Made by a program: the position numbers and the translations under genes. The notes beneath the pieces are model-generated. The model was not told the DNA's origin. It ran no database searches and saw only the letters and a list, made by a program, of their open reading frames with translations. A stretch of DNA of 64,000 nucleotides from Candidatus Giovannonibacteria bacterium (GTDB lineage: Bacteria; Patescibacteriota; Minisyncoccia; UBA11713; 2-01-FULL-45-33): contig CP066687.1 of the NCBI GenBank assembly GCA_016432405.1, positions 347,040 to 411,039 on the forward strand, in the 5' to 3' direction. This document shows positions 1-64,000 of the stretch, one piece after another (positions within the stretch are counted from its first letter, which is position 1; every line of letters starts with the position of its first letter).

Positions 1-1755
1 GAACTTAGGCAGAAGTTTTTGGATTTTTTTTCCGCACGCGGGCACAAAATCGTGCTTTCTTCTTCGCTGATTCCCGACGACCCGTCGGTGCTTTTGACCA
101 CCGCCGGCATGCAGCAGTTTAAGCCCTATTTTTTGGGTAAAGCTGATCCGCTCAAAGATTTTGGAACACGACGCACGGCATCAATTCAAAAATCGTTTCG
201 CACTTCGGATATTGACGAAGTTGGAGATGAAAGCCATCTTACTTTTTTTGAAATGCTTGGACATTTTTCGTTTGGAGATTATTTTAAAAAAGAAACCATA
301 GAATGGACATACAAATTTCTTACCGAAATTCTCAAAATTCCCAAAGAGCATATATCGGTAACTGTTTTTGCTGGAGATAATAAAATCCCTTTTGATAAAG
401 AATCGTACGATGCCTGGTCTAAATTTTTACAGGCAGAAAAAATTAAAAAAGGCCCGCGCGCAGACAATGTTTGGGGACCGGCGGGTCCGGAGGGACCTTG
501 CGGAGCCGCCAATGAAGTTTATGTTGATGATTTAGAAGTGGCCACGCTGGTTTTTATGGAATATTACTGCGCCAAAAATGGAAGTTTAACTCTGCTTCCG
601 CAAAAAGGAGTTGATGTCGGCTGGGGATTTGAACGGTTGGCTATGATAGTTCAGGACAAAAAAAACATTTTTGAAACGGATTTGTTTGAGCCGCTTTTTG
701 AGCTTTTACCAGACAATGTTTCGGAAAAGCATAAAAGAATAATAGTTGACCATATCCGCGGGACAGCGTTTTTATTGGCTGACGGAGTGCGGCCATCAAA
801 CAAAGAGGCGGGGTATATTTTGCGGCGGCTTTTGCGGAGGGTTTTTGTTTACGAATATCAAGCTAAATTATCAAAGCACGTTTTAGACGGAATTTTACAT
901 GACATTATTCACGAATACGGCGAGTTTTATTCGGAGCTTTTGAAAAACGCCGAAAGTATTCACGAAGAATTTAAAAAAGAGCGTGACGAATTTTCAAAGA
1001 CCTTATCGCGCGGGATTAAAGAAGTATATAAATTTGATAAAATCGATGCCCCCACGGCATTTAATCTTTACCAGTCCCTTGGTGTTTCTTTCGAAATCAT
1101 AAAAGACGTTGCCGGAGATAAGGCAAAAAATCTTACTCGAGAAGAATTTGATAAAGAATTTGCCAAACATCAGGAAATCTCGCGGGCGGGGCGGGAGAAA
1201 AAATTCGGAGGGCATGGGCTTTTGCTGGATACCGGGGAGCTTAAAGCCAAAGACGGAGAGGAGCTGAAAAAAGTTACGCGATTGCACACAGCGACGCATC
1301 TTCTACAGGCGGCTTTGAGAAAAGTTTTGGGAGAGAGCGTAAAGCAGGCTGGCAGTGACATCACCGCGGAGCGGACAAGATTTGATTTTGCGTTTGACAG
1401 AAAACTTACTGACGAAGAAATCAAAAAAGTTGAGGATTCGGTAAATTTGGCGGTTAATAAAAAATATCAGGTTGATATGAAAGAAATGGTTTTGGAGGAC
1501 GCTTTAAAATTGGGCGCTCTTAGTGTTTTTTCCGCCAAAGGCGGATCCGCCTTTGGCGGAAAGGAAAAATACCCAGAGAAAGTAAAAGTTTATTCGGTCG
1601 GCGATTTTAGGGCAGACCCGCCGGAGATCTTCTCTAGGGAGCTTTGCGGCGGCCCGCACGTAAAAAATACTTCCGAAATCGGCCGGTTCAAAATTTTAAA
1701 ACAGGAAGCAGTCGGCTCCGGCACCCGCCGTATCCGAGCAGTTGTTATACTATAA
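1..1755 (+). CDS. alaS: Alanyl-tRNA synthetase, compact form (5' end outside window)
   Basis: The reading frame is open from base 1. The N-terminal class II catalytic core (…TTAGMQQFKPYFLG…) is followed by the editing-domain HxxxH (HTATHLLQAAL) and CGGPHV motifs. Confidence 0.9.
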   Translation, partial: ELRQKFLDFFSARGHKIVLSSSLIPDDPSVLLTTAGMQQFKPYFLGKADPLKDFGTRRTASIQKSFRTSDIDEVGDESHLTFFEMLGHFSFGDYFKKETIEWTYKFLTEILKIPKEHISVTVFAGDNKIPFDKESYDAWSKFLQAEKIKKGPRADNVWGPAGPEGPCGAANEVYVDDLEVATLVFMEYYCAKNGSLTLLPQKGVDVGWGFERLAMIVQDKKNIFETDLFEPLFELLPDNVSEKHKRIIVDHIRGTAFLLADGVRPSNKEAGYILRRLLRRVFVYEYQAKLSKHVLDGILHDIIHEYGEFYSELLKNAESIHEEFKKERDEFSKTLSRGIKEVYKFDKIDAPTAFNLYQSLGVSFEIIKDVAGDKAKNLTREEFDKEFAKHQEISRAGREKKFGGHGLLLDTGELKAKDGEELKKVTRLHTATHLLQAALRKVLGESVKQAGSDITAERTRFDFAFDRKLTDEEIKKVEDSVNLAVNKKYQVDMKEMVLEDALKLGALSVFSAKGGSAFGGKEKYPEKVKVYSVGDFRADPPEIFSRELCGGPHVKNTSEIGRFKILKQEAVGSGTRRIRAVVIL

Positions 1756-1790
1756 GTGCGACAACGCAACAATTGCAAACATAACATTTT

Positions 1791-1816
1791 GCTACGATCG
1801 GGAGAAAGTGTTATAT
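1791..1816. repeat. Left direct repeat flanking Cas2-like gene copy 1 (gctacgatcgggagaaagtgttatat); its partner is at 2363..2387
   Basis: Read directly: about 23 of 25 positions match the right copy (gctcgatcggaagaaagtgttatac). It contains the palindromic core ACGATCG and lies in the promoter region of the 1829 gene. Confidence 0.7.
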
Positions 1817-1828
1817 TAAGCATAATAC

Positions 1829-2350
1829 ATGTTTAAGAAAATAATTTTAAAAGGCGTACGTAAACCATCCGTGGCAGAATTGGTGCTTTTGGCGCTGAAA
1901 AGAACAGTAGATTGCCCATTTGAAATACTGATGGAATATAGCAGAATAAGAAATCAGCTTAGACCGGAATTTGTGAGAGTAGCTACAAATCGCTTAAAAA
2001 AACGGAATTTAATCCAAACGGAACGCAGAGGAAGGCAAATTCTTTTTACACTAACCGGAGAAGGTGAAAAGGAAGCAGAAAAAATTAGGTTAAAATTGGA
2101 AATGACTAAATCTAAACCTTGGGATGGAAAATGGCGTATTATTGTTTTTGATGTCCCAGAAAAGTTGCGTGGCAAACGAGATCTATTGCGGCGGGAATTA
2201 ATTAATTTCGGTTTTAAACAACTTCAAAAAAGCGTCTGGGCTTACCCACATTCTTTACCGCAAGAATTTACTGATTTATGGGAAGAGATTGGAATTCTTA
2301 GACATTGTATAATTTTTGAAACCAGTAAGATAGAAAATGCTAGAATTTAG
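1829..2350 (+). CDS. Winged-helix plus Cas2-like domain protein (PaaX-like), copy 1
   Basis: The C-terminal block WRIIVFDVPEKLRGKRDLLRRELINFGFKQLQKSVW follows the Cas2 pattern (hydrophobic-YDV…R…L…G-R-Q-SV). The N-terminal part looks like a wHTH. Paralogs are at 20388..20961 and 55826..56347. Confidence 0.55.
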   Translation: MFKKIILKGVRKPSVAELVLLALKRTVDCPFEILMEYSRIRNQLRPEFVRVATNRLKKRNLIQTERRGRQILFTLTGEGEKEAEKIRLKLEMTKSKPWDGKWRIIVFDVPEKLRGKRDLLRRELINFGFKQLQKSVWAYPHSLPQEFTDLWEEIGILRHCIIFETSKIENARI

Positions 2351-2362
2351 TATAACAATTCT

Positions 2363-2387
2363 GCTCGATCGGAAGAAAGTGTTATAC
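2363..2387. repeat. Right direct repeat flanking Cas2-like gene copy 1
   Basis: gctcgatcggaagaaagtgttatac sits immediately after the stop codon and upstream of the FtsA/PilM-like gene. Confidence 0.7.
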
Positions 2388-2488
2388 AGTTTAGATTACT
2401 TGCAAGGATATAAAATAAAAATAAAAAAAGCTCCATTTTGTTTTCAGCCCTCCTTTCTCTGCTCGCCATCATAGCAATTGCTTAAAAT

Positions 2489-3685
2489 TTGTCCATAGCG
2501 TGCTATAATATTCTCATGCTTTCATGGATTTTTGGGCACAAAAAAAAGACGACGCACATCTTGGCGATTGACTTGGGAACAGCATCAATTTCCGCCGCGG
2601 TCGTCGTGCGCCATGAAAAAGCCGGACCGAACGCCCCGGCCGGGCTCTGCGAGATTAAAAAAGTTTTGAGGCATCCCTTAAACCTTTTGGGCTACCAGCT
2701 TGCCGCGGACGCCGGCAAGCTCCCTTATATTTTAAAAGACGGCTTCATGAAAGTTTTTAAAGACGCTTATGCCGCCTCCCGCCACGCAGACGTTATTTTA
2801 ATCGCGCTTTCCGAGCCGTTTTTTTTGGATAAGAAAACGCAAAGAGAAGAGGCGCGCCCTAACCCGTCTAAGCCGATCAGTCGAGCCGAGATTGACACCA
2901 TCGGAAAATTTTTAAGCGAAGACGTTTTGGTGGCAAACAGGCGGCTCGCGCCGGTCGGGCGGAATATTCTTGCCATGCGAGTGAACGGATACGACATCGT
3001 CGACGCAATCGGGTATAAAGGCAAAACGTTGGGGGCCGAGGCCGTGTTTACTTTAGTGAGCGCGACTTTGAAAGATTACGTAGATGAAGCGAAAGAAAAA
3101 TTTTTCCCCCGGAGCGCGGTTTCTTTTTCTTCCGATACCTGGGTTCTATGGAAGCTGCTAAAATCCACGGAGAATTTGTCCGGTCCGGTTTTGGTTGTGG
3201 ACATCGGCGGAGAAGTGACCGGAGTGTTTGGAGCCGGCAAAAACACGATTGAGCACATGGGCGCCGCCGCTTTCGGCATAAGGACTCTCGCCAGGCGCAT
3301 CGGGGCGGCGCTAAAAATTGGGCCAGAGGAGGTTGAGCCGATTTTGCGCAAGTATACTGCCGGCGCGCTGGATGAGCGTTTGAAAATGAAGGTGGACAGG
3401 GTTTTATCTGCGGCGCTTTTTGATTGGTGGGCAAGCATTAAAAATTTCGCGAGCGCGCCGGCGGCGTTTAAAAAAATATTGCTTTCCGGAGGCGGGGCTG
3501 ACTTCTCCGTTTTCTCCGATTTTCTGAAAGATTGCCTGAAAAAGGATTATGGCGCGGATGTGTCTGTGGAGCTCTTGCGCGCGGAGGCGTTCAATGATTT
3601 TTTGGACCCGGCCGGCGCGCTCTCCGGCGGCGGCGACGTTATTTTAGCGGCTTTGAGCATTTTTGCTGATGCCAAGACAGACTAA
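2489..3685 (+). CDS. Actin-like ATPase (FtsA/PilM-like, ASKHA fold)
   Basis: Phosphate-1 motif ILAIDLGTASISAAVV and a second glycine-rich motif VVDIGGEVTGV. The ORF is 398 aa. Confidence 0.5.
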   Translation: MSIACYNILMLSWIFGHKKKTTHILAIDLGTASISAAVVVRHEKAGPNAPAGLCEIKKVLRHPLNLLGYQLAADAGKLPYILKDGFMKVFKDAYAASRHADVILIALSEPFFLDKKTQREEARPNPSKPISRAEIDTIGKFLSEDVLVANRRLAPVGRNILAMRVNGYDIVDAIGYKGKTLGAEAVFTLVSATLKDYVDEAKEKFFPRSAVSFSSDTWVLWKLLKSTENLSGPVLVVDIGGEVTGVFGAGKNTIEHMGAAAFGIRTLARRIGAALKIGPEEVEPILRKYTAGALDERLKMKVDRVLSAALFDWWASIKNFASAPAAFKKILLSGGGADFSVFSDFLKDCLKKDYGADVSVELLRAEAFNDFLDPAGALSGGGDVILAALSIFADAKTD

Positions 3686-4979
3686 AGAAAGTTTTATAGA
3701 CATTCTCCCCTCAAGCGGCAAGCGCGTGATTTCGGATGTTGTGATTGCGCCAAGAAAAGAAATTACTTCTCAGTTTTTCAAAGAGCCACCGGCGGCGATC
3801 AAGCCCCCGAAGCGCTATTTGAGGACGGGACGCAGGGGCAGGTCCGTTTTTACGATTTTGGCGCTGCTTGCGCTGGCTGCCGTCTTGAGCGCGGTTTTCG
3901 GGAAAGTTGAAGTGACGGTAACCCCGAAAGCGTTGTCTGTCCAAATGGACAAAACTTTGCCGTTGAGCAAATCCCGGGACGGCTTGCCTGACGGCAGCGC
4001 GGGCAATTTTCTGATTTTCAGGACTCTCACGCTGCCGCATAAGGAGAGCGGTTCATTTAACGCCACGGAAGAGAAATTCCAGGACCGGAAAGCGCAGGGT
4101 ATAGTCGCCCTTTTTAACAAATCTAAGGCGCCCCAGATTCTTATCGCTTCCACGCGCCTTGAGGCGCCGGACGGCAGAATTTATCGGATTCCAAAAACTA
4201 TAGTCGTGCCCGGTGCCAAGACACAGGGCGGGCAGGCGGTGCCCGGTTCGCTGGATGTGACGGTAATTGCGGACAAGGCGGGCGCGGAATACAATATCGG
4301 GCTCTCGGATTTTACTTTGCCCGGTTTTAAAGATTCTCCCAAATACGAACTCGTCTTTGCAAGGTCCAAAGCCGAAATATCCGGCGGAGCAAGCGGAAAA
4401 CAAATTGTGGTGGGCAAATCGGACACGGATTCCGCTCTGACGGCACTTATGCTGCGAGTGCGCGAGGCCGCGCCTAAACTTATTTCCGGAAAAATACCAA
4501 AGGAAGAATTTTTAATTGCGGAGTCGGTTGAATATGCAGCCGCCAAAGAGGGTTCGGACCCCGCCCCGGGTTCGCCGGCGGAAAAATTTGATTTCAGCGC
4601 GGAAGGAGAAATCAGGGGGGCAAGCGTTGAAAGGCGGGCTTTAGAGGAGGCGCTTTTGAAGAATTTGCCCGAACTTGCGGCGCTCGAGGGAGCTCCGGTG
4701 CGCGTAAAAAATCTGGACAAACTGCCGATGAAATTAATCGGCTATAAATTTGAAGCGCGCAGTTTTACGCTGGCCGTCCGCGGCACGGCGGAGATTGAGG
4801 CGGTTGTGGACACCCAGACGCTAAAAAGCGCGATTTTGGAGCATGGCGTCAGGGGCGCGATTCTGCGGTTTTCCGCTTTGCCATCAATATCCGGAGTGGA
4901 GGCGCGTTTTAAGCCCTTTTGGTGGCGCAAGACCCCCTCCGACCCCAGCCGCATTGACATTATTTTACAAGGGAGCTAA
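3663..4979 (+). CDS. Membrane-anchored hypothetical protein with a single TM helix after a ~65-aa cytoplasmic N-terminus
   Basis: ORF with TM segment VFTILALLALAAVLSAVFG. It is translationally coupled to the FtsA/PilM-like gene, and could be a PilN/PilO-type partner. Confidence 0.4.
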   Translation: MLMPRQTKESFIDILPSSGKRVISDVVIAPRKEITSQFFKEPPAAIKPPKRYLRTGRRGRSVFTILALLALAAVLSAVFGKVEVTVTPKALSVQMDKTLPLSKSRDGLPDGSAGNFLIFRTLTLPHKESGSFNATEEKFQDRKAQGIVALFNKSKAPQILIASTRLEAPDGRIYRIPKTIVVPGAKTQGGQAVPGSLDVTVIADKAGAEYNIGLSDFTLPGFKDSPKYELVFARSKAEISGGASGKQIVVGKSDTDSALTALMLRVREAAPKLISGKIPKEEFLIAESVEYAAAKEGSDPAPGSPAEKFDFSAEGEIRGASVERRALEEALLKNLPELAALEGAPVRVKNLDKLPMKLIGYKFEARSFTLAVRGTAEIEAVVDTQTLKSAILEHGVRGAILRFSALPSISGVEARFKPFWWRKTPSDPSRIDIILQGS

Positions 4980-4994
4980 GATAGGGACTATTCG

Positions 4995-5222
4995 TTGTTA
5001 ATGCCAGCTTCGCCAAAAGACAAACTTATTAAAGAAGGGCAGGTTATTGAAGCGTTGCCTTCGGCGACGTTCCGTATTTTATTGGGAGACGGCAAGGAAG
5101 TCATTGGGCACCTGTCGGGCAAGATGCGCGTCCATTACATCAAAGTGCTGGTCGGCGACCGCGTTTTGGTTGAATTCAGTCCTTACGACGAATCCAGGGG
5201 ACGAATTGTTAAAAGGTTATAA
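4995..5222 (+). CDS. infA: Translation initiation factor IF-1
   Basis: S1-like fold sequence GQVIEALP…[40 protein letters not shown]. Confidence 0.85.
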
Positions 5223-5248
5223 TTATTTATATTGAGCGAAATCAAAAT

Positions 5249-5362
5249 ATGAAAGTAAGGGCTTCGGTAAAACCAAGGTGCGCGAGCTGCAAGGTCGTCC
5301 GCAGGGGCGGCAGAGTTTTTATCGTCTGCAAAAATCCGAGGCATAAGCAGAGGCAGGGTTAA
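5249..5362 (+). CDS. rpmJ: 50S ribosomal protein L36
   Basis: Not in the ORF track. Hand translation gives [37 protein letters not shown], with the Cys pair zinc ribbon, between infA and rpsM. Confidence 0.85.
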
Positions 5363-5380
5363 ATACTTAAAGATTTAAAG

Positions 5381-5767
5381 ATGGTCAGAATCGCAGGGGT
5401 TAATATCCCGGACAATAAAAAAATTCCCGTTTCTCTCGCCTACATTTACGGCATAGGGAGGCCATTGGCGCGCCGCATTTTGTCTTCCGTGAAAATTGAC
5501 GAAAATAAGCGCGCCAAAGAACTGGCCCCGCAGGAAATAAGCAAACTCCGCGACCTAATTGAAAAAAAATATAAAATTGAGGGGGAACTAAGGCGGGAAG
5601 TCACCTTAAACATTAAAAGGTTAAAAGACATAAAATCCTACAGGGGCGTCCGGCATATGAGAAATCTCCCCGTCCGCGGCCAGCGCACAAAAACAAATTC
5701 CCGCACCCGGAGAGGCAACGTCCGCAAAACAATGATGTCCGGCAAACGCAAACTGGAAAAGAAATAA
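5381..5767 (+). CDS. rpsM: 30S ribosomal protein S13
   Basis: MVRIAGVNIPDNKKIPVSLAYIYGIG…. Confidence 0.9.
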   Translation: MVRIAGVNIPDNKKIPVSLAYIYGIGRPLARRILSSVKIDENKRAKELAPQEISKLRDLIEKKYKIEGELRREVTLNIKRLKDIKSYRGVRHMRNLPVRGQRTKTNSRTRRGNVRKTMMSGKRKLEKK

Positions 5768-5768
5768 A

Positions 5769-6203
5769 ATGGGCAAGAAAAGAATAATTCAAAAAGCGGA
5801 TTTGACTACGGACGAGGGCAGGGCCTCGGCCGTTAGGGTTGCTTCCCCGAAGAAAAAAATTACGGACGGAGTCGTCCATATACTTTCCACTTACAACAAC
5901 ACGATTATTTCCATAAGCGACCAGAGGGGGGACGTGATAATGTCTTCTTCTTCGGGCGCCCTCGGCTTTTCCGGTGCTAAAAAGGGGACGCCGTACGCGG
6001 CGACAAAGCTGGCGGAATTTTTGGGAGACAAAGCCAAGGCCGCCGGTGTGAAAAATTTAAGCGTTTTAGTAAAAGGCGTAGGCGCCGGGAGAGACGCGGC
6101 ATTAAGGTCGCTTGTCGCGCAGGGGTTTGATATTTATTCAATCCGCGACGCAACTCCGGTTCCCCACAACGGCCCGCGTCCGCCGAAACCGAGAAGAGTA
6201 TGA
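5769..6203 (+). CDS. rpsK: 30S ribosomal protein S11
   Basis: HILSTYNNTIISISDQRGDV…GAKKGTPYAA. Confidence 0.9.
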   Translation: MGKKRIIQKADLTTDEGRASAVRVASPKKKITDGVVHILSTYNNTIISISDQRGDVIMSSSSGALGFSGAKKGTPYAATKLAEFLGDKAKAAGVKNLSVLVKGVGAGRDAALRSLVAQGFDIYSIRDATPVPHNGPRPPKPRRV

Positions 6204-6802
6204 GAACAAATTGTAAAACTTGCAGGAGGTTGGGTATGTCTGTTTGCGGGCGCGAGAAATGCGCTTTTAAGCGCAAGCCCTACCCCCCGGGCATTCACGG
6301 AAAATCTTTCCGGCGCGGTCTTTCGGAATTCGGCACGCAGCTTAAAAGCAAACAAAGGGTGAAGTTCCTTTACGGCCTTCGCGAACAGCAGTTTAAAAAT
6401 TACGTGCTTTCCGCTGTTTCCCAGCACGCCATTCCCGCCGGCGAGGCGATAGTGCGGAGCTTGGAATCGCGTTTGGACAACGTTGTCTACCGTCTGGGGT
6501 TCGCCCCGACGCGCGCCGGAGCGAAGCAGGTGGTGAACCACGGCCATATTTTGGTGAACGGCAAAAGAATCAACATCCCTTCCTGCAGGATTAAAATCGG
6601 GGACGAGGTTAAAATACGGCCGGGAAGCGTCGGCAAAGGAGCGTTTTTGAATCTTCCCGTGACCATAAAAAAATACGCTCCTCCGGAGTGGCTGGAGATT
6701 GACAAAGACGCTTTTTCCGGTAAAATAATTTCAGCGCCACTCGCCGATGATTTAATAAGGTCTTACAATTTAAACTCAATAGTCGAATATTATTCGCGTT
6801 AA
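6200..6802 (+). CDS. rpsD: 30S ribosomal protein S4
   Basis: N-terminal Cys-rich segment CKTCRRLGMSVCGREKC followed by the S4 domain. Confidence 0.9.
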   Translation: MRTNCKTCRRLGMSVCGREKCAFKRKPYPPGIHGKSFRRGLSEFGTQLKSKQRVKFLYGLREQQFKNYVLSAVSQHAIPAGEAIVRSLESRLDNVVYRLGFAPTRAGAKQVVNHGHILVNGKRINIPSCRIKIGDEVKIRPGSVGKGAFLNLPVTIKKYAPPEWLEIDKDAFSGKIISAPLADDLIRSYNLNSIVEYYSR

Positions 6803-6813
6803 CAGCTAATTTT

Positions 6814-7737
6814 TTGCTTAATTTTATGGATCAGAGCACGGTTTTGCCAACCCATACCCGCGTCGTTTCCGAAGAGGATTCCAAGGGAACATACGAGATA
6901 GACGGCTTTTACCCGGGCTACGGCCATACTTTGGGAAATTCGCTTCGGAGGATTTTGCTCTCCTCGCTTTCCGGCGCGGCCGTGACGAAAGTAAAAATAG
7001 AAGGGGCGTCTCACGAGTTCGCCACGCTGCCGGGGGTTTTGGAAGATGTCGTTACGATTTTGCTCAATATTAAACAGCTTCGTTTTAAAATCCATACAGA
7101 CGGGCCGGAGACGGCGACTCTGGAAGTCAGGGGCGTTAAAGAAATCAAAGGAAAAGACATAAAATGCCCCACTCAGCTTGAGGTTATGAATAAAGACCTC
7201 TATCTTGCAACCCTTACCGACAAAAACGCCAGTTTCAACGCCGAGTTTACCGTGGAAAAAGGCATTGGGTTCGTGCCCTCCGAAGAGCTGGTCAAAGACA
7301 AGATTTCGGTGGGAACCATAGTGCTGGACGCGATTTTTACTCCCATCCGGCGAGCCACTTACGAAGTTGAAAATATGCGCGTAGGCGACCGCACGGATTA
7401 CAACCGCCTGCGCCTTTTTATAGAAACCGACGGGACAATTTCTCCCCGCGCCGCGCTTAAGGAAGCGCTCCGGATTATGCGCCGGCAAATAGAGCATATT
7501 GAAAATTTTGAAGGCGGCGCCGAGCCCGGCGCGGCGCCGGGCAAAGAAGAGGGCTTCGGCGAGATGAAGCTTTCCCAGCGCACTAAAAATGCGCTAATCT
7601 CCGCCGGCATCAGCACGCCGGAGGAATTGTCCCAAAAATCCGAAAGCGAAATCAGGGACCTAGACGGCGTCGGCGAGAAGGCGGTTGCGGAAATTAAAAA
7701 AGCGCTGGCGAAACTGCAGCTTTCTTTAAGGGAATAA
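6814..7737 (+). CDS. rpoA: DNA-directed RNA polymerase alpha subunit
   Basis: GYGHTLGNSLRRILLSSLSGAAVT; alpha-operon context. Confidence 0.9.
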   Translation: MLNFMDQSTVLPTHTRVVSEEDSKGTYEIDGFYPGYGHTLGNSLRRILLSSLSGAAVTKVKIEGASHEFATLPGVLEDVVTILLNIKQLRFKIHTDGPETATLEVRGVKEIKGKDIKCPTQLEVMNKDLYLATLTDKNASFNAEFTVEKGIGFVPSEELVKDKISVGTIVLDAIFTPIRRATYEVENMRVGDRTDYNRLRLFIETDGTISPRAALKEALRIMRRQIEHIENFEGGAEPGAAPGKEEGFGEMKLSQRTKNALISAGISTPEELSQKSESEIRDLDGVGEKAVAEIKKALAKLQLSLRE

Positions 7738-7749
7738 AAAATAAACGCG

Positions 7750-8094
7750 GTGAAGAAAGCGAGAAAATTCGGAAGAGAAAGAAACCAACGGCGGGCGTTT
7801 TTAAGGAGCTTGGCGGTTAGTTTGATAGCACGCGGGAAAATTAAAACTACGCTCGCCCGCGCCAAGGAGCTCCGGCCGGTCGCGGAGCGACTGGTGACGC
7901 GCGCCAAAAGGAGCGAGAACCCTGTTTTGGCGCACCGCGATGCAAGAAGATTTTTACCGAAAGAGGCGGCCGCTAAACTGGTCAAAGAAATCGCGCCCAG
8001 ATACGGAACGAGAAACGGCGGATACACCAGAATTATAAAACTTAACCGAAGAAGCGGAGACGCATCGCGGATGGCGTTCATAGAGTTTGTGTAA
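7750..8094 (+). CDS. rplQ: 50S ribosomal protein L17
   Basis: RAFLRSLAVSLIARGKIKTTLARAKELRPVAERLVT. Confidence 0.9.
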   Translation: MKKARKFGRERNQRRAFLRSLAVSLIARGKIKTTLARAKELRPVAERLVTRAKRSENPVLAHRDARRFLPKEAAAKLVKEIAPRYGTRNGGYTRIIKLNRRSGDASRMAFIEFV

Positions 8095-8097
8095 AAA

Positions 8098-8467
8098 TAT
8101 GACGAAAGAAATTATAATTGACGCGAAAAACAAAAAGCTCGGGAGGATTGCCTCGGAGGTTGCCAAGGCGCTAAGAGGCAAAACAGACGCCGGTTTTTTG
8201 CCGCACACGGTTGTTTTGCCCAGGGTCATTGTGAAAAACGCCGGCAGCATCGCTTTTTCGGAAAAGAAACTCAAGGATAAAGAGTTTTGGACGTACTCCG
8301 GCTACCCTGGCGGCAGAAAAGTAAAAAGTGCCTGGGAAGTCGCTGAAAAATCCACTGGCTGGAGGAGCGATATTTTGCGCCACGCCGTCTCGGGGATGCT
8401 CCACAAAAACCGGCTTAAAAAATTAATGATTAAAAATTTGATAATTTATAATGGAGAAGACAAATAA
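8098..8467 (+). CDS. rplM: 50S ribosomal protein L13
   Basis: MTKEIIIDAKNKKLGRIASEVAKALRGK… The ATG at 8098 is preferred over the TTG at 8087 given in the ORF track. Confidence 0.85.
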
Positions 8468-8864
8468 AAACGGATACTTTGAAGCGGTTGGACGCCGGAA
8501 AACTTCGGTTGCCCGCGTGCGCCTTTTTAAAGAGAAAAATGCTTTGCCGAATATTTCCATAAACGGCAAGGCGCATTCGCAATATTTTCCTACTTTGGAG
8601 CTCAAAAAAATAGCGGAAGAGGGGCTGGGCGCGGTGCGCGCGGAGGGTGTGTACAGGGTTTCGGCGAAAATTTCCGGCGGGGGAATCCATTCGCAGGCGG
8701 AAGCATTGCGCCACGGCATCTCCCGCGCGCTTTTAAAAGTTGACGCCGAAAACAGGAAACCCTTAAAGAGTTTAGGATACTTAAAGCGCGACCCGCGGAT
8801 GAAGGAACGCCGCAAATTCGGTCTCAAAAAAGCCCGCAAGGCCCCCCAGTGGGCGAAGAGGTAG
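8451..8864 (+). CDS. rpsI: 30S ribosomal protein S9
   Basis: YFEAVGRRKTSVARVRLF… with C-terminal …KKARKAPQWAKR. Confidence 0.9.
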   Translation: MEKTNKNGYFEAVGRRKTSVARVRLFKEKNALPNISINGKAHSQYFPTLELKKIAEEGLGAVRAEGVYRVSAKISGGGIHSQAEALRHGISRALLKVDAENRKPLKSLGYLKRDPRMKERRKFGLKKARKAPQWAKR

Positions 8865-8948
8865 AATGTTACTGAAAAACGATTTTGACCAACTTAATGC
8901 GATCGCGTTAGAATGACCAAAAAAAATTTTATAGGAAGAAAAATAAAA

Positions 8949-8983
8949 TGGCCCCGTCGTCCGCGACGGGGCCTGCTCAATTT
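8949..8983 (+). terminator. Rho-independent terminator after rpsI
   Basis: GC hairpin ggccccgtcg-tccg-cgacggggcc followed by tgctcaatttt. Confidence 0.5.
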
Positions 8984-9195
8984 TGCGAAGATAGGATGAC
9001 GTTGGGGACTATTTTCCAGGTTAGGTTGTAAGTAATACGACACTCAGATTTTTGGCCACCAACTTCAATTGTTCGTTGCGACCAGTGTGGTGTGATATGA
9101 CCCCTCTTTTCGTCGTCGCAAACGAAGATAACATCTCCAATTTTTAAAACTTCTTCGCAACCTTGAGCGGGTTCTATTTGTGCCTTTTTAGCCAT
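8977..9195 (-). CDS. Small hypothetical protein, 73 aa from the MAKK start
   Basis: ORF preceded by aggaggg and an ATG at the reverse complement of 9193-9195. It lies in a GC-richer islet. Confidence 0.35.
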   Translation of the reverse strand: MAKKAQIEPAQGCEEVLKIGDVIFVCDDEKRGHITPHWSQRTIEVGGQKSECRITYNLTWKIVPNVILSSQN

Positions 9196-9299
9196 AATAG
9201 AGCCCTCCTCTCTGTTTCCATTATGAGCAGATAAAGAAGAGCTTGTCAACGATTACAAAATAAAAAAAGAGGGGCGGCAGTTGCCATCCCCCTATGCAT

Positions 9300-9686
9300 T
9301 CAGACCCAGTACCGTTCTGCAGACTTCTGGACACGCCGACTTGCTTCTGCGGTTTTGCGCTCACAGAGCACCTTAAAGTTGCGCTGAACTCTTGCTATGG
9401 CGTTTTCGCTCACCTCGCCACCCGCCTTTCGGCAGATCTCCATCATTTGCGCTAGCACCACGTCCGCGATTTCCCTAGGCCATTGTTTAGGCCGGATTGC
9501 TAGAGCAACATGGCTTGACAGGTTTTTCTTTTCCACCTGTCTAACGCAGAGATCCACTTCATGCGCGCTGCTTATCCGCCCCAATATGTGCCTGCATTCC
9601 TCGGGCGTAGTAAGTTCGCGCATAACGATGAAAACCGTCCCGCTTTCATCTGCCGGGTCCATCCATACTTCAACTTTTTTCCCCAT
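9300..9686 (-). CDS. Hypothetical protein (128 aa), second gene of a two-gene minus-strand unit
   Basis: ORF with no recognisable motif. It starts 17 nt downstream of the 73-aa gene at 9703..9924. Confidence 0.4.
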   Translation of the reverse strand: MGKKVEVWMDPADESGTVFIVMRELTTPEECRHILGRISSAHEVDLCVRQVEKKNLSSHVALAIRPKQWPREIADVVLAQMMEICRKAGGEVSENAIARVQRNFKVLCERKTAEASRRVQKSAERYWV

Positions 9687-9702
9687 AGCTGTCTCTCCTC
9701 CT

Positions 9703-9924
9703 TTAGTTTAATGTCGGTATGTCGATGAATTGTTTCAAGAGCTCGGGATTCTTGCGCACATTCTTCTTAGCGAGAAGAGCGGACTTGGCAACTTGGTCAA
9801 GAATATTGCAAAGCCGATCTTTGTCCAAGCCAGCCGCCTCTTTTTCGGTAAGCCCGCGAAGTCGGAGTACATAAGACCCGGGTTCTTTTGGATGCGGAAC
9901 AAAACAAAGTTCATGGCAGTCCAT
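9703..9924 (-). CDS. Hypothetical small protein (73 aa), first gene of the pair
   Basis: ORF with SD-like aggaggg upstream. Its composition is distinct from its neighbours. Confidence 0.4.
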   Translation of the reverse strand: MDCHELCFVPHPKEPGSYVLRLRGLTEKEAAGLDKDRLCNILDQVAKSALLAKKNVRKNPELLKQFIDIPTLN

Positions 9925-10060
9925 AAAACCCTCCTTTCTGGAGCTTAAAGCCCCTCTGATATCAGCTTATGCCGGAAAATCAAAAAAGTCAAGCTTGCCT
10001 GCCCTGCCTACCGGCAGGCAGGCGGCAGGCAGGTGGGGAAACCAGGGACCGCGAGGCGCG

Positions 10061-10087
10061 TTAGCACTCTTGACTGGAGAGTGCTAA
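10061..10087 (+). promoter_or_regulatory. CIRCE operator (HrcA binding site)
   Basis: Perfect ttagcactc-N9-gagtgctaa inverted repeat, 25 nt upstream of hrcA. Confidence 0.85.
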
Positions 10088-10112
10088 CTTTGATATATTA
10101 CTAATTACGAAT

Positions 10113-10817
10113 ATGATACTGGAACAGAGGAAAGAAAACATTTTGGATTTTATAATAAGGGACTATATTAAGACGGCAACCCCCGTGTCTTCAGGCCGTA
10201 TTTCTTCTCGCGGAGCGCTGGACGCGAGCCCGGCGACAATCAGGTGGGTGATGCAGGCGCTGGACGAAGAAGGGTATCTCTATCAGCCGCACATCTCCGC
10301 TGGCCGCGCCCCGACCGACAAAGGATATCGCTATTTTGTGGAAAACTTAATGTCCGTGCGCGAGCCGGCTTCCGAACTCCGCGGCGAGCTTGACCGCATT
10401 ACTGAAAAAATGAATTTGGAGCTGAACTCGGCTTTCGGCGAGCTCTCCCGCGTTTTGGCTGGGCACCTTAAACTTTTTTCCGGCATAGGAATATTGGACG
10501 AAGAGCGCATTTTCGGGCACGGCCTCCCGGAGGTCTTGAAGGAGCCGGAATTTTTACGGCGCGGCATGGCCGCGCGCTTTGCTGATTTCGCCGAAAACAT
10601 CCACCGCGACATAAAAACATTTTCGGATACGGAGGTTGACGTAAAAGGTTTTGGAATCGTGAGCGTGCTCTTTCGCGACGAAAATCTCGGCGAATGCGTT
10701 ATTTTCTCCGCCGGCCCGCAGCGCATGAATTACGAAAGGGCAGCCTCCGCGGTTCGCTATGCCGCCGAAGACATTAAGAAAAGTAGAAAGACAAAAAATG
10801 CAAAACGAAAAAGATGA
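10113..10817 (+). CDS. hrcA: Heat-inducible transcription repressor HrcA (short form)
   Basis: N-terminal wHTH ILDFIIRDYIKTATPVSSGRI. It is preceded by CIRCE and followed by grpE-dnaK-dnaJ. Confidence 0.85.
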   Translation: MILEQRKENILDFIIRDYIKTATPVSSGRISSRGALDASPATIRWVMQALDEEGYLYQPHISAGRAPTDKGYRYFVENLMSVREPASELRGELDRITEKMNLELNSAFGELSRVLAGHLKLFSGIGILDEERIFGHGLPEVLKEPEFLRRGMAARFADFAENIHRDIKTFSDTEVDVKGFGIVSVLFRDENLGECVIFSAGPQRMNYERAASAVRYAAEDIKKSRKTKNAKRKR

Positions 10818-11310
10818 TATTATAGAGAGTGAAGTCGTGGAGGAGGACGGGCTTGGCGATAAATTAAAAAAACTGCGCGAGGAGCTTAAGGTTTGCCAGA
10901 AAGAAAAGGCGGAATATCTGGCGGGCTGGCAGAGGGCAAAAGCGGATTTTATCAATGCAAGGAAAGACGAGGAGAAAGCCAGGGCAGAGTTTGCAAAGTT
11001 CGCCGGTGAGAGGATTTTGCGGGAGATGCTGGCGGTAGCCGATTCGCTTCTTGCCCGCCGTAGCTTTAGCGAAGGCGGGGAGGACCCGATTTACAATCAG
11101 TTGCTCGATATATTAAAAAGAGAGGGCGTTGAACAAATTGAGGCCAATGGCGGGAGATTTGACCCGATGTATCACGAGGCGCTTGAGCGGGTTGGGGTTT
11201 CTGAAAGAGAAAGAGACGGCGTTATAATTGAGGAGCTGCAAAAAGGATACATGATTTATAACCGCGTCCTTCGGCCAAGCAAAGTAAAAGTGGGAGTTTA
11301 TAAAGCTTAA
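10798..11310 (+). CDS. grpE: Nucleotide exchange factor GrpE
   Basis: Coiled-coil N-terminus and GrpE core. The ATG at 10798 overlaps the hrcA stop codon. Confidence 0.85.
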   Translation: MQNEKDDIIESEVVEEDGLGDKLKKLREELKVCQKEKAEYLAGWQRAKADFINARKDEEKARAEFAKFAGERILREMLAVADSLLARRSFSEGGEDPIYNQLLDILKREGVEQIEANGGRFDPMYHEALERVGVSERERDGVIIEELQKGYMIYNRVLRPSKVKVGVYKA

Positions 11311-11324
11311 CTAATTAAACAAAC

Positions 11325-13193
11325 ATGGCAAAAATTCTAGGAATTGACTTGGGGACGACTAATTCGGCGATGGCGATTGTTGAAGGCGGAGTCCCGAAAA
11401 TACTGGAAAACGCGGAGGGGGCGCGAACCATGCCTTCAATGGTCGCGTTTTCAAAATCCGGCGAGCGATTAGTCGGGCTTTTGGCAAAAAGGCAGGCGGT
11501 GACTAACCCAAAAAACACTATTTTTTCGGTAAAGCGGCTGATTGGGCGGAAATTCAGCGACGCGGAGATTAAACGAGATAAAACTCTTTTGCCTTACGAA
11601 ATCAAAGAATCCGCCAACGGCGGAGTAGAGGTCAAAATCAATGAAAAATGGTACCGGCCGGAGGAAATTTCGGCTATGATTTTGACGAAATTAAAAACCG
11701 ACGCCGAAGCCAAACTCGGCGAAAAAATTGAGGAGGCGATTATCACCGTGCCCGCCTATTTTGACGATTCGCAGAGGCAGGCCACAAAAGCTGCGGGAGA
11801 AATAGCGGGATTTAAAGTTAAAAGGATTTTAAACGAGCCCACCGCCGCCGCGCTGGCTTACGGGCTTGATAAAAAAAGGAACGAACAGATTGTGATTTAC
11901 GATTTGGGGGGAGGCACATTTGACCTTTCGGTGCTTGAAATCGGGGACAACACCATTGAGGTCCGCGCGACCGGCGGGGACACCCACTTGGGCGGCGACG
12001 ATTTTGACCAAAGAGTCATCCAGCATATTGCCTCGGAATTTAAAAAAGAATCCGGGGTTGACGTCACCAAGGACGTCTTGGCGCTCCAGCGCCTAAAGGA
12101 AGCCGCGGAGAAGGCCAAGCACGAGCTCTCAACCGCGCTTGAGACCGAAATAAATATTCCCTTTATTACTTCTGACGCCTCCGGCCCGCGGCACCTGATT
12201 ATGAAATTAACTCGCGCCAAGCTGGAAGATTTGGTGCGCGATTTTTTGGACAAATCTTTTGAAATCACAAAAAATGTCGTCCGCGAGTCCAAGTTTGAAT
12301 TAAAAAACATTGACGAAATTGTCTTGGTCGGCGGGCAGACGAGGATGCCCGCGGTTCAAGAGGGGATTAAAAAGCTTTTTGGGAAGGAAGCCAATCTTTC
12401 CATTAATCCCGACGAAGTCGTGGCCGTGGGTGCGGCGGTGCAGGGCGGAATTTTGCGCGGCGACGTAAAAGACGTTTTGCTTTTGGACGTGACGCCGCTC
12501 TCTTTGGGTATTGAGACCTTGGGAGGCGTGATGACAAAAGTCATTGAAAAAAACACGACGGTGCCAGTCGCGCGTGCGCAGGTTTTCTCAACTGCGGCTG
12601 ACAACCAGACCTCCGTTGAGATTCATGTTTTGCAGGGCGAAAGAGACATGGCGGCGGATAACAAAACTTTGGGCAGATTTATTTTAGACGGCATCCCGCC
12701 TGCGCCGCGCGGTATGCCGCAGGTTGAGGTTAGTTTTGACATTGATGCCAACGGGATTTTGTCCGTCAAAGCCAAGGACAAAGCGACGAATAAAGAGCAA
12801 TCCATAAGGATTGAAGCGTCTACAGGGCTCTCTAAGGACGAAATTGAGAAGATGAAGAGAGACGCAGAACTTCACGCTGATGAGGATAAAAAGAAAAAAG
12901 AATTGGTTGAAGCCCGAAATCGCGCGGATGCTTTGGTTTATACAGCGGAGAAATCTTTGCGCGATGCCGGGGATAAAGTTGAACAAGCAACCAAGGACGA
13001 AGTCAATCAAAAAATAGAAACGCTCAAAAAAGCCAAAGACGGCGACGATGTTTCCGAAATCCGTAACGCTGAAACCGCCCTTGCCCAGTCCCTCTCCAAA
13101 ATCGGCGAAGCGATGTATAAAAAACCGGAAGGAGGCGGCGGGCCAGATGTCAAAGACACGGATTATAAAGACATTGATGGAGATAAAAAATAA
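11325..13193 (+). CDS. dnaK: Chaperone DnaK (Hsp70)
   Basis: [17 protein letters not shown] and the rest of the Hsp70 signature set; 622 aa. Confidence 0.95.
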
Positions 13194-14302
13194 TGGCCAA
13201 GGACTACTACGAAATTTTGGGGGTGAAGAAGGGCGCTTCGCGGGAGGAGATAAAGAAAGCGTATAGAAAACTTGCGCATGAGCATCACCCGGATAAAAAA
13301 GGGGGAGATGAGAAAAAATTCAAGGAAATAAACGAGGCCTATCAGATTTTGGGTAACGAGCAAAAACGCCAGCAGTATGACCGGTTTGGACAAACCTTTT
13401 CCGGACAGGGGCCGCAATGGGGAGGTAGTGATTTTGAAGGATTTGACGGCGGTTTCGGGGATATTTTTGAAGATATTTTTTCCGCCCAAGGCGCTGGCGG
13501 GAGCCAGGCCTTTGGCTGGGAAGATTTTTTGGGCGGGCTGGGGGGTTTCTCCGCCAGAGGCGGACAAGGGCGGAGAGCAAAACGGGGCAGCGATATATCT
13601 TTGGGCATTGATGTTTCGTTTAAAGAGTCAGTTTTCGGCGGGCGGAGAAGCGTGGTTATTGAAAAATCGAAAAAATGCGAAATTTGCAAGGGTTCCGGGG
13701 CGGAGCCGGAAAGTTCACTCAAAAAATGCCAGACCTGCGGCGGCACGGGGACGGTGCGCGAGACGCGCCGTTCGCTCTTCGGCTCCTTTACGGCGCTTTC
13801 GGAATGTACGATTTGCCGCGGGCGCGGGGAGGTGCCGGAGAAAATCTGCAGGCATTGCCGTGGTTCGGGTATTTTAAAAAAATCGGAGACGATTGGCATA
13901 GATATTCCCGCGGGCATCCGCGACGGCGAGGCAATCAAATTCACAGGCATGGGTGAAGAGGTTGCTAAGGGGCAGGCGGGGGACCTTTATGTCCGGATAC
14001 GCGTTTTGCCGCACCATGCTTTCCGCCGCGAAGGATTTGATATTTTAACTGACTTGCATTTGCCGGTATCACGCATGCTTTTGGGAGGGGAAGAAATCAT
14101 AGAAACGCTGGATGGCAAGGCCTCGGTGCGTATTCCGGAGCTTTCCAAAGCGGGGGATTTTTTGCGCCTCCGCGGGAAAGGGGTAGTCAAAGAAAGAGGC
14201 GGTAGGGGAGATTTATTAGTCCGCCTTTTTCCGAAGTTGCCCAAAAAACTTTCGCATCAGGCGAAAAAGCTCCTTTCTGATTTGGAGAGGGAGGGGCTAT
14301 AA
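13193..14302 (+). CDS. dnaJ: Chaperone DnaJ
   Basis: J domain with HPDK, a Gly/Phe-rich region and four CxxCxGxG zinc-finger repeats. Confidence 0.9.
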
Positions 14303-14309
14303 TATATTT

Positions 14310-14804
14310 ATGGCATCATTTTTATCTTTGCTCAAAAATCCGGCATGGGACGCCGTTTTGGTGTTTATGCTGGTGGCCGCTGGATTTTTTTGGGGCGTCT
14401 CCGGCGGCAAGAAAAAGATGGCTTTGGGAATTTTGGCTCTTTACGCCCTGCTCGCTATTTTCCCTTACATCCCGATTGATACTTTCGCCGCCGGCCGCTC
14501 GCCAAGCGAGATTTTTATGTTCCGCGCCGGAATTTTTCTGACGCTTCTTTTGTTGCTTGCGCTTTTTTTGATGCGCTCTTTTAAGGGCGCGACGGGGTAT
14601 TCCGGCGGGCTTTGGTGGGAGATTTTGGTTTTATCAATTTTAGCCGCCGGATTTTTGGCCGCGTCTATCATAAAACTTGCTCCGGAAGATATTATAAAAA
14701 ACAATCTCTTAAACCTCTCGCCGTTTGTTCTGCAAGTTTTTACTTCTTCCGCCTACGCCAAATGGTGGTTTATCCTTCCTGCCTTCGGCGTTCTTTTTCT
14801 TTAA
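14310..14804 (+). CDS. Hypothetical membrane protein (4-5 TM helices)
   Basis: ORF hydropathy only. Confidence 0.4.
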   Translation: MASFLSLLKNPAWDAVLVFMLVAAGFFWGVSGGKKKMALGILALYALLAIFPYIPIDTFAAGRSPSEIFMFRAGIFLTLLLLLALFLMRSFKGATGYSGGLWWEILVLSILAAGFLAASIIKLAPEDIIKNNLLNLSPFVLQVFTSSAYAKWWFILPAFGVLFL

Positions 14805-14968
14805 TTTAGCGGGCCTTTCGGGAGCGGCGCCCGCGGCGCTCCCATTTTTCGGTTTTGGAGCGGCGCTTTCTGTCCAGCGCTTTTTTTGTCAGGTCATCGC
14901 CGTGAAAATACCGCGCCCCTTTCCTTACGCGCTTTTTCATGGTTTTATTTTAGCACCTTTCTAAAGTG

Positions 14969-15041
14969 TCCGCCCACCAGGAATCGAACCTGGAACCTTC
15001 TCCTTAAAAGGGAGCTGCTCTGCCAATTGAGCTATGGGCGG
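14969..15041 (-). tRNA. tRNA-Lys (anticodon TTT)
   Basis: Hand-folded cloverleaf: acceptor ccgccca/tgggcgg, D-stem gctc/gagc, anticodon loop cTTTTaa, T-loop ttcgatt. CCA is not encoded. Confidence 0.8.
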
Positions 15042-15121
15042 ATTTGATAATTCTACACGATTTTTGCGGCCCTTGCAATATCTAGGCGGACGTGCTAAAC
15101 CGAGGTTAGGAGGACCTTTTT

Positions 15122-15925
15122 ATGAAAGCAAAAAATGTGCGGAGCACCGATGTTTTTCAGGTTATCGTTGTTATCGTTTTAACCCTGTTGGTCCTGTTCG
15201 GCGTTTCCTGTGTCCCTGCGGCAACGGTGAGAAGGACAAGCGTTTCCCAGCCCTTGCCTCCGGAACCCGCTCCTGGACAGCCGGGAGCTACGGCGCCGGC
15301 TTATGCTGGCAGGAAAGCCACTATTTCAATGGCGCCTGTGGAAGGCATTAATCTTATCCCGGTGAAGTGGGGCGGGGTAGGGGTTGCCCCGGAAATCAAT
15401 TCCGTATTTGAAAGCGCTCTTGCTGACACCGGACGCTTCCGGACCGTCAGCAGGGAAAAAATTAAAAATGTCCTTGCCGAGCAAGACCTGGCAACCGCAG
15501 GAAGAGTGCGACAAAGCACGGCTGTAAAAACCGGTGAGATCACGGGGTCAGACCTCATGATTATCGCAAAGATTACCGGCTTTGACCCGGGAGATTCAGG
15601 GGTAGGCGCGGCGGTCGGCGCTGTCGGCAGGACTTTGGGAGGTTGGATCGGCGCTTTGGGAGTATTGGCTGGAGGGATTAAAACTTCTAGTCTTGTTATG
15701 GACGTCCAGGTTATGGACGTCCGCACGTCGGAGATAGTTGTCTCCACGACCGTGGAGGGAAGTTCCGTTGACTGGTCAGCCGGAGGAGCGTTCGTTGGCC
15801 GTTCTCTTGGCGCGGGCGTTGCCGGGTGGAAGAACACGCCAATGGAGAAAAATCTGCGCGTTGTGGTGGAAAAAGCCGCCGCGGAGGTTTCCGCTAAACT
15901 TCCGCCGGAGTATTTCAAGCACTAG
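15122..15925 (+). CDS. CsgG-family (curli secretion-like) lipoprotein or periplasmic protein
   Basis: Signal peptide, then the CsgG-like core FESALADTGRFRTVSREKIKNVLAEQDLATAGRV…DLMIIAKITGFD…VMDVQVMDVRTSEIV. Confidence 0.5.
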   Translation: MKAKNVRSTDVFQVIVVIVLTLLVLFGVSCVPAATVRRTSVSQPLPPEPAPGQPGATAPAYAGRKATISMAPVEGINLIPVKWGGVGVAPEINSVFESALADTGRFRTVSREKIKNVLAEQDLATAGRVRQSTAVKTGEITGSDLMIIAKITGFDPGDSGVGAAVGAVGRTLGGWIGALGVLAGGIKTSSLVMDVQVMDVRTSEIVVSTTVEGSSVDWSAGGAFVGRSLGAGVAGWKNTPMEKNLRVVVEKAAAEVSAKLPPEYFKH

Positions 15926-16019
15926 CCGGTTATCCGGCGCGAGCCCCTTGATTTTCAGGGGCTTTTTTTGTTAGGATTTAGGAAGGGTACAACTAATCAA
16001 AAACGAACGGAGGAATCAT

Positions 16020-17180
16020 ATGAGAATATTACTTACGGGTGTAACTGGCCTTGTGGGGTCTTGTTTAGCCCCGCTATTGCAAGAAAACAACGAAGTTTTG
16101 TGTTTAATCCGACCTGACCGCCAAAAAGACGCTCATGCCCGCCTTGTGGAAACGCTGCCTTTCTCGAAAAAGAATATCATGGCTATAAACGGCGACGTGA
16201 CCCTGCCCAAAGCCGGAATGAAATCGGCTGATATAGATAGATGGAAAGGGAAAATAGACAAGATTGTCCACGGAGCGGCTTCAATAAGGTTTGACGAGCC
16301 GCTTTCGGATGAGACAAAACGTGTCAACGTTGGCGGGACGCAAACTATGCTTGACCTTGCGAGAGAATTGGAGGTAAAAGAGTTTCATTTTCTTAGCACC
16401 GTATACGTTGCGGGCAGCGCGCGATCTTTTACGGAAAATGACTTTGATGTGGGGCAGACAACCCGCAACGCATATGAAAAATCGAAGCTTGAAGCCGAGC
16501 GTCTCGTCAGGAATTGGAACGGCGGGAAGTTTTCCGTCCACCGCATGAGCATCGTAATCGGCGATGCAACGAGTGGCTACGTTAAAGAATTCAACGGTTA
16601 TTACGGCTTTTTTGTCGGATTTTGGCGGTTGCGCAACAGCTTGTATGAGCGGTGGTTAACTGGGGGGAAAGACAGGTTAATTCGTCAGGGAATAAGCTTT
16701 GACGAGGAAGGGTTCTTGGAATTGCCGCTTAGCATCGACTGTTCGCCGGTCTCGAAACTGAATTTGGTGAATTCCAACTGGCTGGCAAGGATCTTGAATA
16801 AATTAATCAGCCTGTCGGCTGCGAATCAGACATTTCATTTAGTGCATCCCTCCCCGCCGAGAGTCCAGTGGGTTATCGAGGTTTCTTTAGATTATCTGAA
16901 GATCCGCGGGATACAATATCGGGATGGCAACAGCGCGGCTAGCCAAATGCTGAGAAGGATGCAGAGGGCTCTTGACCGGAAAATCAACCGGTATTTGCCC
17001 TATGTCACGCATGAGCCGATTTTCGGAAGAGACAATCTTCTCCGAACACTCGGGGAATCATATGTTTCTGCTCCGGCTATCAGCGAATCAATGTTGCAAC
17101 GTATGCTGGACTACGCTATTAAGGTCAATTTCGGCCAAAAGAATAAGGAAACCAGCGAATCTGTACGCCGCATCGCCTGA
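16020..17180 (+). CDS. SDR-family reductase with a thioester-reductase / NAD_binding_4-like domain (fatty acyl or aldehyde reductase-like)
   Basis: ILLTGVTGLVGS (TGxxGxxG) and YEKSK (YxxxK). Confidence 0.6.
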   Translation: MRILLTGVTGLVGSCLAPLLQENNEVLCLIRPDRQKDAHARLVETLPFSKKNIMAINGDVTLPKAGMKSADIDRWKGKIDKIVHGAASIRFDEPLSDETKRVNVGGTQTMLDLARELEVKEFHFLSTVYVAGSARSFTENDFDVGQTTRNAYEKSKLEAERLVRNWNGGKFSVHRMSIVIGDATSGYVKEFNGYYGFFVGFWRLRNSLYERWLTGGKDRLIRQGISFDEEGFLELPLSIDCSPVSKLNLVNSNWLARILNKLISLSAANQTFHLVHPSPPRVQWVIEVSLDYLKIRGIQYRDGNSAASQMLRRMQRALDRKINRYLPYVTHEPIFGRDNLLRTLGESYVSAPAISESMLQRMLDYAIKVNFGQKNKETSESVRRIA

Positions 17181-17243
17181 ATGCGGCTTTTTTTTATGCA
17201 CGCCGGCTGTTATAATTAGTCTAATCGCTTGTAAAGAATAAAA

Positions 17244-18872
17244 ATGCTAAATACATTCGCCATTTCCGGAATACTTATAGTCATTACCTGCACTTTAATG
17301 GCTATTATCATGCTTGCTAGGGCAACTGCCCGTTTGCATCTGATCTGGGGCATTTTTTGTATAACAGTTATGTTGTGGGGGCTGGGAGCTTATCAGATAG
17401 GTATCTCAAAAGATCCCGCGCGCGCATTATTTTGGTGGAAATTTGCCTATATTGGAGTAATTTTCATCCCAATAATGTTTACGCATTTTGTATATATTTT
17501 TCTTCAAAAAGAAAATAAATTTTTTATTTTATTTTTTTACGTTTTAGGCGGCGTTTACCTTATTGCAAATTTATTTACGGATTCTTTTATAAACGCAACG
17601 CATTTGATGTTTAATCAAATTTATTTTTTAACGCCAACCCCTCTTTATAACTCATACTTTGCGCTATTTATAATCCTGGTAATATACTCGCACACTCTTC
17701 TTTTCAAGGAGTACAAACGAGCAGTGGGATTGCGCAAGCAACAAATCCAATATTTTTTTATTGGATCTTTTTTGGGATTTTTCGGAGGCAGTTTTAGCTT
17801 TTTGCCGGAATATCATATTAATATCTATCCTTTCATGAATCTAACGGTCTCTTTCTATCCCATAATTATGGGCTTCGCGATTCTTCGCTATAGATTGATG
17901 AATATCAATGTGATTATGGCGCAACTCCTCGTCGCGTCTTTATGGGTATTTATTTCTGTGCGCACGCTGATTTCTGAATTTGGAAGTCATGAGCAATTGC
18001 TGAACATCGCGCTCTTGCTGATTACCATTATTGTCGGCATCCTGCTTAATAACAGCGTTATAAAAGAAATTAAATCGCGCGAAGAAATTGAGAAATTGGC
18101 CAAGGATTTGGAGGCGGCCAACGAGAAATTGCGGAAGTTTGACGAAGCGAAATCGGAGTTTATTTCACTTGCCGGGCACCAATTAAGGACTCCGCTCACG
18201 GTGATTAAGGGTTATACCTCCATGCTTATGGAAGGGACTTTCGGGGAAATAGACAAAAAAGCCCTTGCGCCGATGGAAAAAGTATTTGCGGCCGCCAATA
18301 ACTTGACTAAATTGGTATCGGAGCTCCTGGACCTTTCCCGGATTGAGTCCGGCCGGTTAAAATATGAATTTAAAATGATTTACTTCGACAACATTGTTGA
18401 AGAAGTCGTGAAGGAATTTAAGCAGGTGTCCGAGGAGAAGCGCATCGCCGTAGAATTTGTAAATAAAAATAACAGGACATTCAAAATTTACGGAGATGCT
18501 GATAAGTTGCGCGAAGTCGTTATGAATTTGCTGGATAACGCGTTTAAGTATTCTGAAATCGGGCCGATCGTCGTGACTTTAACGCCCAAAGCCAAAAGCA
18601 TGCTGCTGTCGGTGGCCGACAGGGGCTTTGGCATGCCCAGAGATGAGATGCCTCGGCTTTTTCAAAAGTTCGGCCGCACGGAGATAGCTAAAAAAGAGCG
18701 GCCCGAAGGCATGGGTATAGGCCTTTATTTCGTCAAAAAAATCATTGACGACCACAAGGGCCGGATTTGGGCGGAGTCGCAGGGCCTCGGCAAAGGGAGT
18801 ATATTTTTTGTGGAGCTGCCCGTCAAATATGATTTTCAGGAGGAAAATGAGCGATTTCTTAGCGCGCTCTGA
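17244..18872 (+). CDS. Sensor histidine kinase with N-terminal 6-7 TM sensor domain
   Basis: H box AGHQLRTPL, N box LLDNAFKY, and G boxes DRGFGM and GMGIGL. No response regulator is adjacent. Confidence 0.8.
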   Translation: MLNTFAISGILIVITCTLMAIIMLARATARLHLIWGIFCITVMLWGLGAYQIGISKDPARALFWWKFAYIGVIFIPIMFTHFVYIFLQKENKFFILFFYVLGGVYLIANLFTDSFINATHLMFNQIYFLTPTPLYNSYFALFIILVIYSHTLLFKEYKRAVGLRKQQIQYFFIGSFLGFFGGSFSFLPEYHINIYPFMNLTVSFYPIIMGFAILRYRLMNINVIMAQLLVASLWVFISVRTLISEFGSHEQLLNIALLLITIIVGILLNNSVIKEIKSREEIEKLAKDLEAANEKLRKFDEAKSEFISLAGHQLRTPLTVIKGYTSMLMEGTFGEIDKKALAPMEKVFAAANNLTKLVSELLDLSRIESGRLKYEFKMIYFDNIVEEVVKEFKQVSEEKRIAVEFVNKNNRTFKIYGDADKLREVVMNLLDNAFKYSEIGPIVVTLTPKAKSMLLSVADRGFGMPRDEMPRLFQKFGRTEIAKKERPEGMGIGLYFVKKIIDDHKGRIWAESQGLGKGSIFFVELPVKYDFQEENERFLSAL

Positions 18873-20286
18873 TTATGTTATGCTTACCAGCATGCGCACT
18901 CTGGCCAAAGACGCGGTAAATAAAATAGGCGAGGAAGTTACGCTGATGGGCTGGGTTGCGGCGAGGCGCGACCACGGTAGGATTATTTTTATTGACTTGC
19001 GCGACAGATGGGGGGTGGCGCAGGTTGTATTCAGCCCAAAAAATAAAGAGCTTTTAAAATTAGCGGACGGTCTTCGCTCCGAATGGGTCGTCAAAATTGA
19101 AGGAGCTGTAAGAGAGAGGCCGGGCGGAATGCAAAATCTGGAGCTTCCAACCGGCAACATAGAAATTGAAGCGACTAAACTTGAAATTCTGGCCGAAGCC
19201 AAAACGCCGCCGTTTGATATCTCAAGCGACGGACATGAGATAGGTGAGGACAATCGCCTGAAATACCGCTATTTGGATTTAAGAAGGCCGCGGCTCTTAA
19301 AAAATTTAACGATGCGTGATAAAATCATTGCTTTTATGCGCGAGTGGCTTCATCAAAAAGATTTTATTGAAATAGAAACGCCGATTTTAACAAAATCCAC
19401 TCCGGAAGGCGCGAGGGATTATGTAGTGCCATCGCGGCTCCACACCGGGCAGTTTTATGCCCTTCCGCAGTCGCCGCAGCAATATAAACAGCTTTTGATG
19501 GTTGCCGGGATTGAAAGATATTTTCAGATAGCAAGGTGTTTCCGGGACGAAGACACGAGAGGCGACCGCCAGCCGGAATTCACCCAGCTTGATTTGGAAG
19601 TGAGCTTCGCGAGCCAGGAGGAAATTCTGGTTCTTACCGAAGAAATTTACACTGGAATTATTGAGGCGCTTTATCCTGATAAAAAAATATCGCAAAAGCC
19701 GTTTCCGCGCATTAGCTACACAGAAACGATGGAAAAATATGGCACGGATAAGCCGGATTTAAGAAAAAATAGAGATGACAACAACGAGCTCGCCTTCGCG
19801 TTTATAGTTGGTTTCCCGATGTTTGGGTGGAAGGAAACGGAAAAACGCTGGGACGCCGTGCACCACCCGTTCACGAAAATCCGATCCGCCGACTGGCGGA
19901 CAGAAATAAATAAAGAAAACGCCGGAAATTTAGCGGCCCAGCAGTATGATTTTGTCTTAAACGGCTGCGAGATTGGCGGCGGGTCAATCCGCGAGCATAA
20001 TCCCGAAATTCTGGAGAAAGTTTTTGAAATTATGGGGAACAAAAAAGAAGACATCCGCCGCCAGTTTGGGCATCTTTTAGAATCTTTTGAATACGGGGTC
20101 CCGCCGCACGGAGGAATCGCCTCGGGGATTGACCGGCTGGTCATGATTTTGGAGGGCGAACCGAGCATCCGCGAAGTAATCGCGTTTCCCAAAACCGGCG
20201 ACGGGAGGGATTTGATGATGGACTCTCCTTCGGAGATTTCAAAAAAGCAGCTTAAAGAGCTCCGCATAAAAATTGAGAAAAAATAG
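18847..20286 (+). CDS. aspS: Aspartyl-tRNA synthetase, compact type lacking the GAD insertion
   Basis: Class II motifs (FRDE, GGGSIR/HGG region). The start was placed at the ATG after caggagga, overlapping the kinase stop. Confidence 0.85.
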   Translation: MSDFLARSDYVMLTSMRTLAKDAVNKIGEEVTLMGWVAARRDHGRIIFIDLRDRWGVAQVVFSPKNKELLKLADGLRSEWVVKIEGAVRERPGGMQNLELPTGNIEIEATKLEILAEAKTPPFDISSDGHEIGEDNRLKYRYLDLRRPRLLKNLTMRDKIIAFMREWLHQKDFIEIETPILTKSTPEGARDYVVPSRLHTGQFYALPQSPQQYKQLLMVAGIERYFQIARCFRDEDTRGDRQPEFTQLDLEVSFASQEEILVLTEEIYTGIIEALYPDKKISQKPFPRISYTETMEKYGTDKPDLRKNRDDNNELAFAFIVGFPMFGWKETEKRWDAVHHPFTKIRSADWRTEINKENAGNLAAQQYDFVLNGCEIGGGSIREHNPEILEKVFEIMGNKKEDIRRQFGHLLESFEYGVPPHGGIASGIDRLVMILEGEPSIREVIAFPKTGDGRDLMMDSPSEISKKQLKELRIKIEKK

Positions 20287-20340
20287 TTTTATTTCACAAT
20301 AAATAAATTCGCTACAATATTTAATTTACTAAGGCATTTT

Positions 20341-20363
20341 GACGACCGTTAAGTTGTCTTAGT
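20341..20363. repeat. Degenerate direct repeat downstream of Cas2-like copy 2 (gacgaccgttaagttgtcttagt); its partner is at 20979..20999
   Basis: About 17 of 22 positions match aacggtcgtcaagttgctttagt. Core ACGACCG versus ACGGTCG. Confidence 0.5.
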
Positions 20364-20387
20364 GGATTTAAATTGGTGGAAAAGACG

Positions 20388-20961
20388 ATTAAGTTAATTC
20401 TTTTACGGAACCGGCTTTGGATACTTCTAAAATATGAACAAAATTTAAGAGGTTTTTGTCTTTAAGATCAGATAAAAATTCTTGATTAATCTTATTTTTG
20501 CCAAACCACACGCTTTTCTGCAACATTCTAAAACCTAAAGCCAATAATGCCTCTCTTAGCTAAGCGCGTTGTTTTTTCAATCTTTCTGGTATGTCAAAAA
20601 TTATGATTTTGATCTTATTATCTGACGCCGGCGTGTAATTTATTTTATTGTCTTTAAACCATCGTAGCTTATCTAAGCCCGTAGCGATTATATTCCATAA
20701 AGAACCGCTAATACTTTTCTTTTTCACTATAAATCCTTGTCGTTTTAACCCATTAAGCAATGAATAAAAACACTGTGTTTCAGATGACGACGAATGCGCA
20801 AAAACTTGTCTAGGCATCTGGCCACCGAATAATCTGCTTCTAGCCCTTCTATAAGATTCTGGATAATTAAAAAATTCGTCTAGAATCTCGACTGTTAGCA
20901 ATGCGCCATTTCCCAGTGTTTTTAGAATTAATTCTGCCTTACTGCCTCTTTTCATAAGCAT
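20388..20961 (-). pseudogene. wHTH plus Cas2-like protein, copy 2, interrupted by an in-frame TAG
   Basis: The ORF track stops at …IIIFDIPERLKKQRA. Hand translation of the same frame after the TAG continues LREALLALGFRMLQKSVWFGKNKINQEFLSDLKDKNLLNFVHILEV…, which aligns with the C-terminus of copy 3. Confidence 0.6.
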
Positions 20962-20978
20962 AGTTTACTAAACTAACT

Positions 20979-20999
20979 AAACGGTCGTCAAGTTGCTTT
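20979..20999. repeat. Direct repeat upstream of Cas2-like copy 2
   Basis: aacggtcgtcaagttgcttta. See the partner repeat at 20341. Confidence 0.5.
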
Positions 21000-21091
21000 A
21001 GTATATAATGGGTTGGCCAATTTTTGTTTCAATGATAAGAAAAACGCAGTTTGGTTTGATATTTTTGTTTGCTTAGGATAAGATATCTAAA

Positions 21092-21793
21092 TTGATGACA
21101 TATCAACTTACTTTAGAAAAATTTTCGGGGCCGCTGGATTTGCTTTTGAACCTTGTTGAAGAAGACAAGCTCTCCGTAAATGAAATTTCGCTCGCAAAAA
21201 TCGCGGAGCAGTATATTGCGTATTTAAAATCTTTGGAAGAAATGCCGAAAGAAGAATTGGCGGAGTTTTTGGTAATTGCCTCAACCTTAATGCTGATAAA
21301 ATCTCGCTCGCTGATTCCGGGGATTAAACTTTCAGAGGAGGAGGAGTTGGACATCCATGAGCTGGAAAATAGGTTAAGAACATATAAATTTTTTAAAGAG
21401 CTTTCTTTGCATATTAAAAATTTAAATAAGGAGAATCTGCATCTTTTCGGAAGAGAGGCCTACGCTGGAATGTCAGCAGTGTTTTTTCCACCCGAAGGGC
21501 TAACCCTAGCAATTCTTAAAAAAACCCTGGTTGAGATTTTGGAGGCCGTTCCGCAAAAAGAGGGCCTGCCGGAAGAAGCAATTTTAAAGACTGTCTCTCT
21601 GGAAGATAAAATGGAAGAGTTAAAAAATCGGCTTGAGCGGTTTATGCAGTTTACTTTCTCTGGCGGAGAAGAAAAAACTGATGTTATCGTGAGCTTTCTC
21701 GCCGCGCTTGAGCTTATCAGGCAGGGGTTTATGATATTTGAGCAAAAAAAATTATTTGGCAGCATTGAGCTTAAGAAAAATCACAATGGATGA
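21092..21793 (+). CDS. scpA: Segregation and condensation protein A
   Basis: LEKFSGPLDLLLNLVEEDKLSVNEISLAKIAEQYIAYL. Confidence 0.8.
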   Translation: MMTYQLTLEKFSGPLDLLLNLVEEDKLSVNEISLAKIAEQYIAYLKSLEEMPKEELAEFLVIASTLMLIKSRSLIPGIKLSEEEELDIHELENRLRTYKFFKELSLHIKNLNKENLHLFGREAYAGMSAVFFPPEGLTLAILKKTLVEILEAVPQKEGLPEEAILKTVSLEDKMEELKNRLERFMQFTFSGGEEKTDVIVSFLAALELIRQGFMIFEQKKLFGSIELKKNHNG

Positions 21794-22331
21794 ACTTGCT
21801 AAAAAAATAGAAGCGCTGCTGTTTGTTTCCGGCGAGGGGATGGCGATTTCACGCCTCGCCTCGCTTCTTAAAAAAAATGAAAAGGAGATAAGAGAATCTT
21901 TGGATTGGTTGGAAAAACATTTGGCAGGGGAGCATGCGCTCGCGATTCTCCGTGACCAGGATAGAGTTTCTTTGGTAAGCTCCAAAGAAGTATCCAAACT
22001 GGTGGAGGATTTTGCCAAAGAAGAATTCGCCGGCGAGCTCACGCGCGCCGCGCTGGAGACGCTTACAATCATATCCTACAAAGGGCCGCTGAAACGCTTT
22101 GACATAGATTATATACGCGGGGTGAACTCTTCTTTTATAATCCGCAATTTACTTATGCGCGGGCTGATTGAGCGCGTAAGAGACCAAAAGGACTCGCGCG
22201 CCTTTTTGTACAGAATTTCGGCGGATTTTCTTAAATTTTTGGGGGTTGCCTCAATCTCTGAACTGCCGGAGTACGGAAACTTCTCTCAAAAGCTTGATGA
22301 ATTTCTTAAGACCGCCTCCGAAACGGAATGA
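21786..22331 (+). CDS. scpB: Segregation and condensation protein B
   Basis: IEALLFVSGEGMAISRLASLL. The ATG at 21786 overlaps the scpA stop. Confidence 0.8.
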   Translation: MDELAKKIEALLFVSGEGMAISRLASLLKKNEKEIRESLDWLEKHLAGEHALAILRDQDRVSLVSSKEVSKLVEDFAKEEFAGELTRAALETLTIISYKGPLKRFDIDYIRGVNSSFIIRNLLMRGLIERVRDQKDSRAFLYRISADFLKFLGVASISELPEYGNFSQKLDEFLKTASETE

Positions 22332-23179
22332 AAATGAAGAAACCGACGATTTTTATCTCTGTGCTTTTATTTCTACTTATTTCTTTTTTTGTAAGAGTTG
22401 AGAAAAAAACCGCGTGGCCGGGTGTTTTGCCGCCTTCTCCGGAAATTGAAGCGAAGGCGGCTTTGGCTAAAGATTTGGTAAGCCACGAGGTTTTATTCAA
22501 GAAAAATGAAAAAGAGGCGTTGGCGCTGGCAAGCTTGGCTAAGATTATAAGCGCGCTTCTTGTGCTGGATAAAAATAAGCTGGACGAGGAAGTTGTCATA
22601 TCCCAAGACGCCGTGCTGGCTCCGGAACCGAGTTCTTTGAAGGTGGGGGAGCATTTTAAGGTAGGCGATCTTCTGGCGATGGTTATGGTTGAGTCCTCCA
22701 ATGACGCGATTTCCGCGCTTGTTGAGCACACAATTCAAAAAGAGAGCAAAGACCGCGATTGGTTTTTGGATTTAATGAGGCAAAAAGCGGAAGTATTTGA
22801 CGCGCTTTCAATGAATTTTTACAATATCTCCGGCCTTGATATTTCCGCAGAAATATCCGGCGGCTACGGCTCGGCGGAAGACGTCATGAAAATTGCCGAA
22901 TCCTCGCTCGGCTCGCCTTTGTGGCAGTTCGGGGAAGCGAGAGAAATAATTTCCCGCGAGAGGATAAAGCACGCGCTCAAGCCGACGAATAATCTTGCGC
23001 CGGAACTAACTCCTTTAATCGGCGCAAAAACCGGATACACGGATTTGGCGGGCGGAAATTTGCTGGTAATTGTTGAATATCCTATCGGCCACCCATTGGG
23101 AATTGTGGTTTTGGGCTCTTCGGAGCAGGGCCGTTTCTCTGACGTCAAAAAGATTTTGGAATGGATTAAAAGTCGCTAA
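22328..23179 (+). CDS. D-alanyl-D-alanine carboxypeptidase (peptidase S11, PBP5/6-like)
   Basis: SxxK (ASLAK), SxN (SSN) and KTG (AKTGYT) motifs, with a signal peptide. Confidence 0.8.
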   Translation: MKMKKPTIFISVLLFLLISFFVRVEKKTAWPGVLPPSPEIEAKAALAKDLVSHEVLFKKNEKEALALASLAKIISALLVLDKNKLDEEVVISQDAVLAPEPSSLKVGEHFKVGDLLAMVMVESSNDAISALVEHTIQKESKDRDWFLDLMRQKAEVFDALSMNFYNISGLDISAEISGGYGSAEDVMKIAESSLGSPLWQFGEAREIISRERIKHALKPTNNLAPELTPLIGAKTGYTDLAGGNLLVIVEYPIGHPLGIVVLGSSEQGRFSDVKKILEWIKSR

Positions 23180-23184
23180 GGAAC

Positions 23185-23305
23185 ACTTACCCCTCCCACC
23201 CCACCCCTTGTAAAGGGGAGGGGTTTTTTAGTAAAAGCTCCCCTCCTTACGAAGGAGGGGGCTGGGGGAGGTTATCAAAAAACCCTTATAAAATAAGGGT
23301 TTTTG
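23185..23305 (+). terminator. Cluster of three consecutive terminator-like hairpins
   Basis: cccctcccacccc…ggggaggggtttttt; gctcccctcc-ttacg-aaggagggggc; aaacccttat-aaaat-aagggttttt. Confidence 0.5.
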
Positions 23306-23356
23306 AGGGCTTGACTTTATATCTAAACGGGTGTATAATAAAAGCAGGAAAACGGA

Positions 23357-23806
23357 ATGTGCGCGAAAATCAACGCTCGCAAAAAAGGAGGATTTATGTT
23401 CGCAAAATATCTACCGGTCATTGGGTGTGTCGGTATCGGGGTGTTCGTTGCAACTTTAGTAATCTGGAACCCACTTAGCCGCTTTTTTAAAGAAACCACT
23501 CAAACTCGGGAACAGTTCGCCACCGAGCTCGCCGAAACCAATCGGCAGGCCGATGTGGCAAGTCAGCTTCGGGCGGCGGAGAGAGGCGATTTGATCAAGA
23601 TGAGAAACGGTGCAGTTGCAGCTGTTTGGCGTGAGGTCAAAGAAGAATCCATACTTCTCGCTTGGGGAAGTTGCAATGAAAGCATGACTGAATATCCGTT
23701 GGATTTGCTTTCACGGCGCGCTGATGAGGTGATGAAGTATTACCCCCCGTCGCCTAAGTACGCGGAAGTAGCGGCTATTTATATACGCTGCGAGCGGGTA
23801 AAGTAG
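23357..23806 (+). CDS. Hypothetical protein with an N-terminal TM helix
   Basis: ORF only. Confidence 0.3.
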   Translation: MCAKINARKKGGFMFAKYLPVIGCVGIGVFVATLVIWNPLSRFFKETTQTREQFATELAETNRQADVASQLRAAERGDLIKMRNGAVAAVWREVKEESILLAWGSCNESMTEYPLDLLSRRADEVMKYYPPSPKYAEVAAIYIRCERVK

Positions 23807-23896
23807 TTTTAAGGCCGGTTCTTTGCGGAGATTCTATAAAAAGAGTCTTCGCGAGGGCCGGCTGTTTTTTATTCTAAAAATTGTTAAACTAAAATT

Positions 23897-24967
23897 ATGC
23901 AGCAGGATTTGATTTTGAACATCTATAAGGTGCTCGGGCTGGGAGGGTTTGCGTTTTTTTTGGGTGTGGCGCTGACGCCGATTCTGACGCATTTCCTTTA
24001 TAAATACAAAATGTGGCGGAAGGACGTCCGCACAACCTCTCCCGATGGCTCGCCGACGCCGATTTTTAACCAGCTCCACAAAGAGCGCGAGACGAAGGCC
24101 CCGCGGATGGGAGGCGTCTTAATTTGGGCGACGGTGCTTATTGTCGCCGCGATTTTCAGGGTTTTGCCGGTCGTTTCAGACGACCCGATTTTTTTAAAGC
24201 TTAATTTTCTTTCCCGCGGACAGACATGGGTGCCATTGGGAATTTTGTTTATGGGGGCGATGGTTGGGCTTTTGGATGATTTGACCTTGGTTTTTCAAAA
24301 AGGGGCATACCGCGGGGGCGGGCTTACTTTCACCAAAAGATTTTTTTTAATCACTATTATCGCGGCGTTTGGGGCTTATTGGTTTTATTTCAAATTGGGG
24401 CAGGATTCGGTTTTTGTCCCTGGGGTTGGAGATTTATGGCTGGGAGTTTATTTTATCCCGCTTTTTATTTTGGTTATGTGGGCGACTTTTTCGGGCGGGG
24501 TGATTGATGGCTTGGATGGGCTTTCGGGCGGAGTGTTCGCGGTAATTTTTTCCGCTTACGCCGGCATCGCTTTTTTTCAAGACCAGATAAACATTGCGGC
24601 GTTTTGCGCGGTTATCGCCGGCGCGATTTTGGCGTTTTTGTGGTTCAATATCCCGCCCGCCCGATTTTACATGTCGGAGACGGGCATCATGGCCCTAACC
24701 ACGACTTTGGCGACAGTGGCTTTCTTTATAAACGCGGTCGCCGTTTTGCCGATCATTGCCTTTCCGCTGGTTTTGGAATCGCTCTCCGTGATTATCCAGC
24801 TTTCCTCAAAAAAACTTTTTGGGCGCAAAGTGTTTTTGATTGCCCCAATTCATCATCATTTTGAGGCAGTCGGCTGGCCGGCCGAAAAGGTCGTCATGCG
24901 CTTCTGGGTGCTCTCAATCGTTTTCGCGATTTTGGGCATGATTTTGCATTTTGTAAGCAGGGTTTAA
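23897..24967 (+). CDS. mraY: Phospho-N-acetylmuramoyl-pentapeptide transferase
   Basis: Polytopic membrane protein with DDxxD-like LLDDLTL and conserved MraY/WecA-family loops. Confidence 0.8.
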   Translation: MQQDLILNIYKVLGLGGFAFFLGVALTPILTHFLYKYKMWRKDVRTTSPDGSPTPIFNQLHKERETKAPRMGGVLIWATVLIVAAIFRVLPVVSDDPIFLKLNFLSRGQTWVPLGILFMGAMVGLLDDLTLVFQKGAYRGGGLTFTKRFFLITIIAAFGAYWFYFKLGQDSVFVPGVGDLWLGVYFIPLFILVMWATFSGGVIDGLDGLSGGVFAVIFSAYAGIAFFQDQINIAAFCAVIAGAILAFLWFNIPPARFYMSETGIMALTTTLATVAFFINAVAVLPIIAFPLVLESLSVIIQLSSKKLFGRKVFLIAPIHHHFEAVGWPAEKVVMRFWVLSIVFAILGMILHFVSRV

Positions 24968-24970
24968 ATC

Positions 24971-26515
24971 ATGGCTTTTTCTATTTTGATAAAAAACGGG
25001 ACGGTGCTGGATGGTTCAGGAGGCGCGCCTTATTTGGCTGACGTGGGTATCTCGGCCAATCGCATCGTAAAAATTGGAAATCTTTCAGATGAGGCGGCCG
25101 AGCAAATTATTGACGCCACCAATCTCTACGTAACCCCGGGTTTTGTGGACATTACCAACCACTCCGATGTTTACGGCACGCTTTTTTCCGTGCCTTCCCA
25201 GGAAAGCTTATTGCGGCAAGGGATAACGACGATTTTGCTCGGAAATTGCGGAGAATCTTTGGCGCCGGTGGTAAAGCGCGAGTCGCTTTTTGGGCTTGAG
25301 CGCTGGACAACTGGATTTTCCGTGCCGATAAACTGGAACTCCCTCCCGGAGTATTATGAAAACATAGAACGTCTCGGTGTCGGGGTTAACGTCGCGACAT
25401 TGGTGGGCCATGAAACCCTGAAAAGAAACGCGAATTCCAAAGATGAGCGGCTGTTTCTCTTGGAAAAATCCTTGGCTGAAGGCGCTTGGGGGATGAGCAG
25501 CAATTTTTCTTTCGCGGATTGGAACGGAGACGAGGAGGACGAGCTTCTTGGATTGCTCAGCGCAGTAAAAAAACAAGGCGGACTTTACAAAGTGCATATC
25601 CGCGATGAAGGCAAAAACTTTCTGCCGTCCGTGTCTTCTGTGGTTTCCTTGGCGCGAAAAAGTTCCGTGCGCACGGTGATTTCCCACTTCAAGGCGGTTG
25701 GCAGGGGAGCTTGGACTGACTTTGGGGGAGCGCTTGGAATAATAAACGCCGCCCGAAATGAAGGAGTGGAAATATCTTTTGACGTCTTCCCATATCTTCG
25801 CACGGGTTCAATGCTTGTTTCTCTTTTGCCGACCTGGGCAAGGGAAGGCGGGAGCGAAGATGTTTTAAAAAAACTTGGCGACCCGGCAATAGCGGCAAAA
25901 ATCCTGGCCGAACTCAAATCGGCGACGTTGCACCCGAAAAGAATTCTTGTTGCCTCCGCTCTCAACGACAAAAGCGCCGTCGGCAAGGATTTGGGAGAGC
26001 TTTCGGAGAAAACCGGCATTGAACCGGAGGCGCTTCTGGTTGAGCTTTTGAAAATAAACGACTTGAATGTTTCCATATTTGGCAAAACCTTAAATGAACC
26101 GAATCTGCTTGCGGGCGCAAAATACGCCGGGAGCATAATCGCTTCCGACGGCGCCGGATATGATGTTGCAGAGAGCCGTTTCGGGAACTTGGCGCACCCG
26201 CGGTCTTTCGGCGCTTTCCCGAGGTTCTTTAATTTAATATCTGCCAGGGCGAAAATTCCTTTGGGCAACGCAGTCGCCAAAATGACTTCTCTGCCGGCAA
26301 GGGCAGCCGGGTTCGGCGACCGCGGCCTTTTGAAACCGAAATATATTGCCGACGTCGCAATTTTTCATCCTGAAGAATTTAAAGACCGAGCGACTTATAA
26401 AAATCCTTACAGATACGCGTCAGGACTCCGTTTTCTCTTGATTTCCGGCAAGTTTGCCATTGAGGACGGAGCGGTTTTGCCGGAAAGGTACGGAGTGGTT
26501 CTAAGAAAAAAATGA
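24971..26515 (+). CDS. Amidohydrolase-superfamily protein (N-acyl-D-amino-acid deacylase-like)
   Basis: N-terminal IKNGTVLDGSG…VTPGFVDITNHSD, a typical D-aminoacylase metal-binding start. Confidence 0.7.
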   Translation: MAFSILIKNGTVLDGSGGAPYLADVGISANRIVKIGNLSDEAAEQIIDATNLYVTPGFVDITNHSDVYGTLFSVPSQESLLRQGITTILLGNCGESLAPVVKRESLFGLERWTTGFSVPINWNSLPEYYENIERLGVGVNVATLVGHETLKRNANSKDERLFLLEKSLAEGAWGMSSNFSFADWNGDEEDELLGLLSAVKKQGGLYKVHIRDEGKNFLPSVSSVVSLARKSSVRTVISHFKAVGRGAWTDFGGALGIINAARNEGVEISFDVFPYLRTGSMLVSLLPTWAREGGSEDVLKKLGDPAIAAKILAELKSATLHPKRILVASALNDKSAVGKDLGELSEKTGIEPEALLVELLKINDLNVSIFGKTLNEPNLLAGAKYAGSIIASDGAGYDVAESRFGNLAHPRSFGAFPRFFNLISARAKIPLGNAVAKMTSLPARAAGFGDRGLLKPKYIADVAIFHPEEFKDRATYKNPYRYASGLRFLLISGKFAIEDGAVLPERYGVVLRKK

Positions 26516-26516
26516 A

Positions 26517-27614
26517 ATGAGGAGGGCTGGCTCGTACGATAAAATATTTTTCTTCCTTTCAATTTTTCTCACTCTTTTCGGGCTTTTTATTTTGGCGTCC
26601 GCGTCAATCGGGTTTTCAATGTCCAAATTCGGCTCGCCGTATTATTATTTTCTGCACCAAGTCCTCTACGGCGTTTTGCCGGGTCTCGCGCTGCTTTGGG
26701 CAACATATAAAATCCCCTACGAAAAATGGAAAAAATTCGCGTTGCCCCTTCTGCTTTTAGCGATTTTTCTGATGTCTTTGGTTTTAATCCCCGGCATCGG
26801 GCTTCTCCACGGCGGCGCAAGGCGCTGGCTGGCTTTTGGGGGCGTGTCTTTCCAGCCGGCTGAATTTTTAAAGCTGGCTTACATTATATACCTAGCCGCC
26901 TGGATTGAGTCCAAATCAAAATCCATATCCTCTTTTAAATTTGGCCTCCTGCCTTTTGCCATTATGAGCGCTTTCATCGCTTCTTTTTTGGTTATGCAGC
27001 CGGATATCGGAACTTTGATGGTTTTGATGATTTCGGTTTTGGCCCTCTTTTTTATAAGCGGAGGAAGTTTTAGGCAGATAGCTTTGCTTTCCGCCGTCGG
27101 GTTGGTTATTATAAGTGTACTCGTGGCGGTTGAGCCATACCGCAGAGAACGTTTGAAAGTTTTTTTAGATCGTCAAAGCGATCTCCAAGGAAGCGGTTAC
27201 CAGATAAATCAGGCGCTTATCGCCGTGGGCTCCGGGGGGCTTTTTGGCAGAGGGCTTGGGCTCTCGCGCCAGAAGTTCAGCTATTTGCCTGAGCCGATAG
27301 GGGATTCAATTTTCGCGGTTTTTGCTGAAGAGCTCGGTTTTTTGGGCGCGATTTCGTTCCTCGGAGCGTTCCTTTTATTTTTTTTGAGGGGCATGTGGAT
27401 GGCCAGCCGGGCGCCGGATATTTTTGGAAGTATGCTATGCGCCGGAATTTTATTTTTAATCATGTTTCAGGTTTTAATAAACATATCCGCAATAATCGGG
27501 CTTATGCCGCTTACGGGGATACCTCTTCCTTTCGTAAGCTACGGCGGATCTGCTTTGGCGCTTACTTTAGCCGAGGTCGGCATTATTCTTAACATCTCCA
27601 GAAGAAAAAAATGA
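26517..27614 (+). CDS. ftsW: SEDS-family peptidoglycan glycosyltransferase (FtsW/RodA)
   Basis: 10-TM protein with RRWLAFGGVSFQPAEFLKLAYIIYLA. It lies between mraY and murG. Confidence 0.8.
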   Translation: MRRAGSYDKIFFFLSIFLTLFGLFILASASIGFSMSKFGSPYYYFLHQVLYGVLPGLALLWATYKIPYEKWKKFALPLLLLAIFLMSLVLIPGIGLLHGGARRWLAFGGVSFQPAEFLKLAYIIYLAAWIESKSKSISSFKFGLLPFAIMSAFIASFLVMQPDIGTLMVLMISVLALFFISGGSFRQIALLSAVGLVIISVLVAVEPYRRERLKVFLDRQSDLQGSGYQINQALIAVGSGGLFGRGLGLSRQKFSYLPEPIGDSIFAVFAEELGFLGAISFLGAFLLFFLRGMWMASRAPDIFGSMLCAGILFLIMFQVLINISAIIGLMPLTGIPLPFVSYGGSALALTLAEVGIILNISRRKK

Positions 27615-28732
27615 AAATAGTTTTTACTGGCGGCGGGACTGGCGGACATTTCTACCCACTGATTGCTGTCGCCAGATCTCTCAAAAAGATTGCCGAATCA
27701 GAAAACATAGCGCGGCTGGATTTATTTTTTGTCTCGGATGAACCGGCGGACAAAGAACTTTTGCTGGCCGAGGATATAAAATTTATAAAAATCCCGGCGG
27801 GCAAAATGAGAAGGTATTTTTCCTTAAGGTATTTGCCCGATACCTTCAAGACCGTCGTCGGCGTGTTTTTGGCTTTTTGGAGGGTGTATCTCTTGATGCC
27901 GGATGTCATTTTTTCAAAAGGCGGCTACGCCAGTTTTCCGACCTTGCTTGCCGCGCGCGTTTTAAAAATCCCGGTTATAGTCCACGAGTCCGACGCCGTC
28001 CCCGGTCTTGTAAGCCGCTGGACCGGCGGGTGGGCGAAGCGGATAGCGCTTTCCTTCGCAGAAGCGGCGAAGTATTTCCCCGGCAAAAATGCGGCTGTTA
28101 CTGGTAACCCTGTCCGCCAGCAGATAATCGGCGGGAATCTGGCAGAGGCGGTTGAATATTTTAAATTGGAAGAGGGGACTCCTGTGATTTTGGTTTTAGG
28201 CTCGTCGCAGGGTTCGGAGAAAATAAACGAAACCGCGCTCGCTATGCTTCCTGACGCGGTTAAAAAATACCAAATCATACACCAGACCGGACGAAGCAAC
28301 TTTGAAGACGTCTCCGGGCGCGCGCGGGTTATTTTGGCAAAAAGCGAATATAAAAGCAGATACCATCCATATGGCTTTTTGGGGGAAGGGGAGCTCCGGA
28401 ACGCTTCGCGGGCCGCAAGCATAATCGTCTCAAGGGCCTCTTCCATGATTTTTGAGATAGCCGCTTGGGGGGCTCCCGCGATTTTAATACCGCTTTCTTC
28501 CGCGGCGCAGGACCACCAGCGGGAAAACGCTTACATTTACGCCAGATTCGGCGGAGCCGAAGTGATAGAAGAGACGAACCTTACGCCGCATTTGCTTTTG
28601 TCGGAGATTGATAAGATTTTGGCTGACCCGGAAAAAGTCAAAAAAATGAAACTTGCCGCGCAGGCCTTCGCCCGCCTGGACGCCGCCGATAAAATCGCAA
28701 AAGAAATAATTAAATTGGGAGTCCATGAATAG
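27611..28732 (+). CDS. murG: UDP-GlcNAc:undecaprenyl-PP-MurNAc-pentapeptide GlcNAc transferase
   Basis: FTGGGTGGHFYPLIAV N-terminal signature. Confidence 0.85.
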   Translation: MKIVFTGGGTGGHFYPLIAVARSLKKIAESENIARLDLFFVSDEPADKELLLAEDIKFIKIPAGKMRRYFSLRYLPDTFKTVVGVFLAFWRVYLLMPDVIFSKGGYASFPTLLAARVLKIPVIVHESDAVPGLVSRWTGGWAKRIALSFAEAAKYFPGKNAAVTGNPVRQQIIGGNLAEAVEYFKLEEGTPVILVLGSSQGSEKINETALAMLPDAVKKYQIIHQTGRSNFEDVSGRARVILAKSEYKSRYHPYGFLGEGELRNASRAASIIVSRASSMIFEIAAWGAPAILIPLSSAAQDHQRENAYIYARFGGAEVIEETNLTPHLLLSEIDKILADPEKVKKMKLAAQAFARLDAADKIAKEIIKLGVHE

Positions 28733-30029
28733 TAAGGTGCGCACGCGATTTGCTCCGTCTCCGACAGGGTTTTTGCACGTTGGGGGGCTTCGCACGGCGC
28801 TGTATAATTATCTTTTCGCGAAGCAAAATGGAGGCAAATTTATTTTACGCATAGAAGATACTGACCGCGCGCGCACTGTGGAAGGAGCAGAAAAAAATAT
28901 TATTGAGACATTGCGGATTTTCGGACTGGGTTTTGACGAGGGACCGATTCGGCAATCCGATAATTTGGCAAAATATAAAAAATATTCCAAGGAATTGGTA
29001 GCCAAAGGCGCGGCTTACGAAGACGACAGCGCCGTCAGATTTAAAATGCCGAAGGACGGCGTAACTGTCTTTGCCGACATTATTCATGGCGAAATTCAAA
29101 TAGACAATAAGACGCAGGAAGATTTTGTGATTTTAAAATCGGACGGTTTCCCGACTTACAATTTGGCCCATTTGGTTGACGACCACGATATGGCCATAAC
29201 GCATGTCATCAGGGGGGACGAATTTATCTCTTCAATGCCGAAATACATCGCGCTGCATAAAGCATTCGGCTGGGAGCTTCCTCAATATGCCCACCTGCCG
29301 CTTCTTTTGGACAAAAACCGCGCCAAGCTTTCCAAGAGGGAAGGGGAGGTGGCGGTTCATGATTTTTTGGACGACGGATATCTCAAAGAGGCCGTTTTAA
29401 ATTTCGTTGCGCTTTTGGGATGGCACTCGAAAACCGATCAGGAAATTTTTTCATTGGAAGAGTTAATAAAAGAATTTAAGCTTGAGCGCGTTCAAAGAGC
29501 CGGCGCGATTTTTGATACTACGAAACTAGATTGGATGAACGGAGAATATATACAAAAAAAACCCTTAAAAGATTTGGTGGAATTAAGTAGGGGTTTTTTC
29601 CAATTTTCAATTTCCAATTTCCAATTTTCAAATGAATATTTAAAGAAAATCATCGCGCTGGAACAACCTCGCCTTAAAAAACTCTCGGAGCTTCCGGAAA
29701 AAACCAACTATTTTTTTAAAGAACCGGAATATGATGCCACGCTGTTAAAATGGAAAAATATGGATAATAAAGAAATTAAAAAATCGCTGGAAACCTCAAA
29801 AGAAATAATTTCCAATTTCCAATTTCCAATTTCCAAACACGACATAGAAAAAATATTTTTAGAGCGCGCAAAAAAGTTTAAAGATAGGGGAGAACTCTTA
29901 TGGCCCCTCCGGGTTGCCCTAACTGGCAAAAAGGCCTCCCCGGGCCCGTTTGAGATAATGGAGATTTTAGGAAAAGAAAAAAGCATCGCCCGCGTTGCCT
30001 CGGCTTTAAATATGCTAAAACCCCGTTAG
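28725..30029 (+). CDS. gltX: Glutamyl-tRNA synthetase (compact)
   Basis: RFAPSPTGFLHVGGLRTALYNY (HIGH region) and KLSKR (KMSKS variant). Confidence 0.85.
   Translation: MNSKVRTRFAPSPTGFLHVGGLRTALYNYLFAKQNGGKFILRIEDTDRARTVEGAEKNIIETLRIFGLGFDEGPIRQSDNLAKYKKYSKELVAKGAAYEDDSAVRFKMPKDGVTVFADIIHGEIQIDNKTQEDFVILKSDGFPTYNLAHLVDDHDMAITHVIRGDEFISSMPKYIALHKAFGWELPQYAHLPLLLDKNRAKLSKREGEVAVHDFLDDGYLKEAVLNFVALLGWHSKTDQEIFSLEELIKEFKLERVQRAGAIFDTTKLDWMNGEYIQKKPLKDLVELSRGFFQFSISNFQFSNEYLKKIIALEQPRLKKLSELPEKTNYFFKEPEYDATLLKWKNMDNKEIKKSLETSKEIISNFQFPISKHDIEKIFLERAKKFKDRGELLWPLRVALTGKKASPGPFEIMEILGKEKSIARVASALNMLKPR
29600..29632. repeat. 7-bp-period microsatellite (ttccaat/tttcaat units), in-frame inside gltX
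   Basis: ccaattttcaatttccaatttccaattttcaaa encodes FQFSISNFQFS. A second array at 29808..29837 encodes ISNFQFPIS. Related arrays lie at 48144..48186, 54521..54542 and 57492..57537. Confidence 0.7.
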
Positions 30030-30061
30030 AAATATTATTTCTAATGAGGTAAAATAAGATT

Positions 30062-31306
30062 GTGAAGCCGAAATTTAAAATCATTATTATGGCGGCGCTT
30101 TTGGCGCTGGTTTTATATTCTCTCTCTTTCGCCGCCGAGTCGGATGATTTGAAAAGCCAGATTGACCAGAAAAACACGGAAATCCAGCAATTGGAGACGG
30201 AGATTAAGCAGTATCAGGAGGGTATAGAAGAAGCCGAGTCAACCGCCGATACTCTCAAGGGTGAGATAAAGCGGCTGGATAACGAAATTAAAAAATTAAA
30301 CGCGCAAATCTCGCTCACCCAAACGCGAATCTCAAAAAAAGAGCTGGAAATAAAAGAATTGGGCAAGAACATCACCGACACCTCGGCGTCCATAAAAAAC
30401 CGCCAAGCGGCGCTCGCCAAGATATTGGAAGGACTTAACGCAAGAGAGAGCGAGGGGACTTTGACCGCGCTTTTAAAATATGACACAATGTCGGATTTTT
30501 TTGACGAGCTTGAGCGCATTAAATCTTTAAATGAAAGCATCCGCGAAAATTACGAGGAATTAAAAATGCTGAAACTTAATCTGGAAGACCGCAAACAAAA
30601 AGCGGAGGCGGCCAGGCGGGATTTGAAAAATCTTCAGAACGAGCTTCTGGCGCACCGCGAAATCCAAAAAGACGCGAGGGCAGAAAAAAATAACTTGCTT
30701 GCCGCGACGAAAAACCAGGAAGCGCTTTACCAAAAACTGCTCCGGGACCGCGAAAAGCGCCGCGCAGAAATTTACGAAGAGATAAAGCAGATAGAAAACG
30801 AGCTTAAAAAACAGATAGATTTCGGCTCTTTGCCGACTTTTGGCAGCGGAATTCTTTTAAACCCGATTGATGGGGGAGTGATAACGCAAGAATTCGGCCG
30901 CACGTCGTTTTCCAGATACACCGACGTTTACGGCAACGGTTTTCATAACGGAATTGATTTTAGGGCTGCGGTCGGCACGCCGATAAGAGCGGCTGACGGC
31001 GGCGTTGTTAAAGCCACCGGCAACACAGATTACATTTGCCCCAGGGGCTCATACGGCAAATGGGTCTTAATTGACCACCCAAACAAACTGGCGACTCTTT
31101 ACGCGCACCTTTCTTTGGTGCGCGTAGGCCCTCGCCAAGAAGTAGGAAAAGGTGATATAATTGGATATAGCGGAAACAGCGGTTATACCACCGGTCCGCA
31201 CCTTCATTTTACCGTTTACGACGCGCGCACGGTGCAGTTGAGAAAAAGCCGCGTCTGCGGGGTTTTGCCATATGGAGGATACCTTGACCCCGCAAATTAT
31301 TTATAA
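30062..31306 (+). CDS. M23 peptidase with N-terminal coiled-coil (EnvC/NlpD-like)
   Basis: HNGIDF (HxxxD) and HLHFTVY (HxH). Long heptad coiled-coil. GTG start. Confidence 0.8.
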   Translation: MKPKFKIIIMAALLALVLYSLSFAAESDDLKSQIDQKNTEIQQLETEIKQYQEGIEEAESTADTLKGEIKRLDNEIKKLNAQISLTQTRISKKELEIKELGKNITDTSASIKNRQAALAKILEGLNARESEGTLTALLKYDTMSDFFDELERIKSLNESIRENYEELKMLKLNLEDRKQKAEAARRDLKNLQNELLAHREIQKDARAEKNNLLAATKNQEALYQKLLRDREKRRAEIYEEIKQIENELKKQIDFGSLPTFGSGILLNPIDGGVITQEFGRTSFSRYTDVYGNGFHNGIDFRAAVGTPIRAADGGVVKATGNTDYICPRGSYGKWVLIDHPNKLATLYAHLSLVRVGPRQEVGKGDIIGYSGNSGYTTGPHLHFTVYDARTVQLRKSRVCGVLPYGGYLDPANYL

Positions 31307-31331
31307 ATTATATATAAAAATTCAATAAAAA

Positions 31332-31613
31332 ATGCGAAAACAGGGCTTTATACAAATAATAATCATAGCGGTGCTTTTGGTGATAATATTGAGCTTGCTT
31401 GGGGTTTCCTTAAACTCGCTTTTTTCCAATCCGGTTCTTCGGGAAAACTTCGGTTTTTTGGGGCAGTGGCTGGGGATACTTTGGGATAATTATTTTTCCG
31501 CGATTTTTAACTATTTTTGGAACATCTGGGTCAGCATTTTCTGGCAGCCATTTTTGGATACGATGAAAGGGCTTCAGAAAGGTATAAATCCTTTTACTCC
31601 AACAAACCCCTAA
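31332..31613 (+). CDS. Small hypothetical membrane protein
   Basis: ORF only. Confidence 0.3.
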   Translation: MRKQGFIQIIIIAVLLVIILSLLGVSLNSLFSNPVLRENFGFLGQWLGILWDNYFSAIFNYFWNIWVSIFWQPFLDTMKGLQKGINPFTPTNP

Positions 31614-31657
31614 GCTAAGGGTCGTAAAAGATATAATGTGCGACGTATAATATACGT

Positions 31658-32842
31658 ATGCGAACCTCCTACTCCGCGCTGGCGACGTACCAGCAATGCC
31701 CGCAGAAGTTTAAATTTGAAGTAATAGACAAAATAAAAGCGCCAAAGTCGCCGGAGGCGCTTTTTGGAAGTTCCATGCATGGGGCGCTTAAATTTATGTT
31801 TTCGCGCGACCCTCTGTTCCCCACCCTAGACGAGGTTTTAATTAATTTTTCCGAGAATTGGAAAAATGCCGCAGCCAAAGCGTCCAAATCCTTGGCATCA
31901 GAACTCGCGAAAATCTACGACGAAAGCGGGCGGAAGATGCTCAAAGAGTTTTTTAAATCAAACCCGCCGTGGAATTTCTCCGTCGTGGACACGGAATCAC
32001 GCTTTGAGGTTTTACTGTCGGACACCCAGACCCAGGAAACTCATATTTTGGCCGGCATCATAGACCGGATTGATAAAATCGGCGACGGCGAATATGAAAT
32101 TATAGATTATAAAACGAATAGAAAGCTCCCATCGCAGGAGGCGGCCGACCGGAATCTACAGATGTCGCTTTACCATATGGCGCTTACGCGCAGATGGCCA
32201 AGCATTTCTCCGGATAAAATCAAGCTCTCGCTTTATTTTTTAAAACACGACGAAAAAATATCTTCAAAAAGATCCGCGGAAAATTTAAAGACCACGAGGG
32301 ATTCCGTTTTAAAAACAATCAGGCAGATAAGCCAAAGCCAGGCGCAAGATAACTTCCCCACCATTGTCTCCAAGCTTTGCGACTGGTGCCCCTATAAGCC
32401 GATTTGTCCGGCCTGGAGGCATTTATATGAAAAAACAGAATACCCTGCTCCAGATGAGGCAGCATTGCAGAGCGCGCTTAGGGAATATTTTACAATCAAA
32501 GAAACGGACAATAAAAACGCGGCGCGCGTTAAAGAATTGCAAGAGATTATAAAAACCTATATGGATGCCCAGAAGATTGACCGCGTTTTTGACGAACGCG
32601 GATATTATATTTCAAAAAAACTTCAACAGAGGTTTAAATATGATTTTGACAAGGTAAAAGAAATTTTAACCGCCGCTGGTTTGGAAAGCGCGTGGCAGAG
32701 CATATTGGAAGCGGACGATAAAAAACTAAAGATAATTCTTAAAACCCTCTCCCCCGCCCTCCGTGCCCAGATTGAATCGCAAAAGATTTTAGCAAAAGAA
32801 TTTATCGTTTTAACTCCCTCATCAAAGCCGGCGAAAAAATAA
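31658..32842 (+). CDS. PD-(D/E)XK nuclease with a 4-Cys cluster (Cas4 / RecB / AddB-nuclease-like), standalone
   Basis: N-terminal Cys (YQQCPQKF). GIIDRID and EIIDYKT give the D…ExK core. QMSLY is the RecB-family QhxxY motif. C-terminal CDWCPYKPIC. Confidence 0.6.
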   Translation: MRTSYSALATYQQCPQKFKFEVIDKIKAPKSPEALFGSSMHGALKFMFSRDPLFPTLDEVLINFSENWKNAAAKASKSLASELAKIYDESGRKMLKEFFKSNPPWNFSVVDTESRFEVLLSDTQTQETHILAGIIDRIDKIGDGEYEIIDYKTNRKLPSQEAADRNLQMSLYHMALTRRWPSISPDKIKLSLYFLKHDEKISSKRSAENLKTTRDSVLKTIRQISQSQAQDNFPTIVSKLCDWCPYKPICPAWRHLYEKTEYPAPDEAALQSALREYFTIKETDNKNAARVKELQEIIKTYMDAQKIDRVFDERGYYISKKLQQRFKYDFDKVKEILTAAGLESAWQSILEADDKKLKIILKTLSPALRAQIESQKILAKEFIVLTPSSKPAKK

Positions 32843-32851
32843 AAAGGAGGG

Positions 32852-33358
32852 TCAGAACCCTCCTCCAGTGTTCAAATATACCTCAACTGCGGACGCATGA
32901 CTCCCAACTACAAATAAAACGTCTCCGATGCTGAATGCCATAGTTGGGTCTCGCAATTGCAATATATCCCCCAAAAACCGTAGCTTGGTTTTTTCATTAA
33001 TTGGTGCGTACCGCTCTTGTTCAATCGGATCGGCTGTTTCAAATACTCTAGCAGGAGTAGGCATTTTCATGCCATTCAATACAATTATCAAGTAATTAAA
33101 TAGCACGCCAGCCGAAGTTAAAAAGGCAGATACCCTGATTTCGTCAAAAAATATCCCTAATCCGAGAAACGCGGCCGCAAGAAGGATTTTTCTGGCCTTC
33201 CTGCTTTCTATAAGATCCCCGAGCAGATATACTGCGGCCCCAACCGGCGCAATCAATAGGATATTGCCGATTTTTATGGACAACACATACAGTGTTGATA
33301 TGCAAAAAACAGCAAAACCAAACTCTAGAATTTTTCGTATAACCAACTTTTCCGACAT
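32852..33358 (-). CDS. Hypothetical membrane protein (4 TM helices)
   Basis: ORF only. Confidence 0.35.
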   Translation of the reverse strand: MSEKLVIRKILEFGFAVFCISTLYVLSIKIGNILLIAPVGAAVYLLGDLIESRKARKILLAAAFLGLGIFFDEIRVSAFLTSAGVLFNYLIIVLNGMKMPTPARVFETADPIEQERYAPINEKTKLRFLGDILQLRDPTMAFSIGDVLFVVGSHASAVEVYLNTGGGF

Positions 33359-33451
33359 TTGTTAGCCCTCCTTATTCGGAATTCGGGTTTCTTTACATAG
33401 CTAAGCATATGAACAATAGATTGTCAACAAGATGTGGTACTACCCTCCGCT

Positions 33452-33480
33452 GTCCGACACTTAGTTTCGGACATGACCCC
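33452..33480. repeat. 29-bp element gtccgacacttagtttcggacatgacccc
   Basis: Identical (29 of 29) to the reverse complement of 43783..43810 inside the 16S insertion. It belongs to the CCGAAACTAAGTTTCGG palindrome family. Confidence 0.8.
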
Positions 33481-33562
33481 GGACGATAAAAAATTAAAAA
33501 AGAATTTACGGTGTTGACTTCTTCTACAAGGCCTGTAAACTTGGGATAGAAAGGAGAGTTCA

Positions 33563-34432
33563 ATGAAAATTCTTTTACACGAGGATATTCCTCGCTGGTA
33601 TAGCTTTGAATGGCAGGACAAGCCACCGCGAATACTTGTGTCGATTCACAAACGTTTCTTGGAGCATCTGCGGCCTTATCCAGATGGAGATAGCACCATT
33701 GAGCATCTCAAAGAAGAATTCGGTTTTACAAAGTTTGACTGGAGTTTCCGAAAAGGTTTTGGGTTTGACGACGCGATACGGCTCGTCAAAGATGAAGAAT
33801 TTAAAGTTTTTGAGGCAAGGTTGCCGAAAGTGTTTCAACTGACCGATAAGGTTTGTCGAAATTGTGAAGGCACTGGGCGCGATGAGCTCCGTGGCGGAAA
33901 GTGTCTTTATTGCGAAGGGAAGAAAAAAGAGCACGATTATGTTTGGACTCCAGCTTTCGCTGTTTCGTGCAGCTTGAACCTTTTTCTTGACTCCGCCTAT
34001 TACTTCCAAGAATCTTCTGGAACACCCAAAAAACAGCTTCTGTGCGTCCAATTGCATACTGCTCATGGTATGCATGGTGGAGAGTTGAGCGGTGTATATA
34101 GTCCTTCATTGGTGGAATGGCTTAGAGCGCACCGAGGCCGTATTCCAGAGATGGAAGATGCGATGCGTAGAGCATACGTTAGAATGCTTAGGGCTGATTA
34201 TCTGGATAACTTAAGCTTTATAGCTTCAGTAGAAAACGATAAAGGTTGGCTCAATGTCTCGTGCCCCGGAAGCGCCTGCGGGTTACATCCAACGGATCAT
34301 TTTATGCGCGACGGATATGGTTTTCAATTCAGCTCCCATAACGTGGACACGCCCGCCCAACAATTGACATTGCTAGCAGGGCTGGCGGCTCTCTATAATA
34401 AAGTTGATCAAGATCTCAAGGCAGGGCGCTAA
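33563..34432 (+). CDS. Hypothetical protein with a CxxC…CxxC zinc ribbon
   Basis: Promoter-like TTGACT-N17-TAAACT, SD aaggagag and ATG upstream. CRNCEGTG…CLYCEGKK. Confidence 0.4.
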   Translation: MKILLHEDIPRWYSFEWQDKPPRILVSIHKRFLEHLRPYPDGDSTIEHLKEEFGFTKFDWSFRKGFGFDDAIRLVKDEEFKVFEARLPKVFQLTDKVCRNCEGTGRDELRGGKCLYCEGKKKEHDYVWTPAFAVSCSLNLFLDSAYYFQESSGTPKKQLLCVQLHTAHGMHGGELSGVYSPSLVEWLRAHRGRIPEMEDAMRRAYVRMLRADYLDNLSFIASVENDKGWLNVSCPGSACGLHPTDHFMRDGYGFQFSSHNVDTPAQQLTLLAGLAALYNKVDQDLKAGR

Positions 34433-34475
34433 CGCCTTGCTTTTATTTTTAATTGATGATAAGTTATTAACTAAT

Positions 34476-34748
34476 ATGGCGCATACGAAGGCGGGAGGGT
34501 CAACGCAAAATAACAGGGATTCGCAGCCCAAGTTTCTGGGCATTAAATTATACGCCGGGGAGAAAGCCAAGCCCGGTGCGATTTTGGTGCGCCAGCGCGG
34601 CACGAAATTCATACCCGGAGCGGGAGCCAAAATCGGCAAAGACGACACAATTTACGCAGTGACGGAAGGAATTGTAAAATACGAAACCAAACGAAAAATC
34701 AGGTTTGACGGCTCAAAGAAGCAGATTCACAAAGTATCTGTAGTTTGA
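34476..34748 (+). CDS. rpmA: 50S ribosomal protein L27
   Basis: MAHTKAGGSTQNNRDSQPKFLGIKLYAGE…ILVRQRGTKF. The start was placed at the internal ATG. Confidence 0.85.
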   Translation: MAHTKAGGSTQNNRDSQPKFLGIKLYAGEKAKPGAILVRQRGTKFIPGAGAKIGKDDTIYAVTEGIVKYETKRKIRFDGSKKQIHKVSVV

Positions 34749-35169
34749 TTTCTTCGTTCCCCAGCACTATTTTGGCATCGTGCTTGCCGGTTGTTTTGAT
34801 CGGCTCTGCAATTTTCACCATATCCTCATTTAAATTTGCCGACAGAGGGAAACCTAACACCTTCATCGCGTCCAAAATTTCTTTCGCAGAGACGGCAGCG
34901 TATAATTTTCCATTTTTGTAGGCCTTTTTTCTGACCACTATCCCCTGCTCCGCAAGAACGGTTTTTAAAGCGCGGAATTCTTCGTGAGCATGCTCTCTTT
35001 GCGTTTTTTTGCTTTTTACCTCCGCCTCCGTCTTTTTTATGTTTTCCTCTGTCGCCGGCGCCGCGAGATTTCTCGGGATTAAAAAATTCCGCGCGTATCC
35101 GTCGGAGACGTTTTTAATATCCCCTCTTTGGCCGAGCTTGGCCACGTCTTTTAACATTATGATTTTCAT
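34699..35169 (-). CDS. rplI: 50S ribosomal protein L9
   Basis: MKIIMLKDVAKLGQRGDIKNVSDGYARNFLIPRNLA. Confidence 0.85.
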   Translation of the reverse strand: MKIIMLKDVAKLGQRGDIKNVSDGYARNFLIPRNLAAPATEENIKKTEAEVKSKKTQREHAHEEFRALKTVLAEQGIVVRKKAYKNGKLYAAVSAKEILDAMKVLGFPLSANLNEDMVKIAEPIKTTGKHDAKIVLGNEEIKLQILCESASLSRQT

Positions 35170-36425
35170 TTCCAGTTGTTTAAAATTTCCACTGCGCGTT
35201 CCATAACCGGGTCTCTTCCGGTGTTCGTGTCTTCTTTTGTTACTTTAACTTCAATATCCGGCGCAAGACCGCCCTCGGAGATAGATTGTCCTTTGGGCGT
35301 GAGCCATTTGGCTATGGTGACTTTCAGGGAAGTGTCCGCGGTAAGCGGAACCAGTTCCTGCACGGAAGCTTTCCCGAACGTCCGCTCGCCGACAAGTTTA
35401 GCGATGCTGTGGTCGCGCAAGGCACCAGCCAAAATTTCGGAAGCCGAAGCGGAGCCCTGATTTACCAATATGACTATCGGGGTGTTTTTAAATACGTAGT
35501 ATCCCCTGCTCCGGTGGATTATTTTTTCCGATTTTCCCCCGAAATCTTCCTGCACGACAACTTCTCCCTGCGGCAAGAACCAGCTGGCCATGTCCACCGC
35601 TGCTTCCAGATAGCCCCCGGGGTTGTTGCGCAAATCTATAATGAGTTTGGTGCGGCCTTTTTCAAGCATTTCCCGAAGAGCGTCCCTGAATTTTCCCGGA
35701 GAGTTTTCAGAAAAATTATAAAGCTTGATTATGAAAATATCCCCCAAATCCCTTTCTCCTTCCCCTCCCCTCCCGGCGCCGGCGGTTTTGGTTCCCGTAT
35801 CCACTACCGGTATTTTAATCACATCGCGCGTGATTTCTATAATGCGGCTTTCATCTTCTCCGTTTCTCAAAATAGTCAACTTTACTTTTGTGCCCTTCGG
35901 GCCGCGGATAAGGCCTACCGCCCTTTCAACGCTTAGGTCGGAAGTGATGCGGTCGTCTATTTTAAGAATTTTGTCCCCCGCTTTGATGCCCGCTTTCTCC
36001 GCAGGCGTGCTTTTTAACGGCGCTACGACTATCAAAACCTCCCGCCTTATGGCAATTTCCATCCCTACGCCTTCAAATTCCCCTTTTATGTCACTTTTGA
36101 AAATTTTATTTTCTTCCGGAGCAAAAAACACTGTGTAGGGGTCGCCCAAGGATTTAACCATCCCAGCTATCGCGCCGTAAATCATCTCTTTTCTTTTAAC
36201 TTTGTCTATGTCCACGAATTTTCCCTCCGCGATATTCCAAGCGTGCCAAAATTCCGAAAAGTCAACTTCTTCCCTGTCCGTGCCTATTTGCGGCGTTGTG
36301 TTCACAACGCCGACTAATTTGCTTGCAGCCGGCGTTTTTACGCCAAAATAAAACCCAACAGCGAAGGTTGAGGCCAAAATTAAGGCCGCGATGAACGCTA
36401 AGCCGAAGCGTTTTTTTATGTCCAT
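35166..36425 (-). CDS. C-terminal processing peptidase (S41) with PDZ domain
   Basis: LIIDLRNNPGGYL, a PDZ segment and an N-terminal TM anchor. Confidence 0.8.
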   Translation of the reverse strand: MDIKKRFGLAFIAALILASTFAVGFYFGVKTPAASKLVGVVNTTPQIGTDREEVDFSEFWHAWNIAEGKFVDIDKVKRKEMIYGAIAGMVKSLGDPYTVFFAPEENKIFKSDIKGEFEGVGMEIAIRREVLIVVAPLKSTPAEKAGIKAGDKILKIDDRITSDLSVERAVGLIRGPKGTKVKLTILRNGEDESRIIEITRDVIKIPVVDTGTKTAGAGRGGEGERDLGDIFIIKLYNFSENSPGKFRDALREMLEKGRTKLIIDLRNNPGGYLEAAVDMASWFLPQGEVVVQEDFGGKSEKIIHRSRGYYVFKNTPIVILVNQGSASASEILAGALRDHSIAKLVGERTFGKASVQELVPLTADTSLKVTIAKWLTPKGQSISEGGLAPDIEVKVTKEDTNTGRDPVMERAVEILNNWK

Positions 36426-36469
36426 ATTCGGCTATTATCGCAAAATTTTTTTTGTAGTACAATAGTGTA

Positions 36470-37798
36470 ATGCCGCCGCTTAAAATTTATAATTTTCTAA
36501 GCCGGAAAAAAGAAGTTTTCAGGCCTATAAAGAAAGGGCTGGTCGGTTTTTACGCCTGCGGGCCGACGGTATACGACTACGCCCATATCGGAAACCTCCG
36601 CACCTATATTTTTGAAGATGTTTTGCGGCGCACTCTTGAATACGCGGGATATAAGCTAAAACACGTGATGAATATTACGGATGTGGATGATAAAATAATC
36701 GCCCGCGCGCGCTTGGCCCAAAAAAACATCGGCGATTTCTCCGCGCCGTATAAAACGGCGTTTTTTGGTGACATTAAAAAAATAAATATTTTGCCGGCTT
36801 GGAAATATCCTGAAGCGACCAGGCATATTCCGGAGATGGTTAAGATGGCGAAGCGGCTGCTCCGAAAAAAGATTGCTTATCCCGCGAAAGACGGAATTTA
36901 TTTTGACATTTCAAAATTCAAGTCCTATGGCCGGCTGGCGAACCCGAGGCCGGGCGACAGAAAAGATTTTGTCATTTGGAAGTACGCCAAAAAGAATGAG
37001 CCCTTTTGGAGGTCGCCGTTCGGCCCCGGGCGGCCCGGGTGGCATCTGGAGTGCTCGGCAATGTCAATGAAATATCTGGGAGAGAGTTTTGATATCCACG
37101 CGGGCGGGGTTGATTTACTTTTTCCGCACCACGAAAACGAGATTGCGCAGTCAGAGGGCGCGACTGGCAAAAAATTCGTAAAGTACTTTGTTGAGGGCGA
37201 GCATCTTTTGGTGAACGGCAAGAAAATGTCAAAATCGCTCGGCAATATTTTTACTTTGCGCGATTTGGAGCGGCGAAATTTTAATCCCCTCGCTTTTCGC
37301 TACCTCGTTCTCTCCGCTCATTACCGCTCGCAACTTAATTTCACTTGGGAGTCGCTTAAGGCGGCGGAGAATTCGCTGGAGAGATTGCAGGAGTTTGTGC
37401 TATCGCTTAAATTGACCGAAACTAAGTTTCGGTCAATTACTGACCGAAACTTAGTTTCGGGCAAAGCTTTTCAAAAAGCCATCTGTGACGACCTAAACAC
37501 CCCAAAAGCGCTTGCTGTGGTGTATGCCGTGATGAACGAATATTATACAAATAAGGAAAAATTTGATGCGCGAGCCGTTCTGGCCCTTTTATATGATTTT
37601 GACAAGGTTTTGGGGCTTGGATTGGCCGGTATAGCACCAAAGGCCCCGCCGCCGGAAGCGTTAAAATTGTTGAAAGAGCGCGAGGCGGCAAGAAAATCGG
37701 GCGATTTTAAGAAAGCCGATAAAATTCGTGAAAAAATAAGGCGTTTGGGCTGGCAAATCAAAGATACGCGAACCGGCCCCGAACTTATTCACGCATAA
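36470..37798 (+). CDS. cysS: Cysteinyl-tRNA synthetase
   Basis: CGPTVYDYAHIGN (HIGH) and KMSKSLGN. It contains an in-frame palindromic insertion at 37424..37460. Confidence 0.9.
   Translation: MPPLKIYNFLSRKKEVFRPIKKGLVGFYACGPTVYDYAHIGNLRTYIFEDVLRRTLEYAGYKLKHVMNITDVDDKIIARARLAQKNIGDFSAPYKTAFFGDIKKINILPAWKYPEATRHIPEMVKMAKRLLRKKIAYPAKDGIYFDISKFKSYGRLANPRPGDRKDFVIWKYAKKNEPFWRSPFGPGRPGWHLECSAMSMKYLGESFDIHAGGVDLLFPHHENEIAQSEGATGKKFVKYFVEGEHLLVNGKKMSKSLGNIFTLRDLERRNFNPLAFRYLVLSAHYRSQLNFTWESLKAAENSLERLQEFVLSLKLTETKFRSITDRNLVSGKAFQKAICDDLNTPKALAVVYAVMNEYYTNKEKFDARAVLALLYDFDKVLGLGLAGIAPKAPPPEALKLLKEREAARKSGDFKKADKIREKIRRLGWQIKDTRTGPELIHA
37424..37460. repeat. Dimeric palindromic element gaccgaaactaagtttcggtc-aattac-tgaccgaaacttagtttcgg inside cysS
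   Basis: Encodes TETKFRSITDRNLVSG. A near-identical dimer lies at 50925..50973. Confidence 0.75.
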
Positions 37799-37860
37799 TT
37801 CACTTTTGATTCACCCCGCGGCTATTGCATTTAAGTATTTAAATATTTAAAATGTAGGTA

Positions 37861-39213
37861 ATGGCGCAGGTATTTTCACCTTTCAGCGTTTCGCGGATGC
37901 CCCCGCAGAGTTTGGACGCGGAGATTTCGCTTTTGGGCTCAATTTTGCTGGATGGCGGCACGATTGACCGCGTTGCCGACATTGTGAGCCATGAAGATTT
38001 TTATAAAAAAGAGCATCAGATAATTTTTGACGCCGCGATTTCCCTTTTTCAAAAAAGGAGCCCGATAGACGTGCTTACCGTGGGCGATGTTGTGAAGGCG
38101 GAAGGCAAATTGGATGAGATCGGAGGCAACGCTTACCTTACAACGCTCGTAAACAGCGTCCCGACTGCGTCCAACGCCGTTTATTACGCCGAAATCGTCA
38201 GAAAAAAGAAAATTCTGCGCGACCTAATTTCGGTTTCTCACGAGATTTCGCAAATGGGCTATCAGGAGGGCGAAGACGTGAATCTTTTGATGGACGAGGC
38301 GGAAAAGCGCATTTTCGCGATTTCCCAAAAATCTCTAATTAAGGGTTTTGAACCGGTATCCGGGGCGTTGGAAGAGGCATGGGAGAGGATAGATAAGATT
38401 CATAAAACGGGAGGGCTTCTGCGCGGAGTGCCCACCGGATTTAAGGTGCTGGATAACAAGCTTTCCGGCCTTCAGCGCTCTGATTTCATAGTTTTGGCCG
38501 CCCGCCCGTCCTTGGGTAAAACGGCTTTGGCGATGGATATTGCCAGGCACGCGGCGCTTGAAGAAGGAGTCCCGGTGGGAATTTTTTCTTTGGAAATGTC
38601 AAAAGAGCAGCTGGTGGACCGACTGATTGCGGCCGAAGCGCAGGTGAATTTGTGGGATTTGCGGACGGGCCGGCTTTCCTCGGAGGACGAATTTGAGATG
38701 ATTCGCGATGCCATGGGCAGATTAAACAGCGCGCCTCTTTACATTGATGATGACGTGTCTATTAATATTCTTCAGATGCGCGCCAAAGCAAGAAGGTTGC
38801 AGACGGAAAAAGGCCTCGGGCTTTTGATTGTGGATTATCTCCAGCTTATGGTGCCCAGAATCCAATCCGACAGCATGGTTCAGCAGATTACGGAAATTTC
38901 GCGCTCGCTTAAGGCGCTGGCAAGGGAGCTTAAAGTCCCTGTTTTGGCAATTTCCCAGCTTAGCCGCGCAGTGGAATCCCGCCCGAATAAAAAACCCCAG
39001 CTTTCGGATTTGCGCGAATCCGGCGCGATTGAGCAGGACGCCGACGTTGTCGCATTTATTTACCGCGAAGACAAGGTGAAAGAAAATTCGGACAGAAAAA
39101 ACCAGGCCGATATCATTATCGCCAAGCACAGGAACGGCCCGACTGGCGAGGTTCCTTTGTATTTCAATCAGGAGAAAGCCAGCTTTACCTCCATAGAAAC
39201 CAGTGAATTCTGA
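37861..39213 (+). CDS. dnaB: Replicative DNA helicase
   Basis: DnaB N-terminal domain (LDAEISLLGSILLDG) and Walker A in ARPSLGKTALAMDIA. Confidence 0.9.
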   Translation: MAQVFSPFSVSRMPPQSLDAEISLLGSILLDGGTIDRVADIVSHEDFYKKEHQIIFDAAISLFQKRSPIDVLTVGDVVKAEGKLDEIGGNAYLTTLVNSVPTASNAVYYAEIVRKKKILRDLISVSHEISQMGYQEGEDVNLLMDEAEKRIFAISQKSLIKGFEPVSGALEEAWERIDKIHKTGGLLRGVPTGFKVLDNKLSGLQRSDFIVLAARPSLGKTALAMDIARHAALEEGVPVGIFSLEMSKEQLVDRLIAAEAQVNLWDLRTGRLSSEDEFEMIRDAMGRLNSAPLYIDDDVSINILQMRAKARRLQTEKGLGLLIVDYLQLMVPRIQSDSMVQQITEISRSLKALARELKVPVLAISQLSRAVESRPNKKPQLSDLRESGAIEQDADVVAFIYREDKVKENSDRKNQADIIIAKHRNGPTGEVPLYFNQEKASFTSIETSEF

Positions 39214-39796
39214 TTATCTAGCCCAGCTTAGAAAATTATTTGAAAAGCTTCCTGGAATAGGTCCCCGGCAGGCCTCGCGTTTCATCTGGGCGCTTTTGGA
39301 TTTCGCGCCGGAAGAGAGAAAAAATTTGTCGGAACTCATCGGCGCTTTGGATAAAAATCTGGCCAGGTGCGCCGAATGTTTCAGGGCCGGCAAAACCAGC
39401 TTCTGCTCTTTTTGCGCGAAAGGCGGAAGCCGTGACCGCTCTAAAATCATGGTTGTGGAAAAAGACAGCGATTTGGTAAATATTGAAAAATCAAAAATTT
39501 ACGGCGGACTTTACCACGTTTTGGGGGGCGCGCTTGACCCGCTGGAGGATTCGGCGAGCGCGGCGCGCGAGCGCGTAAAAGCGCTCTACAAGCGCGCAGA
39601 GAGCGCGAAACCAAAAGAAATCATACTTGCGCTCTCTCCTACCAAGCTGGGCGAATTTACGGCAAGTTATATAACAAAAATTTTGGAGCCCTTGAAGATA
39701 AAAACCACCCGCCTTGCCCGCGGCCTCGCCACCGGAACTGACTTGGAATACGCCGACGAAGCGACTTTACGTCAGGCTCTTGACAACCGCAAGTAG
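39203..39796 (+). CDS. recR: Recombination protein RecR
   Basis: HhH LPGIGPRQASR, C4 zinc finger CAECFRAG…CSFC and a Toprim domain. Confidence 0.85.
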   Translation: MNSDYLAQLRKLFEKLPGIGPRQASRFIWALLDFAPEERKNLSELIGALDKNLARCAECFRAGKTSFCSFCAKGGSRDRSKIMVVEKDSDLVNIEKSKIYGGLYHVLGGALDPLEDSASAARERVKALYKRAESAKPKEIILALSPTKLGEFTASYITKILEPLKIKTTRLARGLATGTDLEYADEATLRQALDNRK

Positions 39797-40057
39797 CATC
39801 TCTTGGCGATGCCCTTTCTTTTTGCGGTATCTGGTTTTTGAGTGATATTTGAAAATAGTGACTTTGGGCAGCCGTTTTTCGCCGATGATTTCCGCCGTTA
39901 CTTTTTTGCCTGCGAGATAGGGTTTGCCAATTTCAATTTTATCGCCGTCCGCCAGAAGCAAGACCTTGTCAAAAACAGGATTTTTCTCTACTTGTATTTT
40001 TTGTCCTTCGAAAACAAGATATTGTTTGCCCCCGGTTTCTATTACCGCGATTTTCAT
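39767..40057 (-). CDS. rplU: 50S ribosomal protein L21
   Basis: MKIAVIETGGKQYLVFEGQKIQVEK. Confidence 0.85.
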   Translation of the reverse strand: MKIAVIETGGKQYLVFEGQKIQVEKNPVFDKVLLLADGDKIEIGKPYLAGKKVTAEIIGEKRLPKVTIFKYHSKTRYRKKKGHRQEMLLAVVKSLT

Positions 40058-40068
40058 ATTAATAAAGC

Positions 40069-41112
40069 TTACTCCAACTCTTCTGGCTTGTCCAGCAGCG
40101 CCGGCTCGTATTCGCCGCCACGGCCTGCTATCCGTAAAACGTCTTTGTCTATCTTTTTGAATTCTTTTGAGGCGCTGTTGTATGCACTTACCGTAAGTCC
40201 CAGATTTTTGCCGATTTTATTCATAAAGTCCTCGTAGCTTATGAGATGCTTCCCGAGTTCTTCCACCCGTTTTTTTATCTCTTTTGCCGATTCTTCAATT
40301 TGAAGTGCTTTAAGCCCCTGAAGCACGGTCTGCAGATACGCCAAAAACGAAGTCGGTGAGACGATAATCACTTTTTTTTCTTTGAAAGCGTATTCAATAA
40401 GGTCCCTGGTATTCACCTTAACTGCCCCCACCTGCGCTACCAGGAGGTCATAATAAATCGCCTCGTGAGGTATGAACATAAACGCGAATTCCATTGTCCC
40501 CTCCTCCGGCTTTACGTATTTTGAGGTTTCGTCAATCCGCATCTTAAGGTCGTTCCGGAACGCGCGCTCCAGCCGCTCTTTTTCCGCCGGGTCGCGCTCT
40601 TCGGCAAGCCGGTTATAATTTTCCAGCGAAAATTTTGAGTCAATGGGGATAATTTTGTTTTTGACAAAAACAACCGCGTCCACGATTGTCCCGTCGGGGA
40701 AGGGATACTGCATCTGGTAGCTTCCCGGAGGCAGGACGTTTTTAAGCAGAGTTTCAAGATAATATTCCCCCAGGACGCCGCGCTGTTTGGGGTTTTTTAA
40801 GATGTCCTGCAGGTTCTGGAGCTGGTCGGCGAAATTGACCACCTGCCGGTTTGTTTCGTCCAGCTTGGTGAGCCGCTCGGTGACATCGCGGATGATTTTT
40901 GCCGATTCGCCGAACTGGCTCTGGAGTATTTTGGTGGACTCTCCCATTTTCTGGTCCACTGCCCGCGCAAGCTCGTTTATCTGGTTCTGGAGCATCAGCA
41001 TCGCCTGCCCACCATCGCCTTCGCCGCTCCGTTTTTTCGCGAAAAAATAAAAAATAACCGCCCCTATGGCAATCCCCGCCAAAACCGCGGCCAATAAAAC
41101 AATCTCATTCAT
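40069..41112 (-). CDS. rmuC: DNA recombination protein RmuC
   Basis: N-terminal TM helix, long coiled-coil and the RmuC C-terminal domain (FAFMFIPHEAIYYDLL). Confidence 0.75.
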   Translation of the reverse strand: MNEIVLLAAVLAGIAIGAVIFYFFAKKRSGEGDGGQAMLMLQNQINELARAVDQKMGESTKILQSQFGESAKIIRDVTERLTKLDETNRQVVNFADQLQNLQDILKNPKQRGVLGEYYLETLLKNVLPPGSYQMQYPFPDGTIVDAVVFVKNKIIPIDSKFSLENYNRLAEERDPAEKERLERAFRNDLKMRIDETSKYVKPEEGTMEFAFMFIPHEAIYYDLLVAQVGAVKVNTRDLIEYAFKEKKVIIVSPTSFLAYLQTVLQGLKALQIEESAKEIKKRVEELGKHLISYEDFMNKIGKNLGLTVSAYNSASKEFKKIDKDVLRIAGRGGEYEPALLDKPEELE

Positions 41113-41141
41113 AAAACCAGTTTAGCATAATACATTTATTT

Positions 41142-41213
41142 TTGGACCCGGGGAGAATCGAACTCCCGTCTGCCGCGTGCAAAGCGGCCGTTCTGCCATT
41201 GGACTACGGGCCC
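41142..41213 (-). tRNA. tRNA-Ala (anticodon TGC)
   Basis: Hand fold: acceptor gggcccg/cgggtcc with the G3:U70 Ala identity pair, anticodon loop ttTGCac, T-loop ttcgatt. Confidence 0.8.
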
Positions 41214-41247
41214 TCGGCATAAAGAATACATTATTTATCGGGAAAAA

Positions 41248-41961
41248 TCAAAGCCGGAGGAGCGCTGCGGCGAAATTTCCGGCCAAGAGGCCGAAAATAA
41301 GCGGGTCCAAAGAAGTGAAATAACTTAAAAGCACGGCGAAGGCGCCGACAAGCACTCCGTAGGCGGCGGCGCTTTTTCGGGACGAAAAAGCGGAGGTAAC
41401 CGGTTCAATGAGCATTACTGCCATAAAAAAAATCAATGTCCCGTCAAAAAGCTGTGTGGAAAAGAGCCCCAAAGCATAAACCGCCAAAAACGGCAAAACA
41501 ATGCGCCATTTGTTTATTTTCCATACAATGAATACCCCGACCAGAAGCAGGGTGATTAAACTCAATGTGTTTGTGCCTGCCAAAGACGGCGCCCACCATG
41601 AAATTGACGGTGTAAAAAAATAAAGAATCCCCAGTGAAAACGCGGCTGGGTTGAAAATATGCCGTCCCTTATTCCAGTGGAGCGCCTGCTTGCCAAAAAC
41701 CGCCAAAAACGCCAATGCGGCCGCATAAGCGGCGTTTGCCGCCGGAGCGGCGATTAATCCTAAGATAAGGCCCGAAATCAGAGATGAGGTCGGGAAATAC
41801 CAAATTTTACGCTTTAAAAAAGTCCAGAGAAGGTCAAAAGCCGCGTAAAACGCAACGATTAAAAACCCCCACAAAATGCGTTCAGGTTCGCCCAAAGCGA
41901 AAGCGGCGAGGACCAGCATCAGCGCCAAACAGCCGACCATAAAGGGTTTGATCGGCGGCAT
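41248..41961 (-). CDS. Polytopic membrane protein (6-7 TM helices)
   Basis: The HIFNPAAF motif is reminiscent of NqrB/RnfD-type proteins but the protein is much shorter. Function uncertain. Confidence 0.35.
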   Translation of the reverse strand: MPPIKPFMVGCLALMLVLAAFALGEPERILWGFLIVAFYAAFDLLWTFLKRKIWYFPTSSLISGLILGLIAAPAANAAYAAALAFLAVFGKQALHWNKGRHIFNPAAFSLGILYFFTPSISWWAPSLAGTNTLSLITLLLVGVFIVWKINKWRIVLPFLAVYALGLFSTQLFDGTLIFFMAVMLIEPVTSAFSSRKSAAAYGVLVGAFAVLLSYFTSLDPLIFGLLAGNFAAALLRL

Positions 41962-41964
41962 GGA

Positions 41965-42147
41965 TTATTTTTTGCCTAAAATTCTGAACATTTTGGTGCC
42001 GCATTTCCCGCAAGTTCCTGTCATTGCCCGGCGCTGCACTCCTCCTTTTCCTTTCATCGCCACCTCTCTGGGGTTTGTCATATTGCGTTTGTCGCGGCAT
42101 TTTACGCAATATGCCTGAACCGGTTCGTTTTGCTGGTTTCCAGCCAT
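41965..42147 (-). CDS. Small zinc-ribbon protein (60 aa)
   Basis: CVKCRDK…CGKCGTK, two CxxC pairs. Confidence 0.35.
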   Translation of the reverse strand: MAGNQQNEPVQAYCVKCRDKRNMTNPREVAMKGKGGVQRRAMTGTCGKCGTKMFRILGKK

Positions 42148-42295
42148 AGTATTAAAAAACTGTTATAAATAAGGGTTTTTGGACCTTTACCGCCTTTGGC
42201 GCGGCTTTAAGCCATCTTAGCACAATTTACGAATAAATAAGCGTGAGTTATTCACAAGCGGCTTCAAAATTGCTAGGATTGAAATTAACAAATTT

Positions 42296-42501
42296 GGGTG
42301 TGTAGTTCAGTGGTAGAACGCTGTCCTGACCTGCCCGCCGAACAAACCAAAATTTTGGATGCGTAGTTCAGTGGTAGAACGCTGTCCTGATAAGACAGAG
42401 GTCGGAGGTTCGATCCCTCCCGCATCCATAATCCAAAATTTTGGGTCGGCTTTGGCAGGCGGGTAAGACAGAGGTCCCAGGTTCGATCCCTGGCACACCC
42501 A
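42296..42501 (+). tRNA. Split tRNA-Ile (GAT): exon 1 at 42296..42329, exon 2 at 42464..42501, with a 134-nt insert in the anticodon
   Basis: The exons join to a 72-nt cloverleaf (acceptor gggtgtg/cacaccc, T-stem ccagg/cctgg) with anticodon loop ctGA|Taa. The insert contains a second complete tRNA. Confidence 0.5.
42357..42428 (+). tRNA. tRNA-Ile (anticodon GAT), nested inside the split tRNA
   Basis: Hand fold: acceptor ggatgcg/cgcatcc, D-stem gttc/gaac, anticodon stem ctgtc/gacag, loop ctGATaa, T-arm ggagg-ttcgatc-cctcc. Confidence 0.85.
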
Positions 42502-43373
42502 TAAAATAAAAGCACTTTTTCTTTTGTCCCGGGTCTCGAATTGAAGCTTCCGAGACCAACGCTTCACGTCAAAAATGACGCGATCGACACTTTAATTGTT
42601 GGACGCTCCGACGAAAAGTCGGAGTTGAGTACAAAAATTAAAATTGAAACTCCACGACCAGCTTCCGCTAGCCGTGCCTTGTTACGACTTACTCCCTGTC
42701 ATCCCGCCATCCTTATTCCCCGCTAAGCGGGACTTTTGGGTCGGCGGGACTTCCTTGAGTTGACGGGCGGTGAGTACAAGACTCGAGAACGTATTCACCG
42801 CAGTATAGCTGACCTGCGATTACTAGCGATTCCGTCTTCATGCGCTCGAGTTGCAGAGCGCAATCCGAACTGGGCCGGCCTTTGGTGAGATTAGCTCCGC
42901 CTCGCGGCTTCGCGACTCATTGTGGACGGCATTGTAGCACGTGTGTAGCCCAGGGCATCAAAGGGCCATGCTGACTTGGCGTCATCCCCGCCTTCCTCCC
43001 CGCGGTGCGGGGCAGTCTCTTGTGACACTTGTAACACAAAATAGGGGTTGCGTTCGTTGCCCCACTTAAGGGAACAGCTCAAGCCACGAACTGACGACAG
43101 CCATGCAGCACCTGTCCCGACGTCCTTGTGAGACGCACGCCTTTCGGCGGGCTTATCGTCGGGATTTCAAGCCCTGGTGAGGTTTTTCGTTTAACATCGA
43201 ATTGAACCACATGCTCCACCGCTTGTGCGAGTCCCCGTCTATTCCTTTGAGTTTTAAACTTGCGTTCGTACTTCCCAGGCGGATGACTTAACGCGTTAGC
43301 TTCGCCACTCGAAGGGTCGATACTTCCAATGGCTAGTCATCATCGTTTAGGGCGTGGACTACAAGGGTATCTA

Positions 43374-44003
43374 CAAATTTGTTACAACTCAATTTTACTA
43401 ATCGGTGCTAATTTTTGGAGTCAAGATTGGTGCTTGACAAATAAATTTTTATATGCTATGCTTGATATGGAGGTGATTTATGCTTGTATGGATTTGTGAG
43501 AAAACCGGGCCGCAAGGTTTAGCCCGACTTGTCTACAAAGAGTTCCTCGCGTGGATGCTCCTTGCGTCTTTGCTTGGTCAGGTTTATCTTTTGCTCCGGT
43601 AGAACCGAGGATCAAGCGATAAGAGGGAATGGAATTAAACGCTATTCCCTCTTTTTTATTTCCAAAAATTAGCACCGATTTTTTCTTGAGTGAGCAGAAT
43701 ATTTCTATCTGCTTCTGCATATCGCTATGCAGTTCGGACTATATCATGTCGCCTTTTCGGCGACCTCGGCGTATAGTCTCTACGGGGTCATGTCCGAAAC
43801 TAAGTGTCGGACAGCGGACTTCCCTCGGGATTGTCCTCCGACGCTTCGGCCGGAGGGGTTTCCCCGATATAGCTCCGACGAAAACCTCTCGGTTTTGTCG
43901 GAGTCCGACTTCACTATTAAAATAAATAGTGCGTCGGACCAAGTTTTTTATCCTCGGAATTTATTCCGAGGGGACTAAGCTGCCTTGTAAACAGCATTTG
44001 TTA
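43374..44003 (-). other. Intron-like insertion in the 16S gene at the h24 loop (E. coli position about 788/789)
   Basis: It interrupts the universally conserved GGAT|TAGATACCC block. The 3' two-thirds is dense in hairpins (for example ctccgacgaaaacc/ggttttgtcggag and cctcggaa/ttccgagg). No LAGLIDADG, GIY-YIG or HNH ORF is present. Confidence 0.6.
43407..43673 (+). mobile_element. Cassette with terminal inverted repeats (gctaatttttgg … ccaaaaattagc) carrying promoter, sORF and terminator, embedded in the 16S insertion and antisense to the rRNA
   Basis: TTGACA at 43434-43439, 17-nt spacer, TATGCT. SD ggaggtg and an ATG at 43480 open a 40-codon ORF running to TAG at 43602. Terminator agagggaat…attccctct plus T6. 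Paralog at 56433..56795. Confidence 0.5.
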
Positions 44004-44715
44004 ATCCTTTTTGATCCCCACGCTTTCGTGTTTCAGGGTCAGGAATGCCCCAGCAAGCTGCCTTCGCCTTTGGTGTTCCCCACGATATCAACGGATTTCA
44101 CCCCTACACCGTGAGTTCCGCTTGCCTCTGGCATCCTCCTAGTTTTGCCGTTTCCCGCCCATCTCTCCGGTTAAGCCGGAGTTTTTAAAACGGGACTAAC
44201 AAAACCCCCTACACACCCTTTACGCCCAGTAAATCCGGATAACGCTCGGGCTCCTCGTATTACCGCGGCTGCTGGCACGAGGTTAGCAAGCCCTTATTCT
44301 TAGGGTACAGTCATTTTTTTCCTCCCTTAAAAAAGCAGTTTACGCCCCGAAGGGCTTCCTCCTGCACGCGGCGTCGCTCGATCAGGCTTTCGCCCATTGT
44401 CGAATATTCTCGGCTGCTGCCACCCGTAGGTGTATGGACCGTTCTCAGTTCCATTGGTGGGGGCCAAGCTCTCACTCCCCCTAGCCGTCGTCGCCTTGGT
44501 GGGCCATTACCCCGCCAACAAGCTGATAGCCCGCAGGCCTCTCCCAGAGCCAATCTAAGTGTTTTAATCTCACGATACTATCGGGAATTAGCTCCGCTTT
44601 CGCGGAGTTATGCCCGTCTCTGGGGTGAGTTCCTACGTGTTACTACCCCGTCTGCCACTATCCCGCACCTTTTATTGCTAAAGGGTGCGGGACCGTATGA
44701 CTTGCATGCCTTATC

Positions 44716-44755
<40 letters not shown>

Positions 44756-45058
44756 AATAAGAAAAATTTCTTGCGAAATTTTTCTACTACGGGACAAAAG
44801 AAAAAATGCTCAAAATTTAACTGACTTAATTTTTTGGTGCAATTTTCTAAATTTTCAAGGTTCTCTTTTTGGGTCAAAACTCCTCAACAGGGCTCGGAGT
44901 AAATAAACCCGCGATAAGACCCCAAAGATCCTATCGCGGATTTACTATGCTAATTTTTCAAAATAGATTCAAAATAGATTAAAAGGTATCTGTGCCTCCG
45001 GCCATCTCAATATAAGTTAACCTATAATAATTCCATTATACTCGCCTAAAAAACGCCG

Positions 45059-46291
45059 TCAAGGGTCTGTTTCCACAGCGTTTTCCTTGGCTATTTTGGC
45101 GTATTCCAGAGCGCTTTTCCTGATTTTTCGTTCCATTGTCTTGTAATTTATCTCAACCAGCCCAAACCGCTGCGTAAAACCGCTATCCCATTCAAAATTA
45201 TCCAAAAGCGACCAATAAAAATAACCCCTTACATCTACGCCCTCGGAAGTGGCTTGATAAATCCAGCGCAGCATTTCTTTAATAAACCTTTCTCTATAGA
45301 TATCTCCTGCGTCAGCTACGCCATTCTCGGTAATAAATATCGGTTTTCCATAACGCGCCGCGCGTTTCAAAAGATGATAAATTCCTTCCGGGTAAATCCA
45401 CCACCCAATATCGCTTACCCAATCATTAGGATTTTTTAATTCAATTGGCCCCCAACGGCCTTTGCCTAATTTCAAATTAATAACATCGGTATGGTAGTAC
45501 TGGATGCCAATAAAATCAAATTTATTGTTTAACGTGGCGAAAAATCTCCAATTTCTGACATAATCTAAAATTTTTATCAGTAACCAATTCCACGGCAAAT
45601 TTTTATATGGAGTCATGTGTACAGCGTAATTAGCCGTCCCAACTAATGCTCCGTCGTTAACTTTATGAATAATATCATAAGCTTGACGATGTGCCGCCAT
45701 TAAATTTTTAAATGCGCGATTAGCGCGGGTTAGGTTTTTTACTTGCGGCGGTCTGGAGCCCTGTATATACCCCAACCCCACAAAAGTCCCGGGCTCATTA
45801 AGAGGCATCCAATATGTGACACTTTTTAACGATCGTACGATTTTGTCGACATAGCGAGTGAAATCATCTATTGTTTTTTTGTTTTCCCAGCCGCCTTGTT
45901 TGGCAACCCAAACCGGCAAAGTCCAGTGCCAAAGCGTCACAAACGGCTCAATCCCCCGCTCGCGCAAAGCGTCAATCACTTCCTGATAATGCGCGATTTC
46001 TTTTTCATTAAATTTTCCTTCCTCCGGCTCAATCCGCGACCACTCTATTGAAAAGCGATGCGCGTTGTGGCCGAGCGATTTTGCAATATCAAAATCTTCG
46101 CGGAAACGGTTGTAATGGTCGCAGGCGCGACCGGATTCTTCGTGTCTAGTAACTTTCTCCCACTCCGACCAATCATTATGATTTCCTCCCTCAACTTGAT
46201 GCGCGGAGGTCGCCGCCCCCCAGAAAAACCCCGCAGGAAAAGTCAAACGACTTTCCAACGGGGCAAGATTTTTTGGAGATTGAAGTTTCAT
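45059..46291 (-). CDS. Beta-glucosidase, glycoside hydrolase family 1
   Basis: FPAGFFWGAATSAHQVEGG N-terminal signature, NEP acid/base and ITENG nucleophile. Confidence 0.85.
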   Translation of the reverse strand: MKLQSPKNLAPLESRLTFPAGFFWGAATSAHQVEGGNHNDWSEWEKVTRHEESGRACDHYNRFREDFDIAKSLGHNAHRFSIEWSRIEPEEGKFNEKEIAHYQEVIDALRERGIEPFVTLWHWTLPVWVAKQGGWENKKTIDDFTRYVDKIVRSLKSVTYWMPLNEPGTFVGLGYIQGSRPPQVKNLTRANRAFKNLMAAHRQAYDIIHKVNDGALVGTANYAVHMTPYKNLPWNWLLIKILDYVRNWRFFATLNNKFDFIGIQYYHTDVINLKLGKGRWGPIELKNPNDWVSDIGWWIYPEGIYHLLKRAARYGKPIFITENGVADAGDIYRERFIKEMLRWIYQATSEGVDVRGYFYWSLLDNFEWDSGFTQRFGLVEINYKTMERKIRKSALEYAKIAKENAVETDP

Positions 46292-47274
46292 TGCTTATTT
46301 ATTAAATCTTTTACGGTATTCCACATCTCCGGTTTCCCCTGTTTCTCTTTCATAAAATACCACCATTCCGCGCCCCAAAGATATGCTTTCGGGAAACCGG
46401 AGCGTTCGGCATAATCAATTATTTCATTAAAAATTTCCGGATTCATCACCCCATTATTCCACGGTTCGGCTTGGAGTTCTGAAATTAAAATCTGTTTCCC
46501 CAAAACACGCTCCGCCCACCATGCTTTAATTCTAAAATAATATGCCGGAACCAGCGAGTATTTTATTTCGCCGAACCATTTGTGGGTTACGTATCTATAG
46601 AGAGTTGTCCCAAAAATATCTGACTTCGCCGCAAGGTATGGCCAGGCGAATCCCAGCTCGCCGGAGTCGGTTAGAATAATTGAACGAGTATCAAGCGATT
46701 TAACTAATTTAATTTCTTGATTTAATAAAGAAATCGGAGTCATGCCGCACTCGCCAAACGGAAACAATGGTTCATTTTCAACCTGCCAAGCAATTATGGC
46801 AGAGCTCTTTTTATAATGTTCAACGGCGGTTTTTAAATAAGTTAAAAGACTTTCTTGATATCTTAGACGTCCGACGTCGATAATTAGACTATCGACGTCG
46901 GACGTCCATAGTTTCTGCGCCCACACGGGAATATGGCACTCCGGCCACCTTGGCGCTTTCCGCCCTACAACTAAAATAACCTTTGCGCCGCGCTTCTCTG
47001 CCTCCGTAATCTGCCAATCCAAATCATTAAAATCAAATTTGCCTTCTTCGGGCTCTGTCAAATCCCAATAAGCCACCAGCCGCAAATCTTTTACTTTCAA
47101 ATCATCTAAAATCGCCGAATAATTTTCGCGCCAATTTAACCCCAGTTCTTCCGAAAACTTTTGCGAGAAAGTAACGCCGTAGCTCAAATTTTGTTTTCTG
47201 GGCACGGAATAATTTACAAGCAAATATAAAATTATCAAAATGCCAACTAGCCAAAATAACGTTTTTATGGGCAT
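46288..47274 (-). CDS. Glycoside hydrolase, GH5-like (cellulase/mannanase family)
   Basis: WQVENEP catalytic acid/base motif and a signal peptide. The start was placed at MPIKTLFWLV. Confidence 0.6.
   Translation of the reverse strand: MPIKTLFWLVGILIILYLLVNYSVPRKQNLSYGVTFSQKFSEELGLNWRENYSAILDDLKVKDLRLVAYWDLTEPEEGKFDFNDLDWQITEAEKRGAKVILVVGRKAPRWPECHIPVWAQKLWTSDVDSLIIDVGRLRYQESLLTYLKTAVEHYKKSSAIIAWQVENEPLFPFGECGMTPISLLNQEIKLVKSLDTRSIILTDSGELGFAWPYLAAKSDIFGTTLYRYVTHKWFGEIKYSLVPAYYFRIKAWWAERVLGKQILISELQAEPWNNGVMNPEIFNEIIDYAERSGFPKAYLWGAEWWYFMKEKQGKPEMWNTVKDLINKQ
46866..46907. repeat. Palindromic element gacgtccgacgtcgata-attagac-tatcgacgtcggacgtc inside the GH5-like gene
   Basis: 17-bp perfect inverted repeat. 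It encodes WTSDVDSLIIDVGRL in-frame. Related copies are at 54689..54720 and 58054..58085. Confidence 0.75.
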
Positions 47275-47298
47275 GATATAATTAAATTGTAGTAAATT

Positions 47299-47619
47299 AT
47301 GCCAAAGCCGGCAAAAAATGAAATAAAGGCGTTTATTGATTTTTTCTACGACGCCTGCCAAAAAATCCGCAAGGAAAAGGCGGTTTTTGAGCGCGGGAAG
47401 GACGGCAAACTGGTAAAGCTGGCGCTTAAAAAATTTTCCAGCGTCCAGCTTGAGATGCTGGCGGTTTGGTTTTTGGCCAAAAAGCCCAAGCTTCAGCCCA
47501 AAATAGGCGCTATGCTTTCCAAAAATATGCTGGAGGAGCTTGAGAGAAAGATTAGGCAGGCCATTTTTTGGAAAGACCTGGACATGATTTTTGAAAAATA
47601 TTACCCTAGGCAGACATGA
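47299..47619 (+). CDS. Hypothetical protein (106 aa)
   Basis: ORF only. Confidence 0.3.
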   Translation: MPKPAKNEIKAFIDFFYDACQKIRKEKAVFERGKDGKLVKLALKKFSSVQLEMLAVWFLAKKPKLQPKIGAMLSKNMLEELERKIRQAIFWKDLDMIFEKYYPRQT

Positions 47620-48182
47620 TTTTACAGACCCGCCTGCCGGACGGGCAGGAAGAAAACAAAATATTGCGCAAAAGCGCCGATTCTGTCCAAAGCCAAAACC
47701 TGCCGGAAATTAAGGCGCTCATCAAAAAAATGGCCGCAGCGATGTTCGCGGAGCCCGATGGCATCGGCATTGCCGCTCCGCAAATCGGGGTTTCTCTCCG
47801 GATTTTTTTGGTTGCCAAGGAAGCGGCCGTAAAAAATGCCGAGGAATTGCATGAAAGAATCGGAGATAAAAACAAAAAGAGAAATACAGAGCATTTAGTT
47901 TTCATAAACCCCGTACTCAAAAAATTCTCATCTAAAAAAATAAGGGACGTTGAAGGATGCCTTTCTGTGCGCGGGGTTTACGGCGAGGTGCCGAGGGCGG
48001 AACAAATTACAATTGAGTATTGTGACGAATTCGGGAAAAAGCGTCAGCGCGGCGCCTCGGGGCTTTTTGCGCGGGTCTTACAGCACGAGCTGGATCATCT
48101 GGACGGCATTTTATTTATTGATAAAGCAAAGAACTTGAAACGAATTTCCAATTCTCAATTTCCAATTTCCAATGAAAATTGA
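47616..48182 (+). CDS. def: Peptide deformylase
   Basis: GIGIAAPQIG, EGCLS and QHELDHLDG motifs. The C-terminal tail is built from the 7-bp repeat. Confidence 0.85.
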   Translation: MILQTRLPDGQEENKILRKSADSVQSQNLPEIKALIKKMAAAMFAEPDGIGIAAPQIGVSLRIFLVAKEAAVKNAEELHERIGDKNKKRNTEHLVFINPVLKKFSSKKIRDVEGCLSVRGVYGEVPRAEQITIEYCDEFGKKRQRGASGLFARVLQHELDHLDGILFIDKAKNLKRISNSQFPISNEN

Positions 48183-48186
48183 AAAT
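48144..48186. repeat. 7-bp-period repeat array in inverted arrangement at the def/fmt junction
   Basis: tttccaattctcaatttccaatttccaatgaaaattgaaaatc encodes …ISNSQFPISNEN* and then MKIENLKLKI. Confidence 0.65.
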
Positions 48187-48921
48187 CTAAAATTAAAAAT
48201 TGTTTTTTTCGGCGCTTCGCCGTTTTCATACGTCTATCTTGACGCTCTTAAAAATTCCGGTTTTGAGATTGTCCCGCAAGCCGAGGATGCGGACCTCGGC
48301 GTTATTGCCTACTACGGCAAAATTATACCGAAAGCGGTTTTGGAGCTCCCTAAGTACGGGTTTTTAAATGCCCACCCCTCGCTCCTCCCGCGATGGCGGG
48401 GGGCGTCTCCCGTGCAATCCGCTATTCTGGCCGGGGATAAAATTACGGGTGTAACTATACACATAGCGACGGAGAAGCCGGATGCCGGGCCGATTTTAGC
48501 CCAGAAAAAAATACCAATAGAGCCAAAGGATACTTGTTTAAATTTAACAGGGAAACTCGCCCGGGAAGGCGCCGCGCTTTTAATTCCAACCATTGAAAAA
48601 CAGCTTGCCGGCGAAATCGCGCCAAAAAAACAGGACGATTCCAAAGCGACTTACACCAAGTTGCTTAAGAAAAAAGACGGGGAAATTGACTGGTCAAAGC
48701 CGGCCGACTATATAGAAAAAATGGTACGGGCTTACAGCCCATGGCCGGGGGCGTATACCAGAATGAAGAACGGCAGAATTTTAAAAATAAAAAAGGCAGA
48801 GGTTGTAAATGGAGTTTTAAAGCCCCTCATCGTTCAGCCGGAAGGCAAAAAAGAAATGCCCTGGGAGGCGTTTTTGCGCGGGCACAAAGACGCTATCGAA
48901 ATAACATCGCGGCCCCAATAG
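48172..48921 (+). CDS. fmt: Methionyl-tRNA formyltransferase
   Basis: HPSLLPRWRGASPVQSAIL formyltransferase signature. The def-fmt pair is conserved. Confidence 0.85.
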   Translation: MKIENLKLKIVFFGASPFSYVYLDALKNSGFEIVPQAEDADLGVIAYYGKIIPKAVLELPKYGFLNAHPSLLPRWRGASPVQSAILAGDKITGVTIHIATEKPDAGPILAQKKIPIEPKDTCLNLTGKLAREGAALLIPTIEKQLAGEIAPKKQDDSKATYTKLLKKKDGEIDWSKPADYIEKMVRAYSPWPGAYTRMKNGRILKIKKAEVVNGVLKPLIVQPEGKKEMPWEAFLRGHKDAIEITSRPQ

Positions 48922-49591
48922 CCACTGAGTTTTTGCCAAGCTTAGATTTTTTGACCGGCAAGCCCAGCGTTTTTTGAAGCTTGTCGGAGAAATTTTCTCT
49001 TGCCGCAACTCCACCGCCAATGATAACTTTCTCTGTTTTATAGGTCTCAATAATGCCTTTCAGCTTTTTTGCCAAAAATATTGCGAGTTCGTCGTCATTA
49101 CGGCTATCCCTGATTTCTTTGTACTTTTTTTCCCAGCGCGCCGGGTACTCAAAACTTTTTATTTTTAGAATCTTGCCGTCCTTACTTATCGCGCGGCCGA
49201 TCCCCGTCCCAAGAGTCAGAAAAAGCGTCGTCCGCTTGTCTCTATGTTCGGCCCGCGCGAAACACCTCGCATCGTGGTCAACCTTTACCCCCACACCAAA
49301 CTTTTTGGTGTGGGGGTTTACTTTTGCGCCGCCAAAAAACTCGGCGAAATTAAAATTTCGAATATAGGGCATATTTGTCGCTGAAACAAAAACAGCGCCC
49401 TTTATTCTTCCGGGCACAGCGATACCGATTTTAGAATGGCCCCCAAACAACTTTCTTAGAATTTTTTTAAATCCGCCCAAATTTTTCGGCGTCTTCGCCT
49501 CTCGCGCCGCCAAAACCTTTTTGCCGTCCCACAAAACTGCCCGTATTTTGGACCCGCCGATGTCCAATCCAACAATTATTTTTTTCCTCAT
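48893..49591 (-). CDS. ASKHA-fold sugar kinase (ROK/glucokinase-like), short form
   Basis: N-terminal GLDIGGSKIR. Confidence 0.55.
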   Translation of the reverse strand: MRKKIIVGLDIGGSKIRAVLWDGKKVLAAREAKTPKNLGGFKKILRKLFGGHSKIGIAVPGRIKGAVFVSATNMPYIRNFNFAEFFGGAKVNPHTKKFGVGVKVDHDARCFARAEHRDKRTTLFLTLGTGIGRAISKDGKILKIKSFEYPARWEKKYKEIRDSRNDDELAIFLAKKLKGIIETYKTEKVIIGGGVAARENFSDKLQKTLGLPVKKSKLGKNSVAIGAAMLFR

Positions 49592-49593
49592 TT

Positions 49594-49664
49594 CTGCCGG
49601 GCTTGGATTCGAACCAAGATACTGGGCTCCAAAGGCCCATGTCCTACCATTAGACGACCCGGCA
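49594..49664 (-). tRNA. tRNA-Gln (anticodon TTG)
   Basis: Hand fold: acceptor tgccggg/cccggca, anticodon stem tgggc/gccca, loop ctTTGga, T-arm cttgg-ttcgaat-ccaag. Confidence 0.75.
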
Positions 49665-49672
49665 ATAAAATA

Positions 49673-50701
49673 CTATTTAACATAAGTAGCTATCTTAATC
49701 AACGCGAGTTCCAGGGGAAGGTGAGCGATAAAATCGTCCGCGGGGGCGCGGAGGGCGTCAATCAATTGGCGGACGGCGTATTCGGAGCGGGCTAAGCCCG
49801 CACCAGATTCTTTTTTGAAAAAAGTTATCTCGTCGGATGCAAACTCATGCTCCAGAAGCCGCTCCGTTTTCGGGTCCAAAGCCAAAAATAAAATTGCCCT
49901 GAAACTGCGCAAAAGAAGCTTCCCTAAAAACATTGGGTCAATCCCTTCCTCCAAAATTTTATCCAAAACCTCAAGCGTCTCTTTTGGCTTCCCCCCAAAA
50001 GAAGCGGAGACGAGTTTTTCCACCTCTTCTTCCTCCGGAGCGCCCAAAAGCCCGCGGACGTCCGTTTCTTTGACCGATTTTTGTCCGAGCCCCGCCATCT
50101 GAAATAAAATATTTTCAGCGTCGCGGAGCGAGCCGTCCGCAAAAAAAGCGATTAGCTTGAGCGCGTCTTCGTCCGCGTCAAGTTTTTCTTCCGCTGTTAT
50201 TTTTGTAAGCTCCCGCACAATGTCCGGTATGGATATTTTTCTGAACTGAAAATGCTGCGTGCGGGAGATGACCGTGTCGGGAACTTTGGCAAGCTCTGTT
50301 GTCGCCAAGATAAAAATCGCATGCTCCGGCGGCTCTTCCAGGGTCTTAAGAAGCGCATTGAACGCCTCCTTTGTCAGCATATGCACTTCGTCTATGATGT
50401 AAACTTTGCAGGGCGAGCGAAGCGGCAAAATCCATACTGCTTCTCTTAAAGCCCGCGCTTCGTCTATCCCCCGCGAAGAGGCGGCGTCAATTTCAACAAT
50501 ATCCTCCTCGTATGAGCCGACTTCTTTCGCTAAAATCCTGGCGACCGTGGTTTTGCCGGTGCCGCGCGGGCCGGAAAAAAGATAAGCGTGGGCAACGCGT
50601 TTTTTTGAAACTGCGTTTTTTAAAATGCGGACTGTGCCCTCCTGCCCAACCACTTCTTCAAAGCTTTTTGGCCGGTATTTTCTGTAGAAAACCTGCGACA
50701 T
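49673..50701 (-). CDS. dnaX: DNA polymerase III gamma/tau-type clamp-loader subunit (short)
   Basis: YRKYRPKSFEEVVGQ and Walker A GPRGTGKTT. Confidence 0.75.
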   Translation of the reverse strand: MSQVFYRKYRPKSFEEVVGQEGTVRILKNAVSKKRVAHAYLFSGPRGTGKTTVARILAKEVGSYEEDIVEIDAASSRGIDEARALREAVWILPLRSPCKVYIIDEVHMLTKEAFNALLKTLEEPPEHAIFILATTELAKVPDTVISRTQHFQFRKISIPDIVRELTKITAEEKLDADEDALKLIAFFADGSLRDAENILFQMAGLGQKSVKETDVRGLLGAPEEEEVEKLVSASFGGKPKETLEVLDKILEEGIDPMFLGKLLLRSFRAILFLALDPKTERLLEHEFASDEITFFKKESGAGLARSEYAVRQLIDALRAPADDFIAHLPLELALIKIATYVK

Positions 50702-50702
50702 G

Positions 50703-51359
50703 CTATTTTTTAAACACTATAAATTTAAAACCGGTAAAATTCCAGATAAGCACGGCGATGTTGGCGATAAATTTCGCGTAATTCAGCCATTTTGACGACC
50801 CGACCGTCTCAATGATTGAAGCCGGCGCGTAAGTGGTGAGAACCACAATCAACACGCTGTTTATAATAAGTCCGCCAACGCCAACGGCGAAAAATTTTGG
50901 GAAGTCATGAAACAAGCTGATTTTGTCCGAAACTAAGTTTCGGTCAGTAAGTGACCGAAACTTAGTTTCGGACGTTTCGGACGAAAAAACCCAGAGTTTG
51001 TTCCACAAGTATCCGTTTATCACCGCAATTAAAAATCCGGGCGCATTGACCCAGCCGACAATTATGCCGGCGGTCACGCCTGTAAGATAACTTGTCAGGT
51101 TGAGAACCGCAAAGTCAATCGCCGTGGAAAGAAACCCCGCGGCGGCGTAGCGGCCGAATTGCGAAAAAAACGGTTTCACTCGCGCCCCGAGAAAGTCCCC
51201 GAACCAAACCCCCGCCGCCCAGAGAACCGGCAGTAAAACCAAAGCGGCAAGATTTTGGTACGGGAAAGAAATTTTTAAAAAATACAAAATTGCCAGCGTA
51301 AGCGCCCCGGTCAAAATTCCCGCAACCGCCCCGATCCAATAATCTTTTTTGATAATCAT
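50703..51359 (-). CDS. GtrA-like membrane protein
   Basis: 4-TM GtrA-type topology. It contains an in-frame palindromic insertion. Confidence 0.5.
   Translation of the reverse strand: MIIKKDYWIGAVAGILTGALTLAILYFLKISFPYQNLAALVLLPVLWAAGVWFGDFLGARVKPFFSQFGRYAAAGFLSTAIDFAVLNLTSYLTGVTAGIIVGWVNAPGFLIAVINGYLWNKLWVFSSETSETKFRSLTDRNLVSDKISLFHDFPKFFAVGVGGLIINSVLIVVLTTYAPASIIETVGSSKWLNYAKFIANIAVLIWNFTGFKFIVFKK
50925..50973. repeat. Dimeric palindromic element gtccgaaactaagtttcggtc-agtaag-tgaccgaaacttagtttcggac inside the GtrA-like gene
   Basis: Encodes SETKFRSLTDRNLVSD on the minus strand. Same family as 37424..37460. Confidence 0.75.
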
Positions 51360-53770
51360 AATAATGCCTGATGCCTCCTTCTAATTTCCTCCTCTACTTC
51401 CTCGCGCGGGCGCGAGTATTTGGAGCGCGAGAGCTCTTTTATGTAATCGGCTGTATCCCCGCGGCCGCTTTCCGGAGGCAGAGTTTTTATATTAAAGGGC
51501 TTTGAGGTCTGGCCGTCAATCAGCAATTTGAGATAAGCGCTGAAATTATCAATGTTTAAAAGGTCCTCCGCGGAAAACACCGGCTGGAATTGTTTTTCCA
51601 TATACTCGGCGTCGTCGGAGCCGATTCTAAAAGAGCAGATGGAGCCGACGTTTCCGAAAATCGCCTTTTTAATGTCCTCGTCAAGCTGGCCTATGAACTG
51701 GTGCGCAACTATCATGTTCAATTTATATTTTCTCGCCTCGGAAAGGATTGTGGCAATGGATTTTGTGGTCACGTTTTGAAACTCGTCAATATAGAGGTAA
51801 AAATCGCCGCGCTCTGCCTCCGGTCTGTCCACTCTTGATAGCGAGGCCATTAAAATCTTGCTAACTATAATGAGCCCCAAAAGATTTGAATTGAGCTCGC
51901 CGAGTTTCCCCTTGGATAAATTCAAAAGAAGGATTTTTTTCTGGTCCATAACGCCGCGCAGATTAAAGGCGGACTTTTGCTGGGCGATTATCGGGCGCAT
52001 AATGTCATTGGATAAAAATCCGTCAAACTTGCTCACAACGTAAGTCGCCATGTTGGCAATGGATTGCTCTCCCGAGGCGCGCTCCGCAATCTGCTTCCAA
52101 AAGGTCTCCACGACTATATTTTTGGAGCGCGAGAGCTTAAAGTCGCGGAAGGATTTATCCGCGAAAACCCTCTGGATTTCCAAAAGCGTGTTGCCGCTCT
52201 CCAGGTCTTCCATAACCAGCATCGCCGCGTTTCTGAAGTATTGCTCAAACATCGGCCCTCCGGCAACCGACATATTAAAAAGCTTGTTAAAAATTTCCAA
52301 AAGCTCGTTGACGATTAAACTTTTCTGCTCGGGATAGCGGGGGTCAAACTCCAGCATGTTGAGGCCCATCGGGCGCGCAACATCCCCGGGGTCAAAATAA
52401 ATTACGTCATTTGCGCGCTCTGCAGGAATTAAAGGCAGGATTTTTTCAATAAGGTCGCCGTGCGGGTCCACAATTGCCACCCCCTCGCCGGCCAAAATGT
52501 CCTGACTGACCATGTTTTGCATAAGCGCGGATTTTCCGGTGCCCGTCTGCCCAATGATGTAAAAATGCCTTCTGCGGTCGTCTTTTTTTAGCCGCACTTC
52601 GCGCCCCTCGCCCCGGAATGAGCTTTTGCCGAGCAAAACGCCCTCTTTCGGCAAATTGACCGGCGGAGCGGACTCTTTCGCTTTTAAGGTGCGCACGGAG
52701 GGAGCGGCCTTTTTCAGATATGGAAAATGGTAAATGCTCGCGATTTCCTCAACGTTTAAAATTATTTTGGCTTCTTCGTCAAAAAGGCGGAAAGAAAAAC
52801 GCTCAACCAATTTTCTTAAACGTTTTCCACCAAGCTCTTTAATTTTCAGGCCGTTGCCCTCCGGATTTTCATACTGCAAAAAAGCCCCGGCAAGCCCTTT
52901 CAAAATCTTATCAGCCGAGAGCGCGCTCTCGGCTGAGGCAAGAATGCGTATATTGCATTCAAACGCCGGCTTTGAGGCCTTTTCTTCAAAAAGCTTTGCC
53001 GTTTCTTCGTCGTAACTTGCGCCGCTTTTTTCTTTACCGATCTTTGACGGGGAAAAAATTTTCAAAAACGCTTTCCAAAAACCGCTTTTGCCCAGCGCTT
53101 CTTTTTTACTCTCCCCTTCTTTCATTTTTTTTGCCGCCCCATGCGCGCGGCTTTTGATATTTTCCCCTCCGACTCTCAAAATTATCTGTAAAGCCGCGCC
53201 CTCGCCGAATTCTTTTATGCTGGAGAGAGCCGAAGTTATCGTATCCAACTGATCGCTTCCGGATTTCTGATAGGTTTTTATGGGCAGCAGTTCTGATTCG
53301 GCGGAAAACGCGGAGGCGCCGGCTGTTGCCCCCTCTAAATTGAAAATATTATAATCAGGCCTTCTTTCTATTTTGGCTTCCGGAAAGGCGCCGTGAAGTT
53401 GATTTTGAAGCAGAATTTCATATGCTCTCGGGAAAGCTATGTAGAAAAATATCTCGCTCCCGCGGTTGTGCGCGGCGATCTCAAACGCAAACTGCGGATT
53501 TCCTAAAATTTTGCCGGCGATTCCTCTTCTTTGAACTCCGCCCAAGCCGGTGAGAAAATTTTCCATTTTTAAAATAAAATCCTTCGCCGCCTGCGCCTCC
53601 CCCGCTTTTTCGCCTCTTGCCTCCGGGATACTGACCAGATAAAGTCCCAGGCCAAGCCCGGCGCTTACCCCACTGGAGCGCCTTTCCCTTTTTATCCAAA
53701 TTACGGAAAAAAGCCAGAGCCAGAGCGCCAGCGTTATAAATAAAAAAAGGTAGAAAGCGGCCGGATTCAT
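51356..53770 (-). CDS. VirD4/TraG/TraD-like type IV coupling-protein-family ATPase (two TM helices plus AAA-like domain)
   Basis: Walker A YIIGQTGTGKSAL, IVDPHGDL and Walker B FYLYIDEFQN, then …IVAHQFIGQLDED. 804 aa. Confidence 0.6.
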   Translation of the reverse strand: MNPAAFYLFLFITLALWLWLFSVIWIKRERRSSGVSAGLGLGLYLVSIPEARGEKAGEAQAAKDFILKMENFLTGLGGVQRRGIAGKILGNPQFAFEIAAHNRGSEIFFYIAFPRAYEILLQNQLHGAFPEAKIERRPDYNIFNLEGATAGASAFSAESELLPIKTYQKSGSDQLDTITSALSSIKEFGEGAALQIILRVGGENIKSRAHGAAKKMKEGESKKEALGKSGFWKAFLKIFSPSKIGKEKSGASYDEETAKLFEEKASKPAFECNIRILASAESALSADKILKGLAGAFLQYENPEGNGLKIKELGGKRLRKLVERFSFRLFDEEAKIILNVEEIASIYHFPYLKKAAPSVRTLKAKESAPPVNLPKEGVLLGKSSFRGEGREVRLKKDDRRRHFYIIGQTGTGKSALMQNMVSQDILAGEGVAIVDPHGDLIEKILPLIPAERANDVIYFDPGDVARPMGLNMLEFDPRYPEQKSLIVNELLEIFNKLFNMSVAGGPMFEQYFRNAAMLVMEDLESGNTLLEIQRVFADKSFRDFKLSRSKNIVVETFWKQIAERASGEQSIANMATYVVSKFDGFLSNDIMRPIIAQQKSAFNLRGVMDQKKILLLNLSKGKLGELNSNLLGLIIVSKILMASLSRVDRPEAERGDFYLYIDEFQNVTTKSIATILSEARKYKLNMIVAHQFIGQLDEDIKKAIFGNVGSICSFRIGSDDAEYMEKQFQPVFSAEDLLNIDNFSAYLKLLIDGQTSKPFNIKTLPPESGRGDTADYIKELSRSKYSRPREEVEEEIRRRHQALL

Positions 53771-54198
53771 TTAATTTTTCTGGACTCTAAAAGTTTTTCG
53801 TAATATCTGTCCGCCAGCGTGTCGTGAAATTCATCCAGAATATGCGGATTTTTCAACGCCTGCGCGACTTTCATGGCCGAAGCCATCCCTTTGGTGAGCG
53901 CGAGCTCCACCAGAGAATCAATTATTTCGGCGTGCTCTTTTTCCTGCAGCTCATACGCTTTTTGCTTAGCATCATCGTCCGCAAGCTGGCTTTGCTGAAG
54001 CGGTGTTGGCGATTTTGACCCGGCGGCGTCTTTTATGACTTCTCTAAAAATCTCTTTTTCGTGCTTTTGCTCACCGCTTCCGGCCAGCTCCCTTTTTTTG
54101 GCCTCCAGCCGCTCTTCAAGCAATTTTATTTCCTCGTGTAACCATGATTCAGGCATAATGAAATAATAACATGTTATAATAATTTTATGAAAAACCAC
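53767..54198 (-). CDS. Hypothetical coiled-coil protein, translationally coupled upstream of the VirD4-like gene
   Basis: ORF with ATGA overlap. Charged and helical. Confidence 0.3.
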   Translation of the reverse strand: MVFHKIIITCYYFIMPESWLHEEIKLLEERLEAKKRELAGSGEQKHEKEIFREVIKDAAGSKSPTPLQQSQLADDDAKQKAYELQEKEHAEIIDSLVELALTKGMASAMKVAQALKNPHILDEFHDTLADRYYEKLLESRKIK

Positions 54199-55782
54199 TG
54201 GGTTTTAGTGTTGTTGATATTGGCCTTGGCAGCGTTTTTCCGTTTTTGGGATTTAAAGAGCGCCCCGCCGGGGCTTTGGGCGGATGAGGCAGTAAATGGC
54301 GTCAACGCGCTGCGGGTTATTGAAACTAATCCGCCAGCTGGCGGATGGAAAGTTTTTTATCCGGAAAATTTCGGCCGCGAAGGCCTTTTTATAAACATTC
54401 AATCCGTTTTTGTAAAATCATTCGGCACCGAGCCGTGGGTATTGCGCTTGCCGTCGGCGATATTTGGAGTATTAACTATTTTAGGACTATATTTAATGAC
54501 TTTGGAATTGTTTAGGAATTCGAAATTAGAAATTGAAAATTCTCATGGCGAGTTCATTGCTTTGGCATCATCATTATTTCTCGCCACGAGCTTTTGGCAT
54601 ATTAATTTCTCGCGGATAGGATTCCGCGCGATTATGGCGCCGTTTTTTTTGGTGTGGAGTTTTTATTTTTTACTAAAAGGAACGTCGAGACGTCCGACGT
54701 CCTATGGACGTCGGACGTCCATAATTATTCTCGCCGGCTTCACTTTCGGCCTTGGCTTCCATTCATATATCGCTTATCGCATCGCGCCGGTAATTGCGCT
54801 GTTACCGCTGTGGAAATTTTACAAAAACTGGAAAAATCAGGAAGCCGGACTTCCACTTGGAAGTCCGGCTTCCAAGTACTGCGCTCCGTGCTTTATTGGA
54901 CTTTTTATTTTCGCCGCTTTCATCGCCTCGCTCCCCCTTCTTTGGTATTACGTCCAAAATCCGCAGGATTTTTTGGGGCGGACGGCGGCGATTTCAATTT
55001 TTGACGCTCCCAGCCCGCTCGGACAATTTTCAGAAAATCTTATAAAAACGCTGGGGATGTTCAATATCGCTGGCGATTTCAACTGGCGGCACAATCTCAC
55101 CGGCTCTCCGCAGCTTTGGTGGCCAGTGGGAATTTTATTTTTAATCGGCATATGGAAATCGCTTAAAAAATTACAGTGGCCATATAGTTTTGTGTTGCTG
55201 TGGTTTATAACGATGCTTTTGCCGGTTGCCGTTTCCAATGAATCTTTGCCGCACGCGCTCCGCGCGATTATTTTAATTCCGCCAGCGATGATTTTCGCCG
55301 CCTTGGGGCTAAATTGGCTTTGGGAAAATGTCAAGCCGCAGTTCAGGATTTTTATTTATATTTTTTTGGCCACCGCCGTGCTTCAGGCCTACAGCCAGTA
55401 TTTTTTACACTGGGCGCCGAATTTCAACGTTCATCAGGCATTTCAGACAGAAATTACCGAAAAGGCACGCTGGCTTAAGGCAGAGCCCAAAGACATAAAA
55501 AAATACGTCGTTACCGACGCGGTTGACCAAGCGGACACAACCGGCACGCCGATGTCCTTTCAGCCGATAGTTTTTATCACGGACACCTTTTATTCGCAGA
55601 AACAGGCGGAGAAAAATATTTATTATATTTCTTTAAAGAATCTTGATTACGCGGATTGTTCCCAAAAATGCGAGTTTCTGCCCGTGGAATACCGCCCAGC
55701 TATTTTTAAAACAATCAAACAAAAAATCCCGGGCTTGCGCTTAGACGCCTCTTCGGGATTTGTGGTATTAAAAAATTATTGA
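54187..55782 (+). CDS. GT39/ArnT-family glycosyltransferase (PMT_2-like)
   Basis: N-terminal WADEAVNGVNALRVIE and more than 10 TM helices. Paralog of 56820..58484. Confidence 0.65.
   Translation: MKNHWVLVLLILALAAFFRFWDLKSAPPGLWADEAVNGVNALRVIETNPPAGGWKVFYPENFGREGLFINIQSVFVKSFGTEPWVLRLPSAIFGVLTILGLYLMTLELFRNSKLEIENSHGEFIALASSLFLATSFWHINFSRIGFRAIMAPFFLVWSFYFLLKGTSRRPTSYGRRTSIIILAGFTFGLGFHSYIAYRIAPVIALLPLWKFYKNWKNQEAGLPLGSPASKYCAPCFIGLFIFAAFIASLPLLWYYVQNPQDFLGRTAAISIFDAPSPLGQFSENLIKTLGMFNIAGDFNWRHNLTGSPQLWWPVGILFLIGIWKSLKKLQWPYSFVLLWFITMLLPVAVSNESLPHALRAIILIPPAMIFAALGLNWLWENVKPQFRIFIYIFLATAVLQAYSQYFLHWAPNFNVHQAFQTEITEKARWLKAEPKDIKKYVVTDAVDQADTTGTPMSFQPIVFITDTFYSQKQAEKNIYYISLKNLDYADCSQKCEFLPVEYRPAIFKTIKQKIPGLRLDASSGFVVLKNY
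54689..54720. repeat. Palindromic element gacgtccgacgtcc-tat-ggacgtcggacgtc, in-frame (encodes RRPTSYGRRTS)
   Basis: Identical core to 58054..58085. Same family as 46866..46907. A 7-bp repeat lies upstream at 54521..54542. Confidence 0.75.
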
Positions 55783-55821
55783 ACTATACAAGTACTCACG
55801 ATCGTATAAATTTGTATAGAC
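55781..55821. repeat. Direct repeat downstream of Cas2-like copy 3 (actatacaagtactcacgatcgtataaatttgtatagac)
   Basis: Matches 56373..56413 (actatacacttttacacgatcgttggaatttgtatagac). The core is 22 of 25 identical. Confidence 0.7.
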
Positions 55822-55825
55822 GCAT

Positions 55826-56347
55826 CTATTTAGTATTTATAGTGCCCTTATTTTGTACCGTGAAAATATGAATGTTGGACATTAAGTTCATCTCTTCTAA
55901 ATTTTCTAAGAATTCCTGAGGTAACGGTCGCTCCCCCATCCATACACTTTTTTGTAAAGGCTTAAAATCGTAGGCAACTAGTTCTATTCTTAACCAATCG
56001 CGCTTTCTTCGCTCGCGCTCTGGAACGTCAAATATTACAATCCTTAAAATGCCGTCTTTTTTGGGCAAATCAAATGCGTTATCCGTTTTTGTGTTTTTGA
56101 TAAATTTTTTACCCAAATTCGTTATTCCCCACGTGTTATTTTTTCTTTCCACCAAGCCTTGTTTTTGCAATCTGGTCAAAATAACGGAAAAGGTTTGACG
56201 TTTAAATTGATAGTTTGAATCCAGCCCTAAAAGTTGCCTCCAGGCTCTTGCTTGCGGATACTTTTTTGGAAAAAAAGAATCCAGAGTCGCAAAACCTAAG
56301 TCGCCGATGGTTTTTAGGGTCAATTTAGTAAGATTTAGTTTTTTCAT
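55826..56347 (-). CDS. wHTH plus Cas2-like domain protein (PaaX-like), copy 3
   Basis: LRIVIFDVPERERRKRDWLRIELVAYDFKPLQKSVW aligns with copy 1. Confidence 0.55.
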   Translation of the reverse strand: MKKLNLTKLTLKTIGDLGFATLDSFFPKKYPQARAWRQLLGLDSNYQFKRQTFSVILTRLQKQGLVERKNNTWGITNLGKKFIKNTKTDNAFDLPKKDGILRIVIFDVPERERRKRDWLRIELVAYDFKPLQKSVWMGERPLPQEFLENLEEMNLMSNIHIFTVQNKGTINTK

Positions 56348-56372
56348 GTTTCAATATTGTTCCAATACTACC

Positions 56373-56413
56373 ATACTATACACTTTTACACGATCGTTGG
56401 AATTTGTATAGAC
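56373..56413. repeat. Direct repeat upstream of Cas2-like copy 3
   Basis: See 55781..55821. It is followed immediately by the TIR cassette. Confidence 0.7.
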
Positions 56414-56432
56414 CATTGTGAATTAATCCGGT

Positions 56433-56795
56433 ACTAATTTTCGGAGTCAAGGATTGGTGCTTGACAGGCTAAAATTAGATATGGTAAACTTCAACAAGAA
56501 TAAGGAGGGAAGGAGGGCTAGAGTATGATAGAGATAACAGAGTGTAAGGATAGCATAATCATTATTTCTTGGCATCCAGGACACTTTACAGCAAACGAGG
56601 GCGCACAGCATGACCGTATCAGAGATTTAATGAGGAGGGGCTATAGACTGATTTCCAACGGAGTAACGTCTGAAGGAGCTATCACGTTACAAGCAATTCC
56701 TCCTGTTACCAAAGACTGAAGAATGATATGTCCTGCATCCGTACAGATGGCGCATCGCTTTTATAGATGCGCTATTTCTTTTTCCAAAAATTAGC
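56433..56795 (+). mobile_element. Second copy of the TIR cassette with promoter, sORF and terminator
   Basis: actaattttcggagtcaaggattggtgcttgaca matches the 16S-insert copy. TTGACA is at 56461. SD aaggagggaaggaggg opens a 64-codon ORF at 56525..56719. Terminator gcgcatc…gatgcgc plus T-run. Right TIR ccaaaaattagc is at 56784. Confidence 0.5.
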
Positions 56796-56819
56796 GCTAT
56801 TTAATGATAGAATGAGGGT

Positions 56820-58484
56820 ATGGATAAATATGCCAATGTTTTAGCGGTTTTGATGCTTGTAGCGATGTTCGGGCTGATGCTTGCTTCCAGTTGGAACGAT
56901 TCGGCGATTTTTGACGAGGTGGCGCATATCGGCGCGGGTTATACTTATCTTAAATATCTGGACGGGCGGTTAAATCCGGAGCACCCGCCGCTTCTCAAGA
57001 GCATGGCCGCTTTGCCGCTTTTGTTTTTATCCGCCAGTGGGCGGATTAAAGAAAATATCGCGGCGCAGCCATTTTGGACTATGGAGAATGTAAATGACCG
57101 CCAATGGGCCACGGGTAATTATCTTTTATATGAGGCGGGCAATGACGCGGACCGGATTCTTTTCTGGTCGCGCCTGCCGATGATTCTGCTTACGATATTG
57201 TTTGGCTGGATATTATTTTCTTGGGTAAAAAAGCGCTATGGCGCAGCGGTGGGGTTGCTTACTTTGTTTTTCTTCGCTGTCTCCCCCACTTTTTTGGCGC
57301 ATGGCCGATACGTAACAACAGACGTCGGCGCCGCGCTCGGATTTTTCCTGGGAATAATTTTCTTTTTGCGGTTTTTGGAACGGCAAGATTTAAAGTCAGC
57401 AACTTGGCTCGGTGTAGTGTTGGGGCTTGTCTTGCTTTTTAAATTCTCTTTAGTTTTATTACTCCCGATTTATTTAATAATTTTAATATTTAAAAATTGG
57501 AATTTGATTGAAAATTGGAAATTGAAAATTAGAAATTTAGCGTTAGCCACCATTATCGCGCTCGCTGTAATTTACGCCGCGTATATTCCGCAAATCTGGG
57601 GTTATCCGCATGACCAGCAGATGAAAGACGCGCGCTACATCCTTGCCGGCTATCAGTATCCCTCTTTGGCCAAGCTGGATTTTTGGCTGACCGAACAAAC
57701 GCTCACAAGGCCGCTTGGGCTTTACCTGCAAGGATTTTTGATGGTTGCGCGGCGCACCGCCGGTGGGAACACGGCCTATTTTATGGGTGAAATTTCATCA
57801 AAAGGATGGTGGTCCTATTTTCCGGTTCTGGCAATCACAAAAGAACAGCTGGGGTTTTATATTCTGGCGATAATTGCTTTATTTACGGCGATTAAGAATC
57901 GGGCTCGGCCGGATTTTAATTCGCTCGCGGCTATTATTTTTATAATTTTTTACTGGGCAAGCTCAATTTTAAATCCTCTTAACATCGGCGTACGGCATGT
58001 TCTGCCGACTTTCCCTTTTCTTTACTTTTTGGTTGCGAAAGGCTTAATTTCAGGACGTCCGACGTCCTATGGACGTCGGACGTCCATATATTTAATTAGC
58101 ACTTGGATGATTATAGAAACACTTTTTGCTTTCCCATATTATCTTTCTTACTACAACATTTTGGGCGGCGGCGAAGAAAACGGATATAAAATCGCAACCG
58201 ATTCAAACTACGACTGGGGGCAAGACCTAAAACGTTTGACGTTTTGGGTGAAAGAAAACAATCTAGATAAAATTTATCTTGATTATTTCGGAGGCGGCTC
58301 GCCTAAATATTATCTGGGCGATAAATTTGAGCCGTGGTGGCCAGCAAAGGGCGCACCTCCCCGGGAAAGCTATTTCGCGATCTCTATAAATAGTTTAGCC
58401 GGGTCGGAGAATTTATATCCTTGGCTGAAAAGTAAAAACCTCGCTGCGCGCGCCGGCAGTTCAATCTTAATCTACAGGTTTTAA
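56820..58484 (+). CDS. GT39/ArnT-family glycosyltransferase, paralog
   Basis: WNDSAIFDEVAHIGAGYTYL and more than 10 TM helices. It carries the 7-bp repeat (57492..57537) and the palindrome (58054..58085) at positions equivalent to those in its paralog. Confidence 0.65.
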   Translation: MDKYANVLAVLMLVAMFGLMLASSWNDSAIFDEVAHIGAGYTYLKYLDGRLNPEHPPLLKSMAALPLLFLSASGRIKENIAAQPFWTMENVNDRQWATGNYLLYEAGNDADRILFWSRLPMILLTILFGWILFSWVKKRYGAAVGLLTLFFFAVSPTFLAHGRYVTTDVGAALGFFLGIIFFLRFLERQDLKSATWLGVVLGLVLLFKFSLVLLLPIYLIILIFKNWNLIENWKLKIRNLALATIIALAVIYAAYIPQIWGYPHDQQMKDARYILAGYQYPSLAKLDFWLTEQTLTRPLGLYLQGFLMVARRTAGGNTAYFMGEISSKGWWSYFPVLAITKEQLGFYILAIIALFTAIKNRARPDFNSLAAIIFIIFYWASSILNPLNIGVRHVLPTFPFLYFLVAKGLISGRPTSYGRRTSIYLISTWMIIETLFAFPYYLSYYNILGGGEENGYKIATDSNYDWGQDLKRLTFWVKENNLDKIYLDYFGGGSPKYYLGDKFEPWWPAKGAPPRESYFAISINSLAGSENLYPWLKSKNLAARAGSSILIYRF

Positions 58485-59246
58485 TTTATAGAATGCCTTA
58501 TCTGGAAAGCGCATATCTACATATTCAAGCGCCTGGCGCCTCTCTCCGATTTTTTGTTCCAAAAGCAATTTAAGATCTCTCGCAGTTTTCTCCGGTGGAA
58601 GCTCTGCGGACGCCAAAATAAACCATCCTTCTTTTAAATAAATATCAATTTCGCCGAAGGAAACTCTTATCCTTTTCGGCATCACTGACATATTTTTAAG
58701 CGCGCTCGTAAAATACGTGAGGAAACCAGCTTCTTTCTCGCTTAAAATTCTATCCCCTATTTGAGCCGTGATTTTTTGGCCAAAGGAGAGCTCTGGCAGC
58801 GGACTTTCGCTGAAACGCGGAGTGCGATCTCCCAACTCGCCGGATTGCGTTATATAAAAACAGGTGTTTTCCGCCGGGCAAAAAATAAGCCACGGCAAAA
58901 TCTCCGGAAAATTTATGCTCAAACCGCGCGGAAATATTTTCTTAACCGCAGGCACGCCGAAATCTTTGTCTTTTAAAATATTTTCAATGCTCGCCGTATC
59001 CAGAAACCAAAAGCTGTTCTGCGGCAGAAAAATTTTATTTCGCGCCTCCAAATGAGATTTTATCGCGCCCCTTACGCTCTCTGCGTCCGGATAATTATAA
59101 ATTTTAATTTGAGTTACACGGAACAAGGGTATCCAAAAAAATCCCCACGAGGCGGCGAGCAGAGATAACAGAAAAAAGAAAGAAATTCCCCATCTCCTTG
59201 CTGCCGTTTTCCTCCTTTTCTGCCGATAATAATCCTGGAGGTTCAC
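58467..59246 (-). CDS. Membrane-anchored protein, possibly an FtsQ/DivIB-like (POTRA) division protein
   Basis: N-terminal TM helix followed by a POTRA-like beta-alpha segment. Weak. Confidence 0.35.
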   Translation of the reverse strand: MNLQDYYRQKRRKTAARRWGISFFFLLSLLAASWGFFWIPLFRVTQIKIYNYPDAESVRGAIKSHLEARNKIFLPQNSFWFLDTASIENILKDKDFGVPAVKKIFPRGLSINFPEILPWLIFCPAENTCFYITQSGELGDRTPRFSESPLPELSFGQKITAQIGDRILSEKEAGFLTYFTSALKNMSVMPKRIRVSFGEIDIYLKEGWFILASAELPPEKTARDLKLLLEQKIGERRQALEYVDMRFPDKAFYKLKPVD

Positions 59247-60469
59247 AAATATTTTTGCAGCGCAGCGGGGATTTTTATTTCACCGTCTGGTTCCTGATGG
59301 TTCTCCAGAAGCGCTTCCAAAATCCGCGGCGTAGCGATGGCGGTATTGTTTAATGAATGCACGAAATGAATTTTGCCGGAAGAATCCTTATATTTAATAT
59401 TTAACCGCCTTGTCTGAAAATCATGGAAATATGACGCCGAGTGCGTTTCGCGGTATCTTTTTTCTGATGGAATCCAGGCCTCAATATCGTATTTTTTGAC
59501 CTGCCCCAAGCCCAAATCGCCTCCGCAATTTATAACCACGCGGTAAGGAATTTCAAGTGCTTGCATAATCTCTTCAGAATTTTTAGTAAGCTCCTCATGC
59601 CACCTCACCGATTCCTGGTGGTCTGCGCGGCAAAGCACAACCTGCTCAACTTTAAAAAATTCGTGCACGCGGAAAAGGCCTTTCGCGTCTTTGCCGTAAC
59701 TGCCGGCCTCTCGCCGGAAACACGGTGAAAATGCGACGTATTTTTTCGGCAAATCCTCTTCTCTTAATATTTCGTCTGCATGATAGCCCATCATGGGAAC
59801 TTCGGCCGTACCGGAGAGATATAAATCGTCCTGCGTCTTATAAACGTCCTCTCCCTCCTCCGGCGTAGTCCCGCCAACCCACCCCGTGCCAATCAAATTT
59901 TCTCTTCTTACCAAAACCGGCGCTAAAAATGGCGTAAACTCTTTTTTAACCAGAACATCCAGAGTAAATTGCCAAAGCGCCATAGATAAAAGCGCCGCGT
60001 CGCCCTTCAAAAAATATCCGCGGAAGCCGGAAACTTTCGCTCCGCGCTCAAGGTCGAGCGCGTCGCGCAGCTGCATCAGGTTTAGATAATTTTTTCCGTG
60101 CTCAACTCTTATCTCTCCCCATTTGCGGATTTCTACATTTTCAGCGTCGGATTTCCCCTCCGGCACCGACGGGTCCGGGACATTTGGCACCAGTAGCATC
60201 AGCTCTTCAAACTCTTTTTCCACGGCGCCAAGTTCAAATTCTTTATGGGAGAGCTTGTCTTTTGAAATTTTTGCTTCTTCGGATGCCCCGGTAAATTTTT
60301 TATGTTCCTGCCTTAAATTATCTACCTCTTGAATCATCGCCCTCCTCTTTTCGTCAACCGCCAAAAGCCGGTCAACATCAACAATCACACGCTTCTTCCT
60401 TGCCGCTTCTTTTATTAAATCCTTATTTTCTCTGATAAATTTTATATCCAGCATAGATTCATTTTCCAT
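59243..60469 (-). CDS. serS: Seryl-tRNA synthetase
   Basis: N-terminal coiled-coil arm (MLDIKFIRENKDLIKE) and class II motifs. Confidence 0.9.
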   Translation of the reverse strand: MENESMLDIKFIRENKDLIKEAARKKRVIVDVDRLLAVDEKRRAMIQEVDNLRQEHKKFTGASEEAKISKDKLSHKEFELGAVEKEFEELMLLVPNVPDPSVPEGKSDAENVEIRKWGEIRVEHGKNYLNLMQLRDALDLERGAKVSGFRGYFLKGDAALLSMALWQFTLDVLVKKEFTPFLAPVLVRRENLIGTGWVGGTTPEEGEDVYKTQDDLYLSGTAEVPMMGYHADEILREEDLPKKYVAFSPCFRREAGSYGKDAKGLFRVHEFFKVEQVVLCRADHQESVRWHEELTKNSEEIMQALEIPYRVVINCGGDLGLGQVKKYDIEAWIPSEKRYRETHSASYFHDFQTRRLNIKYKDSSGKIHFVHSLNNTAIATPRILEALLENHQEPDGEIKIPAALQKYL

Positions 60470-60478
60470 AATTTCTGC

Positions 60479-60978
60479 TTATTTTACAAGATAATGCAAC
60501 TGAACAGTATCTTTATTGAGTTTTTTAATTTCAAGCAAGTCAAGTTCATACTCAAATTCCGAAGGAGCAACCACTTGAATACCTTTTCCAAATATCACCG
60601 GTTCAACATCTAAATATATTTCGTTTATAAGTTTTTCTTTCATAAAGGAGGCGTTAAGTGCGCCGCCGCCAGCCAGGAAAACGGTAGTAAAACCTTTTTC
60701 TTCCAACATCCGTAAGATTTCGTTTGGATTAGCATCAGTGATAATAACTTTATCTCCCCACTTATTCTCAATACTTTCGTGAGATACAACAACATTTAAT
60801 AAGTATTCTTCCCCATAACGATGTTCCCGGCTTTTTTGCTGTTTTCAAAAAAACCTTGCAAATCTTCCTGCGAAGTCCATTCAGAATTTCCGTCTTCCTT
60901 TGCTATATAACCATTGGGCGTAATGCCCATATAGAGTATTGTTTTCATTTTAGAATCATTGTTGATTGGCGCCGTCAC
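60479..60978 (-). pseudogene. Dihydrofolate-reductase-family / RibD-C-like reductase, frameshifted
   Basis: The N-terminal part (KTILYMGITPNGYIA…AGNIVMGKNTY*) and the C-terminal part (YLLNVVVSHESIENKWGDKVII…) lie in frames offset by one nucleotide within the ttatta stretch. Confidence 0.55.
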
Positions 60979-61044
60979 CGGGATTTGAACCCGGGTTACA
61001 CGGATGAGAACCGTGCGTCCTGAACCAAACTAGACGATGACGGC
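60967..61044 (-). tRNA. tRNA-Glu (anticodon CTC) with genomically encoded CCA
   Basis: Hand fold: acceptor gccgtca/tgacggc, 11-nt D-loop, anticodon stem cacgg/ccgtg, loop ttCTCat, T-arm ccggg-ttcaaat-cccgg, then g-CCA. Confidence 0.8.
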
Positions 61045-61059
61045 ATGCATGCTGGGAGC

Positions 61060-62343
61060 TTATTCTTTATTCTTCCAATATTTATCTTGTCTGGCAAGTA
61101 AATTTGCCGCTTCCTCTGGATTGGCCATAAGCTCTTCGGTCACGCGCTCCATCCTCATTGACTGCGACCCTTTAACCAAGACAAGGTCGCCTCCTTTTAT
61201 TATTTTTTTAAGATGCGCCGCGGCTTCGCGCGCTTCGGAAAAACTGGCGACTTGTTCTTTCTGCATGCCCTCTGCCAAGGACTCCTCGGCGGCAAAGCGC
61301 GACCGCGGCCCCACGGTCACAAAATAATCCGCGGTCTTCGCCACTTTCTCGCCCACCGCTTTGTGGGCCACAATGGTAAATTTGCCGATTTCCAGCATAT
61401 CGCCGAAGGCCACTATTTTTCTTGAGGCCTCCAATTCTTTTAAAGTATCCAGGGCGGCATGGGTTGCCAAAGGGGATGCGTTGTAAGAATCGTCCAAAAT
61501 CATGCTATTTTTAATTCCGGGAATCAGCCGCATTCTCCCCGGAAGCGGCTCGGCCAGGGAAAGCGCCTCGGAAATTTCAATAAGATTCATCTCGTGCGCG
61601 ATGCCTGCTGCTGCGGCGGCAAGGGCCGAATAAATATAATGTTTGCCGAAAACATTTTTTAATTTGACCGGCACCGAAGCGCCTTTATATTCCATTTTAA
61701 AAGAAATGCCTGCCCCGCCGATGGCGGGGCCCTCATCTGAAATTCTATAATTGGAGGCGGTCACATCCGCGCCCCTGCCCAAGCCGAAGCTTATCACCCG
61801 AGCTCCGGTTTTTGATTTCATATCCAAAACCGCCAAATCGTCAAAATTCAAAATAGCCCAGCCGGCCGCGGGGAGAATTTTTATCAGCTTTGATTTCTCA
61901 TGGGCGACTTCTTCCGGCCCGGAAAAAAATTCAACATGCACGGGCGGCTCCCCCATAGCCGTAACTATGCCGATGTCCGGCTTTACGATATTGAGCATCT
62001 TTTCAAAATCGCGCGGGCGGTCAACACCCATCTCCAGCACTAAAATTTCCGGGAAATTTTTGCTCAAAACTTCTTTAAAACCATAAAAAACATTTTTTAT
62101 CCATCCTAAAGGGCTCCGCCAGGCGGTTTTGAGCCCCAAGACGGCGAGCGCCAGGCCAAGTTCGCTGTTGTAACTTTTTAAGCTTTTTCTCACGCGGCCC
62201 TTTCTTTCCAGCACGGCTGCAACGGCCTCTTTCGTGGAAGATTTGCCCACGGAACCGGTAATGCCTATAATTTCCGGCTTATGCCGCTTTACGGCTATCT
62301 TCGCTTCCCAAACCAATATTTTTGTTAAAATTTTCTTAATCAT
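61060..62343 (-). CDS. murF: UDP-MurNAc-tripeptide--D-Ala-D-Ala ligase
   Basis: Mur ligase P-loop GITGSVGKSSTKE. Confidence 0.85.
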   Translation of the reverse strand: MIKKILTKILVWEAKIAVKRHKPEIIGITGSVGKSSTKEAVAAVLERKGRVRKSLKSYNSELGLALAVLGLKTAWRSPLGWIKNVFYGFKEVLSKNFPEILVLEMGVDRPRDFEKMLNIVKPDIGIVTAMGEPPVHVEFFSGPEEVAHEKSKLIKILPAAGWAILNFDDLAVLDMKSKTGARVISFGLGRGADVTASNYRISDEGPAIGGAGISFKMEYKGASVPVKLKNVFGKHYIYSALAAAAAGIAHEMNLIEISEALSLAEPLPGRMRLIPGIKNSMILDDSYNASPLATHAALDTLKELEASRKIVAFGDMLEIGKFTIVAHKAVGEKVAKTADYFVTVGPRSRFAAEESLAEGMQKEQVASFSEAREAAAHLKKIIKGGDLVLVKGSQSMRMERVTEELMANPEEAANLLARQDKYWKNKE

Positions 62344-64000
62344 CTGTCCGGAGGTATGGTATAGTAATTTATTAAAAACTCAATCAGAGACCTGAAGGTA
62401 TCGGTCATTGATTGAGAGGCATATTTCACGCCCTGCGGGCGTTCTAAAAACATAAGAATCAAAAATCTGGGATTGTAAGCCGGGAAGTAGCCGAAAAAAG
62501 AGTGCAGAAATTCGTCGGAGTACCCCTTGCCGCCGGCGTTGGGCATCTGGGCAGTTCCCGTTTTCGCGGCAATGGAATAATGCGGCATCTTGGCCCGCCC
62601 GCCGGCCAAAGACATGTCTACCACGTCAACAAGCATTTTTGTGATTGTCTCGGAAGTTTCTTTTTTTATAACCTGGCGCTTGAATTTTGGCCCGGCTCCG
62701 TCCTTCAAATATGGCTGCATAAGCTTGCCGCCGTTTGCGACAGCCGAGAGCGCCATTGCAAGCTCAAGCGGCGTCACGGCTATTCCCTGACCGAAAGCCG
62801 CCGTGGCAAACTCAATCTCACGGCCGGATTCCAGATTGCTCAAATCGCCTTTAAGCTCGCCCGGCAGGTCCACGCCGGTTTTTTCTGCGAGTCCGAACGC
62901 GTGAAAATATTCCTTTAACTTCTCGCCGCCGACCTTTTGCATCGCAAAAACCGCGCCGGTGTTCAACGATTCTTCCAAAACCTGCGTCATGGTGCGCTCG
63001 CCGTGGGCTTTGCCGTCAAAATTTCTAATAGTTCTGCCGTTTATGGTCACCTCGCCCTTATCAATATAGGTTGTTTTTGGCCCAACCGCGCCCTGGTCTA
63101 TTGCGGCAGACATGGTAAGCGGCTTAAACACCGACCCAAGCTCAAATATTTTTTCCGCGAAAGGGTTTAAAAAAACGCCGAGATCTTTTTCTTTTTGATA
63201 TTCGTTCGGATTAAAATTGGGGACTCCGGCAAGCGCCTTTATCTCGCCGCTTTTCGGGTCAATAATTAAAATTCCCCCGCTTTTCGCTTTCCATTTGGTT
63301 TTTAATTTTGCTAATTCCGCCTCGGCAACGCGCTGAAGCGATGGCTCAACAGTCAAAACGATGTCTTCCCCCTCCGCAGCGTCTACTTTGAGCTCTTCGG
63401 TAAGCGCGATAAAAAAACCATTGGCGTCCTGGTCGCCGGCAATACTGCCTCCTGCTCCCAGCAAAGCATCGTCATAATATTTTTCAACGCCGTATTTGCC
63501 GCTCGGCTCTTCATTTGAGTCCTCTGCGGAAACAAACCCTAACGCGTGGCTGCTCAAAGCGTCCCCGGTATAATACCGCCATCTTTCTTCCTCAATGCCG
63601 ACACCCGGCAGCTTGAGCGCGGAGATTTTCTCGGCCTCTTCCCATCCTATGCGGCGCTTCAAAATTTCATAAGGGTCGTTTGTCTTTTTTATTATTTTAT
63701 AAAACAATTCTTTGTCTATTGAGGTAATGGAGTCCAGTTTACTTAAGACGCCGTCGGGGTCATCCAGCAGTTTCATGTTTAAATAAATCGTCGCCCCGAT
63801 TTTCGTCGTGGCGGCTTTTACAAGTTCCCCATCCTTTGTTTTAAAATAAATATCCCCCCGTTCCGCGGCAAGCATGCGCTTGAATCCCTGCTGATTTTTC
63901 GCAAGCTCCAGATAATAAGAGTTCCGCACAATTTGAACAAAAAAAAGCCGCCCTGCAGCAGACGCCGATAAGGCGATAATCAAAAAAACCAGGAGAATCA
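62340..64000 (-). CDS. ftsI: Penicillin-binding protein transpeptidase (FtsI/PBP2-like), 5' end outside window
   Basis: SxxK (SVFK), SxN (SLN) and KTGT motifs. The frame is open to the window edge. Confidence 0.8.
   Translation of the reverse strand, partial: ILLVFLIIALSASAAGRLFFVQIVRNSYYLELAKNQQGFKRMLAAERGDIYFKTKDGELVKAATTKIGATIYLNMKLLDDPDGVLSKLDSITSIDKELFYKIIKKTNDPYEILKRRIGWEEAEKISALKLPGVGIEEERWRYYTGDALSSHALGFVSAEDSNEEPSGKYGVEKYYDDALLGAGGSIAGDQDANGFFIALTEELKVDAAEGEDIVLTVEPSLQRVAEAELAKLKTKWKAKSGGILIIDPKSGEIKALAGVPNFNPNEYQKEKDLGVFLNPFAEKIFELGSVFKPLTMSAAIDQGAVGPKTTYIDKGEVTINGRTIRNFDGKAHGERTMTQVLEESLNTGAVFAMQKVGGEKLKEYFHAFGLAEKTGVDLPGELKGDLSNLESGREIEFATAAFGQGIAVTPLELAMALSAVANGGKLMQPYLKDGAGPKFKRQVIKKETSETITKMLVDVVDMSLAGGRAKMPHYSIAAKTGTAQMPNAGGKGYSDEFLHSFFGYFPAYNPRFLILMFLERPQGVKYASQSMTDTFRSLIEFLINYYTIPPDR

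Follow-up and report, generated by a model that had tools for sequence, protein, structure and literature searches.

The 64-kb stretch of DNA analysed here (the window) carries exactly three genes of one protein family, as determined by a six-frame HMM search (Table 1). Earlier inspection had described three genes for proteins of about 170 amino acids. This holds for loci 1 and 3, whose products have 173 residues each, whereas gene 2 is interrupted by a TAG codon that had gone unmentioned. The translation and the list of open reading frames show that the locus 2 frame is homologous end to end, with the TAG separating a 133-aa ORF from a 55-codon remainder, and both halves match the family HMM. 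Gene 2 is probably a recent pseudogene, or else the TAG is an assembly error. Paralogues within one genome share only about 28-38% identity. Neighbouring genes in the window include alaS, an FtsA-like gene, a class II aminoacyl-tRNA synthetase gene, scpA and glycosyltransferase genes.

Table 1. Genes of the family and their flanking sites in the 64-kb window. Sites were located by palindrome scans.
Feature	Position	Strand	Dyad axis	Description
Gene 1	1829..2350	+		173-aa PaaX-like protein; ORF and homology
Upstream site, gene 1	1779..1816		1797/1798	ATAACA-N8-CGATCG-N8-TGTTAT; palindrome scans
Downstream site, gene 1	2350..2387		2368/2369	Arms and centre same as upstream copy; palindrome scans
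Gene 2	20388..20961	-		Paralogue, about 29% identity to gene 1; in-frame TAG at 20560..20562
Upstream site, gene 2	20966..21003		20984/20985	ACTAAA-N8-ACGGTCGT-N8-TTTAGT
Downstream site, gene 2	20327..20364		20345/20346	ACTAAG-N8-ACGACCGT-N8-CTTAGT
Gene 3	55826..56347	-		173-aa paralogue; 28-38% identity to gene 1, depending on alignment
Upstream site, gene 3	56375..56412		56393/56394	CTATACA-N7-ACGATCGT-N7-TGTATAG
Downstream site, gene 3	55783..55820		55801/55802	Palindrome scans

The encoded proteins are most similar to PaaX. In a predicted model of the gene 1 product (pLDDT 81.5), a winged helix of three helices and a beta wing (residues ~15-75) is followed by a linker helix (77-93) and a Cas2-like domain (102-165) with the beta-alpha-beta-beta-alpha-beta order of a ferredoxin-like fold. 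PF20803, the PaaX central Cas2-like domain (PaaX_M), matched the three proteins with 80.1, 52.2 and 56.7 bits (gathering cut-off 24) and E-values from 1e-22 to 6e-14 (1.3e-22 for gene 1, 6.5e-14 for gene 2). Pfam winged-helix matches of the window proteins (PF07848, MarR and others) were weak. Foldseek placed E. coli PaaX (8a39, E 4e-8) on top, aligned over 174 columns and both domains, with 3l09 and 3kfw as the next solved matches; 8a39 was also found by profile search (E 1.6e-8). Cas2 profiles matched weakly: PF09827 gave 21.9 and 22.2 bits, under its threshold of 23.8, and TIGR01573 (cas2) exceeded its cut-off of 24.5 at locus 2 (26.5 bits) and gave 21.8 and 18.4 bits at the other loci. The Cas2 matches in PADLOC and Pfam were also weak, with the HMM match spanning beta-1 and alpha-1. 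A BLASTP search of the gene 1 product against a Streptococcus pyogenes Cas2 sequence found no match and is given no weight here. The winged helix and Cas2-like domain proposed in the initial annotation are supported by the above-threshold PF20803 scores, the weak Cas2 matches, the predicted fold and the best PDB match. Their fusion, which the initial annotation had included in a selfish-cassette system called undescribed, is in itself the known architecture of PaaX (PF20803).

PaaX is a repressor of phenylacetate catabolism (E. coli, Pseudomonas; 8a39, 3l09), and its C-terminal region, PaaX_C, binds the inducer phenylacetyl-CoA. Our family differs from it in several respects. PaaX_C (PF08223) did not match any of the three proteins, whose chains stop right after the Cas2-like domain (173 vs 316 aa), and among 62 relatives matched it was precomputed in only one (P0059, 257 aa). 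Since this ligand-binding domain is absent, the family has no obvious effector. In addition, no paa genes lie nearby, and the scores against the TIGR02277 equivalog (61, 18 and 17.8 bits) are far below its cut-off of 264.55. The Asp of FDVPE (D108), which ends the hydrophobic beta-1 and whose conservation had been singled out for checking, is invariant in 149 of 149 diverse members; R117 and Q133 are likewise ~100% conserved in this set, and S135 is strictly conserved alongside them in a Cas2-like pattern. The first three are not conserved in E. coli PaaX: in the alignment, most of its counterpart to the FDVPE segment falls in gaps, and neither R117 nor Q133 finds a match. Because these residues are invariant here yet unmatched in E. 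coli PaaX, the sequences suggest that the Cas2-like domain does more than dimerise. The domain resembles Cas2 and VapD in its ferredoxin-like fold, its hydrophobic beta-1 ending in an invariant Asp and its weak HMM matches, but it is fused to a winged helix and is accompanied by no Cas1, array or toxin-antitoxin partner. A candidate N-terminal membrane helix in some relatives (L095, P0048-P0051) was rejected, as the hydrophobic stretch aligns with helix 1 of the winged helix.

Two copies of a site flank each of the three genes. Every copy is a 36-38-bp imperfect palindrome centred on CGA/TCG, CGA/CCG or CGG/TCG (the slash marks the dyad axis), and the copies have locus-specific outer arms at ±12-17 around a common RCGR/YCGY centre. 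The pairs had been read as imperfect direct repeats; paired copies are indeed present at all three loci, but their direct orientation is not essential because each copy is itself palindromic. A repeat search returned direct pairs at locus 1 (1781-1815 and 2352-2386; 35 nt, 80%) and locus 3 (55783-55821 and 56375-56413; 39 nt, 79%), and the pair at locus 2 only as an inverted repeat (20324-20363 and 20967-21006; 40 nt, 80%), although the 22-nt direct match described at that locus is real (17 of 22). The core ACGAYCG is not common to all copies, as the one after gene 1 reads CTCGATCGG, without the A. ACGRYCG alone occurs in the window about as often as expected by chance (28 matches vs 26.4) and was rejected as a signal in itself; specificity needs the full dyad. 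The complete sites lie well beyond chance. When arms and centre were searched for together, with a tolerance of 4 mismatches, every one of the three site types was present exactly twice in the 64 kb, with no third copy. The window contains 66 CGRYCG centres; eight of them are palindromic at 10 or more of the 16 outer pairs, for which the chance rate is 0.3% per position, and six of these eight are the flanking sites. Combined half-site similarity at the three loci was 80, 82 and 85, compared with a mean of 62.8 and a 99th percentile of 79 for a null that is conservative, being built from mismatched family flanks. A possible orphan site lies at 8884-8921 of the window, and a GC-rich palindrome occurs within a coding region at 41720.

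The arrangement extends well beyond the window. The family comprises at least 5,500 clusters at 50% identity (E <= 1e-10), and all 80 loci examined came from Patescibacteria/CPR-type MAGs (a few with other record titles). A site-gene-site layout was found in about 68 of 83 CPR loci. Comparison of a gene's two flanks over 30 nt gave a best match of 23.9 on average, as against 18.6 for mismatched flanks, and in 62 of 81 loci the value lay above the null's 99th percentile. Units are compact, with one site running up to the ATG and the stop codon falling within or beside the other; across the family, the downstream site lies ~37 nt past the stop codon. Over 68 loci, palindromy was 0.95-0.99 at ±2-3 and 0.85-0.92 at ±12-16, falling to 0.54-0.65 at ±5-8; at the centre, C at -3 was 99% and G at -2 87% conserved. 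Most sites score only 13-15 of 19 palindromic pairs, the downstream site being slightly more palindromic than the upstream one (14.9 vs 14.4, p 0.08). The relative orientation of the two copies varies, with 28 two-two splits of the direct type, 14 of the inverted type and 32 of the palindrome type. The distance between sites showed no helical phasing (Rayleigh p 0.18-0.77). At three loci (L019, L046, L085) both sites form perfect 38-bp palindromes whose sequences nonetheless diverge from one another at 10-12 mirrored positions. In two other loci (L089 and L095), equally oriented cassettes occupy the same junction; the encoded proteins share 59% identity, and the two sites have changed together. 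Full-text searches of the literature, combining PaaX with Cas2 or CPR and Cas2-like with winged helix, returned no description of this arrangement, and it is the family-wide site-gene-site layout that seems to be undescribed, not the HTH-Cas2 fusion.

Nearly all of the sites lie at the flanks of the gene. The initial annotation had raised the prospect of many solitary copies acting as an element unrelated to this family; in 394 kb of relatives' DNA we found 105 family-type sites beside the gene and 1 elsewhere (0.7 expected). A regulon was considered and rejected, given the lack of third copies of the window site types in the 64 kb and the single distant site in the relatives' DNA.

At the upstream sites, the dyad coincides in part with promoter-like elements. 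Within the upstream site of gene 1 we noted a -35 element, TTGCTA (1789-1794), and, after a 17-nt spacer, a TG-extended -10 element, TATATT (1812-1817), ahead of the ATG at 1829. At the upstream site of gene 2 there is a promoter-like TTGACG-18-TAAACT pointing to the gene. Across 68 loci examined with a strict sigma-70 consensus, gene-directed promoters overlapped the upstream site at 16, compared with 6 for the downstream site and 5 for control positions. TTGACA is found in the left arm of several Daviesbacteria loci (e.g. L025, L039 and L044), where the start codon stands at +18; past the centre, L044 has a hexamer resembling a -10 element (TACAAT), and such hexamers were noted by eye in L017 and L041. 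The downstream site of gene 1 begins at the final base of the stop codon, does not resemble a promoter and lies ~90 bp ahead of the FtsA-like gene's own promoter (2474-2509). Those of genes 2 and 3 lie between convergent gene ends, facing the class II aminoacyl-tRNA synthetase gene and a PMT_2 glycosyltransferase gene, respectively. The sequences therefore fit the operator reading of the initial annotation, with dyads whose widely spaced arms resemble the PaaX operator and an upstream copy on the gene's own promoter. The accompanying idea that one site regulates a neighbour is not supported, given the separate promoter of the FtsA-like gene and a convergent downstream neighbour in 23 of 76 loci.

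Comparison with relatives showed that the unit behaves as a cassette that is gained and lost. At the junction of alaS and the ftsA-like gene, relatives are either empty or carry exactly one site without the gene, the latter for two cassette types. One such allele (L098) consists of the window's left flank, one site and the right flank, in contrast to the filled alleles of the window, L008 and L009; another (L088) matches L095 except that the gene and one site are missing, with L104 also compared as a filled allele. For both types, the solo site joins the left half of one copy to the right half of the other. Compact alaS-ftsA junctions without any site also occur (L091, L093). Four junction states, including solo sites of two types, were seen among genomes whose FtsA-like proteins are 80-84% identical, and at least three cassette types, in two orientations, lie directly after alaS. 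Elsewhere, a cassette sits inside the conserved fusA-tuf pair (L010). Identity between the window and L009 is mosaic, at 50, 83, 90, 59 and 56% across the N-terminal part of alaS, its C-terminal part, the cassette, the ftsA-like gene and the next gene. When neighbour families were checked for a switch of side or strand, no clear case of cassette inversion in orthologous contexts emerged. The earlier suggestion of a mobile cassette is supported to the extent that empty sites with a single repeat copy exist for two types. Its target-site duplications are not: the two copies are related directly, inversely or as palindromes in their own right in different loci, and no short duplications were visible by eye outside the locus 1 sites.

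The cassette appears to have no partner gene. An all-against-all BLAST of the neighbours of 80 loci found no conserved neighbour linked to it; the largest neighbour cluster, of ABC transporters, had 9 members, no cas1, transposase or toxin-antitoxin partner was a conserved neighbour in these loci, and no tyrosine or serine recombinase was present within or beside the cassettes. The proteins themselves had no matches to DDE, HUH/Y1 or serine/tyrosine transposase domains in Pfam, NCBIfam, PADLOC or PHROGs. No relative was found in IMG/VR viral contigs, PHROGs gave weak HTH matches only, and the PADLOC search for defence systems gave only weak Cas2 and winged-helix matches.

Based on these observations, we favour, at somewhat better than even odds (roughly 55%), a model in which the gene encodes an autorepressed PaaX-like DNA binder that forms a self-contained unit with its two cognate operators, is lost by recombination between the repeats and is exchanged through flanking homology. 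The co-variation of sites with proteins and the likeness to PaaX suggest that the protein recognises the flanking sites. By analogy with PaaX, it would dimerise through its Cas2-like domain and so set two winged helices ~28 bp apart, allowing it to read the 36-38-bp dyad with RCGR/YCGY on the two-fold axis. In E. coli, the PaaX box is TGATTC(N27)GAATCA, and PaaX represses its own promoter, Px (PMC9493321). The candidate operators here are similar in having inverted 6-bp half-sites far apart (arms 22-24 bp apart, compared with N27) and, for the upstream copy, in lying on the gene's own promoter; they differ in their strictly conserved RCGR/YCGY centre and in bracketing the gene as a pair, with no other sites. 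The upstream site is superimposed on a sigma-70-type promoter with little or no mRNA leader, and autorepression would therefore be expected from this overlap. The downstream site would be a second cognate operator just past the stop codon, most likely with a cooperative role: it may allow a dimer of dimers to loop out the ~600-bp gene, act as a roadblock insulating the gene from neighbouring transcription, or both.

Regulators with operators on both sides are familiar. Phage lambda cI lies between OL and OR, and the lac and gal systems use auxiliary operators, with repression through a DNA loop. The present units are alike in that putative cognate operators lie on either side of the regulator gene, one of them on its promoter, and the 0.5-0.9 kb spacing would suit looping. 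They are different in that the second operator always follows just after the stop codon, no other targets are known and the whole unit turns over as a cassette. As the two sites are near-identical repeats, recombination between them deletes the gene and leaves one site, as comparison with relatives shows. Whole cassettes are also swapped among related genomes by recombination in the flanking housekeeping genes, as the mosaic identity shows. No other targets of the protein are evident. The cassette may be maintained as an element that is selfish or useful under some conditions, and not as the regulator of a regulon. Several observations sit uneasily with the model. A regulator without a target besides itself is odd, and the downstream site is retained also at the 23 of 76 loci whose next gene is convergent. 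The lack of helical phasing, the small share of upstream sites with a strict sigma-70 consensus (16 of 68) and the near-complete conservation of D108, R117 and Q133, unmatched in E. coli PaaX, also count against it, and the differing perfect palindromes of L019, L046 and L085 are not predicted by simple selection for binding.

Much of the same evidence could be read as self-mobilisation, which we consider unlikely. Here the winged-helix Cas2-like protein would be a nuclease or recombinase whose dimer straddles the palindrome, with its conserved acidic and basic residues placed above the RCGR/YCGY dyad, and cuts or exchanges strands at that point, so that a circle of the gene and one site integrates at, or is excised to leave, a solo site, and the flanking sites resemble attL and attR. 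The filled and empty alleles differing by exactly the gene and one site, the variety of junction states and of cassettes after alaS, the insertion into the fusA-tuf pair, the extreme compactness of the units and the restriction of sites to gene flanks all agree with this, as does the Cas2-like pattern of D108, R117, Q133 and S135, the first three of which are not conserved in E. coli PaaX. Half-sites also exchange sequence, and differing perfect palindromes are the expected product of crossover at the dyad. However, quasipalindrome template switching yields perfect palindromes as well, and deletion between 36-50-bp direct repeats together with replacement through flanking homology gives the same alleles without a dedicated enzyme. 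There are no near-identical copies elsewhere or multi-copy bursts, neither tandem arrays nor split genes occurred in 80 loci, and paralogues are only ~28-38% identical. Inversion of the cassette seems rare, since cassettes that are 59% identical keep one orientation at the alaS junction, and the site-free junctions of L091 and L093 argue that a pre-existing cognate target is not general. We know of no recombinase or nuclease activity of PaaX-type domains, and the nuclease activity of Cas2 is dispensable in CRISPR adaptation. A minimal mobile element, whose Cas2-domain protein is directed by its winged helix to the 36-38-bp palindrome, cuts or recombines at the CG-rich dyad and inserts, excises or inverts its own gene, seems more doubtful still. 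Integron attC cassettes and Xer-dependent pdif modules are comparable in combining a single gene with recombination-prone palindromic borders and in alleles that differ by the gene and one site, but they involve an integrase or Xer-type site architecture and arrays, none of which is seen here, where each cassette has a site sequence of its own, matched to the encoded protein.

It is quite improbable that the palindromes act as hairpins in single-stranded DNA or RNA (as in IS200/IS605 ends, REP elements, attC sites or mRNA-stabilising and terminator stems) and not as duplex operators. The mirrored differences between the perfect 38-bp palindromes of L019, L046 and L085 do look compensatory, and in L088 and L098 the downstream copy lies in the 3′ untranslated region ahead of separate terminators. 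Units of ~0.6 kb with one small gene, imperfect palindromes and a lineage-specific palindrome type also recall IS200/IS605 and REP/RAYT elements. Nevertheless, palindromy is bipartite, with the dip at ±5-8 fitting protein contacts and not a continuous stem, and most sites reach only 13-15 of 19 pairs. The upstream copy overlaps the promoter and is, for that reason, mostly 5′ of the predicted transcription start, a part that would remain untranscribed; the window sites are followed by no T-tract and no terminator was called there. Moreover, the proteins have no HUH or tyrosine transposase motif or match, and the sites are not repeated through the genome as REP elements are. Another reading has a transposase encoded elsewhere generating the repeats, as target-site duplications or as terminal repeats, with the protein as a passenger. 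The presence/absence polymorphism of a repeat-bounded gene is what this would predict, but we regard it as very improbable: a trans-acting enzyme would impose common ends, whereas the arms are paralogue-specific and both copies change with the protein; the orientation of the copies is not fixed, a duplication of 36-50 bp would be unusually long for a transposon and no transposase recurs among the neighbours. A degenerate CRISPR-like or Cas2-linked adaptation remnant, with two repeats and the gene as "spacer", would account for the retained beta-1 Asp, the locus 2 score against TIGR01573 and the weak Cas2 matches in Pfam and PADLOC, and the repeats are of CRISPR length (36-38 bp) and partly palindromic. 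With no CRISPR array within the 64-kb window, neither cas1 nor any other conserved neighbour across 80 loci, an unvarying two copies per gene, and PaaX, not Cas2, as the best overall match, this reading is effectively refuted as a CRISPR system.

Should the mobile-element reading be true, the family would provide the first Cas2-like domain with its own sequence-specific DNA transaction, and a free-living relative bearing on the way in which Cas2 came to be joined with palindromic repeats in the origins of CRISPR. If the Cas2-like domain acts on the palindrome centre, this would be a sequence-specific DNA activity for Cas2-type domains outside CRISPR, and a 173-aa protein together with a 38-bp site would allow a direct test of the ancestral role of Cas2. 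CPR/Patescibacteria genomes are very small, yet the family has thousands of clusters and three copies in one 64-kb window. Streamlined genomes could keep these units as selfish cassettes, for addiction or defence through the Cas2/VapD-like domain, or as local chromosome organisers. If, as we favour, the members are autorepressed binders with sites only at the flanks of their own genes, they would constitute orthogonal protein-operator pairs built on one scaffold, a natural experiment in the evolution of DNA-recognition specificity and possibly a parts list for synthetic biology.

The three genes that the initial annotation described as paralogues joining a winged helix to a Cas2-like (PaaX-like) domain are all present in the window (loci 1 to 3, numbered by position), and a six-frame profile search of the 64 kb revealed no fourth copy. 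The window comes from a CPR bacterium; one protein encoded nearby is 100% identical to a protein of a Candidatus Giovannonibacteria MAG. All three proteins matched Pfam PF20803, the "PaaX central Cas2-like domain", above threshold (E 1.3e-22, 6.5e-14 and 2.6e-15). In the same Pfam searches, their N-terminal halves gave weak winged-helix matches and PaaX_C was absent from all three. NCBIfam matches were sub-threshold for PaaX and borderline for Cas2, where the TIGR01573 cut-off of 24.5 bits was passed at locus 2 only (26.5 bits). An AlphaFold model (pLDDT 81.5) displayed a winged helix at residues 15-75, a linker helix at 77-93 and a beta-alpha-beta-beta-alpha-beta domain at 102-165. Among solved structures it matched E. 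coli W PaaX best (8a39; E 4e-8 over 174 columns), with the PaaX-like structures 3l09 and 3kfw next, and profile searches agreed on PaaX as the best match. These results bear out the winged helix plus Cas2-like call. They do not bear out the view that such a fusion was undescribed: it is the known PaaX architecture, shortened.

Across 149 diverse relatives, whose median pairwise identity is 31%, conservation reached 100% at G79, W98, D108, Q133 and S135 and 99% at D99 and R117. The invariant D108 is the Asp of FDVPE, the residue singled out initially as the possible Cas2 catalytic Asp. It lies at the end of strand beta-1, the position of the conserved Asp in Cas2. Here the family differs from PaaX: in an alignment with the E. 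coli protein, the FDVPE segment, which includes D108, was largely gapped, and R117 and Q133 were unmatched.

A pair of repeats does bracket each gene, as first reported, with the amendment that every copy is itself an imperfect palindrome of 36-38 bp (hereafter a site; a site-gene-site unit is a cassette). The 7-nt core on its own showed no enrichment in the window. Each full site type occurs in exactly 2 copies in the window, and 6 of the 8 best CG-centred palindromes there are gene-flanking sites; third copies were sought in the window (10% of the source genome) and within ±2.5 kb of relatives' genes. Other features of the window are included in the table; insertions in the 16S rRNA gene are common in CPR bacteria.

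Features of the window, with one ORF from a relative
Feature	Position	Strand	Description
Gene 1	1829..2350	+	ORF, family member
Gene 2	20388..20961	-	Family member, in-frame TAG at 20560..20562
Gene 3	55826..56347	-	ORF, family member
Locus 1 sites	1779-1816, 2350-2387		ATAACA-N8-CGATCG-N8-TGTTAT
Locus 2 sites	20966-21003, 20327-20364		ACTAAR-N8-ACGRYCGT-N8-YTTAGT
Locus 3 sites	56375-56412, 55783-55820		CTATACA-N7-ACGATCGT-N7-TGTATAG
Locus 1 promoter-like element	1789-1817		TG-extended, TTGCTA-17-TATATT
FtsA-like gene promoter	2474-2509		Conserved, ~90 bp past site
Possible orphan family-type site	8884..8921		GCGATCGC centre, 10/16 outer palindromic pairs; intergenic, just past ORF 8451..8864
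Strongest palindrome	1526..1565		18/20 pairs, GGATCC centre; within alaS coding sequence, encodes ..SAKGGSAFGGKE..
Second strong palindrome	centre 54856		Within ORF 54187..55782
Heptamer repeats	29597..29836, ~48150..48190		TTTCCAA / AATTTCC
16S rRNA gene	42640..44761	-	2,122 nt vs 1,533-nt model, ~590 nt insertion(s)
80-aa ORF in relative L088	3138..3380 of L088	-	No Pfam matches; also in L096/L097

The family is large, with 7,177 clusters at 50% identity (E <= 1e-3) or 5,537 (E <= 1e-10). Scanning a single genome for each species confirmed 496 relatives, of which the best 80 were analysed. Nearly all are titled CPR/Patescibacteria; a few MAGs titled "uncultured Gammaproteobacteria" may be mislabelled. 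The paired arrangement is family-wide: the two flanks of a gene matched at a mean of 23.9 of 30 nt, against 18.6 (sd 1.2, max 23) between flanks of different genes, and exceeded the null's 99th percentile in 62 of 81 loci. A joint search for one dyad per side found clear pairs in ~68 of 83 loci. The pooled half-site consists of an arm at -16..-12, an AT-rich, partly symmetric spacer and R-C-G-R by the dyad (C 99%, G 87%). Upstream dyads lie a median of 37 nt 5' of the start codon and downstream dyads a median of 37 nt 3' of the stop, with a median dyad-to-dyad distance of 639 bp that was free of helical phasing across paired loci. Within 394 kb around relatives' genes, 105 sites adjoin a family gene and 1 lies elsewhere (0.7 expected by chance). 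No tandem arrays were found in the 80 loci, and no conserved neighbour family lies beside the cassettes, with relatives' neighbour genes called by a crude ORF rule. A split gene occurred in 0 of 80 relatives. At locus 2, both halves either side of the TAG match the family profile, and the frame resumes past it with the conserved LQKSVW motif; this stop would therefore reflect either recent pseudogenisation, both sites still being intact, or an assembly error.

The promoter-like element of locus 1 lies within the upstream site and ends 11 nt 5' of the ATG. Under a strict consensus rule, 16 of 68 loci had a gene-facing promoter overlapping the upstream site, compared with 6/68 for the downstream site and 5/68 for control positions. 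Several Daviesbacteria relatives, among them L025, L039 and L044, have TTGACA in the left arm and the start codon at +18; L044 also has a called -10-like hexamer (TACAAT) immediately to the right of the centre, and one was seen there by eye in L017 and L041. Since promoter and site overlap, a protein bound upstream would occlude the promoter, and autorepression is what we would straightforwardly infer. The downstream site, once suggested to regulate a neighbour, is probably not an operator of the neighbouring gene: the FtsA-like gene that follows locus 1 carries a separate promoter, and a convergent gene comes next at locus 2, at locus 3 and in 23 of 76 relatives. L089 and L095, cassettes at the same junction in the same orientation, encode proteins 59% identical, and both of their sites have changed together. 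This suggests that the downstream copy is maintained to fit the protein and is no decaying scar.

Cassettes are gained and lost as whole units. The alaS/FtsA-like junction, gathered from other Giovannonibacteria, is filled in + orientation in the window, L008 and L009, and in - orientation by a second-type paralogue in L095 and L104 and by a third type in L089. It is compact (~20 bp, no site) in L091 and L093. Single-copy empty sites, part of the mobile-cassette proposal, were found for two types: L098 holds a 219-bp gap with one window-type site and no gene, and L088, L096 and L097 hold one second-type site and no gene. Alignments set the boundaries: in L098 the two flanks known from the window are joined through a single site, and L088 matches L095 except that it lacks the gene and one of the sites, its remaining solo site taking the left half from one copy and the right half from the other. 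The 80-aa ORF of L088 fills part of the gap; adjacent to it are the solo site and a terminator hairpin common to L098 and L095. Such differences are read as gain or loss, and no single pair fixes the direction; a cassette between fusA and tuf in one relative is surely a derived insertion. Turnover is fast, since genomes with FtsA-like proteins as similar as 80-84% identity show four of the junction states between them. Between the window and L009, identity is 50% for alaS-N, 83% for alaS-C, 90% for the cassette protein, 59% for FtsA-like and 56% for the next gene; between L095 and L104 it is 78% for alaS-C, 98% for the cassette protein and 88% for FtsA-like. The cassette protein lies above flanking housekeeping genes (90% vs 50-59%; 98% vs 78-88%). 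Breakpoints (window 1..5200 vs L009 and L008; L095 vs L104) fall inside alaS and ~40 bp past the downstream site. This mosaic identity points to exchange via recombination in the flanks. The possible orphan site in the window has no family gene in its vicinity and, by analogy with the solo sites of L098 and L088, could mark where a cassette was lost.

We favour, at a probability of roughly 0.55, a dimeric, operator-binding, autorepressing protein encoded in a site-flanked cassette. A dimer formed via the Cas2-like domain would read the arms with its winged helices and place its conserved core over the RCGR/YCGY dyad. Binding upstream would repress the gene, the downstream site may help by looping or as a roadblock, and recombination between the two copies would delete the gene. 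The data show the domain architecture, the dyad sites, their pairing across the family, the promoter overlap and the gain and loss of whole cassettes; the functional steps of the model are inferred from sequence. Models in which the sites act as RNA or single-stranded DNA hairpins fit poorly, because the palindromy is bipartite.

The main rival, which we consider less likely, is a protein that acts as its own nuclease or recombinase at the dyad. It is favoured by conserved Cas2-like residues lacking in PaaX, by compact units, by the absence of other targets and by the two kinds of solo site seen at a single junction. Signs of exchange among the four half-sites (two-two splits of 32 palindrome-type, 28 direct-type and 14 inverted-type) also favour this reading, as do L019, L046 and L085, where both sites are perfect 38-bp palindromes yet differ at 10-12 mirrored positions. 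Against it, recent multi-copy spread is not seen, orientation is stable over long divergence, and the same patterns can arise from deletion between repeats, replacement through the flanks or template switching at quasipalindromes. Mirrored differences are expected from dyad crossover or from template switching. The target duplications proposed initially, if attributed to a foreign transposase, are effectively excluded by the mixed splits and the lack of a conserved neighbour family, and a CRISPR remnant is effectively excluded as well.

The favoured operator-binding reading shares its logic with PaaX, whose E. coli operator is TGATTC(N27)GAATCA (PMC9493321): short inverted half-sites are held far apart by a dimer. 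Fold is also common to both, as is self-repression, which for the cassette proteins is predicted from sequence. The PaaX equivalog is not matched; the cassette proteins lack the C-terminal effector domain and the paa context, and TIGR02277 is sub-threshold. The domain resembles Cas2, but the protein is not a functional Cas2, because cas1 is absent beside the gene in the 80 loci and a CRISPR array is absent from the window. Integron or dif-module cassettes have similar filled and empty alleles, and IS200 and REP/RAYT elements a similar layout, but the enzymes and copy numbers of each are lacking here. A survey published in 2026 and covering 6,536 complete genomes reports PaaX as rare away from the genomic context of phenylacetate-CoA ligase (PAL), with Patescibacteria and Cas2 unmentioned, and our literature searches across 8 million full texts found no link of PaaX-like proteins to Cas2, CPR or flanking palindromes. 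We regard these proteins as a very large CPR branch within the PaaX family, in which each gene is flanked by its own sites and forms a self-contained cassette.

Follow-up and report, generated by a model that had tools for sequence, protein, structure and literature searches.

The question raised by this locus is how a short palindromic element comes to lie inside cysS, the gene of a cysteine--tRNA ligase, and by what means it spread. The window (the whole stretch of DNA that was analysed, 64 kb) comes from the genome of a very small, uncultivated bacterium, Candidatus Giovannonibacteria, a member of the Candidate Phyla Radiation (CPR). An initial annotation had proposed that a family of palindromic elements is present in it. 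The window was searched with the motif CCGAAACTAAGTTTCGG (up to three mismatches) and 14 strand-hits at eight positions were obtained, against 0.47 expected; this number was reached in 0/100 shuffles. The excess bears out the proposed family, and the observation as a whole is partly confirmed, i.e. it is real and several of its details need correcting. Six of the eight positions in the 64 kb are real units. The other two (4473 and 56428) have three mismatches each and look like chance matches. The density is about 0.09 units per kb; extended to 651 kb, this would amount to some 60 units. Further copies, the absence of which had been named as an argument against such a family, were found in other genes and other genomes, and further units are present in related genomes. 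Units were absent from 53 kb of relatives whose cysS or gtrA is without the element, and viral contigs scanned for the unit and the doublet gave zero matches. The query used to scan the genome collection (the degenerate 17-mer CCGAMACTWAGTKTCGG) was too loose and returned at least 120 matches, mostly Bacteroidota terminator hairpins; the transposase loci described below came, by luck, from the matches listed in that scan.

The repeated unit is a palindrome of about 23 nt, TGWCCGAAACTWAGTTTCGGWCA. Two inverted units separated by a 5-nt loop make up the canonical doublet (23 + 5 + 23 = 51 nt), which forms one hairpin. This describes the element better than the two 17-bp units with a 6-nt spacing that had been proposed. 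In the two doublets of the window, carried by cysS and by a gene of the GtrA family, the arms are 22–24 nt long and 96–100% self-complementary. The two copies are near-identical and each measures 49–53 nt. Their RNA fold, a check suggested in the initial annotation, was computed and both were found to be strongly folded (−34.9 kcal/mol and z −10.6 for cysS, −37.9 kcal/mol and z −11.4 for gtrA). In the arm-to-arm helix, 96.6% of cells are paired and five pairs are changed on both sides, and its score was reached by 0/500 shuffles. A model of two independent small hairpins (89.4% of cells paired, one pair changed on both sides) was discarded, one long hairpin being preferred. Judged from the sequences, arm pairing within the doublet is preserved by compensatory changes. 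The flanks of the unit (T/TT-G...C-A/AA) are part of the palindrome itself, and no GTAG or CGTC tetranucleotide was found at any unit examined.

The cysS gene (36470..37798, + strand) encodes a protein of 442 aa (Pfam PF01406, tRNA-synt_1e, E 7.5e-103, with DALR_2 and CysS_C) that matches a protein of Ca. Giovannonibacteria with 100% identity. Its doublet spans 37412..37464 on the + strand (TTGACCGAAACTAAGTTTCGGTCA / ATTAC / TGACCGAAACTTAGTTTCGGGCAA) and not 37424..37460, as first assigned, and consists of 24-nt arms, 96% complementary, around a 5-nt loop. The predicted translation, LTETKFRSITDRNLVSGK, occupies the entire linker that joins the catalytic domain to the DALR domain. This peptide had been taken for an insertion, which alignment of CysS orthologs was to confirm. 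The protein is no longer than its orthologs, and the element fills a hypervariable linker of 16–17 residues. A pure insertion in cysS was therefore rejected, the linker being no longer than in element-free orthologs; the element appears to have replaced it. A variant doublet is present at the same codon position in the cysS of ortholog L130, and CysS with the insert recurs, as the same protein, in assemblies of separate read sets. The peptide, which was thought to be acquired and not ancestral, is absent from unrelated lineages. The AlphaFold model of CysS (24-sequence alignment) is poor (pLDDT 62.6) and shows only that the insert (residues 318–330) is modelled, with low confidence, as a loop that connects two helices.

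The second host gene (50703..51359, − strand) encodes a GtrA-family membrane protein of 218 aa (Pfam PF04138, E 1.1e-13). Its doublet lies exactly where it had been placed, at 50925..50973 (− strand), and is a perfect 22 + 5 + 22 palindrome. The predicted translation with its flanks, SETKFRSLTDRNLVSD, is located in a loop after the conserved NKLWVF motif. Seven close GtrA orthologs of 202 aa (80–85% identity) are free of the insert, and a variant is found at the same site in four orthologs. At the level of sequence comparison, this presence/absence polymorphism shows the gtrA doublet to be a true insertion. Beside it, at 50974..50982 (− strand), the end of the doublet is duplicated in tandem over 9 nt (GTTTCGGAC twice on the + strand), so that one more 'SET' triplet is gained in-frame (translation SSETSETKF). 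The 9-nt repeat (50965–50982) was considered as a target-site duplication and rejected, as it duplicates the element's own end. No direct repeats flanking the element were seen in filled-versus-empty comparisons, and neither a clean insertion junction nor a target-site duplication was definable, the host loops having diverged. Map, MiaA and IleS were sought in the window for the same comparison and none was found.

The + strands of the cysS and gtrA copies are 96% reverse-complementary and their host genes lie on opposite strands, so both copies have the same sense orientation and not, as had been stated, different strands relative to their genes. The lengths first given for them were also said to be multiples of three; they are 37 and 49 nt and neither is divisible, unlike the canonical doublet of 51 nt. 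Only one of the three frames of the element is free of TAA and TAG. Because the element is a palindrome, nearly the same peptide is obtained in either orientation, and palindromy combined with a single open frame explains the peptide shared by the copies. The translated peptides of the two genes had been given correctly; the remark that they are similar despite different strands is not supported. The predicted insert peptide has the consensus [E/Q]TKFRS-xx-D[R/L]NLV[S/W]. Metagenome matches to the doublet were counted as an unbiased sample (n = 5). Each of the five falls within a gene, in the open phase (two in Map and one each in MiaA, an IleRS-like synthetase and GtrA); with the two of the window, every doublet seen is intragenic, as are several single units. 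For the five independent sites (cysS, gtrA, map, miaA and ileS-like), all in the open phase, the probability without translational selection is (1/3)^5 = 0.004. These open-phase intragenic copies support the proposal that the element is tolerated in essential genes by staying in-frame.

Single units were located in intergenic DNA and in rRNA. The intergenic copy (33446..33481, + strand, 36 nt) consists of the unit TGTCCGACACTTAGTTTCGGACA at 33451–33473 with flanks of 5 and 8 nt, and its neighbours are a DUF5317 gene and an ORF at 33563–34432. It is identical at 36/36 positions to the reverse complement of 43783–43818; the identity between the intergenic site and the 16S insertion had been noticed, over 29 nt instead of 36. 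The 16S rRNA gene (42640..44761, − strand, 2122 nt with the insertion) contains an insertion of 635 nt in its 790 loop (43367..44001, − strand; GGAUUA / insertion / CCUUGUAG; gap in the SSU model of 635 vs 5). Within it, a putative group I intron core (43715–43937, − strand) matches RF00028 over the full model (positions 1–253) with 38.8 bits and E 2.6e-8, a score that does not reach the gathering score of 50. The R and S elements, conserved in such introns, were sought, and AGAGACUAUA and GAUAUAGUCC are present in the core. The unit, already placed inside the 16S insertion by the initial annotation, aligns to the P6 region of RF00028 and would be the P6 stem-loop of this intron (43783..43818, − strand). 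The flanks of the intergenic 36-mer match conserved intron-native flanks seen in L080, so the 36-mer was probably copied from the unit of the intron together with its flanks, and it looks like a recent copy. L080 was rejected as a 16S-intron homolog, its copy being in the 23S/5S region of that genome. The same flanked intron segment is present in the 23S region of genome MFHO01.

A candidate cognate transposase was found in relatives. Among the matches listed, six loci of related Patescibacteria genomes carry a gene for an HUH/Tyr transposase (RAYT) of about 215–216 aa with the unit of the element at both ends. At L085 (5420–6070), the 216-aa protein matches Pfam Y1_Tnp (PF01797, 26.4 bits for a cut-off of 23) and NCBIfam REP_Tyr_transpos (E 6.6e-8; 32.6, under the curated cut-off of 80). 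Its units lie about 16 nt upstream of the start codon, across the stop codon and, for one of them, inside the gene. The other REP-RAYT-REP loci are L101 and L075, whose proteins are 69% identical, L134 and L135; L072 has a 27%-identical RAYT homolog with a diverged unit. In the RAYT alignment, the HUH histidines H85 and H87, as well as Y145 and N149, are invariant, the tyrosine being catalytic. A phmmer search of PDB sequences with the RAYT gave no match and a RAYT profile gave only weak matches to PDB transposase sequences (E 0.007–0.06), so the folds were compared. The top PDB match of the AF2 model (pLDDT 91.6) was 4ER8_A (E 6.2e-6, target-normalised TM-score 0.69), the structure of E. coli TnpA-REP in complex with a REP hairpin. 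The next structural matches were ISDra2 and IS608 TnpA. Because the unit flanks a RAYT gene whose fold best matches TnpA-REP, the unit was classified as a REP and the dimer as a REPIN-like doublet. A CCAGG centre is common to the units of the L134 RAYT and the gtrA doublet of L121, and in the sequences compared the unit variant tracks the RAYT lineage. No RAYT gene was found in the 64-kb window by tblastn, and the best profile HMM E-value there was 0.95. On the 651 549-nt contig with the CysS and GtrA of the window, none of the best 120 RAYT homolog clusters is recorded, and the PCMT-YceG synteny block that neighbours the RAYT in relatives is not in the window. A candidate for the transposase suggested by the initial annotation is present, flanked by units, in relatives, and in these searches none was traced to the window's genome. 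As to present activity of the family in the window's genome, we infer that this genome may be without the enzyme and that its copies may be immobile relics.

The element is probably a REP/REPIN family of Candidatus Giovannonibacteria, spread by a RAYT and surviving in genes in the open phase; we hold this with reasonable confidence. If it acts like E. coli TnpA-REP and the TnpA of IS200/IS605, the RAYT would bind the hairpin in single-stranded DNA, cut and rejoin it, and spread copies in trans. A RAYT gene of this family would be flanked by GWCCGAAACTWAGTTTCGGWC. With intergenic space very small in these genomes, doublets would end up inside genes. A doublet amounts to 17 codons, so the frame would be unshifted on insertion. 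Stop codons interrupt two of the three phases, so that selection would spare only insertions in the third, within surface loops of variable length, namely the interdomain linker of CysS and the central loop of GtrA. Both copies seem to be old, which is partly shown by the sharing of their sites with related species. The arm-to-arm symmetry has been maintained through paired changes, and single units are found in intergenic DNA, in genes and as the P6 hairpin of putative rRNA group I introns. A MITE- or REP-like element, possibly with a REP-associated transposase, had been envisaged at the outset. The REP/RAYT option is supported; the MITE option is not, there being no terminal inverted repeats with target-site duplications and the whole element being one hairpin.

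Other origins were weighed against this one. The palindrome might be an orphan selfish element of the type of the Rickettsia palindromic elements (RPEs), spread or homogenised by recombination, gene conversion or other means, the RAYT being merely another locus. Such an element would fit the low copy number, the coordinated lineage differences at orthologous sites, which gene conversion can produce, and a RAYT that is neither in the window nor traceable to its genome. We nevertheless find it unlikely: units occupy constant places on either side of the RAYT at 6/6 loci, for a background density of about 0.1 per kb, the variants of the unit change together with the RAYT lineage, and the RAYT fold is that of an enzyme known to bind REP hairpins. 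It is improbable that the element is a host-selected module, with a 16–17-residue peptide or a 23-bp hairpin (RNase III site, translational pause or protein-binding site) kept by function and not by mobility. The same DNA occurs in unrelated proteins, intergenic DNA and a putative rRNA intron, close orthologs function without the insert, and the peptide is dictated by DNA that has one open frame only. In other lineages the same loops hold palindromic inserts unrelated to this one, a sign that the sites are permissive and not that a module is required there. These points outweigh the retention at the same cysS and gtrA sites across species (77–82% protein identity), the great stability of the hairpin and a stem in which compensatory changes preserve pairing, next to a loop that is free to vary.

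The rRNA introns provide a further candidate source, the units having arisen from P6 of mobile group I introns and been dispersed with pieces of these introns, e.g. by reverse splicing or recombination, with no transposase. The unit would be P6 of the putative 16S intron here, the flanked segment recurs in the 23S region of MFHO01, and the intergenic 36-mer has intron-native flanks. Intron flanks are found on that 36-mer only, however; the gene doublets and the RAYT-flanking units share nothing beyond the unit, and both the inverted doublet architecture and the REP-RAYT-REP arrangement are left unexplained, which makes this origin very improbable. Chance similarity or an assembly artefact, in favour of which only the short length of the motif can be cited, is scarcely credible, given that 0/100 shuffles reach the observed count, that near-identical copies span 49–53 nt and that the same insert is present in independent assemblies and metagenomes.

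If the element is indeed a REPIN family spread by a RAYT, a broader reading can be put forward, tentatively and with some doubt: REPINs in ultra-compact CPR genomes would live mainly inside essential genes, as 17-residue surface loops, and in rRNA introns, kept long at orthologous sites and homogenised with a lineage-specific RAYT that carries its own unit. The long-term REPIN-RAYT association would then reach into the proteome, and the 23-bp mRNA hairpins would be candidate regulators of housekeeping genes, e.g. via RNase III. Further in-frame families of 'double palindromes', several in number and unrelated to this one, were observed in the same genome; they suggest a possible general route of protein variation in this lineage. 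For annotation, unusual peptides of low complexity in CPR proteins, e.g. ETKFRS..DRNLVS, SAKGGSAFGGK and RPTSYGRRTS, are loop inserts encoded by repeats and not domains, and such inserts can mislead alignment, clustering and structure prediction. Protein loops struck repeatedly by different palindromic families also show, as a map provided by nature, which sites are permissive.

The element resembles REP/REPIN-RAYT systems, reportedly also described by Nunvar in 2010, in its short repeated palindromic unit, in an inverted doublet that forms a long hairpin and is better conserved than single units, in a Y1/HUH transposase gene of TnpA-REP-like fold flanked by units, and in lineage-specific unit variants. 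It differs in that the units are without a GTAG tag, that copies are few (six units in 64 kb) and not hundreds, that the doublets seen are all within protein-coding genes and not extragenic, and that, at L085, the RAYT ORF contains one unit and has another across its stop codon. The doublet is also compact, 51 nt with a 5-nt loop, whereas the spacing in Pseudomonas REPINs is 71–110 nt (Bertels & Rainey 2011, PMC3116915). No REP reports for CPR/Patescibacteria lineages were found in the literature searched. GTAG/CGTC REPs have been described in-frame in genes whose function is known, tRNA synthetases among them; more than half of the intragenic ones are dimers, encode about 20–30 residues and were read as tolerated insertions, and these families lie for the most part outside genes, the intragenic copies being a minority, in Opitutus terrae, Rickettsia conorii and others (Di Nocera et al. 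2013, PMC3733652). In-frame intragenic REPs were therefore already known; the Giovannonibacteria element differs from them in being tagless and in that every sampled doublet is intragenic. It is also like the RPEs in being an in-frame palindrome within functional ORFs of a reduced genome. RPEs are said, by Ogata et al. in 2000 (cited in PMC3733652), to be palindromic repeats lying in-frame in Rickettsia housekeeping genes, translated as additional peptides at the protein surface and common to several species at orthologous positions. Compared by description and not by sequence, the present element is shorter (49–53 nt vs about 100–150 bp) and has a candidate RAYT in relatives. We know of no transposase identified for RPE-1, an element of about 100–150 bp. 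IS200/IS605 elements are autonomous, copy themselves and have distinct left and right ends. Their transposases (IS608 and ISDra2 TnpA) belong to the same enzyme superfamily and recognise the element ends as single-stranded DNA hairpins; here it is short hairpins, and not the transposase gene, that were multiplied. The mechanism and the in-frame phenomenon have thus both already been described in other systems, and the conceptual advance is moderate: REP/REPIN-RAYT, mostly studied in Proteobacteria, is extended to the CPR, in a compact doublet form that persists in an aminoacyl-tRNA synthetase gene and other housekeeping genes.

The window was searched for the motif CCGAAACTAAGTTTCGG with up to three mismatches, which gave 14 strand-hits where 0.47 were expected; none of 100 shuffled sequences reached this number. 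Real units were located at six positions, four of them forming two doublets and two being singlets. One doublet (37412-37464; 24-nt arms, 96% complementary, loop ATTAC) lies in cysS (36470-37798, plus strand) and the other (50925-50973; a perfect 22+5+22 palindrome) in a GtrA-family gene (50703-51359, minus strand). Both host proteins match, at 100% identity, Candidatus Giovannonibacteria (Parcubacteria/CPR) proteins at NCBI that are encoded on a single 651,549-nt contig. Each doublet arm is itself nearly palindromic (GWCCGAAAC-TWA-GTTTCGGWC), and arm 2 is an inverted copy of arm 1, with centres TAA and TTA. Read on the plus strand, the doublets are reverse complements of each other (96%), and their host genes lie on different strands. 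Relative to the coding strand, the two doublets are therefore oriented alike, and not differently as the initial annotation had it. That annotation also took its intervals of 37 and 49 nt for multiples of 3, which they are not; the canonical doublet of 23+5+23 nt is one (51 nt, 17 codons). The two singlets (33446-33481 and the reverse complement of 43783-43818) share 36 identical bases rather than 29. In RNA folding, each doublet formed one hairpin (-34.9 and -37.9 kcal/mol; z-scores -10.6 and -11.4), in line with the hairpin-forming element that had been proposed.

Two of the three phases of the element are blocked by TAA or TAG in its CTAAG/CTTAG centres, and the single open phase encodes (S/T)ETKFRS-xx-DRNLVS. 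Because the DNA is palindromic, a near-identical peptide is read from the opposite strand, which accounts for the similarity already noticed between CysS and GtrA. The specific doublet pattern was recovered at five loci of JGI metagenomes, all intragenic and in the open phase (5/5), in genes for methionine aminopeptidase (two alleles), MiaA, an IleRS-like class I synthetase and GtrA. With cysS, the metagenome sites make five independent host sites, all in the open phase, an outcome of probability (1/3)^5 = 0.004 if phase were irrelevant. This argues that the doublet inserts are translated and filtered by selection. Related genomes also carry single units, some in frame within genes and others intergenic; no units occurred in ~53 kb of sequence from relatives without the element in cysS or gtrA. 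A lack of further copies had been named as evidence against a proliferating element; they exist, as doublets in metagenome genes and as units in related genomes.

Across nine doublets, the arm-to-arm helix was 96.6% paired, with five pairs changed on both sides, and its covariation score was reached by 0/500 shuffles. Self-pairing within individual units was poorer (89.4% paired, one pair changed on both sides). In the CCCAAAC...TTTAGG lineage, the small hairpin is broken and the long hairpin kept. The 5-nt doublet loop varies freely. Within one sample, doublets from separate genes have sub-variants in common (TGACCC... in loci L125, L126 and L128; TGCCCC... in L127 and L129), and orthologous copies differ between lineages. 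Judged from sequence, this looks like within-genome homogenisation of copies, or turnover at hot spots.

A loose scan of the genome collection for the unit returned mostly noise, but Giovannonibacteria contigs were among the matches listed. In the related locus L085, three units within 700 nt bracket a minus-strand ORF of 216 aa (5420-6070) containing the motifs YHVY, NHFHLIL (HUH motif) and YAHLNP. This ORF scored 26.4 against Pfam Y1_Tnp, above the gathering score of 23, and matched NCBIfam REP_Tyr_transpos with an E-value of 6.6e-8, its score being below the cut-off of that model. Homologs in L101, L075, L134 and L135, and a 27%-identical one in L072, have the same unit layout: one unit is placed ~10-30 nt upstream of the start codon and another overlaps the stop codon, so that the C-termini read DRN (stop), DLN (stop) or DLNQVWD. 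In the Giovannonibacteria clade, a further unit within the ORF encodes D[RL]NLV[SW]D. The L134 gene is flanked by a CCAGG-centre unit variant identical to that of the gtrA doublet in L121. The AlphaFold model of the homolog P0202 was confident (pLDDT 91.6); its best PDB match was 4ER8 (E 6.2e-6), the E. coli REP-associated tyrosine transposase (RAYT) bound to a REP hairpin, and the next were IS200/IS605 transposases. Since units flank the gene, the protein matches Y1_Tnp and REP_Tyr_transpos, and the closest fold is 4ER8, the unit is a REP, the doublet a REPIN-like entity and the flanked protein a RAYT. The REP-like nature suggested in the initial annotation is thus supported. The cognate transposase that it foresaw is present, flanked by units, in related genomes; no RAYT gene was found in the window, and the 651,549-nt contig was absent from the records of the best 120 RAYT homolog clusters. 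Assembly CAZXFC01, labelled 'Candidatus Saccharibacteria' (L101, L041, L046, L091, L120), contains six occurrences of the same REP unit, and its RAYT shares 69% identity with that of Giovannonibacteria. Either this assembly is taxonomically mislabelled or the REP-RAYT pair moved between CPR lineages.

The GtrA segment is missing in seven orthologs (80-85% identity, 202 or 212 aa), and four others have a variant, QT[KR]FRS..D[LP]NLVW, at the same place, directly after the conserved NKLWVF motif. Alignment of gtrA DNA from filled (window, L121, L124) and empty (L123) sites confirmed the insertion; divergence of the surrounding loop has blurred the junctions. In GtrA of genome MFHO01 (L083, 6654-6674), a single REP unit (DRNLVSD) at the usual site is joined to an unrelated 8-bp-stem hairpin (CGCCTCGC...GCGAGGCG), which suggests doublet turnover or decay to singlets.

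The cysS element falls within the linker that joins the catalytic and DALR domains of the protein; the length of this linker is highly variable among orthologs. The L130 ortholog (77% identity) has a variant doublet (perfect, 23+5+23) at the identical codon position, and a relative with an empty gtrA site (GCA_041643115.1) has a 49-nt decayed inverted repeat in this linker. The AlphaFold model of CysS was poor (pLDDT 62.6), the insert being a low-confidence loop between two helices. We conclude that the element occupies a permissive linker. The window's CysS is no longer than element-free orthologs and the 17 repeat-encoded residues make up the entire linker; the original linker was probably replaced by the element. 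The insertion first proposed for both genes therefore holds for gtrA, which lacks the segment in seven orthologs, and does not hold as a lengthening of CysS. An ancestral origin of the peptide would place it in unrelated lineages; in the ortholog comparison it was absent from distant CysS and GtrA. Other repeat-like inserts were seen in the CysS linker of other Giovannonibacteria (P0002/P0016, P0006/P0009/P0019 and P0008 in the ortholog alignment A1; L131, L132), namely KPGFKS..KPGFF (encoded by AAAACCGGGTTTT / AAAACCCGGTTTT), SRLTLPRS.GGSDASQK and TLGVGSPKTPSV. Repeat inserts appear to have landed in this linker recurrently.

The 16S rRNA gene (42640-44761, minus strand) carries a 635-nt insertion (43367-44001, minus strand) in its universally conserved 790 loop. 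The insertion includes a putative group I intron core (43715-43937), after which come ~350 nt of unassigned sequence. The core matched RF00028 over the full model length (38.8 bits, E 2.6e-8, below the gathering score), and has the conserved group I R and S elements. In the alignment to the intron model, the REP unit falls on the P6 stem-loop. The 23S/5S region of MFHO01 has a segment flanked in the same way (GGGAAGTCC.CTGT-unit-CATGACCCCGTA); being common to both places, these flanks are native to introns. The 23S gene of the related genome L080 is also interrupted. The intergenic 36-mer (33446-33481) has intron-type flanks that end sharply after 5 and 8 nt; as these flanks are intron-native, it was most likely copied from the 16S intron. 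Such borders would fit a cut-and-paste enzyme that cleaves some way off the hairpin. Downstream of the intron core, 43399-43458 resembles 56424-56486 on the opposite strand (63 nt, 82.5% identity), with the small hairpin GTCAAGCACCAATC(C)TTGAC in common. The latter segment is mostly intergenic and begins inside the 3' arm of a palindrome at 56376-56411. This palindrome and a similar one at 55784-55819 (both 36 nt, CTATACA...ACGATCGT...TGTATAG, 590 nt apart) lie in the interval that separates ORF 54148-55782 from ORF 56811-58484 and could be operators or small-element ends. Beside the rRNA operon, tRNA-Ile (42356-42429) has its 3' half repeated 73 nt downstream (42391-42438 versus 42464-42511, 81% identity, compensated T-arm); ARAGORN called no tRNA at 42464-42511, which may be a tRNA fragment or pseudogene.

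Other repeats and hairpins were observed in the window. A 34-nt perfect 'double palindrome' (TTTCCGCCAAAGGCGGATCCGCCTTTGGCGGAAA, 1529-1562), in frame in a long ORF, encodes SAKGGSAFGGK; L083 and the GtrA C-terminus of L121/L122 have near-identical in-frame copies, and the peptide also ends the GtrA orthologs P0124, P0136 and P0176. It is a second in-frame repeat family. The third is a 34-nt palindrome (GGAAGCCGGACTTCCACTTGGAAGTCCGGCTTCC, 54840-54873; EAGLPLGSPAS) in frame in ORF 54148-55782; a related genome (L131, 2698-2731) has a near-identical in-frame copy in a GltX-like tRNA synthetase. Two large ORFs for membrane proteins (54148-55782 and 56811-58484), non-homologous at the positions concerned, share an identical 35-nt palindrome, GACGTCCGACGTCC-TAT-GGACGTCGGACGTC (54689-54719 and 58054-58084), which is in frame and encodes RPTSYGRRTS. 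This CGTC-containing repeat may be a CGTC-type REP, and other lineages (P0140, P0145) have a related peptide, TSDVD..STSDV, in their GtrA loop. Perfect hairpins lie inside the 804-aa ORF 51356-53770 (TCAGCCGAGAGCG/CGCTCTCGGCTGA, 52911-52936) and ORF 48893-49591 (ACCCCCACACCAAA...TTTGGTGTGGGGGT, 49287-49317). Heptamer-like AATTTCC/AATTTTC tandem motifs occur at 29602-29646, 29807-29851, 48143-48204 (overlapping annotated ORFs) and 57476-57537; the copies at 48143 and 57476 are inverted relative to each other (62 nt, 77% complementary).

Rickettsia RPEs are the classic example of in-frame palindromic inserts. REPINs and RAYTs are well described (PMC3116915, PMC5581495), and Di Nocera et al. 2013 (PMC3733652) reported in-frame intragenic REPs, mostly dimers that encode 20-30 residues, with tRNA synthetases among the hosts. 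No REP reports for CPR lineages were found in the literature searched. The repeat feature is real and belongs to the already known REP/REPIN-RAYT kind. Compared with known REP families, that of Giovannonibacteria differs by its CPR host, the lack of a GTAG or CGTC tag, an apparently low copy number, the intragenic position of all sampled doublets and, relative to known REPINs, a very compact doublet.

Follow-up and report, generated by a model that had tools for sequence, protein, structure and literature searches.

A complete tRNA-Ile gene nested in the anticodon loop of a resident tRNA-Ile gene, and related nested tRNA loci in Patescibacteria

Organization of the nested tRNA-Ile unit

The 64-kb stretch of DNA from a Candidatus Giovannonibacteria MAG that was analysed in this study (hereafter the window) harbors at positions 42296-42501 two tRNA genes, one of which is located inside the other (Table 1). 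An intact tRNA-Ile(GAT) lies within a 134-nt insert (42330-42463), and this insert splits a second, outer tRNA-Ile(GAT) between A35 and T36. ARAGORN calls the inner gene at 42356-42429, and the corresponding Rfam tRNA match (42357-42428) scores 74.1 bits. The outer halves joined at A35|T36 yield a 72-nt tRNA that ARAGORN recognizes as Ile(gat), and the intron-overlay mode of the program recovers the outer cloverleaf together with its 134-nt anticodon-loop insert. The first-pass annotation, which had proposed a complete tRNA-Ile(GAT) inside a split one that folds into a 72-nt cloverleaf after joining, is thus borne out, as is its view that both tRNAs are internally consistent and that the arrangement does not represent a recombination chimera. 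The acceptor and T arm of the outer gene are its own (GGGTGTG.. / ..CCCAGG..CACACCCA), and identical cores of 28 nt and 13 nt are common to the inner and outer halves.

Table 1. Features of the nested tRNA locus and its surroundings (positions in the window)
Feature	Position	Strand	Basis
DUF5679 gene, synteny anchor for the locus in relatives	41965..42147	-	Pfam PF18930
Promoter-like TTCACA-17 nt-TAGGAT (TG-extended), 16 nt 5' of the outer tRNA	42251..42279	+	consensus scan only
33-nt leader ggcttcaaaattgctaggattgaaattaacaaa, missing in sister species	42260..42292	+	alignment
Outer tRNA-Ile, 5' half (nt 1-35, ending G34 A35)	42296..42329	+	sequence, ARAGORN, sister-gene alignment
Left arm of insert: outer module CCTGCCCGCCGAACAAAC, invariant in the family; inner module CCAAAATTTT, pairing with the right arm	42330..42356	+	alignment, pair counts, RNAalifold
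Inner uninterrupted tRNA-Ile(GAT), the cargo	42357..42428	+	ARAGORN, Rfam, family stem covariation
Right arm of insert: TAAT, CCAAAATTTTGG, GTCGGCTTTGGCAGGCGGG; complementary to the left arm	42429..42463	+	alignment, pair counts, RNAalifold
Outer tRNA-Ile, 3' half (T36, T arm, acceptor 3' strand, A73)	42464..42501	+	sequence, ARAGORN, sister-gene alignment
8-nt trailer taaaataa, unlike the sister flank; common sequence restarts at aagcac	42502..42509	+	alignment
16S rRNA gene, convergent with the nested unit	42640..44761	-	Rfam RF00177, 1300 bits

Outside the inner tRNA the insert comprises 62 nt, and it contains no ORF. The dodecamer CCAAAATTTTGG, which had already been noticed on both sides of the inner tRNA (42347-42358 and 42433-42444), lies within a perfect inverted repeat of 14 bp (42347-42360 / 42431-42444). 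The ends of the insert, CCTGCCCGCC and GGCAGGCGGG, had been described as partly complementary; they pair at nine of ten positions (one G-U among them, one mismatch) and represent imperfect inverted repeats (8/10) at the DNA level. The junctions read CCTGA|CCTGCC and GGCGGG|TAAGAC, with the terminal G of the insert (42463) directly 5' of T36. In the predicted folds A35:U36 is stacked on C1:G134, which places both junctions opposite each other in one continuous helix, and the 206-nt unit folds far more stably than shuffled versions of itself (z = -5.2; none of 200 shuffles matched it).

The window sequence by itself leaves the splice point ambiguous. ARAGORN prefers a boundary (G|..|GT) that turns the outer tRNA into Thr(GGT), but the uninterrupted gene of a sister species reads CCTGATAAG, so that the junction is GA|T and the outer tRNA is Ile. 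This rules out the Thr assignment and fixes the interruption between nucleotides 35 and 36, where the first reading had placed it. The promoter-like site upstream, as judged from its match to the consensus, probably drives the whole nested unit. Its -35 box is located in DNA common to the sister species and its -10 box in the window-specific 33-nt leader, for which no source was found in any of the fetched loci. Small CCGAC..GTCGG hairpins are scattered through nested loci and also lie beside the 16S gene of the window.

The locus in sister species and in a distant carrier

In the closest relatives, two sister species whose DUF5679 proteins are 92% and 90% identical to that of the window, the same locus (from DUF5679 to the 3' end of the 16S gene) harbors an uninterrupted tRNA-Ile, which was found in all ten sister contigs (ENA, JGI, Logan). 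The sister tRNA is identical to the joined outer halves in 71 of 72 positions, and the outer 3' half is identical throughout. The single difference (position 19) is located in the 5' half, where the window has the donor-type base, a possible mark of co-conversion. The comparison with the empty site documents a precise insertion with zero bases duplicated and zero lost. The uninterrupted state of the closest relatives at the same locus shows that the insert is an insertion into a resident tRNA-Ile(GAT) gene. The sister tRNA is located on the strand of the 16S gene, just downstream of its 3' end, and the nested unit is inverted relative to it. This inversion, the resident status of the outer gene and the large family described below had escaped the first-pass annotation. 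A search of the 64-kb window for other copies of the arm with up to three mismatches returned none, and no relevant similar hairpins were found there. Distant homologs of the flanking membrane protein were considered as locus markers and discarded, as they are not syntenic.

The insert of a distant species (L034/L050) is identical to that of the window in 131 of 134 positions (98%), including all 72 positions of the inner tRNA. The DUF5679 protein of this species is 70% identical to that of the window and the intergenic DNA is unalignable. Its outer tRNA differs as well and is self-consistent, with the acceptor GGGCGAC/GTCGCCC versus GGGTGTG/CACACCC in the window. A near-identical insert in a different outer tRNA of a distant species indicates that the cassette has spread horizontally, and one JGI metagenome contains both the empty-site species and the distant carrier. 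Scans of viral contigs with the arm and with interrupted 5' halves returned chance matches in coding DNA and phage tRNA-Val genes, and there is thus no sign of a viral vector in them.

These data also bear on two further readings. A local duplication or recombination of two resident, non-mobile tRNA-Ile genes would account for the identical cores of the halves, and related loci exhibit both gene conversion between inner and outer copies (L014, L032, L011, L048) and a 51-nt unit whose copy number differs between L013 and L028. However, this reading is already contradicted by the single uninterrupted gene of the close relatives and by the 98% identity to an insert from a species with unalignable neutral DNA, and the window offers no other source of the arms; we consider it very unlikely. 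Even less credit is given to an assembly error provoked by repeated tRNA cores in a metagenome. Logan contig L001 tracks the window as far as ..CCTGA, after which it has TA in place of CC and ends, and contigs of several runs break within the nested region. Yet only 2 nt of the acceptor are contained in the last 31-mer of L001, which could be supplied by many co-occurring CPR tRNA-Ile genes, so that this end is uninformative; for the same reason we dismissed it as proof of an empty allele in the same population. Mis-joined repeats cannot create unique arm sequences. Moreover, in a related species the same insert has been assembled independently twice (L034, L050), and no fewer than eight further nested loci are each represented by two or three independent assemblies (e.g., L012=L015=L064, L014=L070, L037=L062), so that the architecture is not an assembly artefact. 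The junction between the 5' half and the insert in the window itself rests on one assembly, with Logan contigs confirming the left flank and the outer 5' half only, and neither of two ORFs spanning the nested region that were looked up for independent contigs is on record.

Nested tRNA loci in Patescibacteria

The architecture recurs across Patescibacteria, as a survey of relatives of the kind proposed in the first pass revealed. Two collection scans retrieved about 35 distinct loci in which a tRNA-Ile 5' half ending in ..CCTGA is followed by an arm and a full tRNA-Ile, and about 20 of them also contain the complementary arm and the outer 3' half. The shared layout is a complete tRNA-Ile between two complementary arms, which in turn are enclosed by the 5' and 3' halves of the outer tRNA, and at least nine nested loci comprise three or more layers. 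The same design is present in tRNA-Val(GAC) genes (L053, L059). Insertions are located at the D, anticodon and T loops; the main arm types end in G followed by U, and the bases 5' of the insertion points vary by site (..CTGA, ..TCAG, ..GATGG). Nested-tRNA cassettes thus constitute a wide family whose targets are the loops of tRNA-Ile and tRNA-Val genes. Cargo-less hairpin insertions exist and are confined to outer copies. Type-A arms were found with quite different inner tRNAs, which points either to later gene conversion or to arms that move independently of their cargo. Our literature searches found no prior description of a tRNA nested in a tRNA or of such a cassette, in agreement with the first-pass annotation.

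The inner and outer copies have evolved differently. Across eight type-A cassettes every inner stem is fully (100%) paired, and 13 of the pairs have undergone compensatory changes. In the outer anticodon stem, by contrast, compensatory change is absent, and three of the five pairs deviate only via unpaired bases. The arms combine an invariant outer module with an inner module that has compensatory changes in three pairs (alignment, pair counts, RNAalifold). Only four of the about 20 complete loci (window, L034, L012, L059) would retain an intact outer tRNA after clean excision. The defects of the remaining ones comprise mismatched acceptors, loss of the T arm, loss of T36 (the type-D family lacks U36) and a 3' half overwritten by the inner copy. 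Comparison of L030 with L033 and of L029 with L032 documents the deletion of the right arm together with the outer 3' half. One uninterrupted innermost tRNA is kept in every complete locus with the exception of L005, in which no intact tRNA is detectable at all. Across the family the outer copies decay and the inner copies are conserved. The inner tRNA of the window is presumably the working gene, and its outer tRNA is still intact because the insertion is recent, given the uninterrupted gene in the sister species.

Origin of the nested unit and comparison with known systems

The first-pass annotation had left the choice between an intron and a tRNA-carrying cassette. The empty site and the distant carrier argue for the cassette, and the lack of a ribozyme core and the decay of outer copies argue against an intron that yields a spliced outer tRNA. 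We therefore favour, with somewhat more than even confidence, the explanation that a horizontally acquired tRNA-Ile(GAT) cassette in the resident gene disables and replaces the outer tRNA, whose halves represent a fresh relic. A single transcript from the promoter-like site would span the whole nested unit, and the paired arms would prolong the outer anticodon stem into a long helix with the inner cloverleaf at its tip. Ordinary end-processing, namely RNase P at the 5' end and 3' trimming, would free the inner tRNA, which would take over decoding, while the outer halves would never be rejoined. The spare tRNA would be the counterpart of self-splicing in mobile introns. Since the cassette brings an intact copy of its own target, re-invasion is possible and would result in the multi-layer nests.

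With respect to mobility, we favour spread at the DNA level by homing-like gene conversion in which the conserved tRNA halves provide the homology. Filled alleles (window and distant species) and empty alleles (two sister species) coexist with precise insertion, as is typical of homing elements. Integrase-type and serine-recombinase integration was rejected, because nothing is duplicated at the junctions. A nuclease may trigger the conversion, and the only candidates seen are small GIY-YIG nucleases encoded inside the interrupted tRNAs of L032 and L059 (Pfam 46 and 49.5 bits). These ORFs of about 70-85 aa comprise the catalytic domain only, and that of L059 adjoins the cargo tRNA-Val. They accompany only two of about 38 nested loci. 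Their closest homologs reside in unrelated toxin-antitoxin and 23S_rRNA_IVP islands with no tRNA nearby, which makes the link to the nuclease anecdotal. A bolder version, which we put forward tentatively and hold to be rather doubtful, regards the unit as a "spare-gene homing cassette", an unrecognised selfish class that survives by carrying a replacement of the tRNA gene it destroys; the GIY-YIG versions of L059 and L032 would then be autonomous and the 134-nt cassette of the window a stripped passenger.

Several observations weigh against the replacement cassette. The arms are more conserved than expected of junk and the insertions are located in loops of a folded RNA, both of which would also suit an intron acting at the RNA level. 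ORF scans of the 64-kb window revealed no nuclease, transposase, integrase or reverse transcriptase gene. A homing nuclease active on intact tRNA-Ile genes would cleave the cargo copy as well and thus deny the element any immunity, which argues against homing. The inversion relative to the sister tRNA and the new 33-nt leader are unexplained by simple homing, and the association of type-A arms with differing inner tRNAs demands later conversion or independent arms.

One rival is that the insert constitutes a genuine intron, of a type so far undescribed in bacteria; we regard this as unlikely. A protein would cut A35|C and G|U36 and a ligase would rejoin the exons, giving two tRNA-Ile; the enzyme would recognise the conserved end helix, mobility would result from reverse splicing into tRNA loops, and the spliced RNA would join ..GCUGUCCUGA to UAAGACAG.. 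on the GGGUGUG/CACACCC backbone. The invariant terminal arm sequences with their covarying inner helix would be in accordance with this reading, as would the related insertions at D, anticodon and T loops, whose main arm types end in G followed by U like the mobile introns of Thermoproteales. The outer tRNA would be flawless after excision in the four loci named above, and the acceptor stems of the outer tRNAs of L060, L033 and L053 are perfect despite two or three insertions. Position 35/36 is moreover a known intron hotspot of Patescibacteria (PMC13011429). However, most outer copies are defective, including a whole family without U36, and pairs lost from the outer anticodon stem are not compensated, in contrast to the covarying inner stem. 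No locus depends on the interrupted copy, cargo-less hairpins never occur in the innermost tRNA, and the intact outer tRNA of the window is explained by the recency of the insertion.

In a bulge-helix-bulge motif a 4-bp helix lies between two 3-nt bulges, each of which contains a cut site. Such a motif, which the first pass had suggested looking for at the junction, did not fit by hand in any of three pairing registers of the anticodon insert and its D-loop and T-loop relatives; the best alternative is a 3-bp helix with bulges of 1 nt and 4 nt. Neither EndA nor RtcB was found among the about 40 ORFs scanned in the 64-kb window, which is part of a contig at least 651 kb long. A cmscan run (E<=1) over 40500-45500 returned a group I-like match only inside the 16S gene and no other Rfam family in the insert, and the absence at 42296-42501 of a match to RF00028, the model that detects the conserved catalytic core (P3-P9), agrees with the earlier exclusion of a group I intron. 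[quoted passage not shown] For group II introns, which have a domain V/VI ribozyme structure and usually a reverse-transcriptase ORF, there is no Rfam match, no ORF in the insert and no reverse transcriptase among the window ORFs scanned.

The other rival, a non-autonomous hairpin transposon (MITE, REPIN or IS200/IS605 derivative) whose transposase is encoded elsewhere and which enters tRNA hairpin loops as folded ssDNA, is likewise improbable. The tRNA would have been picked up as cargo and would allow the host to survive an insertion into an essential gene. Invariant termini, complementary arms, clean insertion without target duplication, insertions at the tips of all three tRNA stem-loops and the existence of cargo-less hairpins would suit this reading, and the scattered CCGAC..GTCGG hairpins might belong to the same context. 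Against it, no transposase was found in the window or beside any nested locus examined, and the arms are absent elsewhere in the window. Imperfect end repeats, the missing target duplication and the lack of a second arm copy speak against a MITE or IS derivative. The variable 5' flanks differ from the fixed target of IS200/IS605 elements, 4-5 nt directly 5' of the insertion, and the arms pair with each other, neither of them having a hairpin of its own.

Among the nearest known counterparts of the nested unit are the group I introns in anticodon loops of Patescibacteria tRNAs, including position 35/36 (Nakagawa et al. 2026, PMC13011429). Phylum, kind of host gene, position and terminal G are alike, and annotation tools mis-call or miss the tRNAs that host these introns (PMC13011429), comparable to the ARAGORN boundary shift that led to the Thr call here. 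The insert of the window differs in its length of 134 nt (72 of which are tRNA), in lacking a ribozyme core and an RF00028 match, in a 5' exon that ends in A instead of the obligatory U and in carrying a tRNA. In the family the outer genes decay, unlike the hosts of group I introns, which argues against splicing.

Introns of archaeal tRNA genes can encode a functional RNA, such as the C/D-box RNA of the tRNA-Trp intron. Mobile bulge-helix-bulge introns are exemplified by intron transposition in Thermoproteales (Fujishima 2010, as cited in PMC10714607). The resemblance to the nested loci comprises short hairpin insertions of related sequence at several tRNA loop positions, multiple insertions per gene and the capacity to carry a functional RNA. 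Nevertheless, the window stems from a bacterium with no bulge-helix-bulge found by hand and no splicing endonuclease known or seen, the cargo RNA duplicates the very gene that is interrupted, and interrupted copies appear dead.

Split and permuted tRNA genes are present in Nanoarchaeum, Caldivirga and Cyanidioschyzon, and their halves, transcribed separately or in permuted order, are joined via complementary leaders that form a bulge-helix-bulge. In the window both halves lie on one strand in the usual order, 134 nt apart; complementary sequences adjoin them as well, but there is no bulge-helix-bulge and the outer halves decay in the family. Phages and islands that integrate into tRNA genes carry a partial copy that restores the gene, and Williams reportedly distinguished in 2002 anticodon-loop and T-loop sublocations of integration. 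The nested cassettes share with them symmetric tRNA stem-loop targets, the delivery of compensating tRNA sequence and orphan fragments beside a working gene. The differences are the size of 134 nt, the lack of an integrase in the window and of a crossover repeat at the junctions, the cargo of a complete tRNA rather than a fragment, and a nested rather than side-by-side arrangement. Twintrons and nested transposons contain their own target and thereby form layered "Russian-doll" structures. The layering of the nested loci has the same basis of a self-contained target site, except that here a functional gene of the host type, transported as cargo, provides the repeated target.

T4 SegB is a free-standing GIY-YIG homing endonuclease of 221 aa with a DNA-binding domain that is encoded in a tRNA gene cluster (PMC2330249). 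It is selfish, targets tRNA-gene DNA and drags neighbouring tRNAs along by double-strand-break repair (PMC2330249), and GIY-YIG genes are located inside the nested loci L032 and L059. SegB resides between genes, in contrast to the much shorter ORFs within these loci, and the window cassette lacks a nuclease gene.

If the replacement cassette is correct, it would represent a third selfish strategy, in which an essential gene is colonised by replacement rather than by self-splicing, as in introns and inteins, or gene-end restoration, as in integrative islands, and a natural case of a tRNA gene being replaced horizontally in bacteria whose genomes are very small. Alternatively, the nest-bearing Patescibacteria may possess a protein-dependent tRNA splicing pathway; under the intron reading such splicing would exist in Bacteria, a finding of at least equal importance. 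Empty site, filled site, decay intermediates and multi-layer nests provide a testable model of the interruption of a structural RNA gene, and the nested loci are relevant to the long-running debate over how split tRNA genes and tRNA genes with introns arose. For annotation, the consequence is that standard tRNA finders either recover the inner gene alone or assign the outer one to Thr; nested insertions account for orphan tRNA halves in genomes of Patescibacteria and for contigs that break at tRNA-Ile.

Architecture of the nested unit

The sequence at 42296-42501 of the window, which stems from a Candidatus Giovannonibacteria MAG and thus from a member of the Patescibacteria/CPR, corresponds exactly to the first-pass annotation, and its overall observation of a tRNA nested in a split tRNA is confirmed by the sequence, ARAGORN and Rfam. 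The uninterrupted inner tRNA-Ile(GAT) is called by ARAGORN and attains an Rfam score of 74.1 bits. With overlapping introns allowed, ARAGORN also recovers the proposed outer cloverleaf with a 134-nt insert in the anticodon loop, but with its boundary shifted left by one base and with a Thr(GGT) call. The sequence CCAAAATTTTGG is indeed present on either side of the inner tRNA, where it belongs to a perfect 14-bp inverted repeat, and the insert ends, described earlier as partly complementary, are paired at nine of ten positions. Compared with shuffled sequence, the unit as a whole has a far more stable predicted fold (z = -5.2). It is flanked by a DUF5679 gene and by the 3' end of the 16S rRNA gene, with which it is convergent.

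Features of the nested tRNA locus and of the nuclease genes in related loci
Feature	Position	Strand	Remark
DUF5679 gene	window 41965-42147	minus	one flank of the nested unit
Promoter-like site	window 42251-42279		just upstream of the nested unit
Extra leader	window 42260-42292		33 nt
Outer tRNA 5' half	window 42296-42329		GGGTGTG...CTGTCCTGA
Insert between the outer halves	window 42330-42463		134 nt
Inner tRNA-Ile(GAT)	window 42357-42428		uninterrupted
Outer tRNA 3' half	window 42464-42501		TAAGACAG...CACACCCA
16S rRNA gene	window 42640-44761	minus	2,122 nt; 3' end flanks the nested unit
GIY-YIG ORF	L032:460-687		inside an interrupted tRNA gene
GIY-YIG ORF	L059:1237-1440		inside an interrupted tRNA gene

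The 16S rRNA gene (2,122 nt versus a model of 1,533 positions) contains a group I-like intron (especially 43715-43937, minus strand; 38.8 bits, under the Rfam cut-off of 50) along with other insertions. The window has no 23S gene, and a tRNA-Ala(TGC) lies about 1 kb away, past two protein genes.

Empty site in sister species and the same cassette in a distant one

Relatives were found via the neighbouring 237-aa membrane protein, and their contigs were retrieved. The DUF5679 of the closest species is 92% identical to that of the window, at the protein and DNA level alike, and the same locus layout is present in ten contigs of this species (ENA and JGI assemblies). A single uninterrupted tRNA-Ile(GAT) is located between the shared flanks ...gttattcacaagc and aagcactttttcttttgtcccgggtc..., and the outer halves of the window, joined at A35|T36, are identical to it at 71 of 72 positions. 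A second relative (90% identical) also harbors an uninterrupted gene at the same place. These uninterrupted genes fix the insertion junction as GA|T; the outer gene is therefore Ile, and Thr(GGT) is ruled out. Compared with the empty site no bases were duplicated and none were lost. Judged by this comparison, the insert of the window is an insertion into a resident tRNA-Ile gene.

In both relatives the tRNA is encoded on the opposite strand, where it points in the same direction as the 16S gene and follows it, the usual order for 16S and tRNA-Ile; the nested unit of the window is thus inverted. The extra leader is specific to the window and provides a -10-like hexamer, and the short trailer differs from the flank of the relatives. 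The inversion comprises the whole nested unit with respect to the tRNA-Ile genes of the sister species (L117-L126 and L116), and the left junction TTTGGGTGTG is common to both arrangements, since the acceptor strands form an inverted repeat. The Logan contig L001 (SRR12113432_1149) is identical to the window up to the end of the outer 5' half, leader included, then has TA in place of CC (window 42329-42331) and stops there. This ending could come from a population variant in which the forward allele is uninterrupted, or equally from cross-talk in the de Bruijn graph between this locus and other CPR tRNA-Ile genes.

The cassette recurs in a distant species, on the contigs L050 and L034, which are identical in sequence and were assembled independently from two JGI metagenomes. 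The DUF5679 of L050 shares only 70% identity with that of the window and the intergenic DNA is unalignable, yet the insert is identical at 131 of 134 positions and the inner tRNA at 72 of 72. The outer tRNA differs but is self-consistent, with the acceptor GGGCGAC/GTCGCCC and the T stem GAAGG/CCTTC (GGGTGTG/CACACCC and CCAGG/CCTGG in the window). Since the closest relatives lack the cassette and a distant one carries a near-unchanged copy in its own resident gene, the pattern is the signature of horizontal spread. The L034 carrier and the empty-site species occur in the same metagenome. The orientation relative to DUF5679 is the same in L050 as in the window, and directly downstream of its nested tRNA (L050:2195-3836), where the 16S gene would be, lies a restriction-modification-like trio (HTH_3 regulator, Endonuclease VII / His-Me finger nuclease, N6/N4 DNA methylase) that looks like an island adjoining the tRNA.

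Nested tRNA genes across the Patescibacteria

One genome per species and the JGI metagenomes were scanned for tRNA-Ile 5' cores continuing with GA and a base other than T. Once chance matches in coding DNA and normal tRNA-Val(GAC) genes had been set aside, the scans left about 35 distinct nested loci, many of them represented by two or three independent assemblies. The metagenome contigs bear no taxon label; the ten loci from named genomes all belong to Patescibacteria MAGs (Saccharibacteria, Paceibacterota, Liptonbacteria, Nomurabacteria). In all loci a tRNA-Ile 5' half ending in ..CCTGA is followed by a short arm and then by a second tRNA-Ile 5' half or a complete gene, and about 20 possess the complementary arm and the outer 3' half as well. 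The arms are of several unrelated sequence types, with left and right complementary within each locus. At least three layers are found in nine or more loci (L006, L009, L010, L012, L013, L014, L051, L053, L057). The same terminal motif (C-Y-Y-GCCCGCC ... GGCGGG, then T) marks related insertions in the D and T loops of outer copies, present either with a cargo tRNA (L057, L053) or as bare hairpins (L062, L060). The tRNA-Val(GAC) is nested likewise: in L053 (4238-4410) a cassette with 14-bp complementary arms follows A35, and in L059 (1168-1675) the D loop holds an insertion of about 400 nt with a GIY-YIG gene and, flanked by arms of its own, a cargo tRNA-Val. Overall, the earlier suggestion of a mobile cassette is supported and much enlarged; the alternative of an intron is not supported. 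The L059 insertion repeats the hairpin CTCCGACCC..GAGTCGAAGACC at both ends, and a tandem 51-nt unit (5' half plus arm) is present in two to three copies (L013, L058, and L039 versus L028), with otherwise identical flanks in different metagenomes.

Eight inserts of the arm family designated type A were aligned and pairs were counted on the nested structure, which RNAalifold independently predicts. In the inner tRNA all stem positions are paired (100%), and 13 pairs have undergone compensatory double changes. None of the changes in the outer anticodon stem is compensatory, and three of its five pairs depart from pairing only via unpaired bases. Among all complete loci only four (window, L034, L012, L059) would yield a flawless outer tRNA after clean excision. 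All other outer copies exhibit at least one defect, be it mismatched acceptors, destroyed T arms, extra insertions, 3' halves overwritten by the inner copy, or the loss of T36 seen in all five type-D loci. The right arm plus outer 3' half were deleted between close pairs (L033 to L030, L032 to L029). One uninterrupted innermost tRNA, never containing a bare hairpin, is retained in every complete locus except L005. These patterns fit a functional inner and a dispensable outer gene. The outer halves of the window are perfect because they are young, as the sister species still has the gene whole. In L005 (143-290, Saccharibacteria) ARAGORN detects no intact tRNA because the sole 3' acceptor strand (CAGACGC) fits the distal 5' half (GCGTCTG) and not the proximal one (GCGAGCG); the locus is either dead or restored by a 51-nt pop-out between 28-nt repeats.

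Mechanism of insertion and constraint on the arms

Known intron types are ruled out: group I and II signals are absent from the insert, A is the last base of the 5' exon, and none of the pairing registers tried forms a bulge-helix-bulge. Neither integrase-type integration nor ordinary transposition is likely, because the junctions lack a duplication, no integrase or transposase gene was found in the 64-kb window and the arm sequence does not occur elsewhere within it. Homing by double-strand-break repair or gene conversion leads to precise, duplication-free insertions that are near-identical in distant lineages. Given a precise insertion without duplication in one lineage and a near-identical one in a distant lineage, homing is only the best available inference for the mechanism; that an insertion has left the outer gene as a relic is concluded with fair confidence. 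Homology for repair or conversion could come from the two conserved halves of the tRNA (34 and 38 nt). Position 19, the sole base difference between the outer tRNA and the sister gene, has the donor-type base in the window and may be a mark of co-conversion. Repair resolving in the wrong repeat could account for the L005 acceptor, for left-arm-only loci and for loci with homogenised inner and outer halves.

The only candidate enzymes found for homing are the two small GIY-YIG nucleases of L032 and L059 (about 70-85 aa, catalytic domain only), the sole matches to the query in all retrieved CPR DNA. Both genes are located inside interrupted tRNAs, and there is a precedent in the GIY-YIG homing endonuclease SegB of phage T4, which recognises tRNA-gene DNA and drives the inheritance of itself and adjacent tRNA genes (PMC2330249). 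However, the cassette of the window lacks such a gene, an enzyme that cleaves uninterrupted tRNA-Ile genes would not spare the cargo copy, and homologs elsewhere have no tRNAs nearby, the nearest (P0041, P0042) adjoining 23S_rRNA_IVP/bAvd-like and toxin-antitoxin genes. The window also encodes a TrwB/VirD4-like coupling-protein homolog (51356-53770, minus; weak Pfam matches) and a PD-(D/E)XK nuclease (31658-32842, plus), both with no obvious tie to the tRNA locus.

The closest known phenomena are group I introns at position 35/36 in Patescibacteria tRNAs (PMC13011429), mobile bulge-helix-bulge introns of Thermoproteales (as cited in PMC10714607), SegB-type free-standing homing endonucleases, integrative elements restoring tRNA genes, and twintrons; the window element differs from each of the five in defining features. 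In agreement with the first-pass annotation, full-text literature searches found no report of a tRNA gene located within the anticodon of an isoacceptor, nor any description of such cassettes in CPR bacteria. The nested feature seems to be an element of a new type.

Eight cassettes with widely differing inner tRNAs share one unchanged outer arm module (CCTGCCCGCCGAACAAAC and ATCGGCTTTGGCAGGCGGG). In the inner module, three pairs have changed with compensation, and changes in length are compensated as well. The arms are thus selected for sequence at their ends and for pairing inside, which could serve propagation of the element, correct folding and release of the inner tRNA, or splicing. The right-arm 12-mer TTTTGGGTCGGC (42439-42450) recurs in opposite sense, reading TTTTGGGTCGGCGGG, in the 16S 3' domain (42734-42745), which may be chance or a hint to the origin of the arm sequence. 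The spacer that separates the nested unit from the 3' end of the 16S gene contains the small hairpin CTCCGAC-GAAAA-GTCGGAG (42606-42624), at a place where the sister species has a different sequence; members of the same hairpin family (TCCGAC-NNNN-GTCGGA) are inserted in D loops of relic tRNAs in L032 and L046.
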